Shown one piece after another: positions 1 through 42,043 of a stretch of DNA of 42,043 nt (the stretch's first letter is position 1; the number at the start of each line of letters is the position of its first letter). The notes beneath the pieces were generated by a model, which worked only from the letters and a program-made list of their open reading frames with translations, had not been told where the DNA came from and did no database searches. Source of the stretch: a virus. Its lineage: Duplodnaviria; Caudoviricetes. The translations under genes were made by a program, and so were the position numbers. The stretch is from positions 1 through 42,043 of IMG/VR virus record IMGVR_UViG_3300025572_000014. One strand, written 5' to 3'.

Positions 1-7800: not shown

Positions 7801-8894
7801 GTTTCCGGAGTTGTCCTCGGCGCCGTACTCGGAGGTACTTCTGGAGTCGTCGCGGGAGGCGTTTCTGCCGCCGCCAAAGCCGTTCTCCGCGCTGTAGGAG
7901 TTGTCATCCTGCCGATAGCCGCCACGGCTTCCGCGCGTTGCCTTTCCGGTGTCATGGGCAATTCTGCACGCGCTACAGCCCTCGTCCGCGGCGGAGCGAC
8001 TTCCAGAGGCGCCGTTTCGATGAGTTCGAGAAGTTCTTTTCCTGCCCGACGACGTTCAAGCGCCTCCCTTGCCGTTTCGATACCGCGTCTCGCGGCGGGC
8101 TCGACCACACCGCCGATGATTCCACCGGCACCAGCGCCGAGCAGACCGCCAAGCGCCGCCTCTCGAAGCACGTCGTCTTCGCCGCGCATCGCCGATGTCG
8201 TAGCACCTTCTACGGCGCCCGCAATGGCCTCTCTTGTCGCTTCTGCGGCTGCCCTGCTGGCAAGGGGATTGGCAATGCGCGAACCAACCTGAGCGGCCAA
8301 ATATTGCGTCGCAGGATTGGTATACGCGGCGCCGACGAAACTCTGGCCGATGTTCGCCGGATTCGCTACCACCGCGCCAACGGAACCGAGGATGTCTGCC
8401 GCCACGTCCGCCGCTTGACTGCCCGTAGTCACCTGCTGTTCTGGACGCACAGGAGCGCCGCTGAACGCCGCAGCTCCTTGCGATAAGCGCGTCAAGAACC
8501 GACCAGGAGCGGTTTCGTAAAACAGGTAATCCAGCACCTCTGCAAATGGGTCGATCGTGATGTCTTTGAGGAATTTTAGAACCGGATTATCCGGGTCCAA
8601 GAGTTCGCGTTCCGCCCGACGCTGCTCCCTGGGCGATAGAGACGCGAGTGCTTCGCTCCGCGTCCGAATGTCCTCCGGCGTGATGACCGCACCAGTCGAT
8701 GCCGTGTATGTCCGTGTCCTCGGTTCCTGCGCAGGCTCGGGCTCGGGAAGTGCGGGCGGAGACGGCTCGGGCTCCGGCGAAGTCATGTACCGCTCGTAAT
8801 TGTAGCGACCGAGAGTCCTTCTTTCCTCTTCCTCCCGTTCGCCTGCCTGCTGGCCCATGTATTTGGCATAATTATACCGAGGCAACCGGCGCAC
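4824..8894 (-). CDS. Large internal virion/ejection protein with a zincin-like HExxH domain and an LPD38-like C-terminus
   Basis: 1356 aa. Ala/Gly-rich membrane-like segment, AHELGHNLD...EGVAEF metallopeptidase motif, C-terminal RIPKPF...IENQSNYS.FTGGPI...SP..ID.LIRGYGG.LG pattern typical of LPD38. Last structural gene in a tail module lacking a tape measure. Confidence 0.7.
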   Translation of the reverse strand: MRRLPRYNYAKYMGQQAGEREEEERRTLGRYNYERYMTSPEPEPSPPALPEPEPAQEPRTRTYTASTGAVITPEDIRTRSEALASLSPREQRRAERELLDPDNPVLKFLKDITIDPFAEVLDYLFYETAPGRFLTRLSQGAAAFSGAPVRPEQQVTTGSQAADVAADILGSVGAVVANPANIGQSFVGAAYTNPATQYLAAQVGSRIANPLASRAAAEATREAIAGAVEGATTSAMRGEDDVLREAALGGLLGAGAGGIIGGVVEPAARRGIETAREALERRRAGKELLELIETAPLEVAPPRTRAVARAELPMTPERQRAEAVAAIGRMTTPTARRTALAAAETPPATTPEVPPSTAPRTTPETPAPTTRTVPEGVQAMTAAPIPLRAPDLTRTNVQPITRKELIDNIRKRFGVTIRTGRLGSVPRGTLGIHKYTPEVIRTRYANDIQIIAHELGHNLDKRYGLKNEFFLPELENLVRQTGVVNLDAYSPDQILDEGVAEFIRLYLTDPAQAQRLAPRYSRFFETRAQEILPELRATREDVARWIDQGEALQFEGQINRSARSETSIREQWRKFYSSAVDRFYALAVAEKEITGKLDDASRSLYKKARLSVGAPAKAQLVLEDLQRILSQLRGAGWTVKDLGNYAAARHALDLENLGIESGFTRKQIEATLRKYQSPEMDAIQQQLVAYNNRLLDMLVEGQILSREARDAMVRKYPNYVPFFRYFDEDVDAVGFKPGAGKGFADLTNPIKRMKGSTRDIIDPIESMIRNTFAVVNAVEKNKVGLELARLANMEGAGRWVERLEGATSVPRENIVTVFESGQRVQYQLDPELYRAMKQLDEESSSMLVRILSTPASWLRAGATLTPEFMLRNPIRDQFQAFVVSEFGYNPIIDLPRGMFHVLRKRLTGVDEVYDAWIRAGGGYGNFVSLDRNVLREQLRELYDERNPWMRRMIAIVNPKDWLKLLRAMSEISEEATKVGEFARGIRQGATPEEAAYQSRDLMDFGRRGAHMKQANQMIAFLNSTIQGKDRIARAFINHPTRTTVRALTAITIPTIAIYVWNRFNANETQRETLDNAPQWMKDTFFLIAVPGTDVVARIPKPFDLAPLFSSIPENIMRWMDDNDPQTMDEFAETLGRDWAIPVLFTALTPWIENQSNYSWFTGGPIIPRRDQDLLPEDQYGPQTSLTARVVGRATNYSPYLIDNLIRGYGGGLGRYATAGLDELLEFLGVGQLPPDPARRLSESPLLSPFTVGAMGGGKVMDDFYELLDELSRQDQSNKKNNIRDPFVSSSAKMLRSAASDISELRRRYREIQESFDLTPEEKRKQLDELNKRMRQIARQTINRVEERGRQQQQQAR

Positions 8895-8902
8895 CTCCCT
8901 TT

Positions 8903-10207
8903 TTATTCGATCGGATAACCATACTCGTCGAAGTACATGCGATAAAGCCTGTTGTATCCATCGATGCCAAGGTCACGAATCAGGTTCGCACGTTCTCCTT
9001 GGAAGAAAGCTCTCCGTTGTTCCGGCGTCATGCGGTCAAGGTAAGATACCACTTCGGACACAATGTCATTCGTGGACGTTTCCGGCGCTTGTTGAAGTTG
9101 ACGTTGAAGTACAGGGTCATACAGCGGTGTTCCAGGTGCGACGTTCGGAATGCCTGCCGGCGCACGTCCCGTCGCTTCCCAAATCCGATAGAGTTCGTCC
9201 ATCCGTGCCTGTTCCTGGAGACGACGTTCGCGCTGTTCTTCAAGCGCAAGACTGCGCTCGCGAAGCGCTCTGTCCGCTGCCGCCTCAGAGATTTGATTCC
9301 TAAGTCGTGCCTGGTCGAGCGCGTATTGCAGACCAAACCGGCGCACGTCTTCGTCGAACTGCATCTTCCAGCGCTCGTCGGCGATGGCATCCCGAGCCAT
9401 TTGGTAAGCGCGTTCTTCGGCGTAACGCAGGTCTTCGATAAGATCGCGCTGCGTGCGATAAGCGCGCTCTGCCGCCACGTCTTCGCGTTGCGCTTGAAAA
9501 CCGAGCAAATCCAGCAAATTCGAGAGGTCTGCTTGCCGCGCTTGTTGTTGGAATTGTCGCTCTTGACCCAGAACGCCAAGCAGGTCCATCAGCGCCGCCG
9601 TTTGCCGGTCACGCTCCGCTTGCATCGTCTGCATGATGGCCGGCACAACCTGCGTAGTGAGGTACTCGTTCGCCTCTTGTTGAATTCGCTGTGCGCGGTC
9701 GCTGAGTCGCGTCGAACGTCCGAGTCCCGCGGCCCCGAGCGCCTCTTGCGCCGCTCTCGTCGCCTGTTGCGCCTGTCGCTGGAGTTGTGCTTGCTGCGCC
9801 GTATATTGCGGACTTGCGTAAACATCCATTAACGAAATCGGCTGCTGACCGGTGATGCGGCCGCTGAGCGTCTGCAGCAGTTCGCTGAATTGCTGGTCAA
9901 CCGGGCTTTGCTGTTGTGGGAAGAGTTCCTGCAACTGCGAACGCAGATCGGTCAATTGCTGTCCGATGTTCGACTGTGTTTGCGCCTGTTGCTGTTGCTG
10001 AAGAAACGGCTGAACACCAGAGGCAATAGCCGACGGAGACGCATACGCGCGGTCGCTGATAATTTGCTCCGCCTTGATCGCCGGGCGTCCGTCAATGGTG
10101 ACGTATCCGTTTTCCCAACCGATGCGCTCGTTGGCGATACCGTACCGGTTCACCAGAGTGTCGCGAACGCCCTGCAAGTCCGTCGGACTCATTGTCATCG
10201 TTGCCAA
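8903..10207 (-). CDS. Gln/Arg-rich coiled-coil internal virion (ejection) protein
   Basis: Helical low-complexity composition and position just before the large ejection protein. Confidence 0.55.
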   Translation of the reverse strand: MATMTMSPTDLQGVRDTLVNRYGIANERIGWENGYVTIDGRPAIKAEQIISDRAYASPSAIASGVQPFLQQQQQAQTQSNIGQQLTDLRSQLQELFPQQQSPVDQQFSELLQTLSGRITGQQPISLMDVYASPQYTAQQAQLQRQAQQATRAAQEALGAAGLGRSTRLSDRAQRIQQEANEYLTTQVVPAIMQTMQAERDRQTAALMDLLGVLGQERQFQQQARQADLSNLLDLLGFQAQREDVAAERAYRTQRDLIEDLRYAEERAYQMARDAIADERWKMQFDEDVRRFGLQYALDQARLRNQISEAAADRALRERSLALEEQRERRLQEQARMDELYRIWEATGRAPAGIPNVAPGTPLYDPVLQRQLQQAPETSTNDIVSEVVSYLDRMTPEQRRAFFQGERANLIRDLGIDGYNRLYRMYFDEYGYPIE

Positions 10208-10233
10208 GCTGCCTCACGCTCCTTTGCGCAATA

Positions 10234-10255
10234 GAAAAACGCCCTATTCGGGCGT
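10234..10255 (-). terminator. Intrinsic terminator of the moron
   Basis: ACGCCC-gaaua-GGGCGU-UUUUC, overlapping the stop codon. Confidence 0.6.
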
Positions 10256-10774
10256 CGTGGCAAGTTGTGCTTCGAGTTCTGCTTTTTCGGCCAACAATTC
10301 AGCGATCCGATCATCTAATTCTTTCAACTTTTGCCGGGATTTTTCTTTTTCGGACTCTGGAGTTGTTTTGTTTTCGATGTTTGCTTGGTGTGCGAATTTT
10401 ATTATTTCAATCGTTTTAATTTCGTTATCAATCCATTTCAGTCTGTACTCCGGGTCCACCTTCGGTTCTGCTTTAATGTTATCGCCAGTAGACGTTTGCG
10501 GCAAATCGGTCGCCTCCTTCACGGAACCGGTCAAAATCACCCCGTAAGTCGGATCGTAATTTACACCAAGGCCCAACTTTTCCGCCAATGCTCTGACGGG
10601 AGCTTGTGTTACGCCATCAATGATTGCGCCTTTTACATCCAATTCTTCACCGTTCAAGGAAATCGGAGTCTCCCCTTGAACCGTCTTTCCAACAAGAGAT
10701 ACCGTTTCGGCACTCGCGCTCGCGGCGAATGCAATGAGAAATCCGACCAACAAACCGGAAATGAATTTTTTCAC
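10244..10774 (-). CDS. Secreted protein with a copper-amine-oxidase-N-like domain and coiled coil (moron)
   Basis: Signal peptide VKKFISGLLVGFLIAFAASASA; IIDGVTQAPVRALAEKLGLGVNYD motif; own promoter and terminator; lower GC. Confidence 0.75.
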   Translation of the reverse strand: MKKFISGLLVGFLIAFAASASAETVSLVGKTVQGETPISLNGEELDVKGAIIDGVTQAPVRALAEKLGLGVNYDPTYGVILTGSVKEATDLPQTSTGDNIKAEPKVDPEYRLKWIDNEIKTIEIIKFAHQANIENKTTPESEKEKSRQKLKELDDRIAELLAEKAELEAQLATTPE

Positions 10775-10808
10775 ATCATCCACACCCTTAATAATGGTAT
10801 TTGATTCC

Positions 10809-10837
10809 ATTATAGAGTTAGAAGATGTTGGTCACAA
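10809..10837 (-). promoter_or_regulatory. sigA promoter of the moron
   Basis: TTGTGA-17 nt-TATAAT on the minus strand. Confidence 0.6.
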
Positions 10838-11537
10838 TCCCGTTTATGACTGTGACAGTTTTGTTATCTGCTGTTTCGAAACTTCCGGTTGCCCCCGAAA
10901 TAACATTTTGTTTTGCGTCCAATTTGTCCTTCAAGGAATCGCCGGTCGAATTGTCAATAAAATTCTCAAAACTAGAAACCTTAACGTCTCCAGTTGAAAA
11001 AAGTTCCAAATCCCCTCCGGTTGCATTAATTTGTATTCCAGAACCCGTCGATAGCAATGCTACTTTTTCTACAGAAGTCAAATACATCAATAAGAATTTC
11101 AATCCGCTATCGTATATCTCAAAAGTTGGTTGTCCACTCGTCCAAGCCCTTATATCAATGTGTTTGGTTGCACTAGCATAGGCGGCAAACAAATCATCTG
11201 AACTGGACATTTCAGCTCTTGGAAACGTCCCATTCGCCGTCGCGATATATGCGCCGAAAATCTGGACCGCCAACAACAATCCCGCCGTGATTGTCCCAAG
11301 ATTCGCACTGATCGCCGAGAGTTCATTCACGTTGATCTTGTCCGCAGTGACAGCTCCAGCTGCGATCTTATCCGTAGTGATTGTTTCCGACTCAATCACT
11401 CTCGCGTTTAATCGGTTGATGTTCAAGTCGTCCAGGTTAGTAAGCAACCATTGCAAATCCCGTTGCAGTTTAATGACATAATCCCGCAATTCCTCAAGAG
11501 ATGTTATGTTTGGCGCCGAAAATTGCGGCGTAGGCAT
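10818..11537 (-). CDS. Tail tip/needle or fibre-like protein
   Basis: ITTDKIAAGAVTADKINVNELSAISANLGTITAG repeat typical of tail fibre shafts; follows the nozzle gene. Confidence 0.6.
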   Translation of the reverse strand: MPTPQFSAPNITSLEELRDYVIKLQRDLQWLLTNLDDLNINRLNARVIESETITTDKIAAGAVTADKINVNELSAISANLGTITAGLLLAVQIFGAYIATANGTFPRAEMSSSDDLFAAYASATKHIDIRAWTSGQPTFEIYDSGLKFLLMYLTSVEKVALLSTGSGIQINATGGDLELFSTGDVKVSSFENFIDNSTGDSLKDKLDAKQNVISGATGSFETADNKTVTVINGIVTNIF

Positions 11538-11548
11538 CTCTCAACCTC

Positions 11549-12952
11549 CTATCGCTGGATTCTTTGAACACGGAAATATCGCTGCATCCGCTCGATCTTT
11601 ACGCGGCCTGTCCCGGACAAACGAAACCGCGCCTTATGCGTCATCGGCACGGTGTCAAGAGGAATCAGCACGTTTCGGTTTTGCCCGTAGTCCGCCGCGG
11701 TCGTTGGGTCATACGGCACTTCGACGAAATTTTCGCCTTGGTCCGTCGTTGAAATCCACGTTTTGAGTGTCGTTCCCGTGCGGAACTCGCCCTGCAGGTG
11801 CAGTTCGAGATATGTCTTCTCCGCCTCTGGCCATCCCTCGTCCTTCGGACCTGTGGTCAGGCTCCAAGGAATCGGAGAGCCATCGTCAGTGTCCCCGTCA
11901 ACAGGCTTCCAAATCTGGCCGTTCGCGTCTCCCGCATAGACGACGTTTTTGAACCGCACGCCGTAGGTGTATTGCTCGTTCTGCGCGCATACTCTCCAGC
12001 GTGCGTACCTGGTGTCATATACAAGCCTCAAATTTGGCTCCTGCGCGTTGTCAAGGCAAAGGCAAAGGTAATACCTTAGCCCGTCCGTGAACGCCGTACA
12101 GCGGCTTTCTGCGGCCCTGTTGATGCGGTTCAAATAACCGCGGATACGATCTCCGATAGGCTGCGGCAAACCGCCAGAGTATGCGTACACGTTGTTTTCT
12201 CCAAGCCAAATGAGGACTTCTCCGACTTCGACGACGGTTTTCGCGGACACGCAGCCGATGTCGTTCGAGACGGTCACCAGCTGCTGGTTGTAGTAGTTGT
12301 TCCCGTAATACACGGCCATGGCGTCTCTCTTGAATGCCGTCACTTGGTCGCGGAAGAACGTCAGCGCTGTGATCTCGCCGCCGTTGGGCGTGTAGAACTG
12401 GTCCGTGCCGCTATTCTCCGGCGATGTCCAATCCGTTTCGTCCTGAAACGCGCTGAAAGAAATCTGGTCACCATCGTGGGCGATGTAAACGCGCGTCAGG
12501 CTCGACGCGATGAACTTCCCCTTCGGCGCGTCTGATGCGTTTAGATCGGACAGCGTGTTCCCATCCCACACCTTCACATTGTCGGTGCCATTCGTAAGAA
12601 TCAGCTTGTCGTTGAAGTTGGTCCAGCTCCAATCGGCGTCCGCAAGCCCCGTCGCAATCTGCGTCCACGTTGTACCGCTGCTGTTGTAGGAAAGCACACC
12701 GCCGACCGCACGGACCATATGTGCGGTTCCGAACGGCGCCAGAAGCCGAACTTTGCCGGAGCCGGCAGAACCGTATCTCGTCCGTCCTTTACGCACCGCG
12801 GCCGCCGGATACTCGTCGAAGTCGAAGCCAGTTTCGTCCATCGTTTCATTGTCGGAGATCGCGAAAAGGGAGACGCCGGTATTGACGCCTCCCTCAAACG
12901 ATTGCTCGCCTCTCAGTTTTTGTTTTCGCTGCCGCCCTACAATGGCACCCAT
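11549..12952 (-). CDS. Tail nozzle / tubular protein B (P22 gp10-like)
   Basis: SFEGGVNT N-terminus, beta-propeller-like repeats, IGCVS motif, position after the adaptor. Confidence 0.7.
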   Translation of the reverse strand: MGAIVGRQRKQKLRGEQSFEGGVNTGVSLFAISDNETMDETGFDFDEYPAAAVRKGRTRYGSAGSGKVRLLAPFGTAHMVRAVGGVLSYNSSGTTWTQIATGLADADWSWTNFNDKLILTNGTDNVKVWDGNTLSDLNASDAPKGKFIASSLTRVYIAHDGDQISFSAFQDETDWTSPENSGTDQFYTPNGGEITALTFFRDQVTAFKRDAMAVYYGNNYYNQQLVTVSNDIGCVSAKTVVEVGEVLIWLGENNVYAYSGGLPQPIGDRIRGYLNRINRAAESRCTAFTDGLRYYLCLCLDNAQEPNLRLVYDTRYARWRVCAQNEQYTYGVRFKNVVYAGDANGQIWKPVDGDTDDGSPIPWSLTTGPKDEGWPEAEKTYLELHLQGEFRTGTTLKTWISTTDQGENFVEVPYDPTTAADYGQNRNVLIPLDTVPMTHKARFRLSGTGRVKIERMQRYFRVQRIQR

Positions 12953-12972
12953 TGACGCCCGTCACCGCCTTT

Positions 12973-13665
12973 CTAGTACGGAATCAGGTCCCAATACTTG
13001 CCGCCGCTGCGACGATAGCCAACCACACGGCCGCCGCGGCGCATGGAAGTCATCACATCTCTCGCGACGGGATATTCAGGATAATTCCAATTGTAGCGTT
13101 TCAAATATTGCTGATACAGCCTCTGGAACGCCGCATCGAATTCCAGTTTGTCGTCGAATTCGCCGCGCGCCTCTGCGATCTTCGCTTTCGTGCCGAGTAC
13201 AAGCAGTTCGTGGAAGTCCTCTTCAAGATCAGGGACTGCTGAGAGATTTGCCGCCGACAGCGCCGCCGGGCGTTTGTTGTAGTAAAGAATTACCTTCCTC
13301 CCTTCCGTCTGCTCCGTCGGCATCGGATTCAAAAACAGGTTCGTGTTCGCCTGAATCGAATAGAACTCGTCCGACAAACTGAACCGCTCATTCGACTCGA
13401 CGGCCACATATCGCAGCGTTTTGTAGTTCTCACTTCCCGGTTTCGTTTCAATGACCACCTGCTTTACGCCAAGCGGGTCGCAATCGGTAGGCAACGGATA
13501 GAACGCGAAGCCGGCCACCGTCGTGAACTCGTACGGCAACGCCTCGTGCGGCACATCCTGAAAGATTTGCCGCTGCACCGCATCCATCCAATCGACTTTG
13601 TGCACCGTGGAATAAGAATTACGGTACAGATCAACCTTTTCGAGCAGTTGTTGGACCGTGGGCAT
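12973..13665 (-). CDS. Head-tail adaptor / tail tubular protein A
   Basis: YPLPTDC...LNPMP...LYYNKRP...PDLEEDFHELLV pattern typical of podovirus adaptors. Confidence 0.65.
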   Translation of the reverse strand: MPTVQQLLEKVDLYRNSYSTVHKVDWMDAVQRQIFQDVPHEALPYEFTTVAGFAFYPLPTDCDPLGVKQVVIETKPGSENYKTLRYVAVESNERFSLSDEFYSIQANTNLFLNPMPTEQTEGRKVILYYNKRPAALSAANLSAVPDLEEDFHELLVLGTKAKIAEARGEFDDKLEFDAAFQRLYQQYLKRYNWNYPEYPVARDVMTSMRRGGRVVGYRRSGGKYWDLIPY

Positions 13666-13682
13666 GGCCCCCCTCCCTTTCG

Positions 13683-15431
13683 TTAACTCAATGTAAGCGT
13701 TGCCGACCGGACCGTCCCGTCCGTTCCCTTCACCTTGAACGTAAGCGTCGTGTTGTTGGTGAGTTCAATCACCATGCCGCTGTTGTTGGCCGGTGTAAGC
13801 GAACTTCCCAAAGATACTTCCGTAAAATTCGCTTTTGTTTGCACTCTCGGGGAACCGTTCACTAGAAAATACTCGTTTCTAGCATGGCTTCTTATCTGGT
13901 AAAAGAACGTACTGTTGTTCATGTTCCAGATGGTGACATGGAGCGAATTCGGAAGAGGATTGCCGTTAAAATCCAAAATCCCTTGAGCTGATGTTGTATA
14001 GAACTGAAATTCACGGCAATCCACCGCTACCATGTACTCGCAGATGTCGTCCAACGTTTCGAATCGTTCGCCGGTGACCGGATTATAGATTGCGTTGCCT
14101 TGCGTCCGCGGAGGGAAGTGGACGGAAACGTTTTTAGGAAACGTCACGACGGGCGCCGATGCATTGGTAAAATCGATTGCATCCGAAGCATTTGAAAACT
14201 CTTCGAAGATCACAATCCCATCCGACCGACCGATGCTTGCCGTTGCATCCAGCGTGATGTATAACGAATAGACTCGATTGTCCTTTGTGACGCAGATGCC
14301 TTCGTTTTCAATCCGCGTGCAGTCAATACCAAACTCCGTGAGAATATCAATCATTCGGTCGGGCGAATAAAGATTCGACGCCAAGCATTCCCCGTTTTCC
14401 CTGAACACCTTCGTGCCTTGGTATTGTTCCATCGTGATGGTGCTATGAACTCCAGGTGCAAACATCGCTCCATAACCGCCAACAAAAAAACCATCTCCGG
14501 CGGCGAGGACTTGTCTCTTCGGAATATAGTCCTTATAATCGTTCAAATCCCCGCTATCGAAGATGTTAAATTCTACCTCCCCGAGTCGTGTCGTCAGGTC
14601 ATCAGCGAAGCGAGTAAATACATTTCGCCTGTTTAGAACTCCTGTCGGATGCGTCCGACTTTCGACGTAAAACATGCCGTTTCGCTCGGTAAATTGAAAA
14701 TAAAGATCTGCGTTGTACGAAGCATCAGGCGAAAGTCTTTGCAGGTTGGACGGAAGCGTCGTGATGTCATAACGGGCGATGTATCCCTCTGTTTCGCCTC
14801 GCAGATAGAGGTATCTCGTGTCGCCTGCGTAAACGACCGCTATTCCTTCGCCGATGCCATTCCCCGCCGAAAAAGTGACTTTGTGCGCACCTGTTTTCCA
14901 GTCGAATATACTGACCCACTGGTACGTATTACTACCGCCGTTTGAAGAGTAAACGATTAATACTTCATTTGCTCGTTCATCAATTGTAAATGCCTGAGGG
15001 TAAATCCAGTTGTACCCGTGCGTCGTGATAATGTCTACATAAAACGGACCGCAAATCGGAAGTTGCAGCGCGATTCGCTTCTTGTTTTGGTTGAAATACG
15101 GCGTTTTGATGTTGTCGATTCTCGAACTCGTTAATGCCGCAGAAATAACCGGAATCTCAGGTGAACCGATTACGGTAACGCCGTCCCCAACAAAAACGAT
15201 GCCCTCCGTATTGGTCAGCGTTGTAAAATAATACGTCCCCGGCTGGAAGTACACTTCACGCTTTCCCTTCGCCTTCGCGTCATCGATGGCCTTTTGAATT
15301 GCAGCCGTGCTGTCTTCGCCCGGTCTTGCGCCGTAATTGTTGGCGAGAATCAAAAGGCCGCTCCAAGACTGTTGCGCCGCCAGACTGTTTGCCAGCGACG
15401 CACTCATCAATTCGGTGAGTGTTTTGCCCAT
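13683..15431 (-). CDS. Receptor-binding protein/tailspike with a probable beta-propeller
   Basis: YGA...DSTAAIQKAIDDA..VYFQPGTY head segment, then PQAFTIDE...ENEGI repeats resembling teichoic-acid-binding propeller RBPs; lower GC. Confidence 0.65.
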   Translation of the reverse strand: MGKTLTELMSASLANSLAAQQSWSGLLILANNYGARPGEDSTAAIQKAIDDAKAKGKREVYFQPGTYYFTTLTNTEGIVFVGDGVTVIGSPEIPVISAALTSSRIDNIKTPYFNQNKKRIALQLPICGPFYVDIITTHGYNWIYPQAFTIDERANEVLIVYSSNGGSNTYQWVSIFDWKTGAHKVTFSAGNGIGEGIAVVYAGDTRYLYLRGETEGYIARYDITTLPSNLQRLSPDASYNADLYFQFTERNGMFYVESRTHPTGVLNRRNVFTRFADDLTTRLGEVEFNIFDSGDLNDYKDYIPKRQVLAAGDGFFVGGYGAMFAPGVHSTITMEQYQGTKVFRENGECLASNLYSPDRMIDILTEFGIDCTRIENEGICVTKDNRVYSLYITLDATASIGRSDGIVIFEEFSNASDAIDFTNASAPVVTFPKNVSVHFPPRTQGNAIYNPVTGERFETLDDICEYMVAVDCREFQFYTTSAQGILDFNGNPLPNSLHVTIWNMNNSTFFYQIRSHARNEYFLVNGSPRVQTKANFTEVSLGSSLTPANNSGMVIELTNNTTLTFKVKGTDGTVRSATLTLS

Positions 15432-15510
15432 GCCTTCACCACCTCATGAAAAAATCGCCTCCCGTTGAGAGAGGCGAAATGATGCAATCGAACTTCGTTT
15501 GTTCAAGAAG

Positions 15511-15696
15511 CTATTGCTCGTCCTGTTCTTCCGGCGCTGGCGTGATCGCCTCGACAATTTCGTTAAAATCGCCTTCCGTAATCCAGCCTTTTGCGAAATA
15601 GTTCGCCGCATAAATCCCGACTTGCGCATCGGTAAATGCGCCTTGTTCGAAACCCTGAAGCAGTTTTTCTTTCAAAAATTGACCGAGAATGAACAC
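15511..15696 (-). CDS. Small tail-fibre chaperone (XkdX-like)
   Basis: 61 aa, FAKGWITEGDFNEI motif, follows a fibre gene. Confidence 0.55.
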   Translation of the reverse strand: MFILGQFLKEKLLQGFEQGAFTDAQVGIYAANYFAKGWITEGDFNEIVEAITPAPEEQDEQ

Positions 15697-15697
15697 A

Positions 15698-16348
15698 TTA
15701 CGACCCTCCCAATCCCGCGATTGCGTTTTCTAATTCAGTAATTTTCTTGAAGTACATACCCAAGAAGTACTTTGCGTTGAAGAGATTTTGTACGCCATTA
15801 AACCAAGAATTCGGAAACTGCGCGAGAAGTTCGTCCATTTGCTCTCTTGTCGGTTCATTTCCGGCGCCGAAGACTTGGGTAAGATTTATAAGCAGCATAT
15901 ATTGCACTTCGGTCACTTGCCCGGCAGCTGCCTCGGGCGATGGGTAAATCGTATTGATTTGCAACCTTGTGCCAGAACCCGACGTGGGCCCCGCGTAGGA
16001 AGCCCGCGCTGATAAGGTATACCACTCGTTCTTCGTCGGGGAATTTCTAATCACTTCCAAACTCGGATTGGAATAACTAACCAGCCTTAGCGATGACGCC
16101 TGATCATTCAGCACGCGCGCTCTCACTCGCGCATAATAGACTTGTCCGTTAATCCACTGCGGATTGCTAAACCAGGCTTGAACGTTTGCAGCTGCTCCCG
16201 TCCCGGTAACAGTCAGCGTATTATTCGCCGCCGATAGGGTCGCGTTGACGCCGGAGAATCCCGTCGTCCCGTTGCTGAAATCTCCATTTGTAACAAGGTT
16301 CCGTGCTGGAAAATCCGTCGCTTTGAAGGCCAAAACATCAAGCACCAC
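15698..16348 (-). CDS. Carbohydrate-binding-module-like fibre/structural protein
   Basis: NLVTNGDFSNGTTGF and MLLINLTQVFGAGNEPT motifs common in Bacillota phage fibres. Confidence 0.65.
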   Translation of the reverse strand: MVLDVLAFKATDFPARNLVTNGDFSNGTTGFSGVNATLSAANNTLTVTGTGAAANVQAWFSNPQWINGQVYYARVRARVLNDQASSLRLVSYSNPSLEVIRNSPTKNEWYTLSARASYAGPTSGSGTRLQINTIYPSPEAAAGQVTEVQYMLLINLTQVFGAGNEPTREQMDELLAQFPNSWFNGVQNLFNAKYFLGMYFKKITELENAIAGLGGS

Positions 16349-16667
16349 GAATCACCACCCAATTCGTCCCGTCACTTTGCCATATCTCTTGCGTCTGGAC
16401 AGCCATGAAATATGCGCCGACGGGCACTGAATTGGCGGCGGGTCGGTTCGCAACGGTTGCCCCATACAATTGCATATTACTCCCCGTTAGTTGAACATTA
16501 ATCGACCCATCCGCGTTTACTGCAAGTTTATTTGTTGGTGTTACCGGATCTTTGATGGTGACATCCGTTGCCGTGACAGAACCGATTTGGATGTCTGTTA
16601 CCACAGGTAGGGGATTGCTGTTGTCAATCGGCTTCCCATCTTTGTCCGTAATCTTTACGTACGTCAT
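16338..16667 (-). CDS. Virion structural (fibre-associated) protein
   Basis: GGGAGG RBS; LAVNADGSINV and GATVANRP...YFMAVQT..IWQSDGTNW fibre-like motifs. Confidence 0.55.
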   Translation of the reverse strand: MTYVKITDKDGKPIDNSNPLPVVTDIQIGSVTATDVTIKDPVTPTNKLAVNADGSINVQLTGSNMQLYGATVANRPAANSVPVGAYFMAVQTQEIWQSDGTNWVVIRGA

Positions 16668-16686
16668 CGCACTACCTCCCAAATAC

Positions 16687-16722
16687 AGAAAAGGAGGCGC
16701 GCCTTTCGCGCCTCCTTCTTTC
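16687..16722. terminator. Bidirectional intrinsic terminator after the head genes
   Basis: AAGGAGGCGCG/CGCGCCTCCTT stem flanked by A- and T-rich tracts. Confidence 0.75.
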
Positions 16723-16733
16723 TGCGTATTGAG

Positions 16734-17039
16734 TTACCGCAAAACCTTCACTTTCCAGTCGCCCTCGTCCAAGTCCACGGCGCCGCCTGTGTTGTTGGTC
16801 AAGGCGATGCTAACTTCGTCGTCGTCGCTGACCCATGGCATGCTCGGAATCAGCCCTTGCAGCGAATACGGAGGAGCCACAAGCACAAAATCACCGAATG
16901 CCGCGCCGGGAACGTTGAAGGCAATCACGGTCGTCGCGCCGTCGCTGATGGAAGGAGGGTCCGTCTTGACCACCGCATCGGCGACGACTTCCTTGAACAG
17001 CGTTTTGCCGTCGTTGAGAATGATAGGCACTTGCGTCAT
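16734..17039 (-). CDS. Putative head decoration protein
   Basis: 101-aa beta-rich protein immediately after the capsid gene. Confidence 0.5.
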   Translation of the reverse strand: MTQVPIILNDGKTLFKEVVADAVVKTDPPSISDGATTVIAFNVPGAAFGDFVLVAPPYSLQGLIPSMPWVSDDDEVSIALTNNTGGAVDLDEGDWKVKVLR

Positions 17040-17045
17040 GCCACA

Positions 17046-17945
17046 TCACGCCCCTGCTCCAGCGCTGCCGACAAGACCGCGGTAATCGTAATAACCGACA
17101 TCGAAGCGCTTGAATCCGAACACGAAGAAGTCCACCGTCTTCGGAAGCTTTTGCGAGTCGAACCATTCCTTCTCGCGAACGAGGAAGGCCAGGTTCTCGT
17201 ACGATGAGTCGCGAATCACCCAGATGTCGCCTTCAATATAGTCCATGACGATGACTTTGAGCCCCTCGATCACGTTCTTCGTGTTCGAGAGTTCATGCGC
17301 TTGCAGGTTCGAGCCGACGATCTCCTTCGCCGTAAATTCGAGATCCGGACCGACGATGAGTTGGTCCGCCCGCGCTTGAATCTTGTGGCCTGCACCGTTC
17401 ACTTGATTGCGCATTTTCGTCATAGCCGTTTTGAGGTTGGCCGGTGTCAGCGCGCCCGTCGCCAGGTTGTCCAGCACGTCGCTGGAATCCTCAAGCGGAT
17501 GGTTTGACGCGAACAGCGGCACGCCGTCGTAGCCAACGTTCGTAAAGCCGTTGTTGATCACGTTCGCAGCTTCCGTCTCTTCCGTCGTCCGAAGACCTCG
17601 GCCAAGTCCCCGAGCGGAGCCGTCCACGCCGCGGCCGTTGAACACACCGTACAGATCGTCTTTGACGAGCTCCCACGTCACCGTGTACCCGTTGTCGAAC
17701 CGGCGGGCAACGAACTTTGCCGTCGGGCCTTGGCTCATTTGGTCTTCGTTGATCGTGTTGCCCTCAGTGTTCTCTCTCCACGCCGAAAGGTCACCGATGT
17801 GCGGGAAGGATTCTTCCTTCTTGCGCATCCGGCCGACTTTGAAAATTTTCGGATACTGCAGTTCCTTCTCTTTGTACGAACGCCCGATGATTTTCACATG
17901 AATGGGCGTCAAGAGTTCTTGGAAGTTGTCGCGAGTCAGTTTCAT
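17046..17945 (-). CDS. Major capsid protein (HK97 fold, Mu gpT-like)
   Basis: GYDGVPLFASNHP and LIVGPDLEFTA motifs, C-terminal GYYDYRGLVGS, position in the head module. Confidence 0.88.
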   Translation of the reverse strand: MKLTRDNFQELLTPIHVKIIGRSYKEKELQYPKIFKVGRMRKKEESFPHIGDLSAWRENTEGNTINEDQMSQGPTAKFVARRFDNGYTVTWELVKDDLYGVFNGRGVDGSARGLGRGLRTTEETEAANVINNGFTNVGYDGVPLFASNHPLEDSSDVLDNLATGALTPANLKTAMTKMRNQVNGAGHKIQARADQLIVGPDLEFTAKEIVGSNLQAHELSNTKNVIEGLKVIVMDYIEGDIWVIRDSSYENLAFLVREKEWFDSQKLPKTVDFFVFGFKRFDVGYYDYRGLVGSAGAGA

Positions 17946-17969
17946 GGATTATTGTCACTCCTTATCCGA

Positions 17970-18404
17970 TTAGTTTCCCGTGAACACGCGGCTGGTGACA
18001 AGCACGTCTGCCACTTTCGCACCAGTGTCCACGTTGCCGACAACTTGCATGAATCCGTTCGTGGTGGTGTCCGCATCGAATTGATACGGAGTGTCGCCAA
18101 GGGCATATTTCGTGCCGATGGCCGGTGTCGCACTGCCCTTGTACGGCGCAACGAAAATCGATTTCGGATTGATGTCCACGAAGATCGTCTCGTCCGCGCC
18201 GGGATTCGCGCCCGTCACGATGTCCGAGTCGGACACGCCGAGAACCGTGCCGGACGTGGGATTGCTGGCAGCCACCTTTGCCTTGCCCGTATCCAGCACC
18301 ACAATGTCGCCACGATGAATCGTTTGATTGGCCGCCACCGGGAAACGGCGCAAAATTTGACCGGTTCCGTCCAGAGAACCGCGATAAACCAACCGTCTCG
18401 TCAA
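17970..18404 (-). CDS. Capsid cement/auxiliary protein
   Basis: TIHRGDIVVLDTG...LGVS pattern, between scaffold and capsid, GAAAGGA RBS. Confidence 0.6.
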   Translation of the reverse strand: MTRRLVYRGSLDGTGQILRRFPVAANQTIHRGDIVVLDTGKAKVAASNPTSGTVLGVSDSDIVTGANPGADETIFVDINPKSIFVAPYKGSATPAIGTKYALGDTPYQFDADTTTNGFMQVVGNVDTGAKVADVLVTSRVFTGN

Positions 18405-18410
18405 TTTCTA

Positions 18411-19388
18411 TCATCCTTTCGGTTTGTAATACTTCGCGTACTCCGCCACGCTTTCGAAAATTCCCATCTTGACGGCCGCCTCCGCAGCCGCCAGAGCGTC
18501 CGGCGGAAGATTGACTTTTTGCTTCACTACAGGCGCGCCGCTAGGCGTCGTATCGACTTTCGCCTTCTGGCGCTGCTGCTGTTTGGCAAGGACGCGCTGT
18601 TCGATCTCGCGCTCCATTTCCTTCATGCGCTGACGGCCGCGCTTTGCCATGTACACTTCAGCCAGCGTTTGGCCGGTGCGCTCGGCGATTTCCTCGAATT
18701 CCTCGCGGAAATCCTCGATGTCGGCGAAGAACGGATCTCTTTTCAACTCGGCGATTTCCTGCGCGTATTTGAGCCTGCGGATCTCCGCCCGTTGCCGATC
18801 CAATTCGCGCTGCTGTTGGAGTTGTGCCATGGCGAGTTCCGGCGCGATGCCCTTTTCCTTGGCGATCTTCGCGGCTTCCGCGGCATCGAGTCTCGCTTGC
18901 AAGTCCGCAATGTCGCTTACGCCGACGAGTTTCATCAGTTTTTCGGCAATCGCAGCTTGCTTGCGCAGTTCCGCCATTTGCGCTTGCAGACGCTTGCGCT
19001 CGGCAATCACGGCCTTGGCAATCGGATTGTCGCCCTTGTCCTTCTTGGCATCGGACTTCTCCGCATCGGCATCCGCGCTCTCAGGCTCAGAATCGCTTTC
19101 TGGAGCGTCTTCCGCCTGACCGGTATCTTCCCCTTCGATCGATTCTTCCGCGTCCTCTGCGCCTTCCTGTGCGTCGTCAGCGCCATCCTCAAAGTCGATA
19201 CCTTCGTCATCGATTTCGATGTCGTTCAGAACGTCGTCCGCGTCGAAATCGTCGTCATTGGATCCGGTACCGGCGCCGCTGGCAGGTCCATCGTCAATCT
19301 CGAACGTCTGTCCATCGATGGTGATGGACCGCTCGCCGGCAAACCATTGCAAATCTAACGTCAACGGAAAATGTTTGATCTTGTCCAT
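18411..19388 (-). CDS. Capsid scaffolding protein
   Basis: N-terminal LDLQWFA motif, acidic disordered segment, coiled coil, upstream of the capsid gene. Confidence 0.8.
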   Translation of the reverse strand: MDKIKHFPLTLDLQWFAGERSITIDGQTFEIDDGPASGAGTGSNDDDFDADDVLNDIEIDDEGIDFEDGADDAQEGAEDAEESIEGEDTGQAEDAPESDSEPESADADAEKSDAKKDKGDNPIAKAVIAERKRLQAQMAELRKQAAIAEKLMKLVGVSDIADLQARLDAAEAAKIAKEKGIAPELAMAQLQQQRELDRQRAEIRRLKYAQEIAELKRDPFFADIEDFREEFEEIAERTGQTLAEVYMAKRGRQRMKEMEREIEQRVLAKQQQRQKAKVDTTPSGAPVVKQKVNLPPDALAAAEAAVKMGIFESVAEYAKYYKPKG

Positions 19389-19519
19389 GCAAAGAAAACC
19401 TCCTCGCCCTTTATCGCGGGGCACTCGAAATGCGATTTTTCGTCAGGAACCGATAACCTGGCTTTTTTGGACGGTCTGTGCTGACCGAGAAAGCGGCGCT
19501 CTTGCCCGCGCCGAAGGGC

Positions 19520-19550
19520 AAACAAAAGCACCCTCCGAAAAGGAGAGTGC
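19520..19550 (-). terminator. Intrinsic terminator upstream of the scaffold gene
   Basis: GCACUCUCC-uuuuc-GGAGGGUGC-UUUUGUUU. Confidence 0.65.
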
Positions 19551-19558
19551 GGGAAATA

Positions 19559-19750
19559 TCAAGCGAACCTTTTTCCAACGAAATAGAAGAATCCGTCTTT
19601 GCCTCTGACCACCATCGGCCTTCGGCACTCATCGCATGAATAAATCATCAGTTCTTCGTCCCAAATCTCATTAAGCAAGTCGATGAAATGTTCTGTATCG
19701 CAACAATTAACACGCACATATCTCCCCACCAACTTGCTTTTTGTCATCAC
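19559..19750 (-). CDS. Small Cys-containing hypothetical protein
   Basis: 63-aa ORF with CC and CxxC, translationally coupled to the upstream gene. Confidence 0.5.
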   Translation of the reverse strand: MMTKSKLVGRYVRVNCCDTEHFIDLLNEIWDEELMIYSCDECRRPMVVRGKDGFFYFVGKRFA

Positions 19751-19902
19751 TAACCCTTCTTCCGACGCTTCATCTTGTTAACCGTGGCGTACCCAATCCG
19801 CTCGGCTTCCGCTTTCGGAACGCCGCGCTTCATCTCGGATTTCATGATGTGCTTCGCCATGCGATCCTGCTTCGCCGTGAACCGTCTCCCTGCTCCGGGC
19901 AT
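19750..19902 (-). CDS. Small basic protein, ChaB-like (MPGAGRRFTAKQDRMAKHIMKSEMKRGVPKAEAERIGYATVNKMKRRKKG); absent from the ORF track
   Basis: AAGGAG RBS; KQ.R.A.HI...RG....AER..ATVNK motif. Confidence 0.7.
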   Translation of the reverse strand: MPGAGRRFTAKQDRMAKHIMKSEMKRGVPKAEAERIGYATVNKMKRRKKG

Positions 19903-19908
19903 CGCTTG

Positions 19909-20331
19909 TCACTCCTTCTCCGCGGCCATCGCATTACGCACCAGCTCGCGCAGCTGTTCATCCGACGCGCCGCCGAAGAACCGAATTTGCCGCTCCCTGA
20001 GAAACGCCCTCAGTTCATCGCGGGAAGCCGTCTCAACGTCGAACGGCTTTTCTTCTGCCGCCGCGGGAGCGCTTTGCGGCGGCGGTTCTCGCTCGCCAAC
20101 CGCACTGATCGTCAGCACCTTGTAGCTGTGCGCAATCGGTTGGAGCCAGAGAATGTAAATCTGACCGCATTCCGGGCAAGCCGATTCTGAGAACCACTGC
20201 GCGTGTCCGCCCCAAAGCCGGTCGTTACCAGCGCCGAACGTCACCCGGGCATTTTTCAGCGGCGGCCGGATGTCCTTCGCCGTAAACGTGTGATTGCAGC
20301 AGGTCGTCGTGTTCAAATGCGTAACTGTCAC
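19909..20331 (-). CDS. Zn-binding protein with a small C-terminal helical (HeH/Rho-N-like) domain
   Basis: CC and CPECG motifs; SRDELRAFLRERQIRF...DEQLRELV C-terminus. Confidence 0.55.
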   Translation of the reverse strand: MTVTHLNTTTCCNHTFTAKDIRPPLKNARVTFGAGNDRLWGGHAQWFSESACPECGQIYILWLQPIAHSYKVLTISAVGEREPPPQSAPAAAEEKPFDVETASRDELRAFLRERQIRFFGGASDEQLRELVRNAMAAEKE

Positions 20332-20594
20332 CGTCGATACAACTCCTCCTCAATGTATTCGCGCATGACCAGCGTCGTCGTCCCTTGATAACCGCACGCC
20401 GGGCACGTAGCGATGCGATGCTTGCCCCAGCTTCCTTTCCGACCGTTCCCGCGCAGCATAATCGCCTCGCATCGAGGGCAAATCGGATGATCAGCGTAAA
20501 TTCGCTCGTCGCTGGAGCCAATCAAGGGATGTGCGGCGGCGTGCCGTTTCCAATCATCCAATGTGATCTTCCGCGTCAACACCTCACGCAACAC
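20328..20594 (-). CDS. Zn-ribbon protein
   Basis: CPRC...CPAC, coupled to the portal gene. Confidence 0.6.
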   Translation of the reverse strand: MLREVLTRKITLDDWKRHAAAHPLIGSSDERIYADHPICPRCEAIMLRGNGRKGSWGKHRIATCPACGYQGTTTLVMREYIEEELYRR

Positions 20595-22521
20595 CTCCTA
20601 TCCGCGGCATTCTCGGGCTTCCTGTGCCCGTCAGACCGCCGACAAGAGGATTGGGCATATCAGACATAGGCGCGGCTCCTGTCGGCGCTCCAGCGGCCCC
20701 TGCGGGGCTCATAGCGCCCCCCTGGGAGCGCTGTAATGCTTCCTGAATCATCGCTTGCACCTGGTCCTGCGTCATCGGCGGCTGTTCCTCGATCGGCAGC
20801 CCGATGTACTCTTTCAGCAGTTTCCGCATTTCTTGCGGCGTGAGCAGACCAGCCGATTCTTTGATCACGCTGTAGATGAACGCTTTGTTCTGCGGCAGAC
20901 CGGCGCCAACCGTCACTGTGATGTTCAGCGCAATCTTCTTCTTGATCGGTTCTCGGTTGCCAAACTCATCCGGTTCGCCCATCAGCGGCATGAACTCCGG
21001 CGGCTCCGAACCGGGGAACTCGCGCAAAAACGCCTCCTGATAAGAAGGCGTCGCCGGAATCAGCACCGGAATTTGGAGCATGTCGCTCGGACGGAAGAAA
21101 TCGAACTCGCCCGGCTTTTCGGTCAGCTCGAAGAACTGTTCCTCCGTCCAATGCATCATGCAGAGTTCCAGGCAGTACTCGAACACTTCGGCGAGCGTTT
21201 CTTCGAGCAAAATCTTGCTGTGGTTGATGCCGCTCGTCGCACTTTGCTGGAGCGCCAGCGCTTCCGTCGCCGTATCAACGCCCGCTTGTTTTACACCCAC
21301 CTGCTGGTCCCCAAAGCGTGTCACGATCTGGCGTTCGATGCCGAGCGCCTGGTCGCGACGCTGGAAGATGTATGCTTCCATCCCCGGCGGCTCCAGCCAC
21401 TTCATGCCGTTCACGTCGTTGGACGGAATCGCAAGACCCGCCTCGTTCGTCAACTTCTCCGGGTCGATGCCGCTGTTCACGTCAACAATGCGCTGCGGAT
21501 TCCCCGTGAGCCGCGCGTTGATGCGAATCTGGTCGTCCAAATCGTCAATCAGGTCCTGCGTCTTGATCAGCAATTCCGCCGTCGATTTGCCCCAAACCGT
21601 GCCTTCACGGTACATATCCGGCGTCGCGAAGTACGGATACCGCGCGTCCGGGAAGATGCGAACGCCTTCTTCTTCCTCCTCCTGCTTCGTATCCCGCAGA
21701 ATCACGCCGCATCCGCTCATTTCGACGAGTCGGAGCCGCAATTCGCCGTCCTTCGTTCGATACCGCGTGAAGACGAACATATGCAGGTACGAATCGCGGC
21801 TGATTGCGTCCACCTTGCCTTCTTCTTCGCCAAAGATAAGCTGCGCCTCCGCCGGATGATAGCCCGGCTCGATGGCGTTGACCAGCTCCTCAGGATAATG
21901 CTCCCGGGCGTAATTCAGCGACCTGTTGATGTACTCGATCACGAACCGGCCCTCTTGGGTGCGATAGATGTCTGTCACCGTCGGGTCAAAAAACACATAG
22001 GCCGGATTGCACGGTTCTATGCACGGCAGACCAAAGCCGTCCAGCTTGTCCGGGTCAAACAGCACGCGGAAGATGCCTGTGCCGAACTTCTTCCGGCGCC
22101 GCTCGTGGATGTCCAGTTTGCGGCGCATCTTGTTTTGCTCCTTGACAAACTCCATCACCATGCGCGCGCGTTCTGCCCAAGGCATGTCGGACGGGCCGCG
22201 CGGCTTGGCCTCAATGGCAATGTTTTGCTCGACCAGGTACGCGACCTGACCCTCCACGTTCGGATTGACGATGTTCGTATTGCTGGCCGGATCCGTGTCG
22301 CTCTCCGGCGGATTCGCGTCGCCTTCCCAATAGAGATCCACGCGCTCCCATTTGTCGAACAGGCCGCGGTTTTCTTTATCGAGCCACGCCGAGCGGAACC
22401 ATTCCAGGAACTTGTCTGCTTCCTTGCATTGCTCTTCCGTCATCACATCGACGCGGCGCTTATTCGTGCGGTCGTTCGTGAGAAACGGGAATTCTTCTTC
22501 AAACGGGTCGAAACTGGCCAC
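20584..22521 (-). CDS. Portal protein (P22/podovirus-like)
   Basis: ~645 aa after terL; TNIVNPNVEGQVA, GTGIFRV, LIKTQDLID and TATEALALQ motifs; GAAAGGAG RBS before GTG 22521. Confidence 0.88.
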   Translation of the reverse strand: MASFDPFEEEFPFLTNDRTNKRRVDVMTEEQCKEADKFLEWFRSAWLDKENRGLFDKWERVDLYWEGDANPPESDTDPASNTNIVNPNVEGQVAYLVEQNIAIEAKPRGPSDMPWAERARMVMEFVKEQNKMRRKLDIHERRRKKFGTGIFRVLFDPDKLDGFGLPCIEPCNPAYVFFDPTVTDIYRTQEGRFVIEYINRSLNYAREHYPEELVNAIEPGYHPAEAQLIFGEEEGKVDAISRDSYLHMFVFTRYRTKDGELRLRLVEMSGCGVILRDTKQEEEEEGVRIFPDARYPYFATPDMYREGTVWGKSTAELLIKTQDLIDDLDDQIRINARLTGNPQRIVDVNSGIDPEKLTNEAGLAIPSNDVNGMKWLEPPGMEAYIFQRRDQALGIERQIVTRFGDQQVGVKQAGVDTATEALALQQSATSGINHSKILLEETLAEVFEYCLELCMMHWTEEQFFELTEKPGEFDFFRPSDMLQIPVLIPATPSYQEAFLREFPGSEPPEFMPLMGEPDEFGNREPIKKKIALNITVTVGAGLPQNKAFIYSVIKESAGLLTPQEMRKLLKEYIGLPIEEQPPMTQDQVQAMIQEALQRSQGGAMSPAGAAGAPTGAAPMSDMPNPLVGGLTGTGSPRMPRIGGVA

Positions 22522-22540
22522 CGAATCACTCCTTTCGCGC

Positions 22541-22585
22541 AAAATAAAAAAGCCCTGACAACGGCGCTAGGCCATCATTAGGGCT
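22541..22585 (-). terminator. Intrinsic terminator between the Com-like gene and the portal
   Basis: AGCCCU-AAUGAUGGC-cuagc-GCCGUUGUC-AGGGCU-UUUUUAUUUU. Confidence 0.75.
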
Positions 22586-22600
22586 TCGGGAGCCTCTAAG

Positions 22601-22705
22601 CTATTCCGTTTTGTTTAGCGTCTTGCACCGCGGGCAGATGATCTCCGCGCAGCCTCGGATGCGTCCGAGAAGTTTATTGCACTTGCGGCAGCGGAAGTCG
22701 ATCAT
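22601..22705 (-). CDS. Com-family zinc-finger regulator (MIDFRCRKCNKLLGRIRGCAEIICPRCKTLNKTE); absent from the ORF track
   Basis: AGGAGG RBS; RCxxCxKLL...EIxCPRCKTLN is the Mu Com-like signature. Confidence 0.8.
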   Translation of the reverse strand: MIDFRCRKCNKLLGRIRGCAEIICPRCKTLNKTE

Positions 22706-22731
22706 GACGCCGTTCCTCCTAGGGAATCTAT

Positions 22732-23025
22732 TTACTCCTCCAGCTCCTCCAGTCTGCCATTGTCGCCCTTTGGCTTCACCGGCTCATACAGCCCGCGCTT
22801 CGTTTTAAAATCCTCGTACCGCGTCTCGTACGTCCGCAGCGGATTGCGAAGGCTCGGTTTTACGCGCTTGACTTTGATCGTCTCCTCGTCCGTAGAGAAT
22901 GGGGGCGGGATGCTCTTCGCTCTTTTGTCCGTCACTAAAAACGCGCCAAACATCGCCCCAACAGCGAAGATGAGAAGTGCCGAAATCACTTCCGCAGCAT
23001 ATTCCATCCATTCATGGCTTTCCAT
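22732..23025 (-). CDS. Small membrane protein
   Basis: N-terminal TM helix, AAGGGGG RBS. Confidence 0.55.
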   Translation of the reverse strand: MESHEWMEYAAEVISALLIFAVGAMFGAFLVTDKRAKSIPPPFSTDEETIKVKRVKPSLRNPLRTYETRYEDFKTKRGLYEPVKPKGDNGRLEELEE

Positions 23026-23203
23026 TCCCCACGTCCCCCTTCGCAAAACTGGCGATAAATCCGCACGCCTCGCAGCGGTAGTGACTCATCCGCGTCGGCC
23101 GCATCCCGTCCGCTTTCCAATGCGGATAGCCCATGTCCGTGCGCGACTGACGCCATGAAGTTCCGCCGCACATGGGGCATTTCATTTTCCCCGGTTCCAT
23201 CAC
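23012..23203 (-). CDS. Small Zn-ribbon protein
   Basis: CPMCG...CEACG, overlaps the terL stop. Confidence 0.55.
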   Translation of the reverse strand: MMEPGKMKCPMCGGTSWRQSRTDMGYPHWKADGMRPTRMSHYRCEACGFIASFAKGDVGNGKP

Positions 23204-24720
23204 AACACCTTCCTGATCTCGTATTTACTGAGGCCCAAATCCTCCAGCTCCGTCGGCGTGTAAAACTCACCTAGAAGCCGCCGTTTTTCCTTCGGCACAA
23301 ACCGATATTGCAGACGATTCAGCGCCTGACTCATCGCGTCTACCTGGTCGTCATGCGCGCCTTTCGGAAACGCCGCGCACTCGTCGATGAATTCCTCGAC
23401 CCACGGTTTGCCGCGCGGCAGATAGACGTTTCCCGCCTCGATCTCCGGCGCCACCGCAGACACGCGAGCAACCTTTCCACCTTCGGGCTGTACGGGCACG
23501 AGTCCGCCGACTTTGGTCCGCAGCATCTGTATGACCGCCGGGCCGTTAGCTTTGTCCTCGATGAGCTTCAGCTTCGCTTGCGGCCATTTTGCGGTCATCC
23601 GCACAATCGCATCCATCGTCTGCACGATGTCCATGCGGTCGCGCACCTGGTCGACGAGGTACTTATCCGCGCCGATGCGGCCCCATACCTGCCCCACCAC
23701 GTAGTCGCTTCCGTCGCTGTCTTTGAACGCGCAGTCCCAGCTTTGAATTATCTCGTCAAACCGCATGAAGCGCGGATCGATGTCGTAAAACCGCCACCAT
23801 TCGCGCTTTAACATCGCGCCTTCTGCGGCGCTCGGACGTTGTTGGTAGAGCGCGTTAAAGAAGTATGTCCCGACGGCTCGCCGCGTCTCCTCCAGCCGCT
23901 TTGCATCAAATCCGCCCTCCGGCCAGAGCGCTTCGCCCGGTTTTCGTCCGAGCATGTCGCCATCCTCTGCCAGCGCCGGAAAATTGATCACCGTCCAGCG
24001 CTCGCCTTCGTGCGTGCCCTCGGCGATCTCCTCGCGCTCCTTTTGCAGCAACCGCCCGATCAAATCATCCTCGTGCCAGCGCGTCGCAACGATGATGATG
24101 CGGCCGTCGCTCGTCAGCCGCGTAAACAACGTCGATTGGTACCACTCGTAAATCTTCTCGCGAATCGTCTCGCTCGCGGCTTCTTCGGCGTTTTTCAAAT
24201 AGTCGTCGATGATCGCGATTCTTGCGCCGCGCCCGGTGATCGGACCACCGATACCGGCGGCATTCAGCCCGCCGCGATGCCCGGCGATGCCCCAGCTCTC
24301 TGCGCTATGGTTGTCTGGGTCGATCTCGACGCCCGGAAACACCTCCGGCCGCGCCGCTAACGTGTCGCGAGCAATCCGCGAAAAATCGCGCGCAAGGTCA
24401 ATCGAATACGACGCAAGGATGATCTCGTCGTCCGGATTGCGCCCCAGGTGCCACGCAGGAAACTTTTTAGATACGCGCTCGCTTTTGCCATGCCGCGGCG
24501 GCATCGTCACGATCAGGCGCTTGATTTTGCCTTCGCTGACATCTTGAAGTGCGCGATCCAGCACGTCCAGATGCTTGCCTGGCGTATCCCGGAACCCACT
24601 GTCATAGTCCATGAAGTAGGTGAACGACTGATACGCCAGCGCCTTGCGCACGTCCTCCAGCGATGGCAGGCGGAGAGCGGGGGCGCCACTCTTGCGCTTA
24701 GCCTTCTTCGTCGCGCTCAT
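23200..24720 (-). CDS. terL: Terminase large subunit
   Basis: MPPRHGKS Walker A, IIDDY Walker B, TRWHEDD, SWDCA nuclease motif, IEDKANG, HDDQVDA. Confidence 0.95.
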   Translation of the reverse strand: MSATKKAKRKSGAPALRLPSLEDVRKALAYQSFTYFMDYDSGFRDTPGKHLDVLDRALQDVSEGKIKRLIVTMPPRHGKSERVSKKFPAWHLGRNPDDEIILASYSIDLARDFSRIARDTLAARPEVFPGVEIDPDNHSAESWGIAGHRGGLNAAGIGGPITGRGARIAIIDDYLKNAEEAASETIREKIYEWYQSTLFTRLTSDGRIIIVATRWHEDDLIGRLLQKEREEIAEGTHEGERWTVINFPALAEDGDMLGRKPGEALWPEGGFDAKRLEETRRAVGTYFFNALYQQRPSAAEGAMLKREWWRFYDIDPRFMRFDEIIQSWDCAFKDSDGSDYVVGQVWGRIGADKYLVDQVRDRMDIVQTMDAIVRMTAKWPQAKLKLIEDKANGPAVIQMLRTKVGGLVPVQPEGGKVARVSAVAPEIEAGNVYLPRGKPWVEEFIDECAAFPKGAHDDQVDAMSQALNRLQYRFVPKEKRRLLGEFYTPTELEDLGLSKYEIRKVL

Positions 24721-25376
24721 GGCTTGGCTTCCTTCCGCTTCTTTAGCCACGTTTTCCGACGCAACAGACGGCCGCATTCCGCGCCTGGTTCAAGCCACAA
24801 CTTCCACGGCAGCAATATCTTCCGCCTTTCCAGCGGATCGGCGTTCATCACCAACCGGCACAGCGTGGCGTTGATACGGTTTCTATCGCCACAAAAGATG
24901 ATTTCCGGGTTCAGATATAGCGGACGTTCCTCCACGACGCGCCCGTGCCGCTTCAATTGTTGCGCGTCCACAAACTCATAAATAATGCCCTTATCCAGCA
25001 ACGATGTTACCAGCGCCCGCGCCTGCCGCACGGAATACTTGGATGACTCAGCCAATGCGGAAATGGTCATATATCGGCCTTCCGCATCCACGACGGCGTT
25101 AGAGTGCATTTCTGTTCGACCCATCACAGACATCAAAAAAGCGAGTTCCGACGTGGTAAGATACTCGCTTTCGATGATGTAATTTAGGTTTTCGGCGATC
25201 ACCTGCACGAAACCGGCGGGATTGCGCGGCGTCACGTGGACGATCTTCACGTTTTGATCAACGGCCTTTTTCAGTTCCCGCGCCAGCGTGCCGACATCTA
25301 TTTCATTGTCAAAATCGCGTCGCCTGGCGTTCATCTCTGCGGCCCAAAAAGCCTGTTCTAGCGCGGCTCTACCCAC
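24717..25376 (-). CDS. RepL-like winged-helix replication/maintenance protein inserted between terS and terL
   Basis: FVQVIAENL...LT..E..FL...HTH...L.DKGII...LYLNPEIIFCG pattern of Firmicute plasmid RepL-type proteins; preceded by 22-bp iterons. Confidence 0.65.
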   Translation of the reverse strand: MGRAALEQAFWAAEMNARRRDFDNEIDVGTLARELKKAVDQNVKIVHVTPRNPAGFVQVIAENLNYIIESEYLTTSELAFLMSVMGRTEMHSNAVVDAEGRYMTISALAESSKYSVRQARALVTSLLDKGIIYEFVDAQQLKRHGRVVEERPLYLNPEIIFCGDRNRINATLCRLVMNADPLERRKILLPWKLWLEPGAECGRLLRRKTWLKKRKEAKP

Positions 25377-25396
25377 GTTCTCACCACCTTCGGCAG

Positions 25397-25438
25397 GTAG
25401 GAAATTTTTCGCCTACATGTAGGAAATTTTTCGCCTAC
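25397..25438. repeat. Two 20-bp direct repeats with 22-bp period (GTAGGAAATTTTTCGCCTAC), iteron/operator-like
   Basis: Exact copies at 25397-25416 and 25419-25438, each with GTAGG/CCTAC self-complementary ends, just upstream of the RepL-like gene. Confidence 0.85.
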
Positions 25439-25549
25439 CTTAAATCGACCACAAACCCAAGCGCAACAAGGGATTTCGGCGTTTTGGGTAGTGGTCTCCT
25501 ATCTCACTCTGTATATATACCTGCGACGCTATGAAGACATCTGTACAAA

Positions 25550-26074
25550 CTAGCTCGTTTTTTCTTCGTTTTTCTCTGCGCGTGACAAAAGCTGCTCCAA
25601 CTGCACCAACTCTTCCGGCGACAGGCTGCGCAGATCGTGCGTAATGGTCTGTTTGACCCCGCCGCTGTGCTCGATCTCGTGCTTGTCGCGCCAATTCTGC
25701 GGCTGTCTGTTTTTCAACCACGCCATCGCGGCGCCGGTGTCAGGTGCAACCTCTTTTACGACGCGCTTTGTGATGGTCTCTGTGCCGTCTTTTCCGGGCT
25801 CAACAGTGATTTCCTCGTACTGGTACCCTTTGGCTCGCTTGTAGAGGCTGGCGGCCACCTCGGCGTCTGCAATCTCTTTGCCCCTTTTTAGGGCGTCGCA
25901 AAACTCCGAATATGTATCCTTCCATCGGTAAATCGTTGCTACGTCTACACCAAGAAACTCTGCAAGTTGCGCATCAGTTGCTCCAAGAAGGCAAAACTTA
26001 TATGCTAAATCGGCATATTCCGGCTTATACTTGCTCGGCCGCCCGCCAATCCCTTTCCTGCTTTTCTTCTCCAC
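25550..26074 (-). CDS. terS: Terminase small subunit
   Basis: GRPSKY, HTH (GATDAQLAEFLGVDVATIYRWK), SLYKRAKGY and PDTGAAMAWLKNRQP motifs; GAGGGGG RBS before GTG 26074. Confidence 0.9.
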   Translation of the reverse strand: MEKKSRKGIGGRPSKYKPEYADLAYKFCLLGATDAQLAEFLGVDVATIYRWKDTYSEFCDALKRGKEIADAEVAASLYKRAKGYQYEEITVEPGKDGTETITKRVVKEVAPDTGAAMAWLKNRQPQNWRDKHEIEHSGGVKQTITHDLRSLSPEELVQLEQLLSRAEKNEEKTS

Positions 26075-26196
26075 ATCATCCGCCCCCTCGCGCGCGATTT
26101 CACCTAATGGCACTTCGTAAGACAAAAAACCGCACATTTTATCGCTTCGCAAAATTTGTTCACAAATTCGTAACATTTTGTTCGTATTATGTTCGT

Positions 26197-26225
26197 TTGA
26201 CAGTCGTAAAACGATGTGGTATGAT
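26197..26225 (+). promoter_or_regulatory. Near-consensus sigA promoter of the plus-strand operon
   Basis: TTGACA-17 nt-TATGAT with a TG extension and an AT-rich upstream region. Confidence 0.85.
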
Positions 26226-26237
26226 GAAGCCAACAAA

Positions 26238-26267
26238 GGCCGACAGCCGACGACAAGGGCGGCGGGC
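26238..26267 (+). repeat. Leader element A, copy 1 (GGCCGACAGCCGACGACAAGGGCGGCGGGC)
   Basis: Identical to 26680-26709; directly precedes an RBS. Confidence 0.9.
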
Positions 26268-26283
26268 GGAAAGGATGGTCAAA

Positions 26284-26619
26284 ATGAAGAAAATCAAAAT
26301 CAATTATTACGCCGGGGAATCGAATTACCTGGGTCACGGCCAGCCCATCGCGGTTGACTACCTCATCTCCGACCCCCTCGATTGGGACGATCTCCGGGGA
26401 GACGAATTCGACGGCCCGATATTCGGGGACGACACCGCCGCCGATTTGATCCGGGTTGGCGGCAAATATCACCTGTACGCGGAAATGGAAAATCCCACCC
26501 GGAGCGAGGAAGACGAGACCGCAACTTTTGACAAGCTAAAAGCAGAAATCATCGAGCTTGCGAAAAAGGTTGGCATTGATCCGAGCCGACTTGTATTCCC
26601 GTATGACGACCCCGCCTGA
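26284..26619 (+). CDS. Acidic hypothetical protein (MKKIKINYYAGESNYLGHG...)
   Basis: GGAAAGGA RBS; its TGA stop is the UGA of hammerhead 1. Confidence 0.75.
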   Translation: MKKIKINYYAGESNYLGHGQPIAVDYLISDPLDWDDLRGDEFDGPIFGDDTAADLIRVGGKYHLYAEMENPTRSEEDETATFDKLKAEIIELAKKVGIDPSRLVFPYDDPA

Positions 26620-26665
26620 CGAGTCCGCTGGTCACGGACGAAACCGGGTTTATCCCGGTCGCGGG
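26611..26665 (+). ncRNA. Hammerhead ribozyme 1 (type I), predicted cleavage after C26660
   Basis: CCCGC | CUGACGA | GUCCG-cugguca-CGGAC | GAAA | CCGGG-uuuau-CCCGG | UC | GCGGG. Complete core, three perfect stems and a GUC triplet. Confidence 0.95.
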
Positions 26666-26679
26666 AGACCGCACATCAT

Positions 26680-26709
26680 GGCCGACAGCCGACGACAAGG
26701 GCGGCGGGC
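26680..26709 (+). repeat. Leader element A, copy 2
   Basis: 30/30 identity with 26238-26267; between hammerhead 1 and the next RBS. Confidence 0.9.
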
Positions 26710-26727
26710 TTGAAAGGAGAAGGAATC

Positions 26728-26991
26728 ATGGTAAAGATTGCGATCAAGGTGCAAAACAGCAAGGTTTACGGCGAAGACGAAAAGGGAACCTGGGAGGACT
26801 TGCTGGAAGAAATGGCGCTGAAAGTCGAAGGGTGGGCCGGCTACGACGTTGACGAGTCCAGCTACATCGGCGGAGCACGGCACATGCGGGGAACACTAAA
26901 CGATGAAAACTTTAAACCGATCTACACCTTCTACGCGGTTGTAACGGCTGAATGGGGCGAGGCCGAGGTCGGCAGGCTTCGGGGAGAGTGA
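26728..26991 (+). CDS. Hypothetical protein (MVKIAIKVQNSK...)
   Basis: AAAGGAGAAGGA RBS, ATG 26728. Confidence 0.7.
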   Translation: MVKIAIKVQNSKVYGEDEKGTWEDLLEEMALKVEGWAGYDVDESSYIGGARHMRGTLNDENFKPIYTFYAVVTAEWGEAEVGRLRGE

Positions 26992-27001
26992 CTTGACCGC
27001 C
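26969..27001 (+). repeat. Element B, copy 1 (TCGGCAGGCTTCGGGGAGAGTGACTTGACCGCC)
   Basis: 32/33 identical to 28089-28121; contains the stop of 26728-26991. Confidence 0.85.
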
Positions 27002-27043
27002 CCGGCCCCACAAAACCACCCGAAAGGACGTTTCGATATTTAG

Positions 27044-27109
27044 CCCGCCTGACGAGGCCCGGAGCGGACCGGGCCGAAACCTAGCCGCAGCTGCGGCGAT
27101 GGTCGCGGG
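27044..27109 (+). ncRNA. Hammerhead ribozyme 2 (type I), predicted cleavage after C27104
   Basis: CCCGC | CUGACGA | GGCCCGG-agcgga-CCGGGCC | GAAA | CC-ua-GCCGC-agcu-GCGGC-gau-GG | UC | GCGGG. Same core and stem I as HH1, with different stems II and III that still pair. Confidence 0.92.
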
Positions 27110-27143
27110 AAGCCCGCAACATAAAATCCAAGGAGGAATTATC

Positions 27144-27512
27144 ATGAACATCATCAATCTCACCCCCCACGCGATAAACGTTGTAAAGGATGACGGCACG
27201 ATCATCGCGTCGTTCCCGCCGTCAGGGGCGGTGGCGCGAGTGGACACGATCACGGATGACCTCGGACCTCTGAACGTGCACCCGGACATTCCGGTCGTCG
27301 TCCAGAGCTTCGGCGCGGTGAAGGGTCTGCCGGACCCGCAGCCGGACACGATCTATCTCGTGTCGATGGTTGTCGGGCAGGCGGCCGGACAAGATCGGGA
27401 CGACCTGCTCGGACCGGACACTTCGCCCGCCGGAGCGGTGCGTGATGCGGACGGCCGGATTATCGGAACCCGGCGGTTGGTGTACTACGGACGGGTAAAC
27501 CCGCGCCCTTGA
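27144..27512 (+). CDS. Conserved phage protein with an N-terminal NLTPH motif (possible ring-nuclease-like)
   Basis: AAGGAGG RBS; INLTPH...PSG.VARV...GLPDPQPDTIYLVS...R.DLL.P...RD..GRIIG. Function is inferred only. Confidence 0.75.
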   Translation: MNIINLTPHAINVVKDDGTIIASFPPSGAVARVDTITDDLGPLNVHPDIPVVVQSFGAVKGLPDPQPDTIYLVSMVVGQAAGQDRDDLLGPDTSPAGAVRDADGRIIGTRRLVYYGRVNPRP

Positions 27513-27627
27513 AACTGCGGGAGCGGGCAACCCGCAACGCTGTGCAATGCCGGTGATCCATATTGCGGTTGAAAGTGATACACATTCTAAAGCCACCATC
27601 CCAAACATTTGTTAAGGAGGAATCCAA

Positions 27628-28044
27628 ATGGGAAAATACGTTGTTGAGACGAACGGGTTGATTATGCGTCTGCCAAAGGTGCTCGAAGTGGAATGCTCCA
27701 CTTCTGAGGACCCGATCAAGAAGGCGCGGCAAACTCTCGCCGATATGTGCGTTCGTGAGAATGCGTCTTTCGCGGTTGGTCGGGCCGGTGCTTACCGTCC
27801 GACTCCCCCGGGTACCGTCTACCTGCCGCCGGATGTGGCGGAGGCGCTGAAATTCGTTCTTGCCGGGAACGAGAAAATGTCCGAAAAACTCGTTCTCCGA
27901 ATCGTTATGAACCCTGAGGCGGAAAAACGCATGGGGTGGGACGTGCTTCATCGCTGGGTGAAAAGCGACATCGGAAACATCATTCTCCTCATCGACGCTA
28001 TCCGGGACGGTTTCGATGTGGAGGTACGCGGAGCGTACCAGTGA
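27628..28044 (+). CDS. Hypothetical protein
   Basis: AAGGAGG RBS, 138 aa. Confidence 0.75.
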   Translation: MGKYVVETNGLIMRLPKVLEVECSTSEDPIKKARQTLADMCVRENASFAVGRAGAYRPTPPGTVYLPPDVAEALKFVLAGNEKMSEKLVLRIVMNPEAEKRMGWDVLHRWVKSDIGNIILLIDAIRDGFDVEVRGAYQ

Positions 28045-28067
28045 AAAACTGTCGGCGCTGAACGAAT

Positions 28068-28130
28068 GAAGCCCGCCGATCTCGCACATCGGCAGGCTTC
28101 GGGGAGAGTGACTCGACCGCCGCTCTCCCC
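28068..28130 (+). repeat. Double hairpin containing element B, copy 2
   Basis: GAAGCCcGCCGAU-cucgcac-AUCGGCaGGCUUC followed by GGGGAGAGUG-acucgaccgc-CGCUCUCCCC. Confidence 0.7.
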
Positions 28131-28161
28131 TCCATCATATCACATTTGGAGGGATTTGCAC

Positions 28162-28626
28162 ATGGAAAACATCAGCGTCGTCGCCGTGAAGCAGGTTCGG
28201 GAGCGGACGCTCCCCTACAACGTTCGTCCCATTCGCCAGCCCGAGGATGCTTATTCGATCCTTTGCGAAGCGATGGCACTGCACGAGGAAGCCATCGAAA
28301 AGTTTGGTGTTCTGCTCCTGGACACCAAATGCAACGTGAATGCCATCCAGATCATTTCCGCGGGGACCTTGGACCAAACGATCGTCCATCCGCGTTCCGT
28401 CTTCCTTGCGGCCGTTCTCGCGAATGCTCGGCAAATGATCCTGTTTCACAACCACCCGAGCGGAGACCCGAAAGCAAGCCGGGCAGACGTGGACATCACG
28501 CTCCGTCTCATCGACGCAAGCCGCATCATGGGCATTCCGATCATTGACCATATCATCGTAGGTGACGGAACATTTTACAGCATGCGAGCGCACGGCGACA
28601 TGCCTGCGCCGGAAGGGGCGGCCTAA
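28162..28626 (+). CDS. radC: RadC-like JAB/MPN domain protein
   Basis: EKFGVLLLD...GTLDQTIVHPR.VF...HNHPSGDPKAS.AD...IIDHIIVG; GGAGGG RBS; stand-alone JAB domain. Confidence 0.92.
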   Translation: MENISVVAVKQVRERTLPYNVRPIRQPEDAYSILCEAMALHEEAIEKFGVLLLDTKCNVNAIQIISAGTLDQTIVHPRSVFLAAVLANARQMILFHNHPSGDPKASRADVDITLRLIDASRIMGIPIIDHIIVGDGTFYSMRAHGDMPAPEGAA

Positions 28627-28724
28627 TGGACGTTGAATCATGGTTCCTGTTTACGCTGGCGCTGTTCGTAGTCCTCGGCGGGCTGACGCTCATTGCGTGG
28701 TTCGCCGAGATGCTGGAGGATTAA
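28626..28724 (+). CDS. 32-aa single-TM peptide (MDVESWFLFTLALFVVLGGLTLIAWFAEMLED); absent from the ORF track
   Basis: TAATG coupling to the radC stop, GAAGGGG RBS, hydrophobic core; its stop abuts twister-sister 1. Confidence 0.65.
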   Translation: MDVESWFLFTLALFVVLGGLTLIAWFAEMLED

Positions 28725-28797
28725 CGAAGGCTAGGCCCAGTCCCGTGAAAGCCGGGACCGGCGGGGAGCACCCCCGCCGCGGCGCTCAACCGATCGT
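28725..28797 (+). ncRNA. Twister-sister ribozyme 1 (three-way junction), predicted cleavage C28787/A28788
   Basis: GG-CUAG-GCC-CA-GUCCCG-ugaaagc-CGGGAC-C-GGCGGGG-agcac-CCCCGCC-GC-GGC-GCUCA-A-CC. Closely matches the twister-sister architecture as I recall it (GCWAG...GCUCA internal loop, UG.AAGC loop). Confidence 0.85.
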
Positions 28798-28852
28798 ACC
28801 TATGAGGAATGCGGCCTGCGGCCGTAAAAATCAATCAAAAGGGTGATGTTGG

Positions 28853-29278
28853 ATGACGTTGTTTCGGAAGAAGTTTCCCTCCTTTCTGGAGGGACTGCAT
28901 GAGCTCATGCAGGTTTGCTATTCTGCTCGTCAGTCTCTCAGCCACAACCTCGGACGCTCGCCTGCGTCTGAGGAAGAAGCGGTTTCCGCGCTGGCGATCA
29001 ACGCAGTATGCGATCGCCCGACCGGAAACGGCGTAGATTGGGCGCGGTGCAGCTTGTCCGTCACCGCCACGGACGTTCTTTACCGTACCACGGGCGGACT
29101 TGAATTCGGGTGGAGTCCGCTTCTCGGCGGCGGCCAGACAGATATTTTTGATGGTTCGTTCGAATTTCTCATCATCTATCCGGGGTGTGTGCCCGCTCCG
29201 CCGCACTCCACCTTGCGCAAGAGTTGCGCAGAGGCCGGTTGGGAGGTGGTGGAACCGTTGGAACAGTCCGAGGGCTAG
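28853..29278 (+). CDS. Hypothetical protein
   Basis: AAGGGTG RBS; its TAG stop lies in the GCUAG of twister-sister 2. Confidence 0.65.
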   Translation: MTLFRKKFPSFLEGLHELMQVCYSARQSLSHNLGRSPASEEEAVSALAINAVCDRPTGNGVDWARCSLSVTATDVLYRTTGGLEFGWSPLLGGGQTDIFDGSFEFLIIYPGCVPAPPHSTLRKSCAEAGWEVVEPLEQSEG

Positions 29279-29331
29279 GGACAAGGCCGTGAAGCCCGGC
29301 GCGGGGCCGCGGCCCCTTCCGCTCAACCTCG
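29269..29331 (+). ncRNA. Twister-sister ribozyme 2 (variant), predicted cleavage C29324/A29325
   Basis: CGAGG | GCUAG | GGA | CAAG | GCCG-ugaagcc-CGGC | GC | GGGGCC-gc-GGCCCC | U | UCC | GCUCAA | CCUCG. P2 covaries with TS1 (GCC/GGC to GGA/UCC); the loop deviates. Confidence 0.7.
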
Positions 29332-29361
29332 AAAGAGGAAATGAATAAGGAGTTGATTCCA

Positions 29362-29769
29362 ATGAAAATTGGGCTGATTCGCGGCCGGCATCCGCTGCCG
29401 GTCGAAAAATGCCTGATCGAGCAGGCAGAGGTGCCGTTCGATCAGGCGCATCGCATGGCATATGACGCCATGCAGAAGCTGCTATCGGAACATGCCGGAG
29501 ATGTCGATCTTTACATTACCGGCCTTAAGCGCGCCACGTTGGGCGCCGTCGCAGGCTGGATCAATCACTACGACCGCATCGAGCCAGCGGAATACAGTTC
29601 CGCCGCTCCCGAGTCGCGCACGCTGCGGATCTGGGAGTATAACGCGGTAACGGGGCAGTACGAATCCGTCATTGCATTCCGGTCCGGGGCAATCATGACG
29701 GAAGTCCTTTACTGTCAGGGCTCATACCAGTTCGTCTGGGGTACATATGCCCTCATGGAAGGGACGTGA
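29362..29769 (+). CDS. Hypothetical phage protein with GRH and LYITGL motifs
   Basis: AAGGAG RBS; MKIGLIRGRHPLPV...VDLYITGL...LRIWEYN..TGQY. Confidence 0.75.
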   Translation: MKIGLIRGRHPLPVEKCLIEQAEVPFDQAHRMAYDAMQKLLSEHAGDVDLYITGLKRATLGAVAGWINHYDRIEPAEYSSAAPESRTLRIWEYNAVTGQYESVIAFRSGAIMTEVLYCQGSYQFVWGTYALMEGT

Positions 29770-29825
29770 GGCCTCTCCCATGTTTTTCACAAGTAAGGAC
29801 ATTATTCGCGGAGGAGGAATTAGAC

Positions 29826-30263
29826 ATGGCTAAAACCCACACCGGCTTTCGCATACGGCCCGAAGTGCTTGAACAGTTGGACGCCCGAGGGCCTCGATCC
29901 ACGATTGCGGATCGCGATCTGGAACGCCTGTATGCGCTCTATGCCCGGGCGCTCCAGCGCGTCGTGCCGTCGTTCAGCATCGACGAACTGTGCCTCATCG
30001 TCGATGCCCTGAATGGCACCCTGCACGACGTTCGCAGCGGCGTGCGGTTCTGGATCGGCGTCGAGGATTCCATCGAACTCGACGGACTCGCCCAAAAATG
30101 GAACGTCGACGCTCTGGCACTCATGGAGAAACTGCGCCCGCTCGACGAACTGACCTGCATGGCGATTGTGGACGCCGCAGAGCGGTTCTGGTGCGGCGAG
30201 AAGTACCGCAACATGGACGTGCATGAAGGTGTGCGCGATGCGTTCGGAATTAGGAATACTTGA
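29826..30263 (+). CDS. Putative regulator: N-terminal ribbon-helix-helix-like segment plus helical domain
   Basis: GGAGGAGG RBS; HTGFRIRPEVLEQLDARGPRSTIADRDLERL resembles Arc/MetJ strand-helix-helix. Confidence 0.6.
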   Translation: MAKTHTGFRIRPEVLEQLDARGPRSTIADRDLERLYALYARALQRVVPSFSIDELCLIVDALNGTLHDVRSGVRFWIGVEDSIELDGLAQKWNVDALALMEKLRPLDELTCMAIVDAAERFWCGEKYRNMDVHEGVRDAFGIRNT

Positions 30264-31149
30264 CGCGAAACTGGAGGCGTTAGAGCGGCGCATATGGGAA
30301 GATGTGCGCCGCGATTGGGATTACGTGGATAAAATCCACGTCCAGCAGGAAGACTTCGACGCGCTGAAACGGGTGCGCCTCTCGCCGGAGGAACTATCTC
30401 CGGTGCTGGAGGCGCTGTTTCGGCCGGAGAAACGCATGTTTCTGGATGACATCGCGCTCATCGTAGCGGCGGATGAGGATGTGCGCCGGATTATCCATCT
30501 GAAATACCTGGACCCGGAAAACGCCGTCCTTTCCGCCTTCGACGGCGACGGCAGGTTGTTCGGACGCATCGCCGTCCACGTCGAGGGTGATGATGTGCAG
30601 GTGAAACCGGACAGCGTGGCGCCGTTCGGGCTTCGATACGTGGACCGGTTCGCGCGGGAGTATTTGGCGAAGTACGAGCCGACGCCGGACATGTACCAAG
30701 GCGGCCGGGTCACGAATGCCGCCGTCCGGAAACTCATGGCGCAGCTCCATGTGCGGCTTTCCGAGCGGATGCTGCCGCGGCTTGAAGAATTTTTTTTCTT
30801 TGTGCTCGCGGCGATCCATCGGGTTCTGAACACGCCGGTCATCGTGAAGCCGGCGCCGTACTCGGAAGACGCCTCGCCGCAGGAAGTCGAGGCATTGAAT
30901 CAGCGGCGGCCGGCGGCTCTCGGACCGCGTGCGCCTTATCCACGGTCGCTCCAGCGCATCATCTATGCGGGCCGTCCAGCGCCGCAGAAACGAGACGGTC
31001 CGCGGGTGTACGTCCAGCACGTCGAGTCCTGGAAGGTGCGCGGACATTGGCGCGTGTATCGAACGGGAAAGCGCGTGTGGGTACGGCCGCACGTAAAGGG
31101 GCGGAAGTCCGAGAAGTTTCGGCCGCTCGGCGCTGACTATATTTTGTGA
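30238..31149 (+). CDS. Hypothetical protein with a basic C-terminal VRGHWR...WVRPHVKG motif
   Basis: GAAGGTG RBS before ATG 30238. The motif recurs in phage proteins of unknown function. Confidence 0.7.
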   Translation: MRSELGILDAKLEALERRIWEDVRRDWDYVDKIHVQQEDFDALKRVRLSPEELSPVLEALFRPEKRMFLDDIALIVAADEDVRRIIHLKYLDPENAVLSAFDGDGRLFGRIAVHVEGDDVQVKPDSVAPFGLRYVDRFAREYLAKYEPTPDMYQGGRVTNAAVRKLMAQLHVRLSERMLPRLEEFFFFVLAAIHRVLNTPVIVKPAPYSEDASPQEVEALNQRRPAALGPRAPYPRSLQRIIYAGRPAPQKRDGPRVYVQHVESWKVRGHWRVYRTGKRVWVRPHVKGRKSEKFRPLGADYIL

Positions 31150-31216
31150 AAGCGAGGGGTGGACGTGCCGCCGCAACGCGGACGTAATGAGGAGTAATGG
31201 AAAACGAACCTGCATC

Positions 31217-31723
31217 CTACACCAGGAACAGGTTCGTTTCTTTTTCGCGCCGGATCTTCGCCCGCGCCCGCTCGACATATTCCTGCACCGCGCCCTTTGC
31301 TAAGTGCAGCTCCCGCGCGATCTCCCCGAAACTCATCCCGTCAACCACATGCATTACGAAACATTGGCGCTCGCGCATAGTCAGATCGCGCATCGCCTCT
31401 TCGATACGAAACCGATCATCGTCTGTAAGCCCCGCTGTGATCGTCTCGCGCTCGATAGACCAGCCGTAAGGGGAATGATACCGGTCCAGCCATTCGGGCG
31501 CCCACGGGCGCTCGTAGCGCCTCTCAACGCCTTTCAGCGATTTAGGATTGCGCCCTGTCTCCAGCCACTGAAGCGCGAACTCCACGTCCCCGAGCATGCT
31601 GCTGATGATTTCGCGGTCTGCCGCATCCTTTGTTTTCTCTCTCAACTTTTGCAGTCCGCGACGCGCAGCCCGATATTGTGGTATGAGATCGACCACTGAT
31701 TCGTTCCAATGCCCGACAGCCAT
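31217..31723 (-). CDS. Late-gene activator, sigma-70 region 4 (PBSX Xpf-like)
   Basis: IISSMLGDVEFALQWLETGRNP and LTMRERQCFVMH...SFGEIARELHL..G.VQ.YVERARAKI; last gene of the early operon. Confidence 0.85.
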   Translation of the reverse strand: MAVGHWNESVVDLIPQYRAARRGLQKLREKTKDAADREIISSMLGDVEFALQWLETGRNPKSLKGVERRYERPWAPEWLDRYHSPYGWSIERETITAGLTDDDRFRIEEAMRDLTMRERQCFVMHVVDGMSFGEIARELHLAKGAVQEYVERARAKIRREKETNLFLV

Positions 31724-31777
31724 TCCCCGACCCCTCCCCTGTGGTATAATAGGGTTAGGGAGAACATATTTTCTTTG

Positions 31778-31811
31778 CCCCGCCGACCAGCTGAGCCGGC
31801 GGGGATTTTTT
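31778..31811 (+). terminator. Intrinsic terminator (plus-strand U-tract)
   Basis: CCCCGCCG/CGGCGGGG stem followed by ATTTTTT. Confidence 0.7.
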
Positions 31812-31838
31812 ATCTATGCAATACTTCTTCCAGTGGTG

Positions 31839-32243
31839 TCACTCCACCGTCACTCCGATTTCGCGGAGGATGTTGCGGGCACGTTGTCCATAATCACCAA
31901 GCACCATTGAAACGCCGTTTATTTTGTTCATGCTTGCATAAAACCGCAACCCCTCGATCAGCTTTTGCCGCTCTTCTCTCAACCTCCGGTTCTCCTTCTC
32001 CAACTCGCACAACTCCGTCAAATGCGCGTTATGCGCGGCGCGTTCTTCGGCGTATTCTTGCTGGATGCGGTCAATTTCATCTAGCATCACGCCAACCGCT
32101 TCAAATACCGTAAATTGCGGAAATGAGTCCATTTTCCCTTCGTGCCATTCTCGTATCTCAGCGATCTTCTTTTTCCGATTACTCATCTTTCTATCTTCTC
32201 GAATCTCCGCGATCTTTTGCGCGGTGTCAGACATGGGCATCAA
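31839..32243 (-). CDS. Coiled-coil hypothetical protein
   Basis: GGAGG RBS; part of a tightly coupled early operon. Confidence 0.65.
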   Translation of the reverse strand: MMPMSDTAQKIAEIREDRKMSNRKKKIAEIREWHEGKMDSFPQFTVFEAVGVMLDEIDRIQQEYAEERAAHNAHLTELCELEKENRRLREERQKLIEGLRFYASMNKINGVSMVLGDYGQRARNILREIGVTVE

Positions 32244-32475
32244 CCTCCATCACCCTTTCAACGTCCGACCAATCACGAACAAACGCTACTTTTGCACCGG
32301 AACTTTCGAGTTGTTCCATCCATTTCTGCCTTCTCGGAATATAACCTTGTTTGCACACAATGAAGTAATATGTTCTTCCTTCCCGAACGCAAAGAATTTC
32401 AGAAACGCTTTTTGAGCATTTGGGAAGCATCGGAATCGCATAGGTTTTGGGCAATCCGTTCAACTTATCAATCAT
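32227..32475 (-). CDS. Hypothetical protein
   Basis: Overlapping start/stop with both neighbours. Confidence 0.55.
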   Translation of the reverse strand: MIDKLNGLPKTYAIPMLPKCSKSVSEILCVREGRTYYFIVCKQGYIPRRQKWMEQLESSGAKVAFVRDWSDVERVMEVDAHV

Positions 32476-32831
32476 TCACCCATCACCGCCAGAAGGGCGG
32501 CTTTGCAGATGGCTTCGGGGGCTGTTTGTGCTTGATAATCAGCGGGTTTGTGTCCATCATCGCTGTGCCCAATGACGCAATAAAATGACCCGCTTAAAGT
32601 CTTTTCAATGCATATCCGGCGACCTTTTATCTCCTCCAAAACCTCAAACGCTGCGGCTATGTCGGTGGACGGACTAAACCAACGCGGCCAGCATACTTCC
32701 TCGCCATTAACTTCCGATACCCAGTAGCATTCATCGCCGATGTCCTTCTTCTCCGCCTTGAAAACGGTTCGCATAACCAGCGCATCCAATTCCCGCCCCG
32801 GCTTCATGGCCAACACTTCATCACGTGTCAT
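32472..32831 (-). CDS. Phage ABA-sandwich (BC1872-like) protein
   Basis: GRELDALV...FSPSTDIAAAFEVLE...TAPEAICKAALLA motif. Confidence 0.75.
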   Translation of the reverse strand: MTRDEVLAMKPGRELDALVMRTVFKAEKKDIGDECYWVSEVNGEEVCWPRWFSPSTDIAAAFEVLEEIKGRRICIEKTLSGSFYCVIGHSDDGHKPADYQAQTAPEAICKAALLAVMGE

Positions 32832-33192
32832 GGTTCGGTTCCTCCCAATGACCATGTTCCTTCATAATCTCAATGACTTGATCAGCATACGGCTCATCCC
32901 TATTAATGACGAGGTAAGTGTTATTATATTTCCTTCCTTCTTCTTGACGGCGTACTGCAATATCTCGAACGATTTCAACTAAATTGGCTATTTGCGTATC
33001 TGTCAGGTATCGAAGGTCGTCATTTTTGATAACGGTATATTTATTCATGGTTCTGTTCCTCCAGTCCGGCCAATTTAATGTTGTACCATTCGAGAAATAT
33101 ACAGTTACTTTCGTAATGCATTTTGGACATAATACCGTTGGAACACTCGTCGTTTGATATTTTTCGCCGCATTTCCAACAGATTGATGTCAC
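32821..33192 (-). CDS. Hypothetical protein (Zn-finger N-terminus; possible second start at 33048)
   Basis: AAAGGAGAGG RBS; internal GGAGG before MNKYTVIK. Confidence 0.6.
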   Translation of the reverse strand: MTSICWKCGEKYQTTSVPTVLCPKCITKVTVYFSNGTTLNWPDWRNRTMNKYTVIKNDDLRYLTDTQIANLVEIVRDIAVRRQEEGRKYNNTYLVINRDEPYADQVIEIMKEHGHWEEPNHDT

Positions 33193-33221
33193 GCCGTTTC
33201 CTCTCCTTTCAGCAGTTCGGT

Positions 33222-33713
33222 TTAAGGTTTAATACTGATCTCGCATCCGCAACATGGGCATTCAATCCGTTCCACTTTCGCCGCATTGGCATTTACCGGA
33301 GGCAACGCATCGGTGCAAGGTTCGCAAAACCATCTGTTGGCGGTACTGAGATACTTGCCTTCGCGGGTGCCGCAAATCACACAGGTTTTGTCTTGTTTCG
33401 GTTCGGTTGTGGTGGAGAGGGCTTCACGGGCAACTTTATTCATTTCTTGACATGCAGTTAATTCGTGCAAGTTCGGATCGTCAAAGATTTTCGTTATCTT
33501 CTCCAACGCCGCCCGCAGACGCTGGACTTCGGTGTTGTCAGCATCGAATGCGCCGGATTGGATAGCGTGCTCAAGATTCTGCAACGCACGTATTGCCCCG
33601 CCGTGAAACTCCTTCATGTGCCTTGTCATTACTGCATCCTGTTGCCGCTCTGTTATGCCAATTTCGCGTCGAATGTGTTCCAACACCGCTTTCTTGCTCA
33701 GGTATTCACTCAT
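33222..33713 (-). CDS. Mosaic hypothetical protein with Zn fingers
   Basis: AAAGGAG RBS; three Cys pairs. Confidence 0.65.
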   Translation of the reverse strand: MSEYLSKKAVLEHIRREIGITERQQDAVMTRHMKEFHGGAIRALQNLEHAIQSGAFDADNTEVQRLRAALEKITKIFDDPNLHELTACQEMNKVAREALSTTTEPKQDKTCVICGTREGKYLSTANRWFCEPCTDALPPVNANAAKVERIECPCCGCEISIKP

Positions 33714-33728
33714 TGGCGTTCGCTCCTT

Positions 33729-34013
33729 TCACCTTACGTTTATCGCCCAAACTGTAATCGCGCCTCGTCCGGGCTTACCGAACGTGTAGCAGCCTTTGTC
33801 ACCGTCATAATCGCAATCTTCAGGCGGAACAGGATACCATCGGACATATTTCTCGCGGATATTTTCCGGTTTAACTTTATCTGCAAAATCGTACCCATCG
33901 CTTTCAAATTGCGCGGTTTCCAAAAATTCCTCTTTCGTGTACTTCGATTTCGGCGCAACGATGTCGGTCACATAACAACCGTCGTGGAAAAACATGAAGT
34001 CAAATTTGCTCAC
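33729..34013 (-). CDS. Hypothetical protein
   Basis: AAAGGAG RBS, GTG start. Confidence 0.65.
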   Translation of the reverse strand: MSKFDFMFFHDGCYVTDIVAPKSKYTKEEFLETAQFESDGYDFADKVKPENIREKYVRWYPVPPEDCDYDGDKGCYTFGKPGRGAITVWAINVR

Positions 34014-34028
34014 TTTTGTTCGCTCCTT

Positions 34029-34208
34029 TCACATCTCACATTTCCCTGTAGGACAGTCGTTCCCGTAGGCAGCGGATTCGTCGGATATGTTCAGCAGTCG
34101 CTTCAAATCTTCTTTTCTGCAACGCTCGCATGCCAAGATTTTCTTTGCATAGTGGTTGGTTGGCATTTCCGTCAATTCGCCGCCGCAACGTGGGCAATAT
34201 TCGATCAT
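34029..34208 (-). CDS. Small Zn-ribbon protein (MIEYCPRCGG...)
   Basis: GAGGGAGGGG RBS; CPRC...CERC. Confidence 0.6.
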   Translation of the reverse strand: MIEYCPRCGGELTEMPTNHYAKKILACERCRKEDLKRLLNISDESAAYGNDCPTGKCEM

Positions 34209-34222
34209 CCCTTTCCCCTCCC

Positions 34223-34465
34223 TCAAAACAACGTCAATTGCTCCTGCTCCGGCACATACGGTTTCGCGCGCTTGTCGAATTGCTCCGCTATCCAACGCCC
34301 GCAGTAATCGTCCGCGCGGAAAAAGACGATCTCGTATTTGCCGACGATGTGCCGGGCGACCTCGCGGACGGGTTTTCCGTCCAGCATGTGCGTCCAGTCG
34401 CCGGGCGGCTGCGCGAGGATTGCGCTTGCCATACACGCGGCTTCTTCGTAGGTGATGGTGCGCAT
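34223..34465 (-). CDS. Hypothetical protein
   Basis: Adjacent to the upstream stop; EQLTLF C-terminus is a clamp-binding-like motif. Confidence 0.6.
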   Translation of the reverse strand: MRTITYEEAACMASAILAQPPGDWTHMLDGKPVREVARHIVGKYEIVFFRADDYCGRWIAEQFDKRAKPYVPEQEQLTLF

Positions 34466-34840
34466 CTATACCATCACTGGATCCGGCACCGGAATTTTCT
34501 CGTAAATCGGACGCCATAAGTGCAGACAGTACGGATGGTTATTCACGTAATCCTTCTTCGCCGGATGCAGTTGCATCACAACTTCATCGTCGTGGAAGAA
34601 AATCTCTTTAATGGCCTGCATCTCTTCCCATCGCGGGCAGCGCTCCGCCGTGCTGACGCTGACATGTTCCCATCCGCCACCGTTGGAGACGATGACCGCA
34701 AACTCCAGTCGGCTCGTCGGCAGTTTGATCTTGAATGCGCCGTTATAGTCGTCGCCCCAACCGGCGAATGGATGCTCCACGCGCTGGATGGAGACGGCGG
34801 GCGACGTGTTCAGTTTGTTGAGGTTGCGCACGTCTTTCAC
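34466..34840 (-). CDS. Conserved phage protein
   Basis: GWEHVSVS...RCP.WEEM..IK..FF...QLHP...YVNNHPYCLHLW motif seen widely in phages. Confidence 0.75.
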   Translation of the reverse strand: MKDVRNLNKLNTSPAVSIQRVEHPFAGWGDDYNGAFKIKLPTSRLEFAVIVSNGGGWEHVSVSTAERCPRWEEMQAIKEIFFHDDEVVMQLHPAKKDYVNNHPYCLHLWRPIYEKIPVPDPVMV

Positions 34841-34844
34841 CCCC

Positions 34845-35663
34845 TCAAAACAACTTCATCTGCCCGCATTGCATCGCTTCGGCTGCGACCGGATTAATCC
34901 AGAGGACTTCCGTCCGAATCTGTCCTGCTTCGGCCAGCGCTTGCTTTTCCTCGCGGTGCCAATGTTTGAGCCGTTCATCATATAGCGGATTCGCGTATCC
35001 GCTTAGAAGCACCGGTCCTGTATGGGCGTCCAATACGTCGAGCAGTTCTGCGTGGTCTTCGTCCGTCATCTCGTGCTTGTACATGCGGCCGGACCGTGTT
35101 TCAAGCGGATAAGGCGGGTCCGCATAGATCAGCACATCATCTCGCCGGTATCTCCGAATCAGCTCAAGTGCGGGCTGATGCTCGATTTGGACCAATTTCA
35201 AACGTTCTGCGATCATTCCAATCCTCTCAGGCACTTCGTTCCACGCCTTCACCACGCTAGGCCCACTGTGGTCGATGATGTGCCGCCATCCCGTGCGGTC
35301 GCTAGTCTTTGCCCCGCGTGCCATCCAGCACCGCACCAGGAACCGACGCGCACGCTCGAGCTCGTCCGTTACGTCCATGTCGTAGGAGTCGTAGTATTCC
35401 TGTCTGCTGTACGGCGTACAATAGACCAAGCGTGCCAGTTCGTCTGGGCGGTCACGGATCACGCGAAACAGGTTCACCACGTCGCCGTCGATGTCGTTGA
35501 TCGTCTCCAGCGGGCTTGGAGGCTTGTTGAAAAACACCGCCCCGCTGCCGAAAAACGGTTCCAGGTACGTCTGATGCGGCGGCATGTGGTCGATGATCCA
35601 TTCGGCCAGCGACCATTTGCTTCCGGGATAGTGCAGTATGCGGGGAACGCCCATGCCTTTCAC
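34845..35663 (-). CDS. DNA adenine methyltransferase (Dam/D12 class)
   Basis: YPGSKW, YLEPFFGSGAV, ETINDID and YADPPY motifs. Confidence 0.92.
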   Translation of the reverse strand: MKGMGVPRILHYPGSKWSLAEWIIDHMPPHQTYLEPFFGSGAVFFNKPPSPLETINDIDGDVVNLFRVIRDRPDELARLVYCTPYSRQEYYDSYDMDVTDELERARRFLVRCWMARGAKTSDRTGWRHIIDHSGPSVVKAWNEVPERIGMIAERLKLVQIEHQPALELIRRYRRDDVLIYADPPYPLETRSGRMYKHEMTDEDHAELLDVLDAHTGPVLLSGYANPLYDERLKHWHREEKQALAEAGQIRTEVLWINPVAAEAMQCGQMKLF

Positions 35664-35905
35664 CCCTCCCCCGTCACATCCACCGTAACTTCTTCAATCC
35701 CGTCCCATAATTCGCGTATCTCTTGCGCTTTCGCCACCACGGCGGCCTTCTGCTTCGGTTGCAGTACAATGTCCATCGCTTCGCCATAGTGCTTTTCAGC
35801 CAACCGATACGCCCGCGTGTGAAACTCATTCATCACGGCCCAAAACTCGCGGTATCCGAGCTTCTTCATCCGCTGGTAGAACGCACGTTTTTCTTCCCGG
35901 CTCAT
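35660..35905 (-). CDS. Hypothetical protein
   Basis: GGGAGGG RBS, ATG 35905. Confidence 0.6.
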   Translation of the reverse strand: MSREEKRAFYQRMKKLGYREFWAVMNEFHTRAYRLAEKHYGEAMDIVLQPKQKAAVVAKAQEIRELWDGIEEVTVDVTGEG

Positions 35906-36212
35906 CCGTGCCGTCCCTCCCAATCAATCGCAGAAACGTCTCCAGCGACATCGCCACCAGCCACGGCTTTCTGTCAGCCCGGAACGCCACCACATCCGGC
36001 TTTTCCCTCTCATCCTCCAGCCAGCCGTATAACGTCGAAAATCCGCTTCTGCGCCGCTTTACCTCCGCCCGAATAGTCCCTATAGGGGTAGGCACCAAAA
36101 CGTCGTTCTCGAAGCCATTCTGTGCGCCAGAGAGGGGGATGCGGCGGCCGCCCACCAGTTCCGCGAACTCCCGCTCGCCGCGAAGTCCCTTGTCACGGCT
36201 TTTCTTTCCCAC
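35826..36212 (-). CDS. PD-(D/E)XK Holliday junction resolvase-like nuclease
   Basis: SRDKGLRGERE...SGA...D...EVKRR motif. Confidence 0.8.
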   Translation of the reverse strand: MGKKSRDKGLRGEREFAELVGGRRIPLSGAQNGFENDVLVPTPIGTIRAEVKRRRSGFSTLYGWLEDEREKPDVVAFRADRKPWLVAMSLETFLRLIGRDGTDEPGRKTCVLPADEEARIPRVLGRDE

Positions 36213-36435
36213 GCTTCACACTCTCCAATTCCGACCGGAGCCTTGCGATCTCCCGCGCCACGATGCTGGCGATGATTGCGGCGCCTTCTAGTGCTTGCCG
36301 CAGCTCAGTGTTTTCTGCTTTTAGTCGCTCAATTATTCGCTCAAGCTGTTTCTTCGTCTCGTCACATTTCTGCTCCAATGACGTGATGTACTGTTCTTCG
36401 GGGTACGAGCGGTATTTGACCGTCTGCTCGCTCAT
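36193..36435 (-). CDS. Coiled-coil hypothetical protein
   Basis: AAGGGGG RBS. Confidence 0.55.
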   Translation of the reverse strand: MSEQTVKYRSYPEEQYITSLEQKCDETKKQLERIIERLKAENTELRQALEGAAIIASIVAREIARLRSELESVKRGKEKP

Positions 36436-36453
36436 CGTCTGTTGCCCCCTTGA

Positions 36454-36657
36454 TCATTGATTGCCGCATTCCTCGCGGATAATCTGCTTTAGTTTAGCTA
36501 GTGCATATGCTTCAACGATTTCGCTGCGCTGGAATCGCATCATCTGCTCCTGCGCCTGCCGGAATCGATAATCGAGGCGCCGCACATCCTCGCGGATCAG
36601 ATGCTCCCATGAATCCCATTCCTCGACCATTTCGCGATGACGTTGGTCAATTTTCAC
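36454..36657 (-). CDS. Hypothetical protein
   Basis: GGAGGGG RBS; overlaps the loader stop. Confidence 0.55.
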   Translation of the reverse strand: MKIDQRHREMVEEWDSWEHLIREDVRRLDYRFRQAQEQMMRFQRSEIVEAYALAKLKQIIREECGNQ

Positions 36658-37498
36658 GGACGCCCCTCCGCTCCAATGCCCTTTGCATACGGTAGCTGGC
36701 GGCTTTGTTCTCCACGATTACGCTGACTTCCAGGATGCGGTCATGGATTCGCTTTGCCGCGATTTCATGTTCCGCCGAGGACTTGTCCGGCATGAAGCGA
36801 TACAATAGCTCTGTCGGCGAAAAATTCGTGGTGAACATCGTCGGCTTCTTCTGCCGGTATCGCCCGTCGATGATGCGGAACAGCACATCCAGCGTCCAGT
36901 CGCTGACTTTCTCGGCGCCCAAATCGTCCAACACAAGCAAATCACAATGTTGCAATGCGTCCATGATCTCTCGCTCGTGCTCTTTTGAGTTCTGGCGGAA
37001 GGTGGAACGAATACGCTCAAGCAGCTCAGTCATCGTCTGGAAAACCACCGTTTTCCCGCGCTCTTTGAGTCGATGGCAGATTGCTGCGGCCAGGTGGCTT
37101 TTCCCGTTCCCCGGAACTCCCCAAATCAGCAGCGAATCGCCGCCGTACAGTTCAAATCGCTCGGCGTAGTCTTCCGCAAACCGAAACGCCTTTTCCGAAC
37201 CGGGGCGCATCGTAAACGTTTCGAACCGGCAATCCTCGAAACGTTCGCCGAGCGAGGAGATCGAAAATTTTCGCTCGACCTCCGCCTTTTTGTGTCGCTC
37301 CAGCGCCTCATGAACCTCTCGCTCCCACGCCTCAACCTCGCACCGACAAACGGGCTGAACGATCTTCTCAACGCCCAAGATGACGAGTCTCTTTTTCGGC
37401 ACGATCTGCTTGCAATAGGGGCAAACATGCCCCCCCTCAATGTGAGAGGATGTCGTATTCTCCAAGGCTTCGCGCAGGGCTTGCCCAAGGCTTTGCAC
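36647..37498 (-). CDS. DnaC/IstB-like AAA+ helicase loader
   Basis: CPYC...CRC, GVPGNGKSHL Walker A, LLVLDDLGAE Walker B, FTTN, RIHDRI. Confidence 0.92.
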   Translation of the reverse strand: MQSLGQALREALENTTSSHIEGGHVCPYCKQIVPKKRLVILGVEKIVQPVCRCEVEAWEREVHEALERHKKAEVERKFSISSLGERFEDCRFETFTMRPGSEKAFRFAEDYAERFELYGGDSLLIWGVPGNGKSHLAAAICHRLKERGKTVVFQTMTELLERIRSTFRQNSKEHEREIMDALQHCDLLVLDDLGAEKVSDWTLDVLFRIIDGRYRQKKPTMFTTNFSPTELLYRFMPDKSSAEHEIAAKRIHDRILEVSVIVENKAASYRMQRALERRGVREN

Positions 37499-38168
37499 GG
37501 TCCTCCACCGCCTTTCTACCAGCGTTTAGATAGCTTTCGAACTTTGTTCCAAAGAGCGTTTCAGGGCGAAGGTATTGTGACATCTTCGGGTCGTTGCCCC
37601 ACTCTTCCGTCTTGTTATCTATGACGCGTTTGAAGTCATCAATCCGGAACCCTTCGCGCCAACGGGCCCTGATGAGTGATTGCGTCGCCTTAGTCGTCGG
37701 TCTGAACGATGAACCGGTTCGCTCGTTCAGGTACGCGACGATTTCGGCATATGGTATATTTTCTTGTTTAGTTTCGTTTAGTTTAGTTTTATTAATGTGC
37801 TCGTTTTGTGCCTCGTTTTGTGTATCGCCTTGTGTATCGTTCTGTGTATCGTTTCGTGTATCGTTCTGTGTATCGTTTTGAACCAACGAAATGATTCTGT
37901 ATTTCCCGGCTTGGTTTACCCTCTCCGATTTCTTGTAATCAATAAGCCCCTTCATCTTAAGGAATGACCGCCAGCGATCCAGTTTAACTCTGGACAATCC
38001 GGCCTTGGCCTGAAGCGTTGTGTTGGCTACGGTGAATTCCTCCGGCCAGCCCGCCTTGTTGCATATGGCAATCAACGCATGCCATAGTGCAATGGCGTCG
38101 CTTGGGCAAGGATTCGACTCAAGCCAATCGTAGAACGCATTCAACTCCTTAAGATAATTCATTGGCAT
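37437..38168 (-). CDS. Replication initiator (DnaD-like N-terminus, conserved phage C-terminal domain)
   Basis: MNYLKELNAFYDW...ALWHAL; IPYAEIVAYLN...YLRPETLFGTKFESYLN; internal iterons. Confidence 0.88.
   Translation of the reverse strand: MPMNYLKELNAFYDWLESNPCPSDAIALWHALIAICNKAGWPEEFTVANTTLQAKAGLSRVKLDRWRSFLKMKGLIDYKKSERVNQAGKYRIISLVQNDTQNDTRNDTQNDTQGDTQNEAQNEHINKTKLNETKQENIPYAEIVAYLNERTGSSFRPTTKATQSLIRARWREGFRIDDFKRVIDNKTEEWGNDPKMSQYLRPETLFGTKFESYLNAGRKAVEDRAKPWASPARSLGEYDILSH
37798..37881. repeat. Replication origin: ~7 tandem 12-bp iterons inside the initiator gene, next to an A-rich tract
   Basis: Encodes QNDT-QNDT-RNDT-QNDT-QGDT-QNEA-QNEH (TGTGTATCGTT-type units), lambda-O-like arrangement. 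Confidence 0.8.
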
Positions 38169-38617
38169 CACGGCCTTTTTGCGTATTGAATAATTGTGTC
38201 GGTCAGGAAATCCTTTTTGCCTTGGTTGCAATCGCGGCAAGCTGTCACAAGGTTTTCGGGAATATCCTTGCCGCCCATCGCTTTTGGGATAATGTGATCT
38301 ACTTCGAGCTTAACCCCGTCGTCTTTCGGATTCCTGCCGCAATAAACGCATGTGAATCTGTCTCTTTCCAAAATCCGAAACCTCAAAGAAAGCCTGCTAT
38401 TATCCTTGGGTTGGGAATCTTCCTCGTTCTTGATGGCTTCCAAACAAGGTTTGCAGTAAACGTGGAAGCCATATTTGAGTTCAAACCAGTAAACACCCTT
38501 TTCAGCAGAACACCTGGAGCACGTCACCCCTTCATCCGCTCGGTTCAACGTTTCCCTGACTTCCTTTTTGCTGGCCGACCTCAACCATTCTTTCAGCTCT
38601 CTTTTGGCTCTCCACAT
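38168..38617 (-). CDS. HNH endonuclease
   Basis: ILERDRFTCVYCG...LEVDHIIP..GG....NLVTACRDCNQGK. Confidence 0.9.
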   Translation of the reverse strand: MWRAKRELKEWLRSASKKEVRETLNRADEGVTCSRCSAEKGVYWFELKYGFHVYCKPCLEAIKNEEDSQPKDNSRLSLRFRILERDRFTCVYCGRNPKDDGVKLEVDHIIPKAMGGKDIPENLVTACRDCNQGKKDFLTDTIIQYAKRP

Positions 38618-38955
38618 TTTCCGCTCCTAAACTCATTCCTTTTTTGCAACAACCATTCGCGCCCCTCACGCGTATGATCCGCCCAATAATGGCAGGTTCG
38701 GGAATCGGTGGGAGGGCCGCACAGGATCACAATATCGTGTTCTATCACGCCTCCCTGACCGAACTTCCACCGACGTTCAACATGCGCTGCGTCGAGCGTC
38801 CACACTTGCCCAGGTCCCCTTCCGCACCGTTCGCAGCGACCGCCGGACCGTTCCCAAGCCCGTTGGTACACTTCCTTTGTCACCGCCCCGCGCTGCTTTG
38901 CGGTCTTTTTCAATCGCTTATGCTTCGGTTTTGGGACTGGTCGGTATTCGAACAT
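38593..38955 (-). CDS. HNH-like (NinG-like) nuclease
   Basis: ERSGGRCERCG...AAH...LC...CH. Confidence 0.7.
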   Translation of the reverse strand: MFEYRPVPKPKHKRLKKTAKQRGAVTKEVYQRAWERSGGRCERCGRGPGQVWTLDAAHVERRWKFGQGGVIEHDIVILCGPPTDSRTCHYWADHTREGREWLLQKRNEFRSGKCGEPKES

Positions 38956-39340
38956 CCCCGATCACATCCGCCGCAAAGTCAATTCGCATTTTGAGTTTCA
39001 GCGCGTGGATCTCTTCGGTGAGGCTGTCCAACGCGTTCCTCCATCTGCGCGAATCCTCGTAGGCTTGTGCCTCTTTCTCTCGCAGTTCTACCACAGCCAG
39101 TTCCGCGTAAGCCTCTTTGTTGCGCGGCGCTTCGATGTAGGCTTTTGCGTACTCTCGTTTCCGTTCGGCGTAGATGCGTTTGTATTCACCGTCAAGGTAA
39201 CTGGACAACCTTCCGACGTAGACCATGCACCTTGCCAGCAATTCAATCTTTCGCATCAGCGCCGCCGGATTGTCGTTCGGGAGACTGTCCGCCTCCCGGC
39301 GCAACCGCATAATTTCGCGTGTGTGTTGCTCGATATTCAT
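38918..39340 (-). CDS. Helical hypothetical protein of the recombination module
   Basis: Coupled to the ssb stop. Confidence 0.65.
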   Translation of the reverse strand: MNIEQHTREIMRLRREADSLPNDNPAALMRKIELLARCMVYVGRLSSYLDGEYKRIYAERKREYAKAYIEAPRNKEAYAELAVVELREKEAQAYEDSRRWRNALDSLTEEIHALKLKMRIDFAADVIGDVRIPTSPKTEA

Positions 39341-39720
39341 CAGAACGGCACATCCTCGAACGGGTCAGTCGGCGGCAATGTGGATTCCTCTGTTTTCCGA
39401 TGACTTTCGGAGCGTTCCATGAACCGCACGGTATCCGCCACAACTTCCGTCACGTTCACCTTGCGCCCCTCGTTATTCTCGTACTGCCGCGTCTGGATGC
39501 GTCCCTGAACTGCCACCAAACGCCCCTTACCCAAGTAATTCGCGCAGTTTTCGGCCAATTGCCGCCATGTTACGATGGGAATAAAGTCCGTTTCTTTCTT
39601 TCCGCCGTTTTGGAACGGGCGATCAACCGCCAGCGTGAAGGTTGTTACGGCCACGCCGTTAGGCGTGTACCTCATATCAGGATCACGTACCAGTCGCCCG
39701 ATCAGCACCACGTTGTTCAT
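39340..39720 (-). CDS. ssb: Single-stranded DNA-binding protein
   Basis: MNNVVLIGRLVRDP...ETDFI...KGRLVAVQGRIQTR, acidic DVPF tail. Confidence 0.95.
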   Translation of the reverse strand: MNNVVLIGRLVRDPDMRYTPNGVAVTTFTLAVDRPFQNGGKKETDFIPIVTWRQLAENCANYLGKGRLVAVQGRIQTRQYENNEGRKVNVTEVVADTVRFMERSESHRKTEESTLPPTDPFEDVPF

Positions 39721-40345
39721 TCCGTCTCGCTCCCCTCGTTTTTTCTAACAACGCCTTGGCGAGTATTTCCTCCATCTGGCGGTATGTCATTCCCTTTTCC
39801 TTCTGCCGAGCCACCCACTCTTCGAAGCCTTCCATGCTCCCTTTTCCGATTTCGTATTTCGCTTTGAGCGTGGCGGGCGGTTCGGACGGTTCATCACCCT
39901 CCTGCGATGCGTTCCGTCTGTCCACGCCGCTGTCGGACTCGGGATCGTCGCCGGTCGGGATCATGAACGCCTTCATCAGCGCGTACTTTTGCGCCCCAGT
40001 AATGGCTTTGTATGTCCCCTTATCACCGGCGTCTTGCCCCTCGCCGTAGGTCATAAACGTGATCGTCTCGCCGCTGTCGCCGTCGTAGAAGGTGAACTCC
40101 ACCCCGACAGTGACGATGTACTCCGTCTTCCCCTTCGCATTAACGTGCTCGCGGACCGAATGGCTTTTTACGTTCGGGATCATGACGACGTTCAGTTCTG
40201 CCAGCACTTCCCGGACGTGTTCGTTTACGTCGGCTTCCGTGGCGTAGGCGTAGCGGTGGAAGTCGTTGAAACCAGCCTTCCTGATGTACTTGACTCGCTT
40301 CATGACTTCCGCCAGTTTTGAGACGAGCGTCCTTTTCTCGCTCAT
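39683..40345 (-). CDS. ERF-family single-strand annealing protein
   Basis: KAGFN.FH.Y.YA...GEGQDAGDKG.YKAITGAQKYALMKAF.IPTGDDPE. Confidence 0.9.
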   Translation of the reverse strand: MSEKRTLVSKLAEVMKRVKYIRKAGFNDFHRYAYATEADVNEHVREVLAELNVVMIPNVKSHSVREHVNAKGKTEYIVTVGVEFTFYDGDSGETITFMTYGEGQDAGDKGTYKAITGAQKYALMKAFMIPTGDDPESDSGVDRRNASQEGDEPSEPPATLKAKYEIGKGSMEGFEEWVARQKEKGMTYRQMEEILAKALLEKTRGARRNEQRGADRATGT

Positions 40346-40887
40346 AAGTCAATCTCCACCTTTTCGGGTTGTTCCTCGATCACGACGCCTTCAATGATTG
40401 CGCCAGATTCGAGGTCAACCAGTTTTCCGTTGATGTACTGCATACCCTCGGCTTTTTTGATCGCCGCTTTATCCGGTTCTTCTTTCACGCGGATAAAATG
40501 AGTAAGTCCTTGGCTTTTCAGGCTCTCCAGCAGTTTTGCGTCGTCGTAAATCCATTTCGGCGGTTGTTTCCGCAGGCGGACGACACCATACGGCGTGGAA
40601 GTTCGTTTCCAGTTCGGATCGGCGGCACGCTGGCGTTGTGCGTAGTCGTGCAGAAGGTTGCCGAAGAATTCAGCGTTGTTTTGGAGCTTTTTCAGTTCAC
40701 GATCCTTCCACGATTGGATGCGGTCGATTTCTGCTTGCGCAAGTTCTTCGACTTCCTTCCGCTTCGCCTCAATAGCGGTAAGTTTGCGTAGCGCCCAGTT
40801 CACCTGATCGATCGTCTCGATGCGGAAGCGTTCGCGCTCCTGTTCGGACGGAAGTTCGTCCAATTCGTGTTCGATGAGTGCGTTCAC
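40342..40887 (-). CDS. Mu Gam-like host-nuclease inhibitor
   Basis: F.I......NWALRKL coiled coil, TPYG...RK, IRVKEEPDKAAIKK. Confidence 0.8.
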   Translation of the reverse strand: MNALIEHELDELPSEQERERFRIETIDQVNWALRKLTAIEAKRKEVEELAQAEIDRIQSWKDRELKKLQNNAEFFGNLLHDYAQRQRAADPNWKRTSTPYGVVRLRKQPPKWIYDDAKLLESLKSQGLTHFIRVKEEPDKAAIKKAEGMQYINGKLVDLESGAIIEGVVIEEQPEKVEIDL

Positions 40888-40933
40888 GCTTGTTTCCTCC
40901 TTCCATCAAACTCTTCCACAATCACTTTCCGCT

Positions 40934-41158
40934 TCACGTGACCTCTTCCCGCGTTCCCGCCAGCACCTTCCGTGCATCCAACGCCCGTACAAAACATCTC
41001 TCCGAGGCGTACAGGTCGCCTGTGAGCGTGCATTCGATGACGACATCCCATTCGTAGATGGGTTCACGGCACCCGCAGGCGCAGTAGCCGACGAATCTGT
41101 TGGGCTTGTCCTGCGGATCGGGGAGGCCGTCATCAAATCGGACCAATGATGGATCCAT
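40934..41158 (-). CDS. Small Cys-rich hypothetical protein
   Basis: AAGGAGG RBS; LPDPQ...CACGC..PIY. Confidence 0.6.
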   Translation of the reverse strand: MDPSLVRFDDGLPDPQDKPNRFVGYCACGCREPIYEWDVVIECTLTGDLYASERCFVRALDARKVLAGTREEVT

Positions 41159-41220
41159 TTTCAGATCCTCCTTGCCCCTCCCTGGTAACTCCATGAATGC
41201 TAATTGATGAGGCCGATGCC

Positions 41221-41481
41221 CTATACAGTTACCTCTTCAATCGAGCGTTCCAGCTCGTGCCGATAGATCAAATCCTGGTCAGGCGTTTCGTGGCACCTGA
41301 TGCTGTCCAGGTACCGCTGTATGGCGTAGCCGATCTCGGCGAGCTGCTCGTCGTCGAGCAGCAGTTCCACATCATGCTGGTGTGTTTTGATCCGCAAGGT
41401 TACCGGCGTATAAGCCATCCTCGGCTTTACAGCCGCCGTGATCAATTTTCCCGTCATGTCCACCGTGACCGTCATGGACAT
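41221..41481 (-). CDS. Hypothetical protein
   Basis: GGGAGG RBS upstream. Confidence 0.6.
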   Translation of the reverse strand: MSMTVTVDMTGKLITAAVKPRMAYTPVTLRIKTHQHDVELLLDDEQLAEIGYAIQRYLDSIRCHETPDQDLIYRHELERSIEEVTV

Positions 41482-41555
41482 TCACATCTCGCCTCCCGTG
41501 TGCTATACTGGAAGAAACTGAATATTAAAAAAATCGAATAACAACCGAATACCTA

Positions 41556-41729
41556 TCAGAAGCGCTCCGCTACCTCGGAGCGTTTCTCCATTTTTGCTAC
41601 CAATTCAACCGCGTCTTCGAGCACTTTCCGCTCACACACCGGGCCGAAGCCTTTCCGGCGGCTCTTCGGTGTCCGCAGCTTCCGCTGGCATCTACCGCAA
41701 TGCGTTTTCTCTTGAGTTGCCTCCTTCAC
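41556..41729 (-). CDS. Small Zn-finger protein (DUF6011-like)
   Basis: CGRCQRKLRTPKS...GFGPVC motif; GAAAGGTG RBS. Confidence 0.65.
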   Translation of the reverse strand: MKEATQEKTHCGRCQRKLRTPKSRRKGFGPVCERKVLEDAVELVAKMEKRSEVAERF

Positions 41730-42043
41730 GTGATCGCCACCTTTCCAACCATTCCGCAATCCCGGCGATCAGCGCGCCGCCGCCGAGCATGATGCAGACC
41801 GCCAAGAGCATCCACCCGATCATCCAGCCAGATATGGATGCCACGAGCCATCATCCACCTTTCGGACGAACTCCTCGAACGTCAGGCCGTACCTTCTTGT
41901 CGAATCCGATGCGACCTCCGACCTCGCTCAGCCGCCACAGATCAAATTTCGTGGCGGCGTACGGGATCGTCACCACCGCCGAAGTCTTCGCCACCGATCA
42001 CTCCTCCTCGTAGCACATATAGCATTGGTCTGTCCCCGCTACT

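What the first reader, a model, noticed from the sequence alone, without database searches (positions are those of the whole stretch)
26197..31149. Phage operon punctuated by four self-cleaving ribozymes of two classes, a candidate self-processing anti-defence cassette array
Seen: one near-perfect sigA promoter drives ~10 small plus-strand genes against the direction of the rest of the genome. Two hammerheads (26611-26665, 27044-27109) and two twister-sister motifs (28725-28797, 29269-29331) each sit between a stop codon and the next RBS, in the sense orientation. Known: self-cleaving ribozymes cluster near each other in bacterial and phage DNA, but their biological role is largely unknown. 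RadC/JAB genes are typical early cargo of mobile elements. Inference: the transcript cuts itself into five pieces without host RNases, which could set the stability or stoichiometry of each early protein, and the cargo counters host defence.
Basis: partly seen in the sequence, partly recalled or inferred. Interest (0 to 1): 0.95.

Follow-up and report, generated by a model that had tools for sequence, protein, structure and literature searches.

The report
Self-capping ribozymes split phage anti-defence operon
A phage accessory operon has four self-cutting-RNA motifs between ten small genes, three of them followed by a conserved hairpin that would likely cap and protect the cut message, and one gene is a clear relative of an enzyme that destroys CRISPR alarm signals; the layout has been known since 2011, but the predicted cap and the cargo make its purpose testable.

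Summary
The idea is old: Perreault 2011 showed clustered prophage hammerheads cutting operons, one cluster around the anti-restriction gene ardA. Corrections: the two hammerheads are clean, but both twister-sisters carry a defect (TS1 a broken P1 stem, TS2 a broken tertiary pair), so five full pieces is uncertain. The island sits in the slot between the sigma-like regulator and the terminase genes. Additions: (1) behind HH1, HH2 and TS2 a second copy of the P1 5' strand can refold the new 5'-OH end into a terminal hairpin. This recurs in 60 of 92 dereplicated phage hammerheads of the subtype (shuffled mean 11) and in most twister-sister relatives. I did not find it in print, but earlier notes of this scan saw it. 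(2) The cargo includes a Crn4b ring-nuclease homologue with its catalytic residues, RadC/JAB, an AcrVA2-like protein and a probable stand-alone half-SAVED domain. (3) Genes and ribozymes are shuffled among relatives. Best reading: likely self-processing, self-capping expression cassettes for anti-defence genes in a Bacillota phage. Cleavage and capping are untested.

The parts
26197..26225 (+). sigma-A-type promoter with extended -10, divergent from terS
   Evidence: same promoter region in L004, L006
26238..26267 (+). D5 leader repeat, copy 1 (GC-rich hairpin before the first RBS)
26284..26619 (+). o1, 111 aa, unknown; stop codon is the UGA of the HH1 core; relatives lie between two twister-sisters in L141, L144, L145
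26611..26665 (+). HH1, type I hammerhead; predicted cut after C26660; loop II 26630-33 can pair with tail 26667-70 (pseudoknot)
26661..26672 (+). predicted capping hairpin of the HH1 3' product (4 bp, GNRA loop, no unpaired 5' base)
26680..26709 (+). D5 leader repeat, exact copy 2; D5-gene-HH1-D5 also in L018 with another gene
26728..26991 (+). o2, 87 aa, unknown; relative in L004 is followed by a whole D3 element
26969..27001 (+). truncated copy of the D3 element overlapping the end of o2
27044..27109 (+). HH2, type I hammerhead with interrupted stem III; predicted cut after C27104; loop II 27064-67 can pair with tail 27114-17
   Evidence: homologue in Paenibacillus phage Pd_22F
27105..27117 (+). 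predicted capping hairpin of the HH2 3' product (5 bp)
27144..27512 (+). o3, 122 aa, Crn4b-type ring nuclease homologue, T7/H9/R99 kept; likely anti-type III CRISPR
   Evidence: PADLOC Unk_01 E 4e-21; PDB 9r7b E 1.3e-12; residues from PMC12830947
27628..28044 (+). o4, 138 aa, unknown
   Evidence: no family
28068..28150 (+). D3 element: two covarying hairpins plus an anti-SD/SD pair in front of radC; no Rfam match
28134..28142 (-). conserved extended -10-like box facing back over D3; would give a roughly 70-nt antisense RNA
   Evidence: (repeat I13)
28162..28626 (+). radC, stand-alone RadC/JAB domain, 154 aa
   Evidence: PF04002 E 7e-40
28626..28724 (+). o6, 32 aa hydrophobic peptide
28724..28797 (+). 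TS1, three-way twister-sister; core intact, P1 reduced to 1 bp plus an offset 4-bp stem; no terminal cap; predicted cut after C28787
28853..29278 (+). o7, 141 aa, unknown; stop codon inside the TS2 core
29269..29331 (+). TS2, twister-sister of a variant branch below the Rfam threshold; compensatory P1, P2, P4; junction-loop pair mismatched; predicted cut after C29324
29327..29338 (+). predicted capping hairpin of the TS2 3' product (4 bp, GAAA loop, 2 unpaired 5' bases)
29362..29769 (+). o8, 135 aa, phage family of 328 representatives; predicted fold like one CARF-like half of SAVED; invariant GRH motif
29826..30263 (+). o9, 145 aa, unknown; 87 relatives, the named ones Bacillota; also in L006, L018
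30238..31149 (+). o10, 303 aa, AcrVA2/FinQ-like fold and basic C-terminal tail; HxR motif replaced by WKVRGH

Best explanation
The island is a swappable array of small genes, several likely anti-defence, whose single transcript likely cuts itself at the ribozymes into one- to four-gene messages, each of which is predicted to refold its new 5'-hydroxyl end into a terminal hairpin that would shield it from the host 5'-to-3' nuclease RNase J. Steps: (1) shown in sequence: one strong promoter, ten genes, four ribozyme motifs next to or overlapping stop codons. (2) Inferred from family data: HH1 and HH2 cut during transcription, helped by the loop II-tail pseudoknot; TS1 and TS2 cut less well or not at all. 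(3) Shown as a conserved sequence pattern, inferred as a structure: after the cut the freed P1 3' strand pairs with a downstream copy of its partner, which blocks re-joining and leaves 0-2 unpaired bases at the 5' end. (4) Inferred: this turns a cut that destroys the glmS message in Bacillus into a stabilising one, and makes each gene's expression independent of its neighbours, so cassettes can be shuffled by recombination at the shared ribozyme and leader sequences. (5) Inferred from homology: the cargo lowers cyclic-oligoadenylate and CRISPR immunity (Crn4b certain as homologue; AcrVA2-like, half-SAVED-like and RadC/JAB less so).
For: Motifs far above chance. Cap pattern: CCGC at +8..+28 after the cut in 87 of 127 hammerheads with this P1, against 13.6 in shuffled tails, 8 further downstream and 19 upstream; no other GC-rich 4-mer above 32. 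After dereplication at 70% identity 60 of 92 (shuffled mean 10.9, max 20), and 44 of 73 where stem-loop II lacks GCGG, so it is not only the pseudoknot partner. Spacer 4-19 nt. Twister-sisters show the same design with another sequence, and TS2 changes P1 5', P1 3' and cap together. P1-formed and capped folds are within 0.3-3.3 kcal/mol before pseudoknot energy. RNase J1 degrades the 5'-OH glmS product and 5' hairpins stabilise Bacillus mRNA (PMC3997798 section 7). The upstream gene ends within 20 nt before the core or at the core UGA in 72 of 101 cases with a gene found, and at the core UGA in 32 of 42 genes that enter the ribozyme (p 2e-8 against one in three). Median cut-to-start distance 41 nt. 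Shuffling: the same genes sit behind or before different ribozymes in L004, L018, L023, L141, L144, L145; DNA contigs of run X2 join the TS1 tail to o3 and HH1 to HH2. A Crn4 also follows a capped hammerhead in L041. Contigs of an RNA library (X3) cover o1-o4, radC, o7 and o9-o10, though DNA in that library is not excluded.
Against: No cleavage or end-mapping data. The cap travels with one hammerhead subtype: in a P1-unbiased genome sample 21 of 28 with P1 GCGG were capped against 4 of 28 others, so descent and host range cannot be separated from selection by RNase J; only 1 of 5 Bacillota hammerheads with another P1 was capped. The fifth cap pair shows no clear covariation. In HH1 and HH2 the cap overlaps the pseudoknot partner, so it competes with the active fold, and the HH1 minimum-energy fold is a misfold 3 kcal/mol below the active one. 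For twister-sisters 16 of 18 tails form a terminal helix, but shuffles reach 8.3 on average and 15 at most, and the sequences are related. TS1 has no cap; related islands L004 and L006 have no ribozyme that I could detect. Across the family only 9 of 90 genes behind such ribozymes hit Pfam, with ArdC, one Crn4, one o8 relative and a GNAT as the only anti-defence leads. Structural matches of o8 and o10 have Z 5.1-5.6, below the tool's trust line of 8.
Confidence: 0.6

Rival explanations
1. The tail copy of the P1 strand is a switch on the ribozyme, not a shield: it competes with P1 and the pseudoknot before the cut, so that only part of the transcripts cut, or cutting depends on whether a ribosome is terminating on the stop codon inside the core; or it only speeds product release.
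For: Capped and active folds are nearly equal in energy; cap and pseudoknot overlap in HH1 and HH2; stop codons are enriched in the core.
Against: Longer-spacer relatives keep a separate CCGC beyond the pseudoknot partner; Perreault's clustered ribozymes cut efficiently during transcription, though I did not check whether those had such tails.
Confidence: 0.2
2. The ribozymes are mainly shared junction sequences that let cassettes recombine; cleavage is tolerated but not needed, and the two twister-sisters are decaying.
For: TS1 and TS2 each break a conserved element; islands L004 and L006 lack detectable ribozymes; hybrid junctions in X2; a 5'-damaged twister-sister follows a hammerhead in L023.
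Against: Catalytic cores are invariant while stems covary, including a tertiary pair; sequence homology for recombination would not need covariation or two classes.
Confidence: 0.1
3. Cutting destabilises: as with glmS, the 5'-OH products are degraded, and the ribozymes set a falling gradient or keep toxic cargo low.
For: RNase J1 degrades 5'-OH RNA after glmS cleavage; TS1 leaves a product without a terminal cap.
Against: Three of four products here, and most in the subtype, start with a hairpin that leaves 0-2 free bases.
Confidence: 0.07

Closest known systems
Clustered hammerhead ribozymes flanking single genes in prophages (Perreault et al. 2011, PMC3088659; passages, Results part 1 and Discussion part 1 read)
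   Same: Several ribozymes between small, variable genes of one phage transcript; loop-tail pseudoknots; anti-defence cargo (ardA) noted; processing into gene-length mRNAs proposed and cleavage shown.
   Different: Here two classes are mixed, the products carry a predicted terminal hairpin that the parts I read do not mention, and the cargo points to cyclic-nucleotide and CRISPR defence.
Type I hammerhead (Rfam RF00163)
   Same: Core, three stems, GUC site, open stem I.
   Different: Below or outside the Rfam threshold; bacterial subtype with P1 CCGC/GCGG and a tail copy of the 5' strand.
Twister-sister ribozyme (Rfam RF02681; Zheng et al. 2017, PMC5660989, passages read)
   Same: G5-C6-N-A8-G9 and G-C-U-C^A strands, P2, P4 with 7-nt loop, P5; three-way form.
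   Different: A in place of U64 in all 15 aligned; TS2 branch has P2 GGA/UCC and swapped loop and tertiary pairs, unseen by Rfam; window copies each have one defect.
glmS ribozyme and RNase J1 (PMC3997798 section 7; PMC6765202 passages)
   Same: Self-cleavage in a Bacillota mRNA leaving a 5'-OH end ahead of a gene.
   Different: No ligand pocket; predicted outcome is protection, not decay.
RiboJ insulator of synthetic biology (recalled, not read; one search listed one review that names it)
   Same: Ribozyme plus hairpin gives a defined 5' end and context-independent expression.
   Different: Engineered, from a plant satellite hammerhead; here the hairpin is natural and reuses the ribozyme's own strand.
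Crn4b ring nuclease (Chi et al. 2025, PMC12830947, passages read)
   Same: Sequence, size, T/H/R residues; phage-borne copies are described as likely anti-CRISPRs.
   Different: Activity of this copy untested; its place behind a ribozyme is not described in the passages read.
AcrVA2/FinQ family (bioRxiv 10.1101/2022.11.29.518452, passages read) and SAVED/AcrIII-2 (PMC12751052, passages read)
   Same: o10: best structural match is AcrVA2 and it ends the operon with a basic tail; o8: best matches are the C-terminal half of SAVED domains.
   Different: o10 lacks the HxR motif; o8 is one CARF-like half only; both matches are middling.

Membership tests
Type I hammerhead (HH1, HH2) | Core CUGAnGA, GAAA, UH | tested here: met
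Type I hammerhead (HH1, HH2) | Stems I (open), II, III paired next to the core | tested here: met
   5/5/6 and 5/7/3+5 pairs, all valid
Type I hammerhead (HH1, HH2) | Stem I-stem II tertiary contact | tested here: met
   4-bp loop II-tail complement in both, with different sequences; pairing is predicted
Type I hammerhead (HH1, HH2) | Rfam gathering score | tested here: not met
   HH1 22.6 of 34 bits, HH2 no hit
Type I hammerhead (HH1, HH2) | Mg2+-dependent self-cleavage | not testable with these tools
   needs transcription assay
Twister-sister (TS1) | Conserved L1 and loop-4 nucleotides, Rfam score | tested here: met
   40.4 of 34 bits
Twister-sister (TS1) | Continuous stem P1 closing L1 | tested here: not met
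   4 of 5 family P1 pairs broken; an offset 4-bp stem remains
Twister-sister (TS2) | L1 core and stems P1, P2, P4, P5 | tested here: met
   compensatory changes in P1, P2, P4
Twister-sister (TS2) | Loop 4 to junction Watson-Crick pair (G27-C14 of the three-way form) | tested here: not met
   C-G in 10, G-C in 4, unpaired only in TS2 (pair); a one-base shift might rescue it
Twister-sister (TS1, TS2) | Self-cleavage at C^A | not testable with these tools
   needs assay
Clustered phage ribozyme arrays (Perreault 2011) | Several sense-strand ribozymes flanking single genes or short blocks with variable genes | tested here: met
Crn4b ring nuclease (o3) | Homology over the whole chain | tested here: met
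   E 1.3e-12 to 9r7b, residues 2-115
Crn4b ring nuclease (o3) | Conserved Thr, His, Arg | tested here: met
   T7, H9, R99 align with Crn4a T13, H15, R112
Crn4b ring nuclease (o3) | cOA cleavage by a homodimer | not testable with these tools
   needs assay
AcrVA2/FinQ (o10) | Fold similarity | tested here: inconclusive
   rank 1 of 48,161 but Z 5.6, rmsd 5.7, 148 aligned; language-model score 0.97 with low recognition; Foldseek and sequence search gave nothing
AcrVA2/FinQ (o10) | C-terminal HxR..H motif | tested here: not met
   WKVRGH in o10 and 4 of 5 aligned relatives, WTVRGH in the fifth; motif
SAVED ring nuclease AcrIII-2 (o8) | Two tandem CARF-like halves in one chain | tested here: not met
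   135 aa, one half only
SAVED ring nuclease AcrIII-2 (o8) | SAVED-half fold | tested here: inconclusive
   top three matches are SAVED C-terminal halves, Z 5.1-5.3, rmsd 2.7-3.5, 90-102 aligned; 1 of 63 family members hits a PADLOC SAVED model, E 2e-5

The most novel reading that the evidence does not exclude
Phages have evolved, in two unrelated ribozyme classes, a natural self-capping insulator: a ribozyme whose tail recaptures its own P1 strand after the cut and gives every downstream gene an RNase J-resistant 5' end. This is what makes ribozyme-gene units plug-and-play, and explains why bacterial self-cleaving ribozymes of any class crowd into the same accessory loci. This island uses it to express a kit against cyclic-nucleotide and CRISPR immunity that includes an undescribed stand-alone half-SAVED sponge or ring nuclease, with RadC held back by a separate antisense RNA.
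Probability: 0.3. Interest if true: 0.82.

Novelty: new variant of a known kind. Interest (0 to 1): 0.57.

Why it matters
What bacterial and phage self-cleaving ribozymes are for is an open question (PMC6765202). The cap hypothesis turns it into a sharp test: change a few bases in a tail and measure half-life with and without RNase J1. A cultured phage, Paenibacillus phage Pd_22F, carries an HH2 homologue with the same kind of cap. The cargo gives a readout of phage benefit (Crn4b against type III CRISPR) and, by guilt of association, candidates for new anti-defence proteins (o1, o2, o4, o7, o8, o9). The variant twister-sister branch and HH2 show what Rfam misses.

Tried and rejected
RNA reads: in RNA run X3 no contig covers the flanks 24500-26101 or 30641-32500, none bridges a ribozyme, and two contigs begin at 26670 and 27114, nine bases after the predicted hammerhead cuts, where DNA run X1 runs through. 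This is one study, depth 3-11, about half the island covered, and contigs cannot show ends or levels, so I do not count it as evidence for cleavage or for expression in a lysogen. A wider laying over 22100-42043 was not obtained. D3 as a fifth ribozyme: rejected for now; its invariant bases are accounted for by stems, an SD/anti-SD pair and a reverse -10 box, and it has no Rfam match. D5 exact search found no other viral contig; looser profiles did. No clear terminator ends the island. An RNase J link by host group could not be separated from ribozyme subtype (0 of 7 gammaproteobacterial, 1 of 10 archaeal copies capped, all with other P1 sequences). o1, o2, o4, o6, o7, o8, o9: no Pfam, PHROG, NCBIfam or PADLOC family. 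o8 and o10: no significant PDB sequence or Foldseek match; the viral fold library gave only uncharacterised proteins for o8; the Atlas gave unnamed phage clusters and a weak Pam3_gp32 lead. An o8 dimer prediction was not run. o7 has no likeness to the gene in a similar slot of L023. Cultured phages: only Pd_22F matches the island, at HH2. My first pair count was one column out of register and was redone. Searches that did not turn up the cap hairpin in print; a stand-alone half-SAVED. Weinberg 2015 (PMC4509812) is not held, and I did not read the supplements of Perreault 2011; either may already show the tail hairpin or the twister-sister variant.

Full report
Setting. The window is a 42-kb virus record, 58% complete. 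Nearly all genes run on the minus strand. The island at 26197-31149 runs on the plus strand between terS/terL and a sigma-70-region-4 regulator. Related phages L004, L006 and L018 carry islands next to their terminase genes too. The host is likely a Bacillota: named relatives of o8 are Paenibacillus, those of o9 Clostridia, Moorella and Thermincola, and the closest HH2 copies are in Paenibacillus genomes and phage Pd_22F.

Observation. Rfam finds only TS1 at threshold and HH1 weakly. Pattern tests find exactly two hammerheads and two twister-sisters in the window and almost none in 200 shuffles. HH1 and HH2 have full cores and a 4-bp loop II-tail complement with different sequences. An alignment of 15 twister-sisters pairs in 96.7% of cells with 9 doubly changed pairs, including the loop-to-junction pair known from the three-way structure. 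This validates a variant branch that Rfam misses (L023, L139, L141, L142, L145). It also shows the weak points of the window's copies: TS1 breaks 4 of 5 P1 pairs, and TS2 alone breaks the tertiary pair. So three pieces are likely and five are uncertain. The five would be about 430, 444, 1683, 537 and 1875 nt (ends assumed).

What was known. Perreault 2011 describes several hammerheads flanking single genes in prophages, shows cleavage of three clusters in vitro and one in E. coli, and notes ardA cargo (passages and two section parts read). A 2019 review says that different classes fill the same places and that processing could give pieces of different stability (passages).

The cap. After the cut, the 3' products of HH1, HH2 and TS2 fold their first bases into a 4-5 bp hairpin made of the P1 3' strand and a downstream copy of its partner. 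I tested this on phage hammerheads pulled with the same P1 (the scan stopped at 131 of about 220 stretches). The copy lies at +8..+28 in 87 of 127, against 13.6 shuffled, 8 further downstream and 19 upstream. At 70% identity clustering it is 60 of 92, and 44 of 73 where loop II cannot use it. Twister-sisters do the same with another sequence: 16 of 18, though shuffles give 8.3 and the set is related. In TS2 the two P1 strands and the cap change together. Against: in a genome sample not chosen by P1 (56 distinct type I copies scored out of 124 loci), 21 of 28 with this P1 were capped and 4 of 28 others, so the cap is tied to one subtype. From the known architecture, types II and III leave a closed stem I at the new 5' end by themselves; type I and twister-sister have an open P1 and need such a copy. 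I saw the pattern, before finding two earlier notes of this scan that report it in a gut phage; those are not independent support. My literature searches did not show it.

Mechanism. In Bacillus a ribozyme-made 5'-OH end is degraded by RNase J1, as for glmS, while 5' hairpins stabilise messages (section read). A cap that leaves 0-2 free bases would reverse the outcome. Before the cut, capped and P1-formed folds are close in energy (-24.9/-25.8, -37.5/-37.2, -23.3/-26.6 kcal/mol without pseudoknots), so the pseudoknot likely decides for the active fold first. This closeness also keeps the switch reading alive. Ribozymes hug the upstream stop: of 136 examined, 35 had no gene found, 19 stopped over 20 nt before the core, 40 within 20 nt, 32 at the core UGA and 10 beyond.

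Modularity. o1 lies before a hammerhead here and between two twister-sisters in L141, L144 and L145. o8 follows a twister-sister in L141. L018 has D5-gene-HH1-D5 with another gene. L004 has o2 followed by a whole D3, of which the window keeps a stub. DNA contigs of run X2 join the TS1 tail to o3 and the front of HH1 to the back of HH2. L004 and L006 show that islands can do without detectable ribozymes.

Cargo. o3 is a Crn4b homologue with the residues that the Crn4 paper shows or marks as conserved (passages); that paper reports phage copies as likely anti-CRISPRs. L041 has another Crn4 right behind a capped hammerhead. radC is a plain RadC/JAB domain. o10 is nearest to AcrVA2 by language-model features and by structure, but the match is middling and the HxR motif is replaced: it may work like AcrVA2/FinQ, and I do not file it there. 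o8 has a confident model (pLDDT 92) whose best matches are C-terminal SAVED halves, and 1 of 63 relatives tested hits a SAVED profile: a lead for a new cyclic-nucleotide sponge or nuclease. Six genes stay unknown. Over the family, 81 of 90 genes behind such ribozymes have no Pfam hit, so anti-defence is shown for this island more than for the class.

A second control element. D3 before radC is a two-hairpin leader with 91% pairing and 9 doubly changed pairs in 7 sequences, plus a conserved extended -10-like box on the opposite strand. It likely makes a roughly 70-nt antisense RNA. It precedes different genes in different phages.

Verdict. Real features, known arrangement, new variant.

Noticed in passing
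window 28068-28150; L004, L005, L006, L018, L023, L139, L140, L142, L146: D3: covarying two-hairpin leader with anti-SD/SD and a conserved reverse extended -10 box, no Rfam match; candidate antisense-RNA-controlled cassette leader placed before many different genes.
   Followed up: partly
L023:3362-3449(-), L139:3203-3285(-), L141:4892-4978, L142:3412-3495(-), L145:1057-1143: Twister-sister variant branch (P2 GGA/UCC, swapped loop and tertiary pairs) below the Rfam threshold.
   Followed up: yes
window 29362-29769; 328 representatives: Phage protein family with invariant GRH and LYITGL motifs whose fold resembles one half of a SAVED domain; weak link to Pam3_gp32.
   Followed up: partly
window 27515-27610: 115-nt gap between o3 and o4 with hairpins and no family match; a contig of run X4 lacks 77 nt of it.
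   Followed up: no
window 31733-31815: Plus-strand extended -10 box overlapping the RBS of the sigma-like gene, followed by a LexA-box-like word (recalled consensus) and a terminator-like hairpin; possible short antisense or SOS-linked RNA.
   Followed up: no
window 24717-25376 (-): 219-aa gene with a weak winged-helix signal inserted between terS and terL, also in L006.
   Followed up: no
L223-L225, L259, L260, L183 (Aliivibrio MAG): Dense arrays of type I hammerheads with an AU-rich P1 and no product hairpin; useful contrast set.
   Followed up: partly
L027:3070-4403; L031/L032: Four hammerheads of the capped subtype within 1.3-2.6 kb, with the RBS directly after the cap in L027.
   Followed up: no
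L139:5465-5554, L140:2503-2592: DUF3800-VII RNA (RF02967) next to a D3 element and twister-sister array.
   Followed up: no
L272 (MZ092003, Paenibacillus phage Pd_22F) 4001-4072: Cultured phage with an HH2 homologue and a 4-bp cap; experimental model.
   Followed up: partly

Follow-up and report, generated by a model that had tools for sequence, protein, structure and literature searches.

The two hammerhead ribozymes that flank a small gene in the phage cassette described here most plausibly release linear, gene-sized mRNAs whose 5′ hairpins would make the cut final and shield the new ends from RNase J, and the DNA encoding these ribozymes would also serve as a joint at which genes are swapped. 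This reading, held with somewhat better than even confidence, draws on the structure and covariation of the hammerheads, the arrangement of the genes between them, and the reassortment of both among related phages. The two motifs are half of a four-ribozyme punctuation of the cassette and not a stand-alone bracket around one gene.

The 42,043-base contig analyzed (the window) is a temperate tailed phage, with integrase, lysis, tail, head, portal, terminase, replication, and recombination genes on the minus strand. A plus-strand block of 5 kb, visible as a reversal of skew, is located between the gene for the terminase small subunit (25550-26236) and that for a sigma-70-region-4 regulator (31217-31723), and consists of one promoter, about 10 small genes on the same strand, and four ribozyme motifs distributed among the genes. 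This cassette is accessory, promoter-led, and antisense to the main phage gene order. Elsewhere in the window, a 219-aa gene (24717-25376, minus strand) that lacks family matches is inserted between the terminase subunits. Named homologues of one cassette protein belong to Clostridia, Moorella, and Thermincola, and most records with the same hammerhead pattern are of Clostridia and Cohnella, so that sequence relationships point to a host that is probably a member of the Bacillota; it is probably also thermophilic. No close cultured phage was found, the best terminase match being 47.5%. The features referred to throughout are the following.

26179-26225, plus strand: TGTTCG in tandem at an 11-nt period, then a sigma-70-type promoter, the cassette promoter
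26238-26267, plus strand: leader repeat D4, copy 1 of an identical 30-nt repeat, after the promoter
26275-26619, plus strand: ORF1, which terminates at the UGA within the HH1 catalytic core
26611-26672, plus strand: HH1, type I hammerhead, predicted cut after 26660
26661-27104, plus strand: predicted 444-nt linear product carrying ORF2, by arithmetic from the two predicted cut sites
26680-26709, plus strand: leader repeat D4, copy 2 of the identical 30-nt repeat, after the HH1 cut, with an SD next (26714-24)
26728-26991, plus strand: ORF2, SD-led, 87-aa alpha/beta protein whose last residues are read into the truncated D2
26969-27001, plus strand: motif D2 in truncated form (the full motif is at about 28064-28160)
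27044-27117, plus strand: HH2, type I hammerhead, predicted cut after 27104
27144-27512, plus strand: ORF3, homologue of Crn4-like ring nucleases (E 1.3e-12 to Crn4b), the first gene past the HH2 cut
28064-28160, plus strand: motif D2, three hairpins, one of them over the SD; often the source of the upstream stop codon
28162-28626, plus strand: RadC-like JAB domain gene (PF04002, E 7e-40)
28723-28798, plus strand: twister-sister motif TS1 (40.4 bits, gathering threshold 34)
29267-29335, plus strand: probable second twister-sister TS2 (26.9 bits, below gathering; E 0.00029 in a 141-nt search)
29826-30263, plus strand: conserved late cassette gene for a predicted ribbon-helix-helix protein with an AcrIE10 fold, from a structural model

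The promoter (TTGACA-17-TG-TATGAT, 26197-26225) matches the consensus at 11 of 12 positions, and the TGTTCG tandem (26179-26195, plus strand) abuts its -35 box. Both are retained in relatives. The tandem is a possible operator for the ribbon-helix-helix protein encoded at 29826-30263; alternatively, it may be a LexA-like half-site. The D4 repeat marks the cassette family, although its fold by itself is unremarkable (z -0.84), and the many D4 pattern matches in unrelated contexts were left out of the family counts. Comparison of 61 cassette records, 4 of which lack D4 (L393 was left out, as its length and matches equal those of the window), revealed that relatives share the promoter region and the 30-nt leader yet differ in gene content and order, and that genes move between the two D4 slots, one behind the promoter and one behind the HH1 cut. 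ORF1, which occupies the first slot in the window, has no Pfam, PHROG, or NCBIfam match.

The first-pass annotation had described two hammerheads with a common core and stem I and different stems II and III, and their coordinates, cores, and stems were borne out; it did not include the pseudoknots, the hairpins at the 5′ ends of the products, or the two twister-sisters of the cassette. In HH1, stem I is formed by CCCGC (26611-15) and GCGGG (26661-65), CUGACGA and GAAA occupy 26616-22 and 26640-43, stem II has 5 bp (26623-39) and a 7-nt loop, stem III has 6 bp, and UC precedes the cut at 26659-60. The corresponding elements of HH2 are CCCGC (27044-48) and GCGGG (27105-09), CUGACGA (27049-55), GAAA (27076-79), a stem II of 7 bp (27056-75), a stem III of 3 bp, a 2x3 internal loop, and 5 bp, and UC at 27103-04. 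The core positions C3, U4, G5, A6, N7, G8, A9, G12, A13, A14, the A15-U16 pair, and H17 are unchanged in both motifs by published criteria (PMC3088659), the stems next to the core are paired (5/5/6 bp in HH1 and 5/7/3(+5) bp in HH2), and both have type I topology, with stem I open and stems II and III closed. They are the only type I matches on either strand of the window, and the scanner that finds them returned no match in 1.38 Mb of order-2 shuffled sequence. HH1 matched the Rfam model Hammerhead_1 (RF00163) at 22.6 bits (E 0.055), below the gathering threshold of 34, and HH2 had no Rfam hammerhead match even in a 151-nt search. A gathering-threshold scan of 14 related loci that hold many hammerheads returned no hammerhead and one twister-sister, indicating that Rfam is insensitive to this hammerhead subfamily.

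Several variants and remnants of these motifs were observed. After ORF3, the plus-strand sequence at 27500-27538 reads CCCGC...GAAAC..GCGGGA, followed by a GCGGG/CCCGC hairpin, and resembles a hammerhead minus its core and stem II; in L080, only a hammerhead tail is left (4927-4950). Cassette-family hammerheads can contain an extra base (L082, L408, L371, L374, and L381) or an extra 17-nt hairpin (L114, L409, and L411) between A9 and stem II. In L008, L044, L045/L318, and L342, type I hammerheads form arrays of 5-10, with one for each gene, and some such arrays exhibit compensatory changes in stem I, the pseudoknot, and the product hairpin inside one contig. Twister-sister variants that lack P3, have a 7-nt loop, and score below the Rfam threshold occur at 29267-29335 of the window and in L080, L366, L380, and L386. 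The first of these, TS2, has compensatory variants in relatives, which were spotted by eye, and its UAG is the stop codon of the ORF at 28853-29278.

The tail that follows each cut appears to have two pairing partners, the first of which is loop II of the ribozyme. A predicted pseudoknot joins UGGUC of HH1 loop II to its own tail at 26667-71 (5 possible pairs), and GCGG of HH2 loop II to 27114-17 (4 possible pairs). The hammerhead set used to examine such pairings comprised 295 distinct, related sequences gathered through CCGC- or CCAC-type stems, so that the counts are not independent events. At least four Watson-Crick pairs between loop II and tail were present in 126 of 248 distinct cognate combinations, compared with 53.7 ± 6.0 when tails were permuted, and a 3-bp pairing was present in 216 of 248 (143.1 ± 6.4 permuted). 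The triplets covary: loop GGC is accompanied by tail GCC in 103 of 121 cases, GGU by ACC in 42 of 49, and GAC by GUC in 16 of 32. Since stems II and III differ between HH1 and HH2 and are nevertheless paired, and the loop II-tail pseudoknot covaries, the proposal of selection on ribozyme structure, made from the window sequence at the outset, gains support.

The second partner of the tail is the stem I strand that becomes the 5′ end of the product. The HH1 product is predicted to begin with the flush hairpin GCGG-GAGA-CCGC (26661-72), and the HH2 product with GCGGG-AAG-CCCGC (27105-17). A flush 5′ hairpin of at least four Watson-Crick pairs was found in 130 of 242 distinct tails, compared with 19.9 ± 4.1 after shuffling, and was missing from the remaining 112 tails of the subfamily. 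When tails were swapped between ribozymes, the expectation was 92.3 ± 5.1, and 132 of 245 were observed. In 17/17 close-family copies, the 5′-most base of the product is also where the hairpin begins. Its 3′ arm tracks stem I, in that CCGC occurs in 100 of 187 tails that start with GCGG and in 0 of 45 that start with GUGG, while 25 of these 45 contain CCAC. The hairpin is retained in 12 of 18 tails with a GUC pseudoknot strand, from which its 3′ arm cannot derive. As a general rule for phage hammerheads, the 5′ hairpin was rejected: when 130 type I tails were sampled with no restriction on stem I, 19 contained it, compared with 14.5 ± 3.2 after shuffling (15 of 122 once GCGG and GUGG starts were removed). 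The 5′ hairpin is a trait of this hammerhead subfamily.

Nearest-neighbor folding of the precursor with its tail, which does not model pseudoknots, gave stem I a probability of 0.0 in both contexts, the tail hairpin winning. Because the hairpin beats stem I at equilibrium in these pseudoknot-free calculations, cutting must rely on folding order or on the pseudoknot, and by the same models cleavage may be partial. At 55 °C, the hairpin is predicted with a probability of 0.99; its 4-5 bp may not suffice to block RNase J in a host that is probably thermophilic.

Ribozymes of this kind are embedded in the coding layout of the cassettes. In 81 of 232 hammerheads, an SD-led ORF terminates at the UGA of the core, compared with 13 and 11 for the two other frames. 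Of the same 232, 194 are followed by the start of an SD-led ORF no more than 200 nt past the cut, at a median distance of 44 nt. In the close family, the upstream stop codon lies inside the element in 11 of 16 hammerheads, 6 of 10 twister-sisters, and 10 of 19 D2 copies.

The same arrangement could serve a different end. The cuts may mainly destabilize or cap cassette output in a manner similar to glmS, by admitting RNase J at the 5′-OH and leaving bare 3′ ends, so that a toxic or transient burst is limited and the hairpin is a mere competing fold that sets the fraction cut. RNase J1 degrades 5′-OH ribozyme products in Bacillus subtilis, products of this kind being its substrates (PMC3997798, PMC10810187); anti-CRISPR proteins made in excess have been reported to be possibly harmful to the element (PMC13530269); the hairpin is predicted to compete with stem I in the precursor; and the core UGA is often a stop codon, so that a terminating ribosome could gate folding. 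A mere competitor, however, need not start at the first base of the product, as the hairpin does in all 17 copies, nor covary with stem I, and the two D4 copies, one following the promoter and one following the HH1 cut, give the impression that cutting mimics a new start of transcription. Limitation of output is considered unlikely on these grounds, while retaining an appreciable chance of being correct.

The ribozymes might also be near-neutral passengers, repeats spread by recombination in a cassette that tolerates cuts, with expression much the same without them. Many relatives contain ORF2 homologues without an adjoining hammerhead, the L080 cassette has no called hammerhead, and decayed remnants exist (the tail in L080 and 27500-27538 of the window). 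Passengers would not be expected to accumulate compensatory changes in the stems, the pseudoknot, and the product hairpin, nor would two unrelated ribozyme classes be expected to occupy the same slot, and this explanation is regarded as improbable.

Exchange of genes at the ribozyme DNA forms the second part of the favored reading, that of gene-sized linear mRNAs. The 17 distinct hammerheads of the family represent 16 combinations of 5′ flank, stem II, stem III, and tail. Four-gamete patterns were found for the 5′ flank versus stem II and for the 5′ flank versus stem III, twice each, whereas comparisons of stem II, stem III, and tail with one another yielded no such pattern in these 17 copies, with the qualification that allele classes were assigned by motif and that metagenome assemblies can be chimeric at repeats. 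The patterns involving the flank require crossovers in the invariant stem I/core block. Crossovers located upstream of the cut site favor DNA recombination over reverse transcription of an excised RNA. Among the phage genes are those for an Erf annealing protein, a Gam-like protein, SSB, and RusA, and no reverse transcriptase or RNA ligase appeared in the PHROG matches of the 65 proteins scanned, many of which have no match. The repeated ribozyme DNA likely doubles as a crossover point for gene swaps between related phages, as far as can be judged from sequence comparison.

ORF2 is the single SD-led ORF (26728-26991) within the 444 nt between the predicted cuts, and the description of the hammerheads as bracketing exactly one gene holds in this respect. 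It is rare, with 10 representatives at E ≤ 0.001. Its structural model is confident (pLDDT 93) and has no clear fold match (best Z 5.9); searches of Pfam, PHROG, and NCBIfam gave no match, atlas matches were under 0.8, and a match to the PqqD family was obtained at E 0.0056. Homologues occur in five distinct relatives (L080, L409, L371, L374, and L375), in none of them beside an intact hammerhead; three lie directly behind the promoter, and four are followed by a full D2. ORF2 homologues stop at the intact D2 stop codon, and since ORF2 of the window ends inside a truncated D2, the bracket in the window looks like a recent rearrangement. Motif D2, a further copy of which is located at 5256-5357 in L080, has two-sided changes in 5 of 21 predicted pairs over 12 sequences and no Rfam match at E ≤ 10. 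Its predicted pairing marks it as a structured RNA, not described before, that takes the position otherwise held by ribozymes; it was also considered as a ribozyme, for which there was no evidence.

Hammerhead cleavage leaves a 5′-OH and a 2′,3′-cyclic phosphate, ends that are chemically ligatable. If both predicted sites cut, a monocistronic 444-nt RNA with ORF2 would be excised, and the first-pass annotation had considered that it might become circular. In that scenario, the product would be ligated by the hammerhead rebuilt at its junction, or by a host RtcB-type ligase, to give a stable circular mRNA. The rebuilt ribozyme, consisting of the HH2 body and the HH1 tail, is structurally fair: stem I would have all 5 of its pairs and the pseudoknot 4, compared with 5 and 3 in the mirror junction, an arrangement without use in a circle. 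The hammerhead of L082 even exhibits a circle-junction layout, combining an HH2-type flank, loop, and stem III with an HH1-type tail and leader, yet this chimera stands before the homologue of ORF1 and not of ORF2.

Circle junctions (downstream body with upstream tail) and mirror junctions were compared in 109 distinct neighboring pairs. Identical stem I sequences are the norm in the family, being present in 64 of the 109 pairs of a set that was found through such stems. The circle junction was better in 16 pairs and worse in 22 with respect to stem I, and better in 34 and worse in 48 with respect to the pseudoknot; competent junctions numbered 92 for the circle and 91 for the mirror, in a test that is blind to selection for a universal stem I and uses related pairs. 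In the 26 pairs with differing stem I, the figures were 12 and 10. Over the whole set, the ribozyme's own tail beat the circle partner by 27 to 3. Pseudoknot-free folding of the 444-mer predicted the 5′ hairpin with a probability of 0.998 and the circle stem I with 0.0, ORF2 is bracketed by hammerheads in 0 of 5 distinct relatives, the PHROG matches mentioned above included neither ligase nor reverse transcriptase, and Perreault et al. looked for circles in such arrays and detected none (PMC3088659). A circular RNA is thus not supported, there being no junction bias, a 5′ end predicted in a hairpin, and no bracket in the relatives; it is very improbable, and the linear mechanism is better supported. 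The circle-versus-mirror comparison can be reused to dismiss or support circle claims for other hammerhead pairs.

Contigs from one RNA run (X2), which possibly hold DNA, contain pieces that end at hammerheads (26303-26613, 26670-27019, and 27114-27492). The two downstream pieces begin 9 nt past each predicted cut, and 7 of the 8 longest X2 pieces listed over 12100-32000 fall in the cassette; a DNA run (X1) bridges both hammerheads. Runs X1-X4 were placed along the window, and X4-X12 had small shares. No joint from 27104 to 26661 was seen in the X2 contigs, which do not cover HH2 and cannot show the absence of a circle. As a sign of cleavage, the contig ends were set aside, because a single study falls short even of a weak hint, the search that retrieved the run used this stretch itself, and assembly branching where repeats are shared can produce the same ends.

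The neighboring genes suggest what the cassette carries. Residues T7, H9, and R100 of ORF3 correspond to T13, H15, and R112 of Crn4a. These residues are reported to be conserved in Crn4, with the histidine and arginine essential, and phage copies of Crn4 have been proposed as anti-CRISPRs, unconfirmed according to the authors (PMC12830947). ORF3 belongs to a large unnamed viral cluster and is, on the strength of its sequence match, a candidate anti-type III CRISPR protein. The modeled product of 29826-30263 matches AcrIE10 with Z 10.2 (rmsd 2.9 over 112 aligned residues; the next match has Z 5.5), at 18% identity and a weak sequence E of 0.09. AcrIE10 is a ribbon-helix-helix autorepressor and anti-CRISPR (PMC13530269), and the modeled protein is a candidate autorepressor. 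Its gene is kept in 6 distinct relatives, and its family, of at least 87 proteins, extends ribbon-helix-helix candidates of the Acr/Aca type to Bacillota phages. Taken together, the Crn4-like, AcrIE10-fold, and RadC-like JAB genes suggest an anti-defence locus. Like acr-aca operons, the cassette combines a strong promoter and small genes that vary with a conserved protein predicted to be of the ribbon-helix-helix type and to have the AcrIE10 fold, and with a Crn4 homologue that retains the catalytic residues; unlike them, its genes are punctuated by ribozymes, and it is known from sequence and models. The resemblance to the AcrIE10 operon is one of fold, and the promoter repeats are direct here, whereas AcrIE10 binds an inverted repeat (PMC13530269).

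In the mechanism favored here, stem I and the loop II-tail pseudoknot would form as the polymerase passes, and the RNA would be cut after C26660 and C27104, as the known hammerhead mechanism implies. The tail would then swap partners and displace the ribozyme half of stem I, a step predicted by folding and supported by covariation. The 444-nt ORF2 mRNA and the Crn4-like mRNA would each begin with a hairpin of 12-13 bases, a short leader, and their own SD. The flush hairpin would make the cut final and shield the 5′-OH end from RNase J; that a short flush hairpin blocks this enzyme is expected from general knowledge. Each gene would acquire a context-free leader, independent of the upstream sequence as with RiboJ, so that genes become swappable at the repeated DNA. 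Reassortment would proceed by DNA recombination, probably mediated by the phage Erf protein, at the 30-nt leader repeat and within invariant blocks of 10-12 nt, and ORF2, to judge from two of its neighbors, is likely one of the interchangeable cargoes of an anti-defence locus.

A bolder extension, offered tentatively and as one that we would sooner doubt than accept, is that the ribozymes are the standard joints of an integron-like array of anti-immunity genes, each supplying a stop codon, a cut, a 5′ hairpin cap, and homology for trade. If this were true, a joint module of 60-70 nt would serve all four roles, ribozyme-flanked orphan genes such as ORF2 would offer a guilt-by-association route to anti-defence proteins, and the cuts could shorten the time for which type III CRISPR sees long phage transcripts.

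Retrozymes and viroid-like circles likewise contain two hammerheads of the same orientation with a common stem I, which release a unit with ligatable ends. The 444-nt unit differs from them in being neither repeated nor mobile, in being flanked by divergent ribozymes, and in encoding a protein from its own SD. It is also not conserved as a unit (bracketed in none of the five relatives), exhibits no circle-junction bias, and has ends that are not ligation-competent in the pseudoknot-free fold.

The bracketing itself is ordinary, as clustered ribozymes around variable phage genes are already published. Clustered hammerheads that flank single genes or short blocks were described in prophages by Perreault et al. 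(2011; PMC3088659), and tandem prophage hammerheads cleave in vitro and, when cloned, in Escherichia coli (PMC3088659). The present cassette has several same-strand ribozymes between short phage genes, and the flanked genes vary. It resembles the published arrays in placing several hammerheads between small, non-constant genes of temperate phages and in the stem I-loop II pseudoknot, and differs from them in containing twister-sisters in the same cassette and a cargo that includes anti-defence candidates (PMC3088659). For those arrays, processing to gene-length mRNA was proposed, and spliced or circular products were sought and none detected; the main text of that paper lacks the words recombination, RNase, and stop codon, and no description of a flush 5′ hairpin on the product, a stop codon in the core, or a recombination role was found in it (PMC3088659). 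No printed account of the product hairpin, the stop codon in the core, or a role in recombination was found in a search of main texts, largely open-access ones. The reason for phage ribozymes between accessory genes was called unresolved in a 2019 review (PMC6765202), and this locus, with two native hammerheads, a breakable hairpin, and a Crn4-like enzyme downstream, turns that question into short tests.

Two further systems involve a ribozyme in the leader of an mRNA. Like the glmS ribozyme, the hammerheads would self-cleave in a Bacillota mRNA leader and leave a downstream RNA with a 5′-OH; the glmS ribozyme is ligand-gated and triggers decay, whereas no ligand site is evident here and the new end is predicted to be base-paired (PMC3997798, PMC10810187). 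The closer parallel is with RiboJ insulators, in which a hammerhead removes the upstream context and leaves a fixed leader with a hairpin before the SD, and in which the uncleaved RNA has been modeled as less stable (PMC7536230). RiboJ is engineered, and its 23-nt hairpin is an added part, while the hairpin described here is natural and derives from the stem I and pseudoknot strands (PMC7536230). The cassette hammerheads would work like RiboJ without being members of that group.

Follow-up and report, generated by a model that had tools for sequence, protein, structure and literature searches.

The analysed window, a 42,043-nt stretch of phage DNA, contains an accessory operon in which four predicted self-cleaving ribozymes, two hammerheads and two twister-sisters, alternate with short genes (Table 1). 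The operon is headed by a promoter-like site, behind which lies the first copy of repeat D4; a D4 repeat also precedes the homologues of gene A in every locus that was mapped. Neither D4 nor repeat D2 gave a match in Rfam. The phage host is probably a member of the Bacillota.

Table 1. Coordinates of the accessory operon features in the window
Feature	Position	Strand	Remarks
Sigma-70-type promoter-like site	26197..26225	+	Putative; 11/12 consensus matches, extended -10
Leader repeat D4, copy 1	26238..26267	+	30 nt, exact repeat; likely transcript start
Gene A	26284..26619	+	111 aa; no Pfam or PHROG match
HH1, type I hammerhead	26611..26665	+	Predicted cut after 26660
HH1 stem I 3' strand and tail	26661..26672	+	Predicted
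Leader repeat D4, copy 2	26680..26709	+	Behind the HH1 cut
Gene B	26728..26991	+	87 aa; final codons and TGA inside repeat D2 (26969-27001)
HH2, type I hammerhead	27044..27109	+	Predicted cut after 27104
Gene C	27144..27512	+	122 aa; phrog_30542
Gene D	27628..28044	+	138 aa
Two-hairpin element	28068..28130	+	Ribozyme-like slot; absent from Rfam; folding z -3.1; has relatives
RadC-like JAB-domain gene	28162..28626	+	PF04002, E 7e-40
32-aa hydrophobic ORF	28626..28724	+	Candidate gene; start overlaps radC stop
TS1, twister-sister	28723..28798	+	RF02681; predicted cut presumably after 28787
141-aa gene	28853..29278	+	Conserved domain ends near residue 130
TS2, twister-sister	29269..29331	+	Structural scan; predicted cut presumably after 29324
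Three more operon genes	29362..31149	+	No ribozymes between them

The four elements were classed as ribozymes by core and pairing. HH1 and HH2 both carry the CUGANGA core, GAAA and an NUH triplet, and a pairing scan recovered three stems, with stem I open and stems II and III closed by loops; in HH1, stem I pairs 26611-15 with 26661-65, the CUGACGA core occupies 26616-22 and the NUH triplet ends at C26660. In both elements loop II can form 4 bp with the 3' tail, a pairing that covaries over 203 relatives. The free-energy minimum of either sequence leaves stem I unformed. HH1 reached 22.6 bits (E 0.051) against Rfam Hammerhead_1 (RF00163), short of the gathering score of 34, and HH2 gave no Rfam match at E values up to 5, which weakens formal Rfam membership but not the structural call. 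TS1 scored 40.4 bits against RF02681, exceeding the gathering score of 34, and has an irregular P1 consisting of 1 canonical pair plus a distal 4-bp helix. For TS2, which gave no RF02681 match at E values up to 5, a structural scan found P1, P2 and P3 helices of 5, 3 and 4 bp, the GCWAG/GCUCA loop, a 7-nt hairpin loop and a fourth helix, and close relatives occur in three further loci (L124, L133 and L144). Free-energy folding did not single out the window ribozymes (z -1.0 to -1.3).

Two sequencing runs bear on the ribozymes. DNA run X1, from which the window may itself derive, bridges HH1, HH2 and TS2. Metatranscriptome run X3, available as contigs from one study, covers mainly the operon, and none of its listed contigs bridges any of the four ribozymes, at a depth of 2-11 and with uninformative contig ends. 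Two contigs start 9 nt past the predicted cuts of HH1 and HH2, and another stops at 26613; given this depth, and as contigs cannot show transcript ends, we set these ends aside as evidence of cleavage.

An earlier note had proposed that stop codons in this operon are built into ribozyme cores, and the positions bear this out. The TGA of gene A (26617-19) is the core UGA of HH1, which also encodes the last two residues of the protein (Pro-Ala), and the TAG of the 141-aa gene (29276-78) is the UAG of the TS2 GCUAG (29274-78), with TS2 likewise supplying the last codons. As also noted earlier, the TAA of the 32-aa ORF (28722-24) adjoins TS1; it lies 10 nt ahead of the TS1 UAG and has one base in common with the predicted distal P1 helix. 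HH2 lacks an overlap, the TGA of gene B being already at 26991. The two overlapping ORFs are real genes, as shown by their homologues, 12 for gene A besides itself and 60 for the 141-aa gene, the latter found by a full HMMER scan and none of them by word-index search. A terminating ribosome occupies 12-15 nt counted from the first base of the stop, and on this footprint it would cover approximately one-third (32-40%) of HH1 or TS2 instead of the 5' half that had been suggested. Before cutting, the HH1 tail (26667-70) is predicted to pair with loop II (26630-33); after cutting, the stem I 3' strand and tail could fold into a 4-bp tetraloop hairpin, with a predicted stability of -7.7 kcal/mol compared with -8.3 kcal/mol for stem I.

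Across phages, stop and core overlap much more often than chance would give: the core UGA closes a gene in 59 of 226 dereplicated hammerheads, compared with 18 of 611 matched non-ribozyme heptamers (Fisher p 1e-21). Among the 166 gene-bearing hammerheads, 51 were classed as core, 60 as flush and 37 as spaced, with a gap above 16 nt (this class includes HH2 and looks intact), so that in 111 of the 166 the stop lies on the core or at most 16 nt from it, about one ribosome footprint. The next gene starts a median of 42 nt downstream of the cut. Flush stops are spread evenly over the three frames (21, 21 and 18 of 60), and genes entering the core do so in frames 0, 1 and 2 in 59, 3 and 12 of the 226 cases. 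Frame-2 entrants stop before the cut in 8 of 12 cases, compared with 53 of 214 otherwise (p 0.004); for frames 1 and 2, approximately 12 and 16 stops before the cut were expected and 1 and 8 were seen. Eleven of the 166 primary ORFs seem to run past the cut, none of them with a PHROG match. CUGAUGA cores, which hold a double stop, are not preferred where gene and core overlap: they make up 17 of 51 core cases and 36 of 97 flush or spaced ones. Twister-sisters show a similar pile-up of stops (13 of the 19 with a called gene); the core class was called in 5 of 13 GCUAG elements, or 6 counting TS2 of the window, and no gene enters the nine GCAAG elements in the stop frame. Genes were called by a simple rule (Shine-Dalgarno motif, 50 codons) that missed the window TS2 gene and the 32-aa ORF. 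The core-ended genes are ordinary, among them a helicase, a methyltransferase and a Gam-like protein; their ORFs span 55-945 codons in a count that left out ORFs below 50 codons, and the register varies, which does not match the short dedicated leader peptide in a fixed register that marks translation-controlled attenuators. Host groups were compared with regard to coupled versus uncoupled translation, and from few loci gave 5 core and 6 flush of 33 in Bacillota, 1 and 1 of 7 in Alphaproteobacteria, and 0 and 2 of 14 in Cyanobacteria.

The earlier note had also asked whether the overlap is conserved in homologous loci. It recurs with many unrelated upstream genes, but it is not kept gene by gene. 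Over nine distinct loci, gene A is found as core (2), flush (1), spaced (3, with its own stop 23 nt ahead of the core) and ribozyme-free (3), and the Pro-Ala tail is missing from 10 of the 13 family proteins. It has seven different downstream neighbours over these loci, and its core-ended copies differ in stems II and III; ArdA follows it in L452, L453 and L455. Of 24 families with a core member, 14 are mixed, in some cases with a hammerhead exchanged for a twister-sister at equal protein length; the other 10 are all core, one of them with 4 diverged members. In one relative the stop was kept with the core mutated (L031), in one pair an own TAA was lost (L335/L342), and three ribozyme-free homologues of one family terminate in bases that match stem I followed by UGA.

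Overlapped ribozymes have no special architecture. Pairing between loop II and the 3' tail occurs in 114 of 203 relatives (40 after permutation), at similar rates in the core (27 of 47), flush (29 of 54) and spaced (18 of 33) classes, and pairing of loop II with the 5' flank shows no excess (17 of 203; 20 permuted). No covariation was seen 5' of stem I among the hammerhead relatives, and neither stem I energy nor the post-cut hairpin differed between classes (p 0.19-0.90). The hairpin was predicted in 151 of 226 hammerheads (101 shuffled); it is partly explained by the pseudoknot (90 of 203 observed, 79 after partner permutation). We also considered a RiboJ-like hairpin as a separately selected feature and set it aside on this permutation result and because the search patterns had fixed stem I, which biases the set toward that stem.

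We therefore consider it the best explanation, with a probability of about two in three, that the overlap reflects tight packing in a known layout, in which ribozymes punctuate the accessory operon and a gene whose own stop is lost would fall back on the first stop ahead of the cut. Packing is the most likely reading, and a translation-controlled switch most likely not the correct one, because the overlap appears and disappears within the same gene family. The suggestion that cassettes borrow their stop from the ribozyme is supported by one gene in four states, mixed families and ordinary architecture. In line with a 2011 proposal, the ribozymes would divide the operon transcript into mRNAs the size of single genes. 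With the cut near the 3' end, the upstream mRNA would keep the ribozyme body at its 3' terminus, and a new 5' end would form ahead of the next gene. The 5' spacer would be dispensable and would shrink, because nothing upstream of stem I is needed. A reading frame that ran on beyond the cut would end up on an mRNA lacking a stop and be purged, while the invariant core UGA, or the optional UAG of GCUAG, would cost just two or three added residues; once borrowed, the stop would simply be inherited. Ribosomes that finish translation there probably open stem I occasionally and may thereby slow the cut, a by-product that is tolerated. This explanation is weakened because selection for closeness would give the same pile-up of stops (111 of 166), because the frame-0 excess exceeds what any stop before the cut would predict, and because 10 of 24 families are all core and 11 of 166 ORFs appear to cross the cut.

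Closeness might instead be selected for housekeeping, the ribosome stripping stem I after the cut and so freeing the downstream mRNA, or the short 3' end offering nucleases no single-stranded stretch to enter. The pile-up at -16 to 0 and its twister-sister counterpart fit this reading, but genome compaction alone predicts the pile-up, and the 37 spaced hammerheads are apparently intact; we regard it as unlikely.

The suggestion of the earlier note that translation could gate cleavage can be developed into a selected switch: termination would open stem I together with the core, the liberated 3' strand would close into a separate tetraloop hairpin, and cutting would wait while the upstream gene is being translated. 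Ribozymes would then be kept within the footprint so that termination controls cutting through this hairpin trap, and the ribozyme repeats would also serve as exchange sites for single-gene cassettes. The downstream mRNA, once released, would report upstream translation, its release occurring solely when the latter drops, for example during host shut-off or starvation. The reading retains a small probability because most stops lie within the ribosome footprint. It also draws on the competing hairpin of HH1, about as stable as stem I, on the frequency of predicted hairpins, and on the rate of a pseudoknotted hammerhead, more than 1.2 per min in vitro (Perreault et al. 2011, PMC3088659), which may be slow enough for ribosomes to arrive first. 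Against it stand the lack of a fixed register between stop and ribozyme, the occurrence of the same gene overlapped, non-overlapped and ribozyme-free, the full-length genes in place of leader peptides, the shared architecture of overlapped and spaced ribozymes, and the contribution of the pseudoknot to the hairpin. Terminators of Bacillus subtilis also lie a few nucleotides behind stops (PMC7858274). Translational gating is thus not supported and in our judgment quite improbable. Least probable of all is an assembly scar, in which a short match at the stop codon of a new gene served to join it to a ribozyme module: it would account for the frame-0 excess and suits the changing neighbours and stems of gene A and the three ribozyme-free homologues ending on stem I-like bases plus UGA, but in several pairs a small change removed the gene's own stop from a layout that was flush before, and the three homologues may be remnants of ribozyme loss.

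The natural alleles of one gene (core, flush, spaced and ribozyme-free) make an effect of translation on cleavage directly testable, and C-terminal Pro-Ala or Gln-Gly before a stop can flag hammerheads or twister-sisters hidden from Rfam. If gating did prove true, it would be a natural ribosome-controlled ribozyme, of which our literature search found no report. What self-cleaving ribozymes do next to phage genes is still regarded as an open question (PMC6765202), and a 2026 preprint, in its accessible text, treats stop triplets in ribozyme cores as an idea on the origin of the code, not as gene overlap.

Core nucleotides and stems of the window elements match the RF00163 and RF02681 models, whereas HH1 scores below the gathering threshold, HH2 and TS2 go unreported and the P1 of TS1 is irregular. 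In B. subtilis, intrinsic terminators sit a few nucleotides behind stops because transcription outruns the ribosomes (runaway transcription; Johnson et al. 2020, as cited in PMC7858274); there too a folded RNA signal near a stop works despite possible masking by the ribosome, although the terminator terminates and the phage element cuts. The synthetic insulator RiboJ (PMC6206723) resembles the phage hammerheads in that the cut leaves a hairpin-bearing 5' end before a ribosome-binding site, but it follows a promoter and has a designed 23-nt hairpin, whereas the predicted phage hairpin has 4-5 bp and overlaps the pseudoknot partner. A close parallel is with the clustered prophage hammerheads of Perreault et al. 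(PMC3088659), which flank single genes, for which array cleavage was shown and for which a role in dividing long transcripts into mRNAs of gene length was proposed. In the window, too, several ribozymes flank single genes or short gene blocks whose identity varies, and the pseudoknot contact is shared; ardA, found near the prophage clusters, follows homologues of gene A in some loci. Compared with the clusters in the accessible part of that report, the array of the window also includes twister-sisters and places stop codons inside the core.

The gene at 26284-26619 (gene A) ends on the UGA of the HH1 hammerhead core, and the gene at 28853-29278 on the UAG of the GCUAG in TS2, so both overlaps claimed in the earlier note were borne out. 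The TAA of the 32-aa ORF (28626-28724), placed by that note against TS1, begins 10 nt before the UAG of TS1. HH2 shows no overlap, with about 52 nt between it and the upstream gene's stop. We take the cuts to lie near the 3′ end of each motif, from established hammerhead chemistry for HH1 and HH2 and from twister-sister structures for TS1 and TS2, and therefore all stops would lie 5′ of their respective cuts. Both overlapping ORFs have homologues. In the TS1 region (28723-28830), P1 is irregular and the tail resembles that behind a hammerhead in another locus, L457; TS1 may be a damaged recombinant.

Ribozyme motifs of the plus-strand operon, in window positions
Motif	Position	Strand	Predicted cut
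HH1 hammerhead	26611-26665	+	26660
HH2 hammerhead	27044-27109	+	27104
TS1 twister-sister	28723-28798	+	28787
TS2 twister-sister	29269-29331	+	29324

The phage is of the temperate type, with terminase, portal, head, and DnaC/DnaD-like genes on the minus strand. About 10 small plus-strand genes, flanked by the small terminase gene on one side and a sigma-factor-like regulator on the other, lie behind a strong sigma-70-type promoter match (26197-26225); only the RadC-like gene (28162-28626) among them has a named family. The host is probably a member of the Bacillota, to judge by the ribosome-binding sites and by the hammerheads that most resemble these. An exact 30-nt leader repeat, D4, occupies 26238-26267 (likely the transcript start) and 26680-26709 (behind the HH1 cut), and in related phages precedes gene A and other genes. 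Genes C and D are separated by 115 nt (27512-27627) that have no Rfam match and fold ordinarily (z 0.0); in one contig from another run, 77 nt of this gap are absent. The small and large terminase genes are separated by an inserted helix-turn-helix-like ORF of 219 aa (24717-25376, minus strand), which has no PHROG match.

The stop-ribozyme overlap is real and far above chance. Viral and genome contigs were scanned for sequence patterns, which gave at least 446 loci; in these, a pairing scan found 472 hammerhead and 33 twister-sister hits among the matches listed. Once hits with less than 450 nt of DNA upstream, and those repeating the upstream DNA of another hit, were set aside, 226 hammerheads and 22 of the 33 twister-sisters among the matches listed remained, window included. 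SD-led ORFs of at least 50 codons reached the hammerhead core in frames 0, 1, and 2 in 59, 3, and 12 of these 226 listed matches, compared with 18 in a control set of 611 CUGANGA heptamers outside ribozymes (p 1e-21) and, in a second control, 871 of 15,800 other sense TGAs. PHROG matches were found for 10 of 55 core-ended ORFs scanned, some extending to the last residues, and for 0 of 17 ORFs ending inside the ribozyme or past the cut. The scan patterns fixed stem I, and stops within stem I were therefore invisible. Many loci carry an extra base between core and stem II (60/226 hammerheads among the matches listed).

When the longest nearby ORF was taken as the upstream gene, the 226 hammerheads (among the matches listed) had their stop on the core in 51 cases, flush, meaning 4-16 nt ahead of the core UGA, in 60, further upstream in 37, elsewhere inside before the cut in 7, and past the cut in 11, with no gene in 60. 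Flush stops showed no frame preference (21, 21, and 18 among the matches listed). The 22 listed twister-sisters comprised 5 core, 8 flush, 5 spaced, 1 past, and 3 without a gene, a tally that misses TS2 and the 32-aa ORF of the window because it required an SD motif and a minimum ORF length. The U of GCUAG is not obligatory: 9 of these 22 read GCAAG.

Conservation of the overlap in homologous loci, a check proposed in the earlier note, held only in part. Eleven metagenome loci and L124, another locus, gave nine distinct gene A arrangements: core in 2, flush in 1, own stop 23 nt upstream in 3, and ribozyme-free in 3. The family's usual C terminus is Tyr-Asp-Glu, and Pro-Ala is encoded by stem I. 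The domain of gene 28853 ends near residue 130, followed by a variable tail (15/61 hits aligned). Among the matches listed, 24 families had a core-ended member and at least two distinct ends, 14 being mixed and 10 all-core. One pair of relatives showed loss of the gene's own TAA with read-through to the core, and in L031 (gene starting at 3118), L147, L453, and L455 the hammerhead is broken or truncated and the borrowed stop retained.

These stops are likely a by-product of the ribozyme-punctuated operon layout. The operon message would be cut into gene-sized pieces, spacers between stop and ribozyme would shrink, and a gene losing its stop would survive when another precedes the cut, the cheapest replacement being the core UGA, which is invariant and lies two codons inside the ribozyme. 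In frame 2, a stop preceded the cut in 8 of 12 entering ORFs versus 53 of 214 otherwise (p 0.004; among the matches listed).

That upstream translation instead controls cleavage is improbable, given the turnover in gene A and the mixed families. Several counts run counter to the by-product reading and keep such gating, or another benefit of closeness, in view: the stop lies within roughly a ribosome footprint in 111 of 166 gene-bearing hammerheads (among the matches listed), stops before the cut in frames 1 and 2 number 1 and 8 against about 12 and 16 expected if any stop served, every member is core-ended in 10 families, and a hairpin competing with stem I is predicted in 151/226 (shuffled, 101; among the matches listed). 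The earlier note had a terminating ribosome covering the ribozyme's 5′ half; with the usual footprint it would cover about a third, enough to melt stem I.

Core, flush, and spaced ribozymes did not differ in pseudoknot rate, stem I energy, or post-cut hairpin. In 114 of 203 hammerheads, loop II can pair with the tail 3′ of stem I, compared with 40 (at most 54) when partners were permuted; pairing with the 5′ flank, sought in the same 203, showed no excess (17 vs 20 by chance). The region upstream of stem I thus seems dispensable, which would allow stop and ribozyme to be packed so closely.

Gene A has 7 different downstream neighbors in 9 loci, its stems II and III differ between the window and L124, and contigs of other runs contain a hybrid hammerhead as well as a junction between the tail of TS1 and gene C (27144-27512); judged from sequence, recombination at repeated RNA modules is likely. 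Among related phages (the window, L124, L449, L451-L457, L008, L144, and L152), single-gene cassettes are shuffled, with ribozymes and leader repeats as joints. An ArdA antirestriction gene immediately behind gene A (L452, L453:1220-1723, L455) suggests that the arrays hold early anti-defense genes. A two-hairpin element (28068-28130; folding z −3.1; no Rfam match) occupies the ribozymes' slot, often flush to a stop, and recurs in L456:1149-1236, L011, L008, L134, and L454 with variable stem sequences and conserved pairing; it is possibly a nuclease site or stabilizer. Its partial copy D2 (26969-27001) gives gene 26728-26991 its last codons and TGA, by sequence a stop borrowed from a non-ribozyme repeat.

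Our search of mainly open-access literature, including passages of PMC13725137 and PMC5052635, turned up no account of a stop codon within the core of a phage ribozyme, nor of a natural ribozyme gated by ribosomes. A 2019 review calls the purpose of phage-gene ribozymes undefined (PMC6765202). The window adds a new case of a phage operon punctuated by ribozymes, ordinary in kind: the 2011 study of Perreault reports clustered ribozymes among prophage genes of inconstant identity, cleavage both in vitro and in E. coli, and a pseudoknot-type contact needed for fast hammerhead cleavage (PMC3088659), the same type of contact as the loop II-3′ tail pairing here. In B. subtilis, terminators follow immediately after stop codons, since transcription outruns ribosomes (PMC7858274), a precedent for tolerated closeness of a stop and an RNA signal.

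What the first reader, a model, noticed from the sequence alone, without database searches (positions are those of the whole stretch)
28725..29331. Pair of twister-sister ribozymes, one canonical and one covarying variant, flanking a single gene
TS1 closely follows the three-way-junction twister-sister sequence as I recall it. TS2 keeps GCUAG...GCUCAA and the topology but swaps P2 (GCC/GGC to GGA/UCC), has a perfect P1 (CGAGG/CCUCG) and an altered loop (UGAAGCC versus UGAAAGC). This is a rare ribozyme class, and TS2 may extend its consensus. Like the hammerheads, the pair brackets one ORF (28853-29278).
Basis: partly seen in the sequence, partly recalled or inferred. Interest (0 to 1): 0.8.

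Follow-up and report, generated by a model that had tools for sequence, protein, structure and literature searches.

The report
Hybrid twister-sister ribozyme in phage cassette
A phage gene sits between two twister-sister-type RNAs that are predicted to cut themselves; the first is a standard copy, and the second is likely a recombined hybrid of two subtypes, one of them mostly missed by the RNA catalogue, and is predicted to cut only slowly.

Summary
Both elements are real. TS1 (28723-28798) passes the Rfam twister-sister cut-off (40.4 vs 34 bits), though its P1 is interrupted. TS2 (29267-29333) is invisible to Rfam but scores 63 bits on a model built from 84 relatives without it.

The relatives reveal a subtype in which the loop-junction tertiary pair (C14-G27 of structure 5T5A) is swapped to G-C: 47 C-G and 49 G-C among 99 unbiased matches. 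Rfam found 3 of 18 such copies.

TS2 itself is not the clean covarying variant. It has C·C at that pair, two P4 mismatches and the worst predicted misfold of 159 cores. Its halves match two different subtypes, and a related sample has the intact G-C allele at the same site. It is likely a recombinant that keeps the catalytic loop and cuts slowly.

Both sit, with two hammerheads, in a promoter-driven island of a temperate phage whose genes recur in other orders between ribozymes elsewhere. That arrangement is known for hammerheads. No cleavage was tested. This scan noted an overlooked twister-sister branch before on other DNA (e1-8237473).

The parts
26197..26225 (+). Sigma-A/70-type promoter heading the island (11 of 12 consensus bases, 17-nt spacer, extended -10 TG); start site inferred near 26232
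   Evidence: consensus match only
26610..26666 (+). Type I hammerhead HH1; its CUGA core overlaps the stop codon of ORF 26275-26619; predicted cut after 26660
   Evidence: Rfam RF00163 22.6 bits, below gathering 34; full core and three stems
27044..27109 (+). Type I hammerhead HH2; predicted cut after 27104
   Evidence: core motif and fold; no Rfam hit; similar copies in record G001
28162..28626 (+). RadC-like JAB-domain gene of the island
   Evidence: Pfam PF04002 E 7e-40; homologues next to twister-sister ribozymes in other loci
28626..28724 (+). 32-codon hydrophobic ORF whose stop codon lies 5 nt before TS1's catalytic loop
   Evidence: no family hit
28723..28798 (+). TS1, three-way-junction twister-sister ribozyme, C-G subtype; tertiary pair C28738-G28751 intact; P1 interrupted; predicted cut C28787/A28788
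28853..29278 (+). 141-aa gene of an unnamed protein family, function unknown; its UAG stop (29276-78) is part of TS2's L1 loop
29267..29333 (+). TS2, twister-sister family member; P1, L1, P2 and P5 intact; C29282·C29295 mismatch at the tertiary pair; A29284·C29302 and G29285·G29301 mismatches in P4; predicted cut C29324/A29325
29274..29289 (+). 5' half of TS2, identical to a C-G-subtype lineage
   Evidence: 3 distinct cores in 6 loci, all with loop AGAAUGC and a matching P4 arm
29290..29302 (+). Loop and 3' P4 arm of TS2, of G-C-subtype type
   Evidence: the piece 29295-29302 occurs in 7 other cores, 7 of 7 with junction G; the same loop occurs with junction G in L150 and L254; intact allele in run X2
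29362..29769 (+). Downstream gene; homologues follow other twister-sister subtypes elsewhere
   Evidence: 55-62% identity in L179, L020, L128 and others

Best explanation
TS1 and TS2 are twister-sister family RNAs that would cut a long phage-island transcript at gene boundaries, with TS1 predicted to be active and TS2 likely a recombinant of two subtypes that is predicted to cut slowly. Shown: family membership, covariation of every helix, the swap of the loop-junction tertiary pair across the family, TS2's mismatches, the placement at stop codons, and reuse of the island's genes in other orders. Inferred: a sigma-A promoter at 26197-26225 drives a transcript of about 4.9 kb on the strand opposite the phage's other genes. 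HH1, HH2, TS1 and TS2 would cut it into pieces of about 429, 444, 1683, 537 and 1825 nt (ends assumed). Each cut would leave the ribozyme body as a structured 3' end (2',3'-cyclic phosphate) on the upstream message and a short 5'-OH leader with the next ribosome-binding site on the downstream one, uncoupling their stability and translation. TS2 most likely arose by exchange inside the shared GCCG just before the loop, between a C-G-type 5' half and a G-C-type 3' half. That breaks the docking pair and lets P4/P5 misfold, while P1-L1-P2 still form. This remainder has the same two loop strands as the human LINE-1 minimal ribozyme (about 0.03-0.11 per min against about 5 per min for a full twister sister, PMC11620745). 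The 537-nt single-gene product is therefore expected to be minor and a roughly 2.4-kb TS1-to-end RNA major.
For: Membership. Helix covariation on 84 sequences: 93.5% of cells paired vs 63% shuffled and at most 48% in slid registers. Tertiary pair: 5T5A numbering from PMC7373991, G27-C14 pair from PMC5660989; with both positions left free, 47 C-G, 49 G-C, 2 G·G, 1 G·U of 99 passing matches, of 109 distinct. TS2 defect: P4 probability 0.0, lowest of 143, median 0.996; 7.0 kcal/mol penalty for the native fold, rank 1 of 159, median 0; P1 and P2 still form with probability above 0.9 in isolation. Hybrid origin: 5' half exact in 3 cores, all C-G type; 3' piece in 7 of 7 cores with junction G. A contig in run X2 spans the same site with G, G, C at 29282, 29284 and 29285, restoring the pair and a 5-bp P4; X9 also has G at 29282; another X2 contig carries the same ORF end followed by a different subtype. 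Two more apparent hybrids occur in arrays: L153 (C·C) and L159 (G·G). Context: an ORF of 120 nt or more stops within -15..+5 of the loop in 123 of 165 cores vs mean 13.5, max 22 at random positions; 32 of 40 tandem pairs enclose one ORF; 6 of 9 island proteins have homologues in ribozyme loci, in other orders. Clustered prophage hammerheads were shown to cut such transcripts (PMC3088659).
Against: No cleavage or transcript data. Folding programs do not model Mg2+-dependent docking, and a few otherwise perfect cores also got low P4 probability (L013, L250, L135). With flanking sequence both TS1 and TS2 are predicted to lose P1 and P2, so activity in context is uncertain. TS1's P1 has 1 consecutive pair, while 161 of 173 cores have 3 or more. 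The X2 allele is one contig at depth 3.9, X2 and X9 are from one study, and its contigs cannot be phased. Three point changes could also give TS2. No P4 5' arm was seen with both subtypes (0 of 38), so the two subtypes are partly lineages and the counts overstate independent swaps; the swap does occur on 4 loop backgrounds and on both GGA and GCC P2. PMC11620745 warns that the minimal ribozymes may not share the twister-sister structure or mechanism. No relative of the bracketed gene was found next to a ribozyme.
Confidence: 0.6

Rival explanations
1. TS2 is a fully active natural variant: Mg2+ drives the native three-way fold and the C·C mismatch is tolerated, so the 537-nt product is made efficiently.
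For: P1, L1, P2 and P5 are perfect and it scores 63 bits on R1; 13 of 143 cores have only 3 P4 pairs below the closing pair; in the four-way form the equivalent G forms a triple rather than a pair (PMC5660989), so the contact is flexible across forms.
Against: 0 of 99 unbiased passing matches have C·C; the only structured C·C relative (L153) also has a P4 mismatch and looks hybrid. TS2 has the largest predicted misfolding penalty of 159 at 37 and 60 C.
Confidence: 0.17
2. TS2 is a dead or dying copy of a G-C-type ribozyme that picked up three point mutations; no recombination and no useful activity.
For: It differs from the X2 allele at three listed positions within four bases; all three damage the docking domain.
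Against: The three changes together recreate exactly a 16-nt 5' half that circulates in intact C-G-type ribozymes; the rest of the element shows no decay; reciprocal hybrids exist (L159); the loop strands equal those of a minimal ribozyme shown to cleave.
Confidence: 0.18
3. TS2 is an assembly chimera of two similar repeats in a mixed sample.
For: The window is a metagenome-derived virus record, and short ribozyme-core contigs in run X1 show other copies exist in that sample.
Against: A single X1 contig covers 28749-29800 with 0 differences at depth 13, and the halves share only 4 bases at the presumed joint, too short to mis-join in a long-word assembly. X1 may be the source sample, so this is a re-assembly and not an independent sample.
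Confidence: 0.05

Closest known systems
Three-way-junction twister-sister ribozyme (Rfam RF02681; PDB 5T5A, sequence as printed in PMC7373991, contacts as described in PMC5660989)
   Same: P1-L1-P2 plus P4/SL4 and P5 at a three-way junction; G5, C6, A8, G9, G59, C60, U61 and the C/A cut site. TS1 matches the 5T5A strand from L1 through P4 except at two loop positions.
   Different: U and A at the two variable L1 positions; TS1's P1 is interrupted; TS2 has GGA/UCC, a C in place of G27, no compensating junction G and two P4 mismatches. Its family includes a G14-C27 subtype and new SL4 loops (AGAAUGC, AGAAUCC, GGAAGGC) that Rfam mostly misses.
LINE-1 / OR4K15 minimal twister-sister-like ribozymes (PMC11620745)
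   Same: L1 strands GCUAG and GCUCAA are the same as LINE-1-rbz (positions read from the paper's text); TS2's predicted alternative fold is two stems around this loop plus an unrelated hairpin.
   Different: TS1 and TS2 carry SL4/P4/P5, are phage-encoded and sit at gene boundaries; the paper doubts that the minimal RNAs share the full ribozyme's mechanism.
Clustered hammerheads flanking single genes in prophages (PMC3088659; reviewed in PMC6765202)
   Same: Several self-cleaving ribozymes bracket single genes or short blocks of variable identity in a temperate phage; mRNA processing proposed.
   Different: Here the island mixes two hammerheads and two twister sisters, the ribozymes overlap or abut stop codons, and hybrids point to DNA exchange inside the ribozymes.

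Membership tests
Twister-sister (RF02681), TS1 | Rfam covariance model at or above gathering score | tested here: met
   40.4 vs 34 bits
Twister-sister (RF02681), TS1 | Conserved L1 residues and C/A cut site | tested here: met
   28730-34 and 28784-89 against the numbering of PMC5660989
Twister-sister (RF02681), TS1 | P2, P4, P5, SL4 loop and loop-junction pair | tested here: met
   P4 probability about 1; C28738-G28751; native-fold penalty 1.0 kcal/mol
Twister-sister (RF02681), TS1 | Continuous P1 closing L1 | tested here: inconclusive
   1 pair, internal loop, then 4 pairs; 161 of 173 cores have 3 or more consecutive pairs
Twister-sister (RF02681), TS2 | Rfam covariance model at or above gathering score | tested here: not met
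   no hit at E<=10; the model also misses 15 of 18 intact G-C-type copies, so this says little
Twister-sister, widened family (model R1), TS2 | Match to a model built from relatives without it | tested here: met
   63.4 bits; family loci 39.5-82.1 (partly overlapping the training set), control loci at most 17.4
Twister-sister, TS2 | L1 residues, cut site, P1, P2, P5 | tested here: met
Twister-sister, TS2 | Watson-Crick loop-junction pair (G27-C14 of 5T5A) | tested here: not met
   C29282·C29295; 96 of 99 unbiased relatives keep a C-G or G-C pair
Twister-sister, TS2 | Stable P4/SL4 domain | tested here: not met
   predicted P4 probability 0.0; alternative fold 7.0 kcal/mol lower; prediction only
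Twister-sister, TS1 and TS2 | Divalent-metal-dependent self-cleavage at C/A | not testable with these tools
   needs an in vitro assay; only assembled contigs were available
Minimal TS-like (LINE-1 type), TS2 alternative fold | Two stems enclosing the GCUAG / GCUCAA internal loop | tested here: met
   sequence, fold in isolation, loop residues from PMC11620745; this supports 'works like', not descent
Type I hammerhead, HH1 and HH2 | CUGANGA...GAAA...UH core with three stems | tested here: met
   Rfam score below gathering for HH1 and no hit for HH2

The most novel reading that the evidence does not exclude
In these phage islands the twister-sister ribozymes do two jobs: as RNA they cut the message at each gene boundary, and as DNA they are the shared anchors at which single-gene cassettes are shuffled between phages. 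TS2 is a crossover caught in the act, and exchange between C-G and G-C subtypes turns a fast ribozyme into a slow minimal one, tuning how often neighbouring genes stay on one message. The G14-C27 subtype, about half of the GGA/UCC branch, gives the first natural compensatory support found here for the tertiary pair seen in the crystal.
Probability: 0.3. Interest if true: 0.78.

Novelty: new variant of a known kind. Interest (0 to 1): 0.56.

Why it matters
Twister sister is described as one of the least understood self-cleaving ribozymes (PMC6707401). About 160 distinct natural cores, with a compensatory swap of the loop-junction pair and new SL4 loops, give a natural mutational scan of its docking domain and show that Rfam undercounts the class. 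TS1, TS2 and the intact G-C relatives make a ready test of how much that one pair is worth. The biological role of ribozymes near phage genes is an open question (PMC6765202); this island has a clear promoter, four predicted cut sites and a natural impaired allele, so fragment patterns can be predicted and checked. Most natural copies share the loop strands of the human LINE-1 minimal ribozyme, which bears on whether the two are one catalytic motif.

Tried and rejected
TS2-type loop with junction C as a family of its own: 0 of 19 viral matches had both P2 and P4 fully paired. An exact 18-base search for TS2's loop region in viral contigs gave 18 matches, none in a ribozyme. The GTDB scan was too loose and stopped at 10 of 64 parts; 0 of 120 passed the descriptor, so it served only as a negative control and gave no host names. 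The metagenome scan also stopped early (26 of 64 parts). Further twister sisters in the window: none above 16.7 bits. Reading the TS2 loop as a one-base deletion: rejected, spacing is canonical and the same loop occurs in L150 and L254. Function of the bracketed gene: no Pfam or PHROG hit, no Pfam hit on the shared domain in 14 relatives, one word-index hit, itself, no named cluster member beyond 'hypothetical', Atlas hits at 0.92 sharing only about 97-106 of 256 features with laminin-G-like clusters, not accepted, confident model (pLDDT 94) with no fold match (best Z 4.8), which does not show a new fold. Related-locus scans with the bracketed and downstream genes found nothing; the alignment-based scan could not run. 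RNA run X3 has contigs inside the island's genes and none across the ribozymes; contigs cannot show transcription or cut sites, so this was not used. The T2 count on alignment A1 (45 C-G, 39 G-C) is not a test: I chose 84 of 134 listed sequences and left out near-duplicates and mismatched copies. Liu et al. 2017 is not held and Weinberg et al. 2015 was not looked up; they or their supplements may already show G-C examples or mutant data for this pair.

Full report
OBSERVATION. The window is a linear virus record of 42,043 bases with integrase, portal, capsid, terminase and DnaD/DnaC-type replication genes on the minus strand. The best terminase hits are Bacillus, Faecalibacterium and Staphylococcus phages at 45-48%, so a Bacillota host and temperate lifestyle are inferred. 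A plus-strand island of about ten short ORFs lies between the small terminase (25550-26176) and a sigma-like gene (31217-31723), behind a near-perfect promoter at 26197-26225. Rfam finds TS1 at 40.4 bits, above the cut-off of 34, and does not find TS2 even at E<=10.

REFERENCE FRAME. [quoted passage not shown] The 5T5A sequence in PMC7373991 (passages) fixes C14 as the first junction base after P2 and G27 as position 7 of the 9-base loop. In TS1 these are C28738 and G28751; in TS2 they are C29282 and C29295.

RELATIVES. Motif scans returned 59, 19, 24 and 28 viral stretches and 130 metagenome stretches, 128 loci held, from 26 of 64 parts. A descriptor requiring full P2, three P4 pairs and 3 of 5 P1 pairs kept 143 distinct cores, including TS2 and dropping TS1 on P1; looser versions keep 159-163. 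New loops appear (AGAAUGC, AGAAUCC, GGAAGGC, UGAAACC). The metagenome pattern left both tertiary positions free: of 109 distinct matches 99 passed the stem filter, with 47 C-G, 49 G-C, 2 G·G and 1 G·U; the 10 dropped included 2 C·C, one of them a structured copy in L153. The swap occurs on four loop backgrounds and with both GGA and GCC P2, but no P4 arm is shared between subtypes (0 of 38), so relatedness inflates the counts. In 20 loci Rfam found 3 of 18 G-C-type and 8 of 15 C-G-type cores. On 84 hand-picked sequences all helices covary. The model built from them scores TS2 63.4 and TS1 59.0 bits, next window hit 16.7; 60 hits in family loci score 39.5-82.1 and control loci at most 17.4.

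WHAT TS2 IS. Its loop is a natural G-C-subtype loop (L150, L254), but its junction base is C. P4 has three pairs plus the closing pair, then G·G and A·C. The predicted P4 probability is 0.0, lowest of 143 (median 0.996), and forcing the native fold costs 7.0 kcal/mol, the most of 159 (median 0). Its 16-nt 5' half occurs exactly in 3 other cores, all intact C-G types; its piece 29295-29302 occurs in 7 other cores, all with junction G. Public run X2 holds a 107-nt contig (depth 3.9) over 29226-29341 with G, G and C at 29282, 29284 and 29285, which restores the pair and a five-pair P4; X9, same study, also has G at 29282; another X2 contig has the same ORF end followed by a different subtype. One X1 contig, possibly from the source sample, matches 28749-29800 with no difference, which argues against mis-assembly. 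L153 (C·C) and L159 (G·G) look like further hybrids, and L091 has two copies whose P1 strands are exchanged; assembly error is not excluded for those. I read TS2 as a recombinant (about 0.7) and as impaired (about 0.75).

RESIDUAL ACTIVITY. In isolation TS2's alternative fold keeps P1, L1 and P2. PMC11620745 (passages and parts 3-4 of 9) gives the LINE-1 minimal ribozyme the loop residues G36 C37 U38 A39 G40 and G7 C8 U9 C10 A11 A12, the same strands as TS1, TS2 and 123 of 159 cores, with rates of 0.03-0.11 per min against about 5 for twister sister. Slow cleavage by TS2 is thus an inference by analogy; the paper itself doubts a shared mechanism.

TS1. Core and docking pair are canonical, native-fold penalty 1.0 kcal/mol. 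P1 is one pair, an internal loop and four pairs; 161 of 173 cores have three or more consecutive pairs. With 160 nt of context P1 and P2 are predicted to be displaced, as they are for TS2. I put TS1 activity at about 0.8.

CONTEXT AND MECHANISM. Two type I hammerheads lie at 26610-26666 and 27044-27109. In relatives an ORF stops within -15..+5 of the loop in 123 of 165 cases (random mean 13.5, max 22), 29 of them using the loop's own UAG as TS2 does; a ribosome-binding site and start follow within 90 nt in 134 of 169, no control run. Of 40 tandem pairs, 32 enclose one ORF, median 452 nt cut to cut. Six of nine island proteins have homologues in ribozyme loci among 254 searched, in different orders; the bracketed gene and two others do not. 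All five related virus records tested share pieces, and G001 shares the small terminase region and the island start. The inferred function is processing into pieces of about 429, 444, 1683, 537 and 1825 nt, ends assumed, as proposed and shown in vitro for clustered prophage hammerheads (PMC3088659, passages). Whether a 5'-OH end stabilises or dooms the downstream message is open; glmS cleavage leads to degradation (PMC6765202, passages). Overlap with stop codons suggests terminating ribosomes transiently unfold the active site (inference). The bracketed protein is real and of unknown function.

KNOWN OR NEW. The class and the gene-bracketing arrangement are known. I found no paper on a G14-C27 subtype, on these loop variants or on hybrids in searches (listings only, open-access library). 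Passages of PMC6154101, PMC6707401, PMC13764992 and PMC12016570 did not mention them. Liu et al. 2017 was not available and Weinberg et al. 2015 was not read; either, or their supplements, may bear on this. Earlier notes of this scan report an overlooked twister-sister branch and a seven-copy operon in other phages; I could not compare sequences (empty).

VERDICT. Observation confirmed; interpretation partly supported. New variant of a known kind; interest 0.56.

Noticed in passing
window 28066-28160 (+), partial copy 26969-27001: Conserved leader before radC: two hairpins and a third pairing CCUCC with the ribosome-binding site (z = -2.95). Similar copies with changed stem pairs occur in several other twister-sister islands (L105, L394, L081, L180, L009, L103). 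No Rfam hit; candidate unnamed translation-control RNA.
   Followed up: partly
window 26238-26267 and 26680-26709 (+): Perfect 30-nt repeat just before ribosome-binding sites, once at the inferred transcript start and once after HH1; similar copies in G001 and L200.
   Followed up: partly
L039, L112, L118, L139, L143, L157, L204: A third twister-sister subtype with P2 GUU/AAC, U at loop position 7 and a longer junction; its tertiary partner was not identified.
   Followed up: no
L091 1501 and 2638: Two ribozymes whose P1 strands are exchanged (each 5' strand fits the other's 3' strand), as expected after cassette insertion through the shared core, or after mis-assembly.
   Followed up: partly
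L153 and L159: Apparent hybrids with C·C and G·G at the tertiary pair and P4 mismatches inside ribozyme arrays.
   Followed up: partly
L121 2580: A copy with an extra insert between P2 and P4, probably a four-way-junction form.
   Followed up: no
L112, L091, L126: Twister P1 and P5 ribozymes, and a weak RAGATH-36 hit that overlaps a twister-sister core, in the same arrays.
   Followed up: no
window 28853-29278: Unnamed protein family of about 60 clusters with a confident alpha/beta model and no fold match; one member is fused to TPR repeats.
   Followed up: partly
window 31775-31813 (+): Terminator-like hairpin with a U run beyond the sigma-like gene, seen in a weak Rfam alignment; may end the island's read-through transcript.
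   Followed up: no
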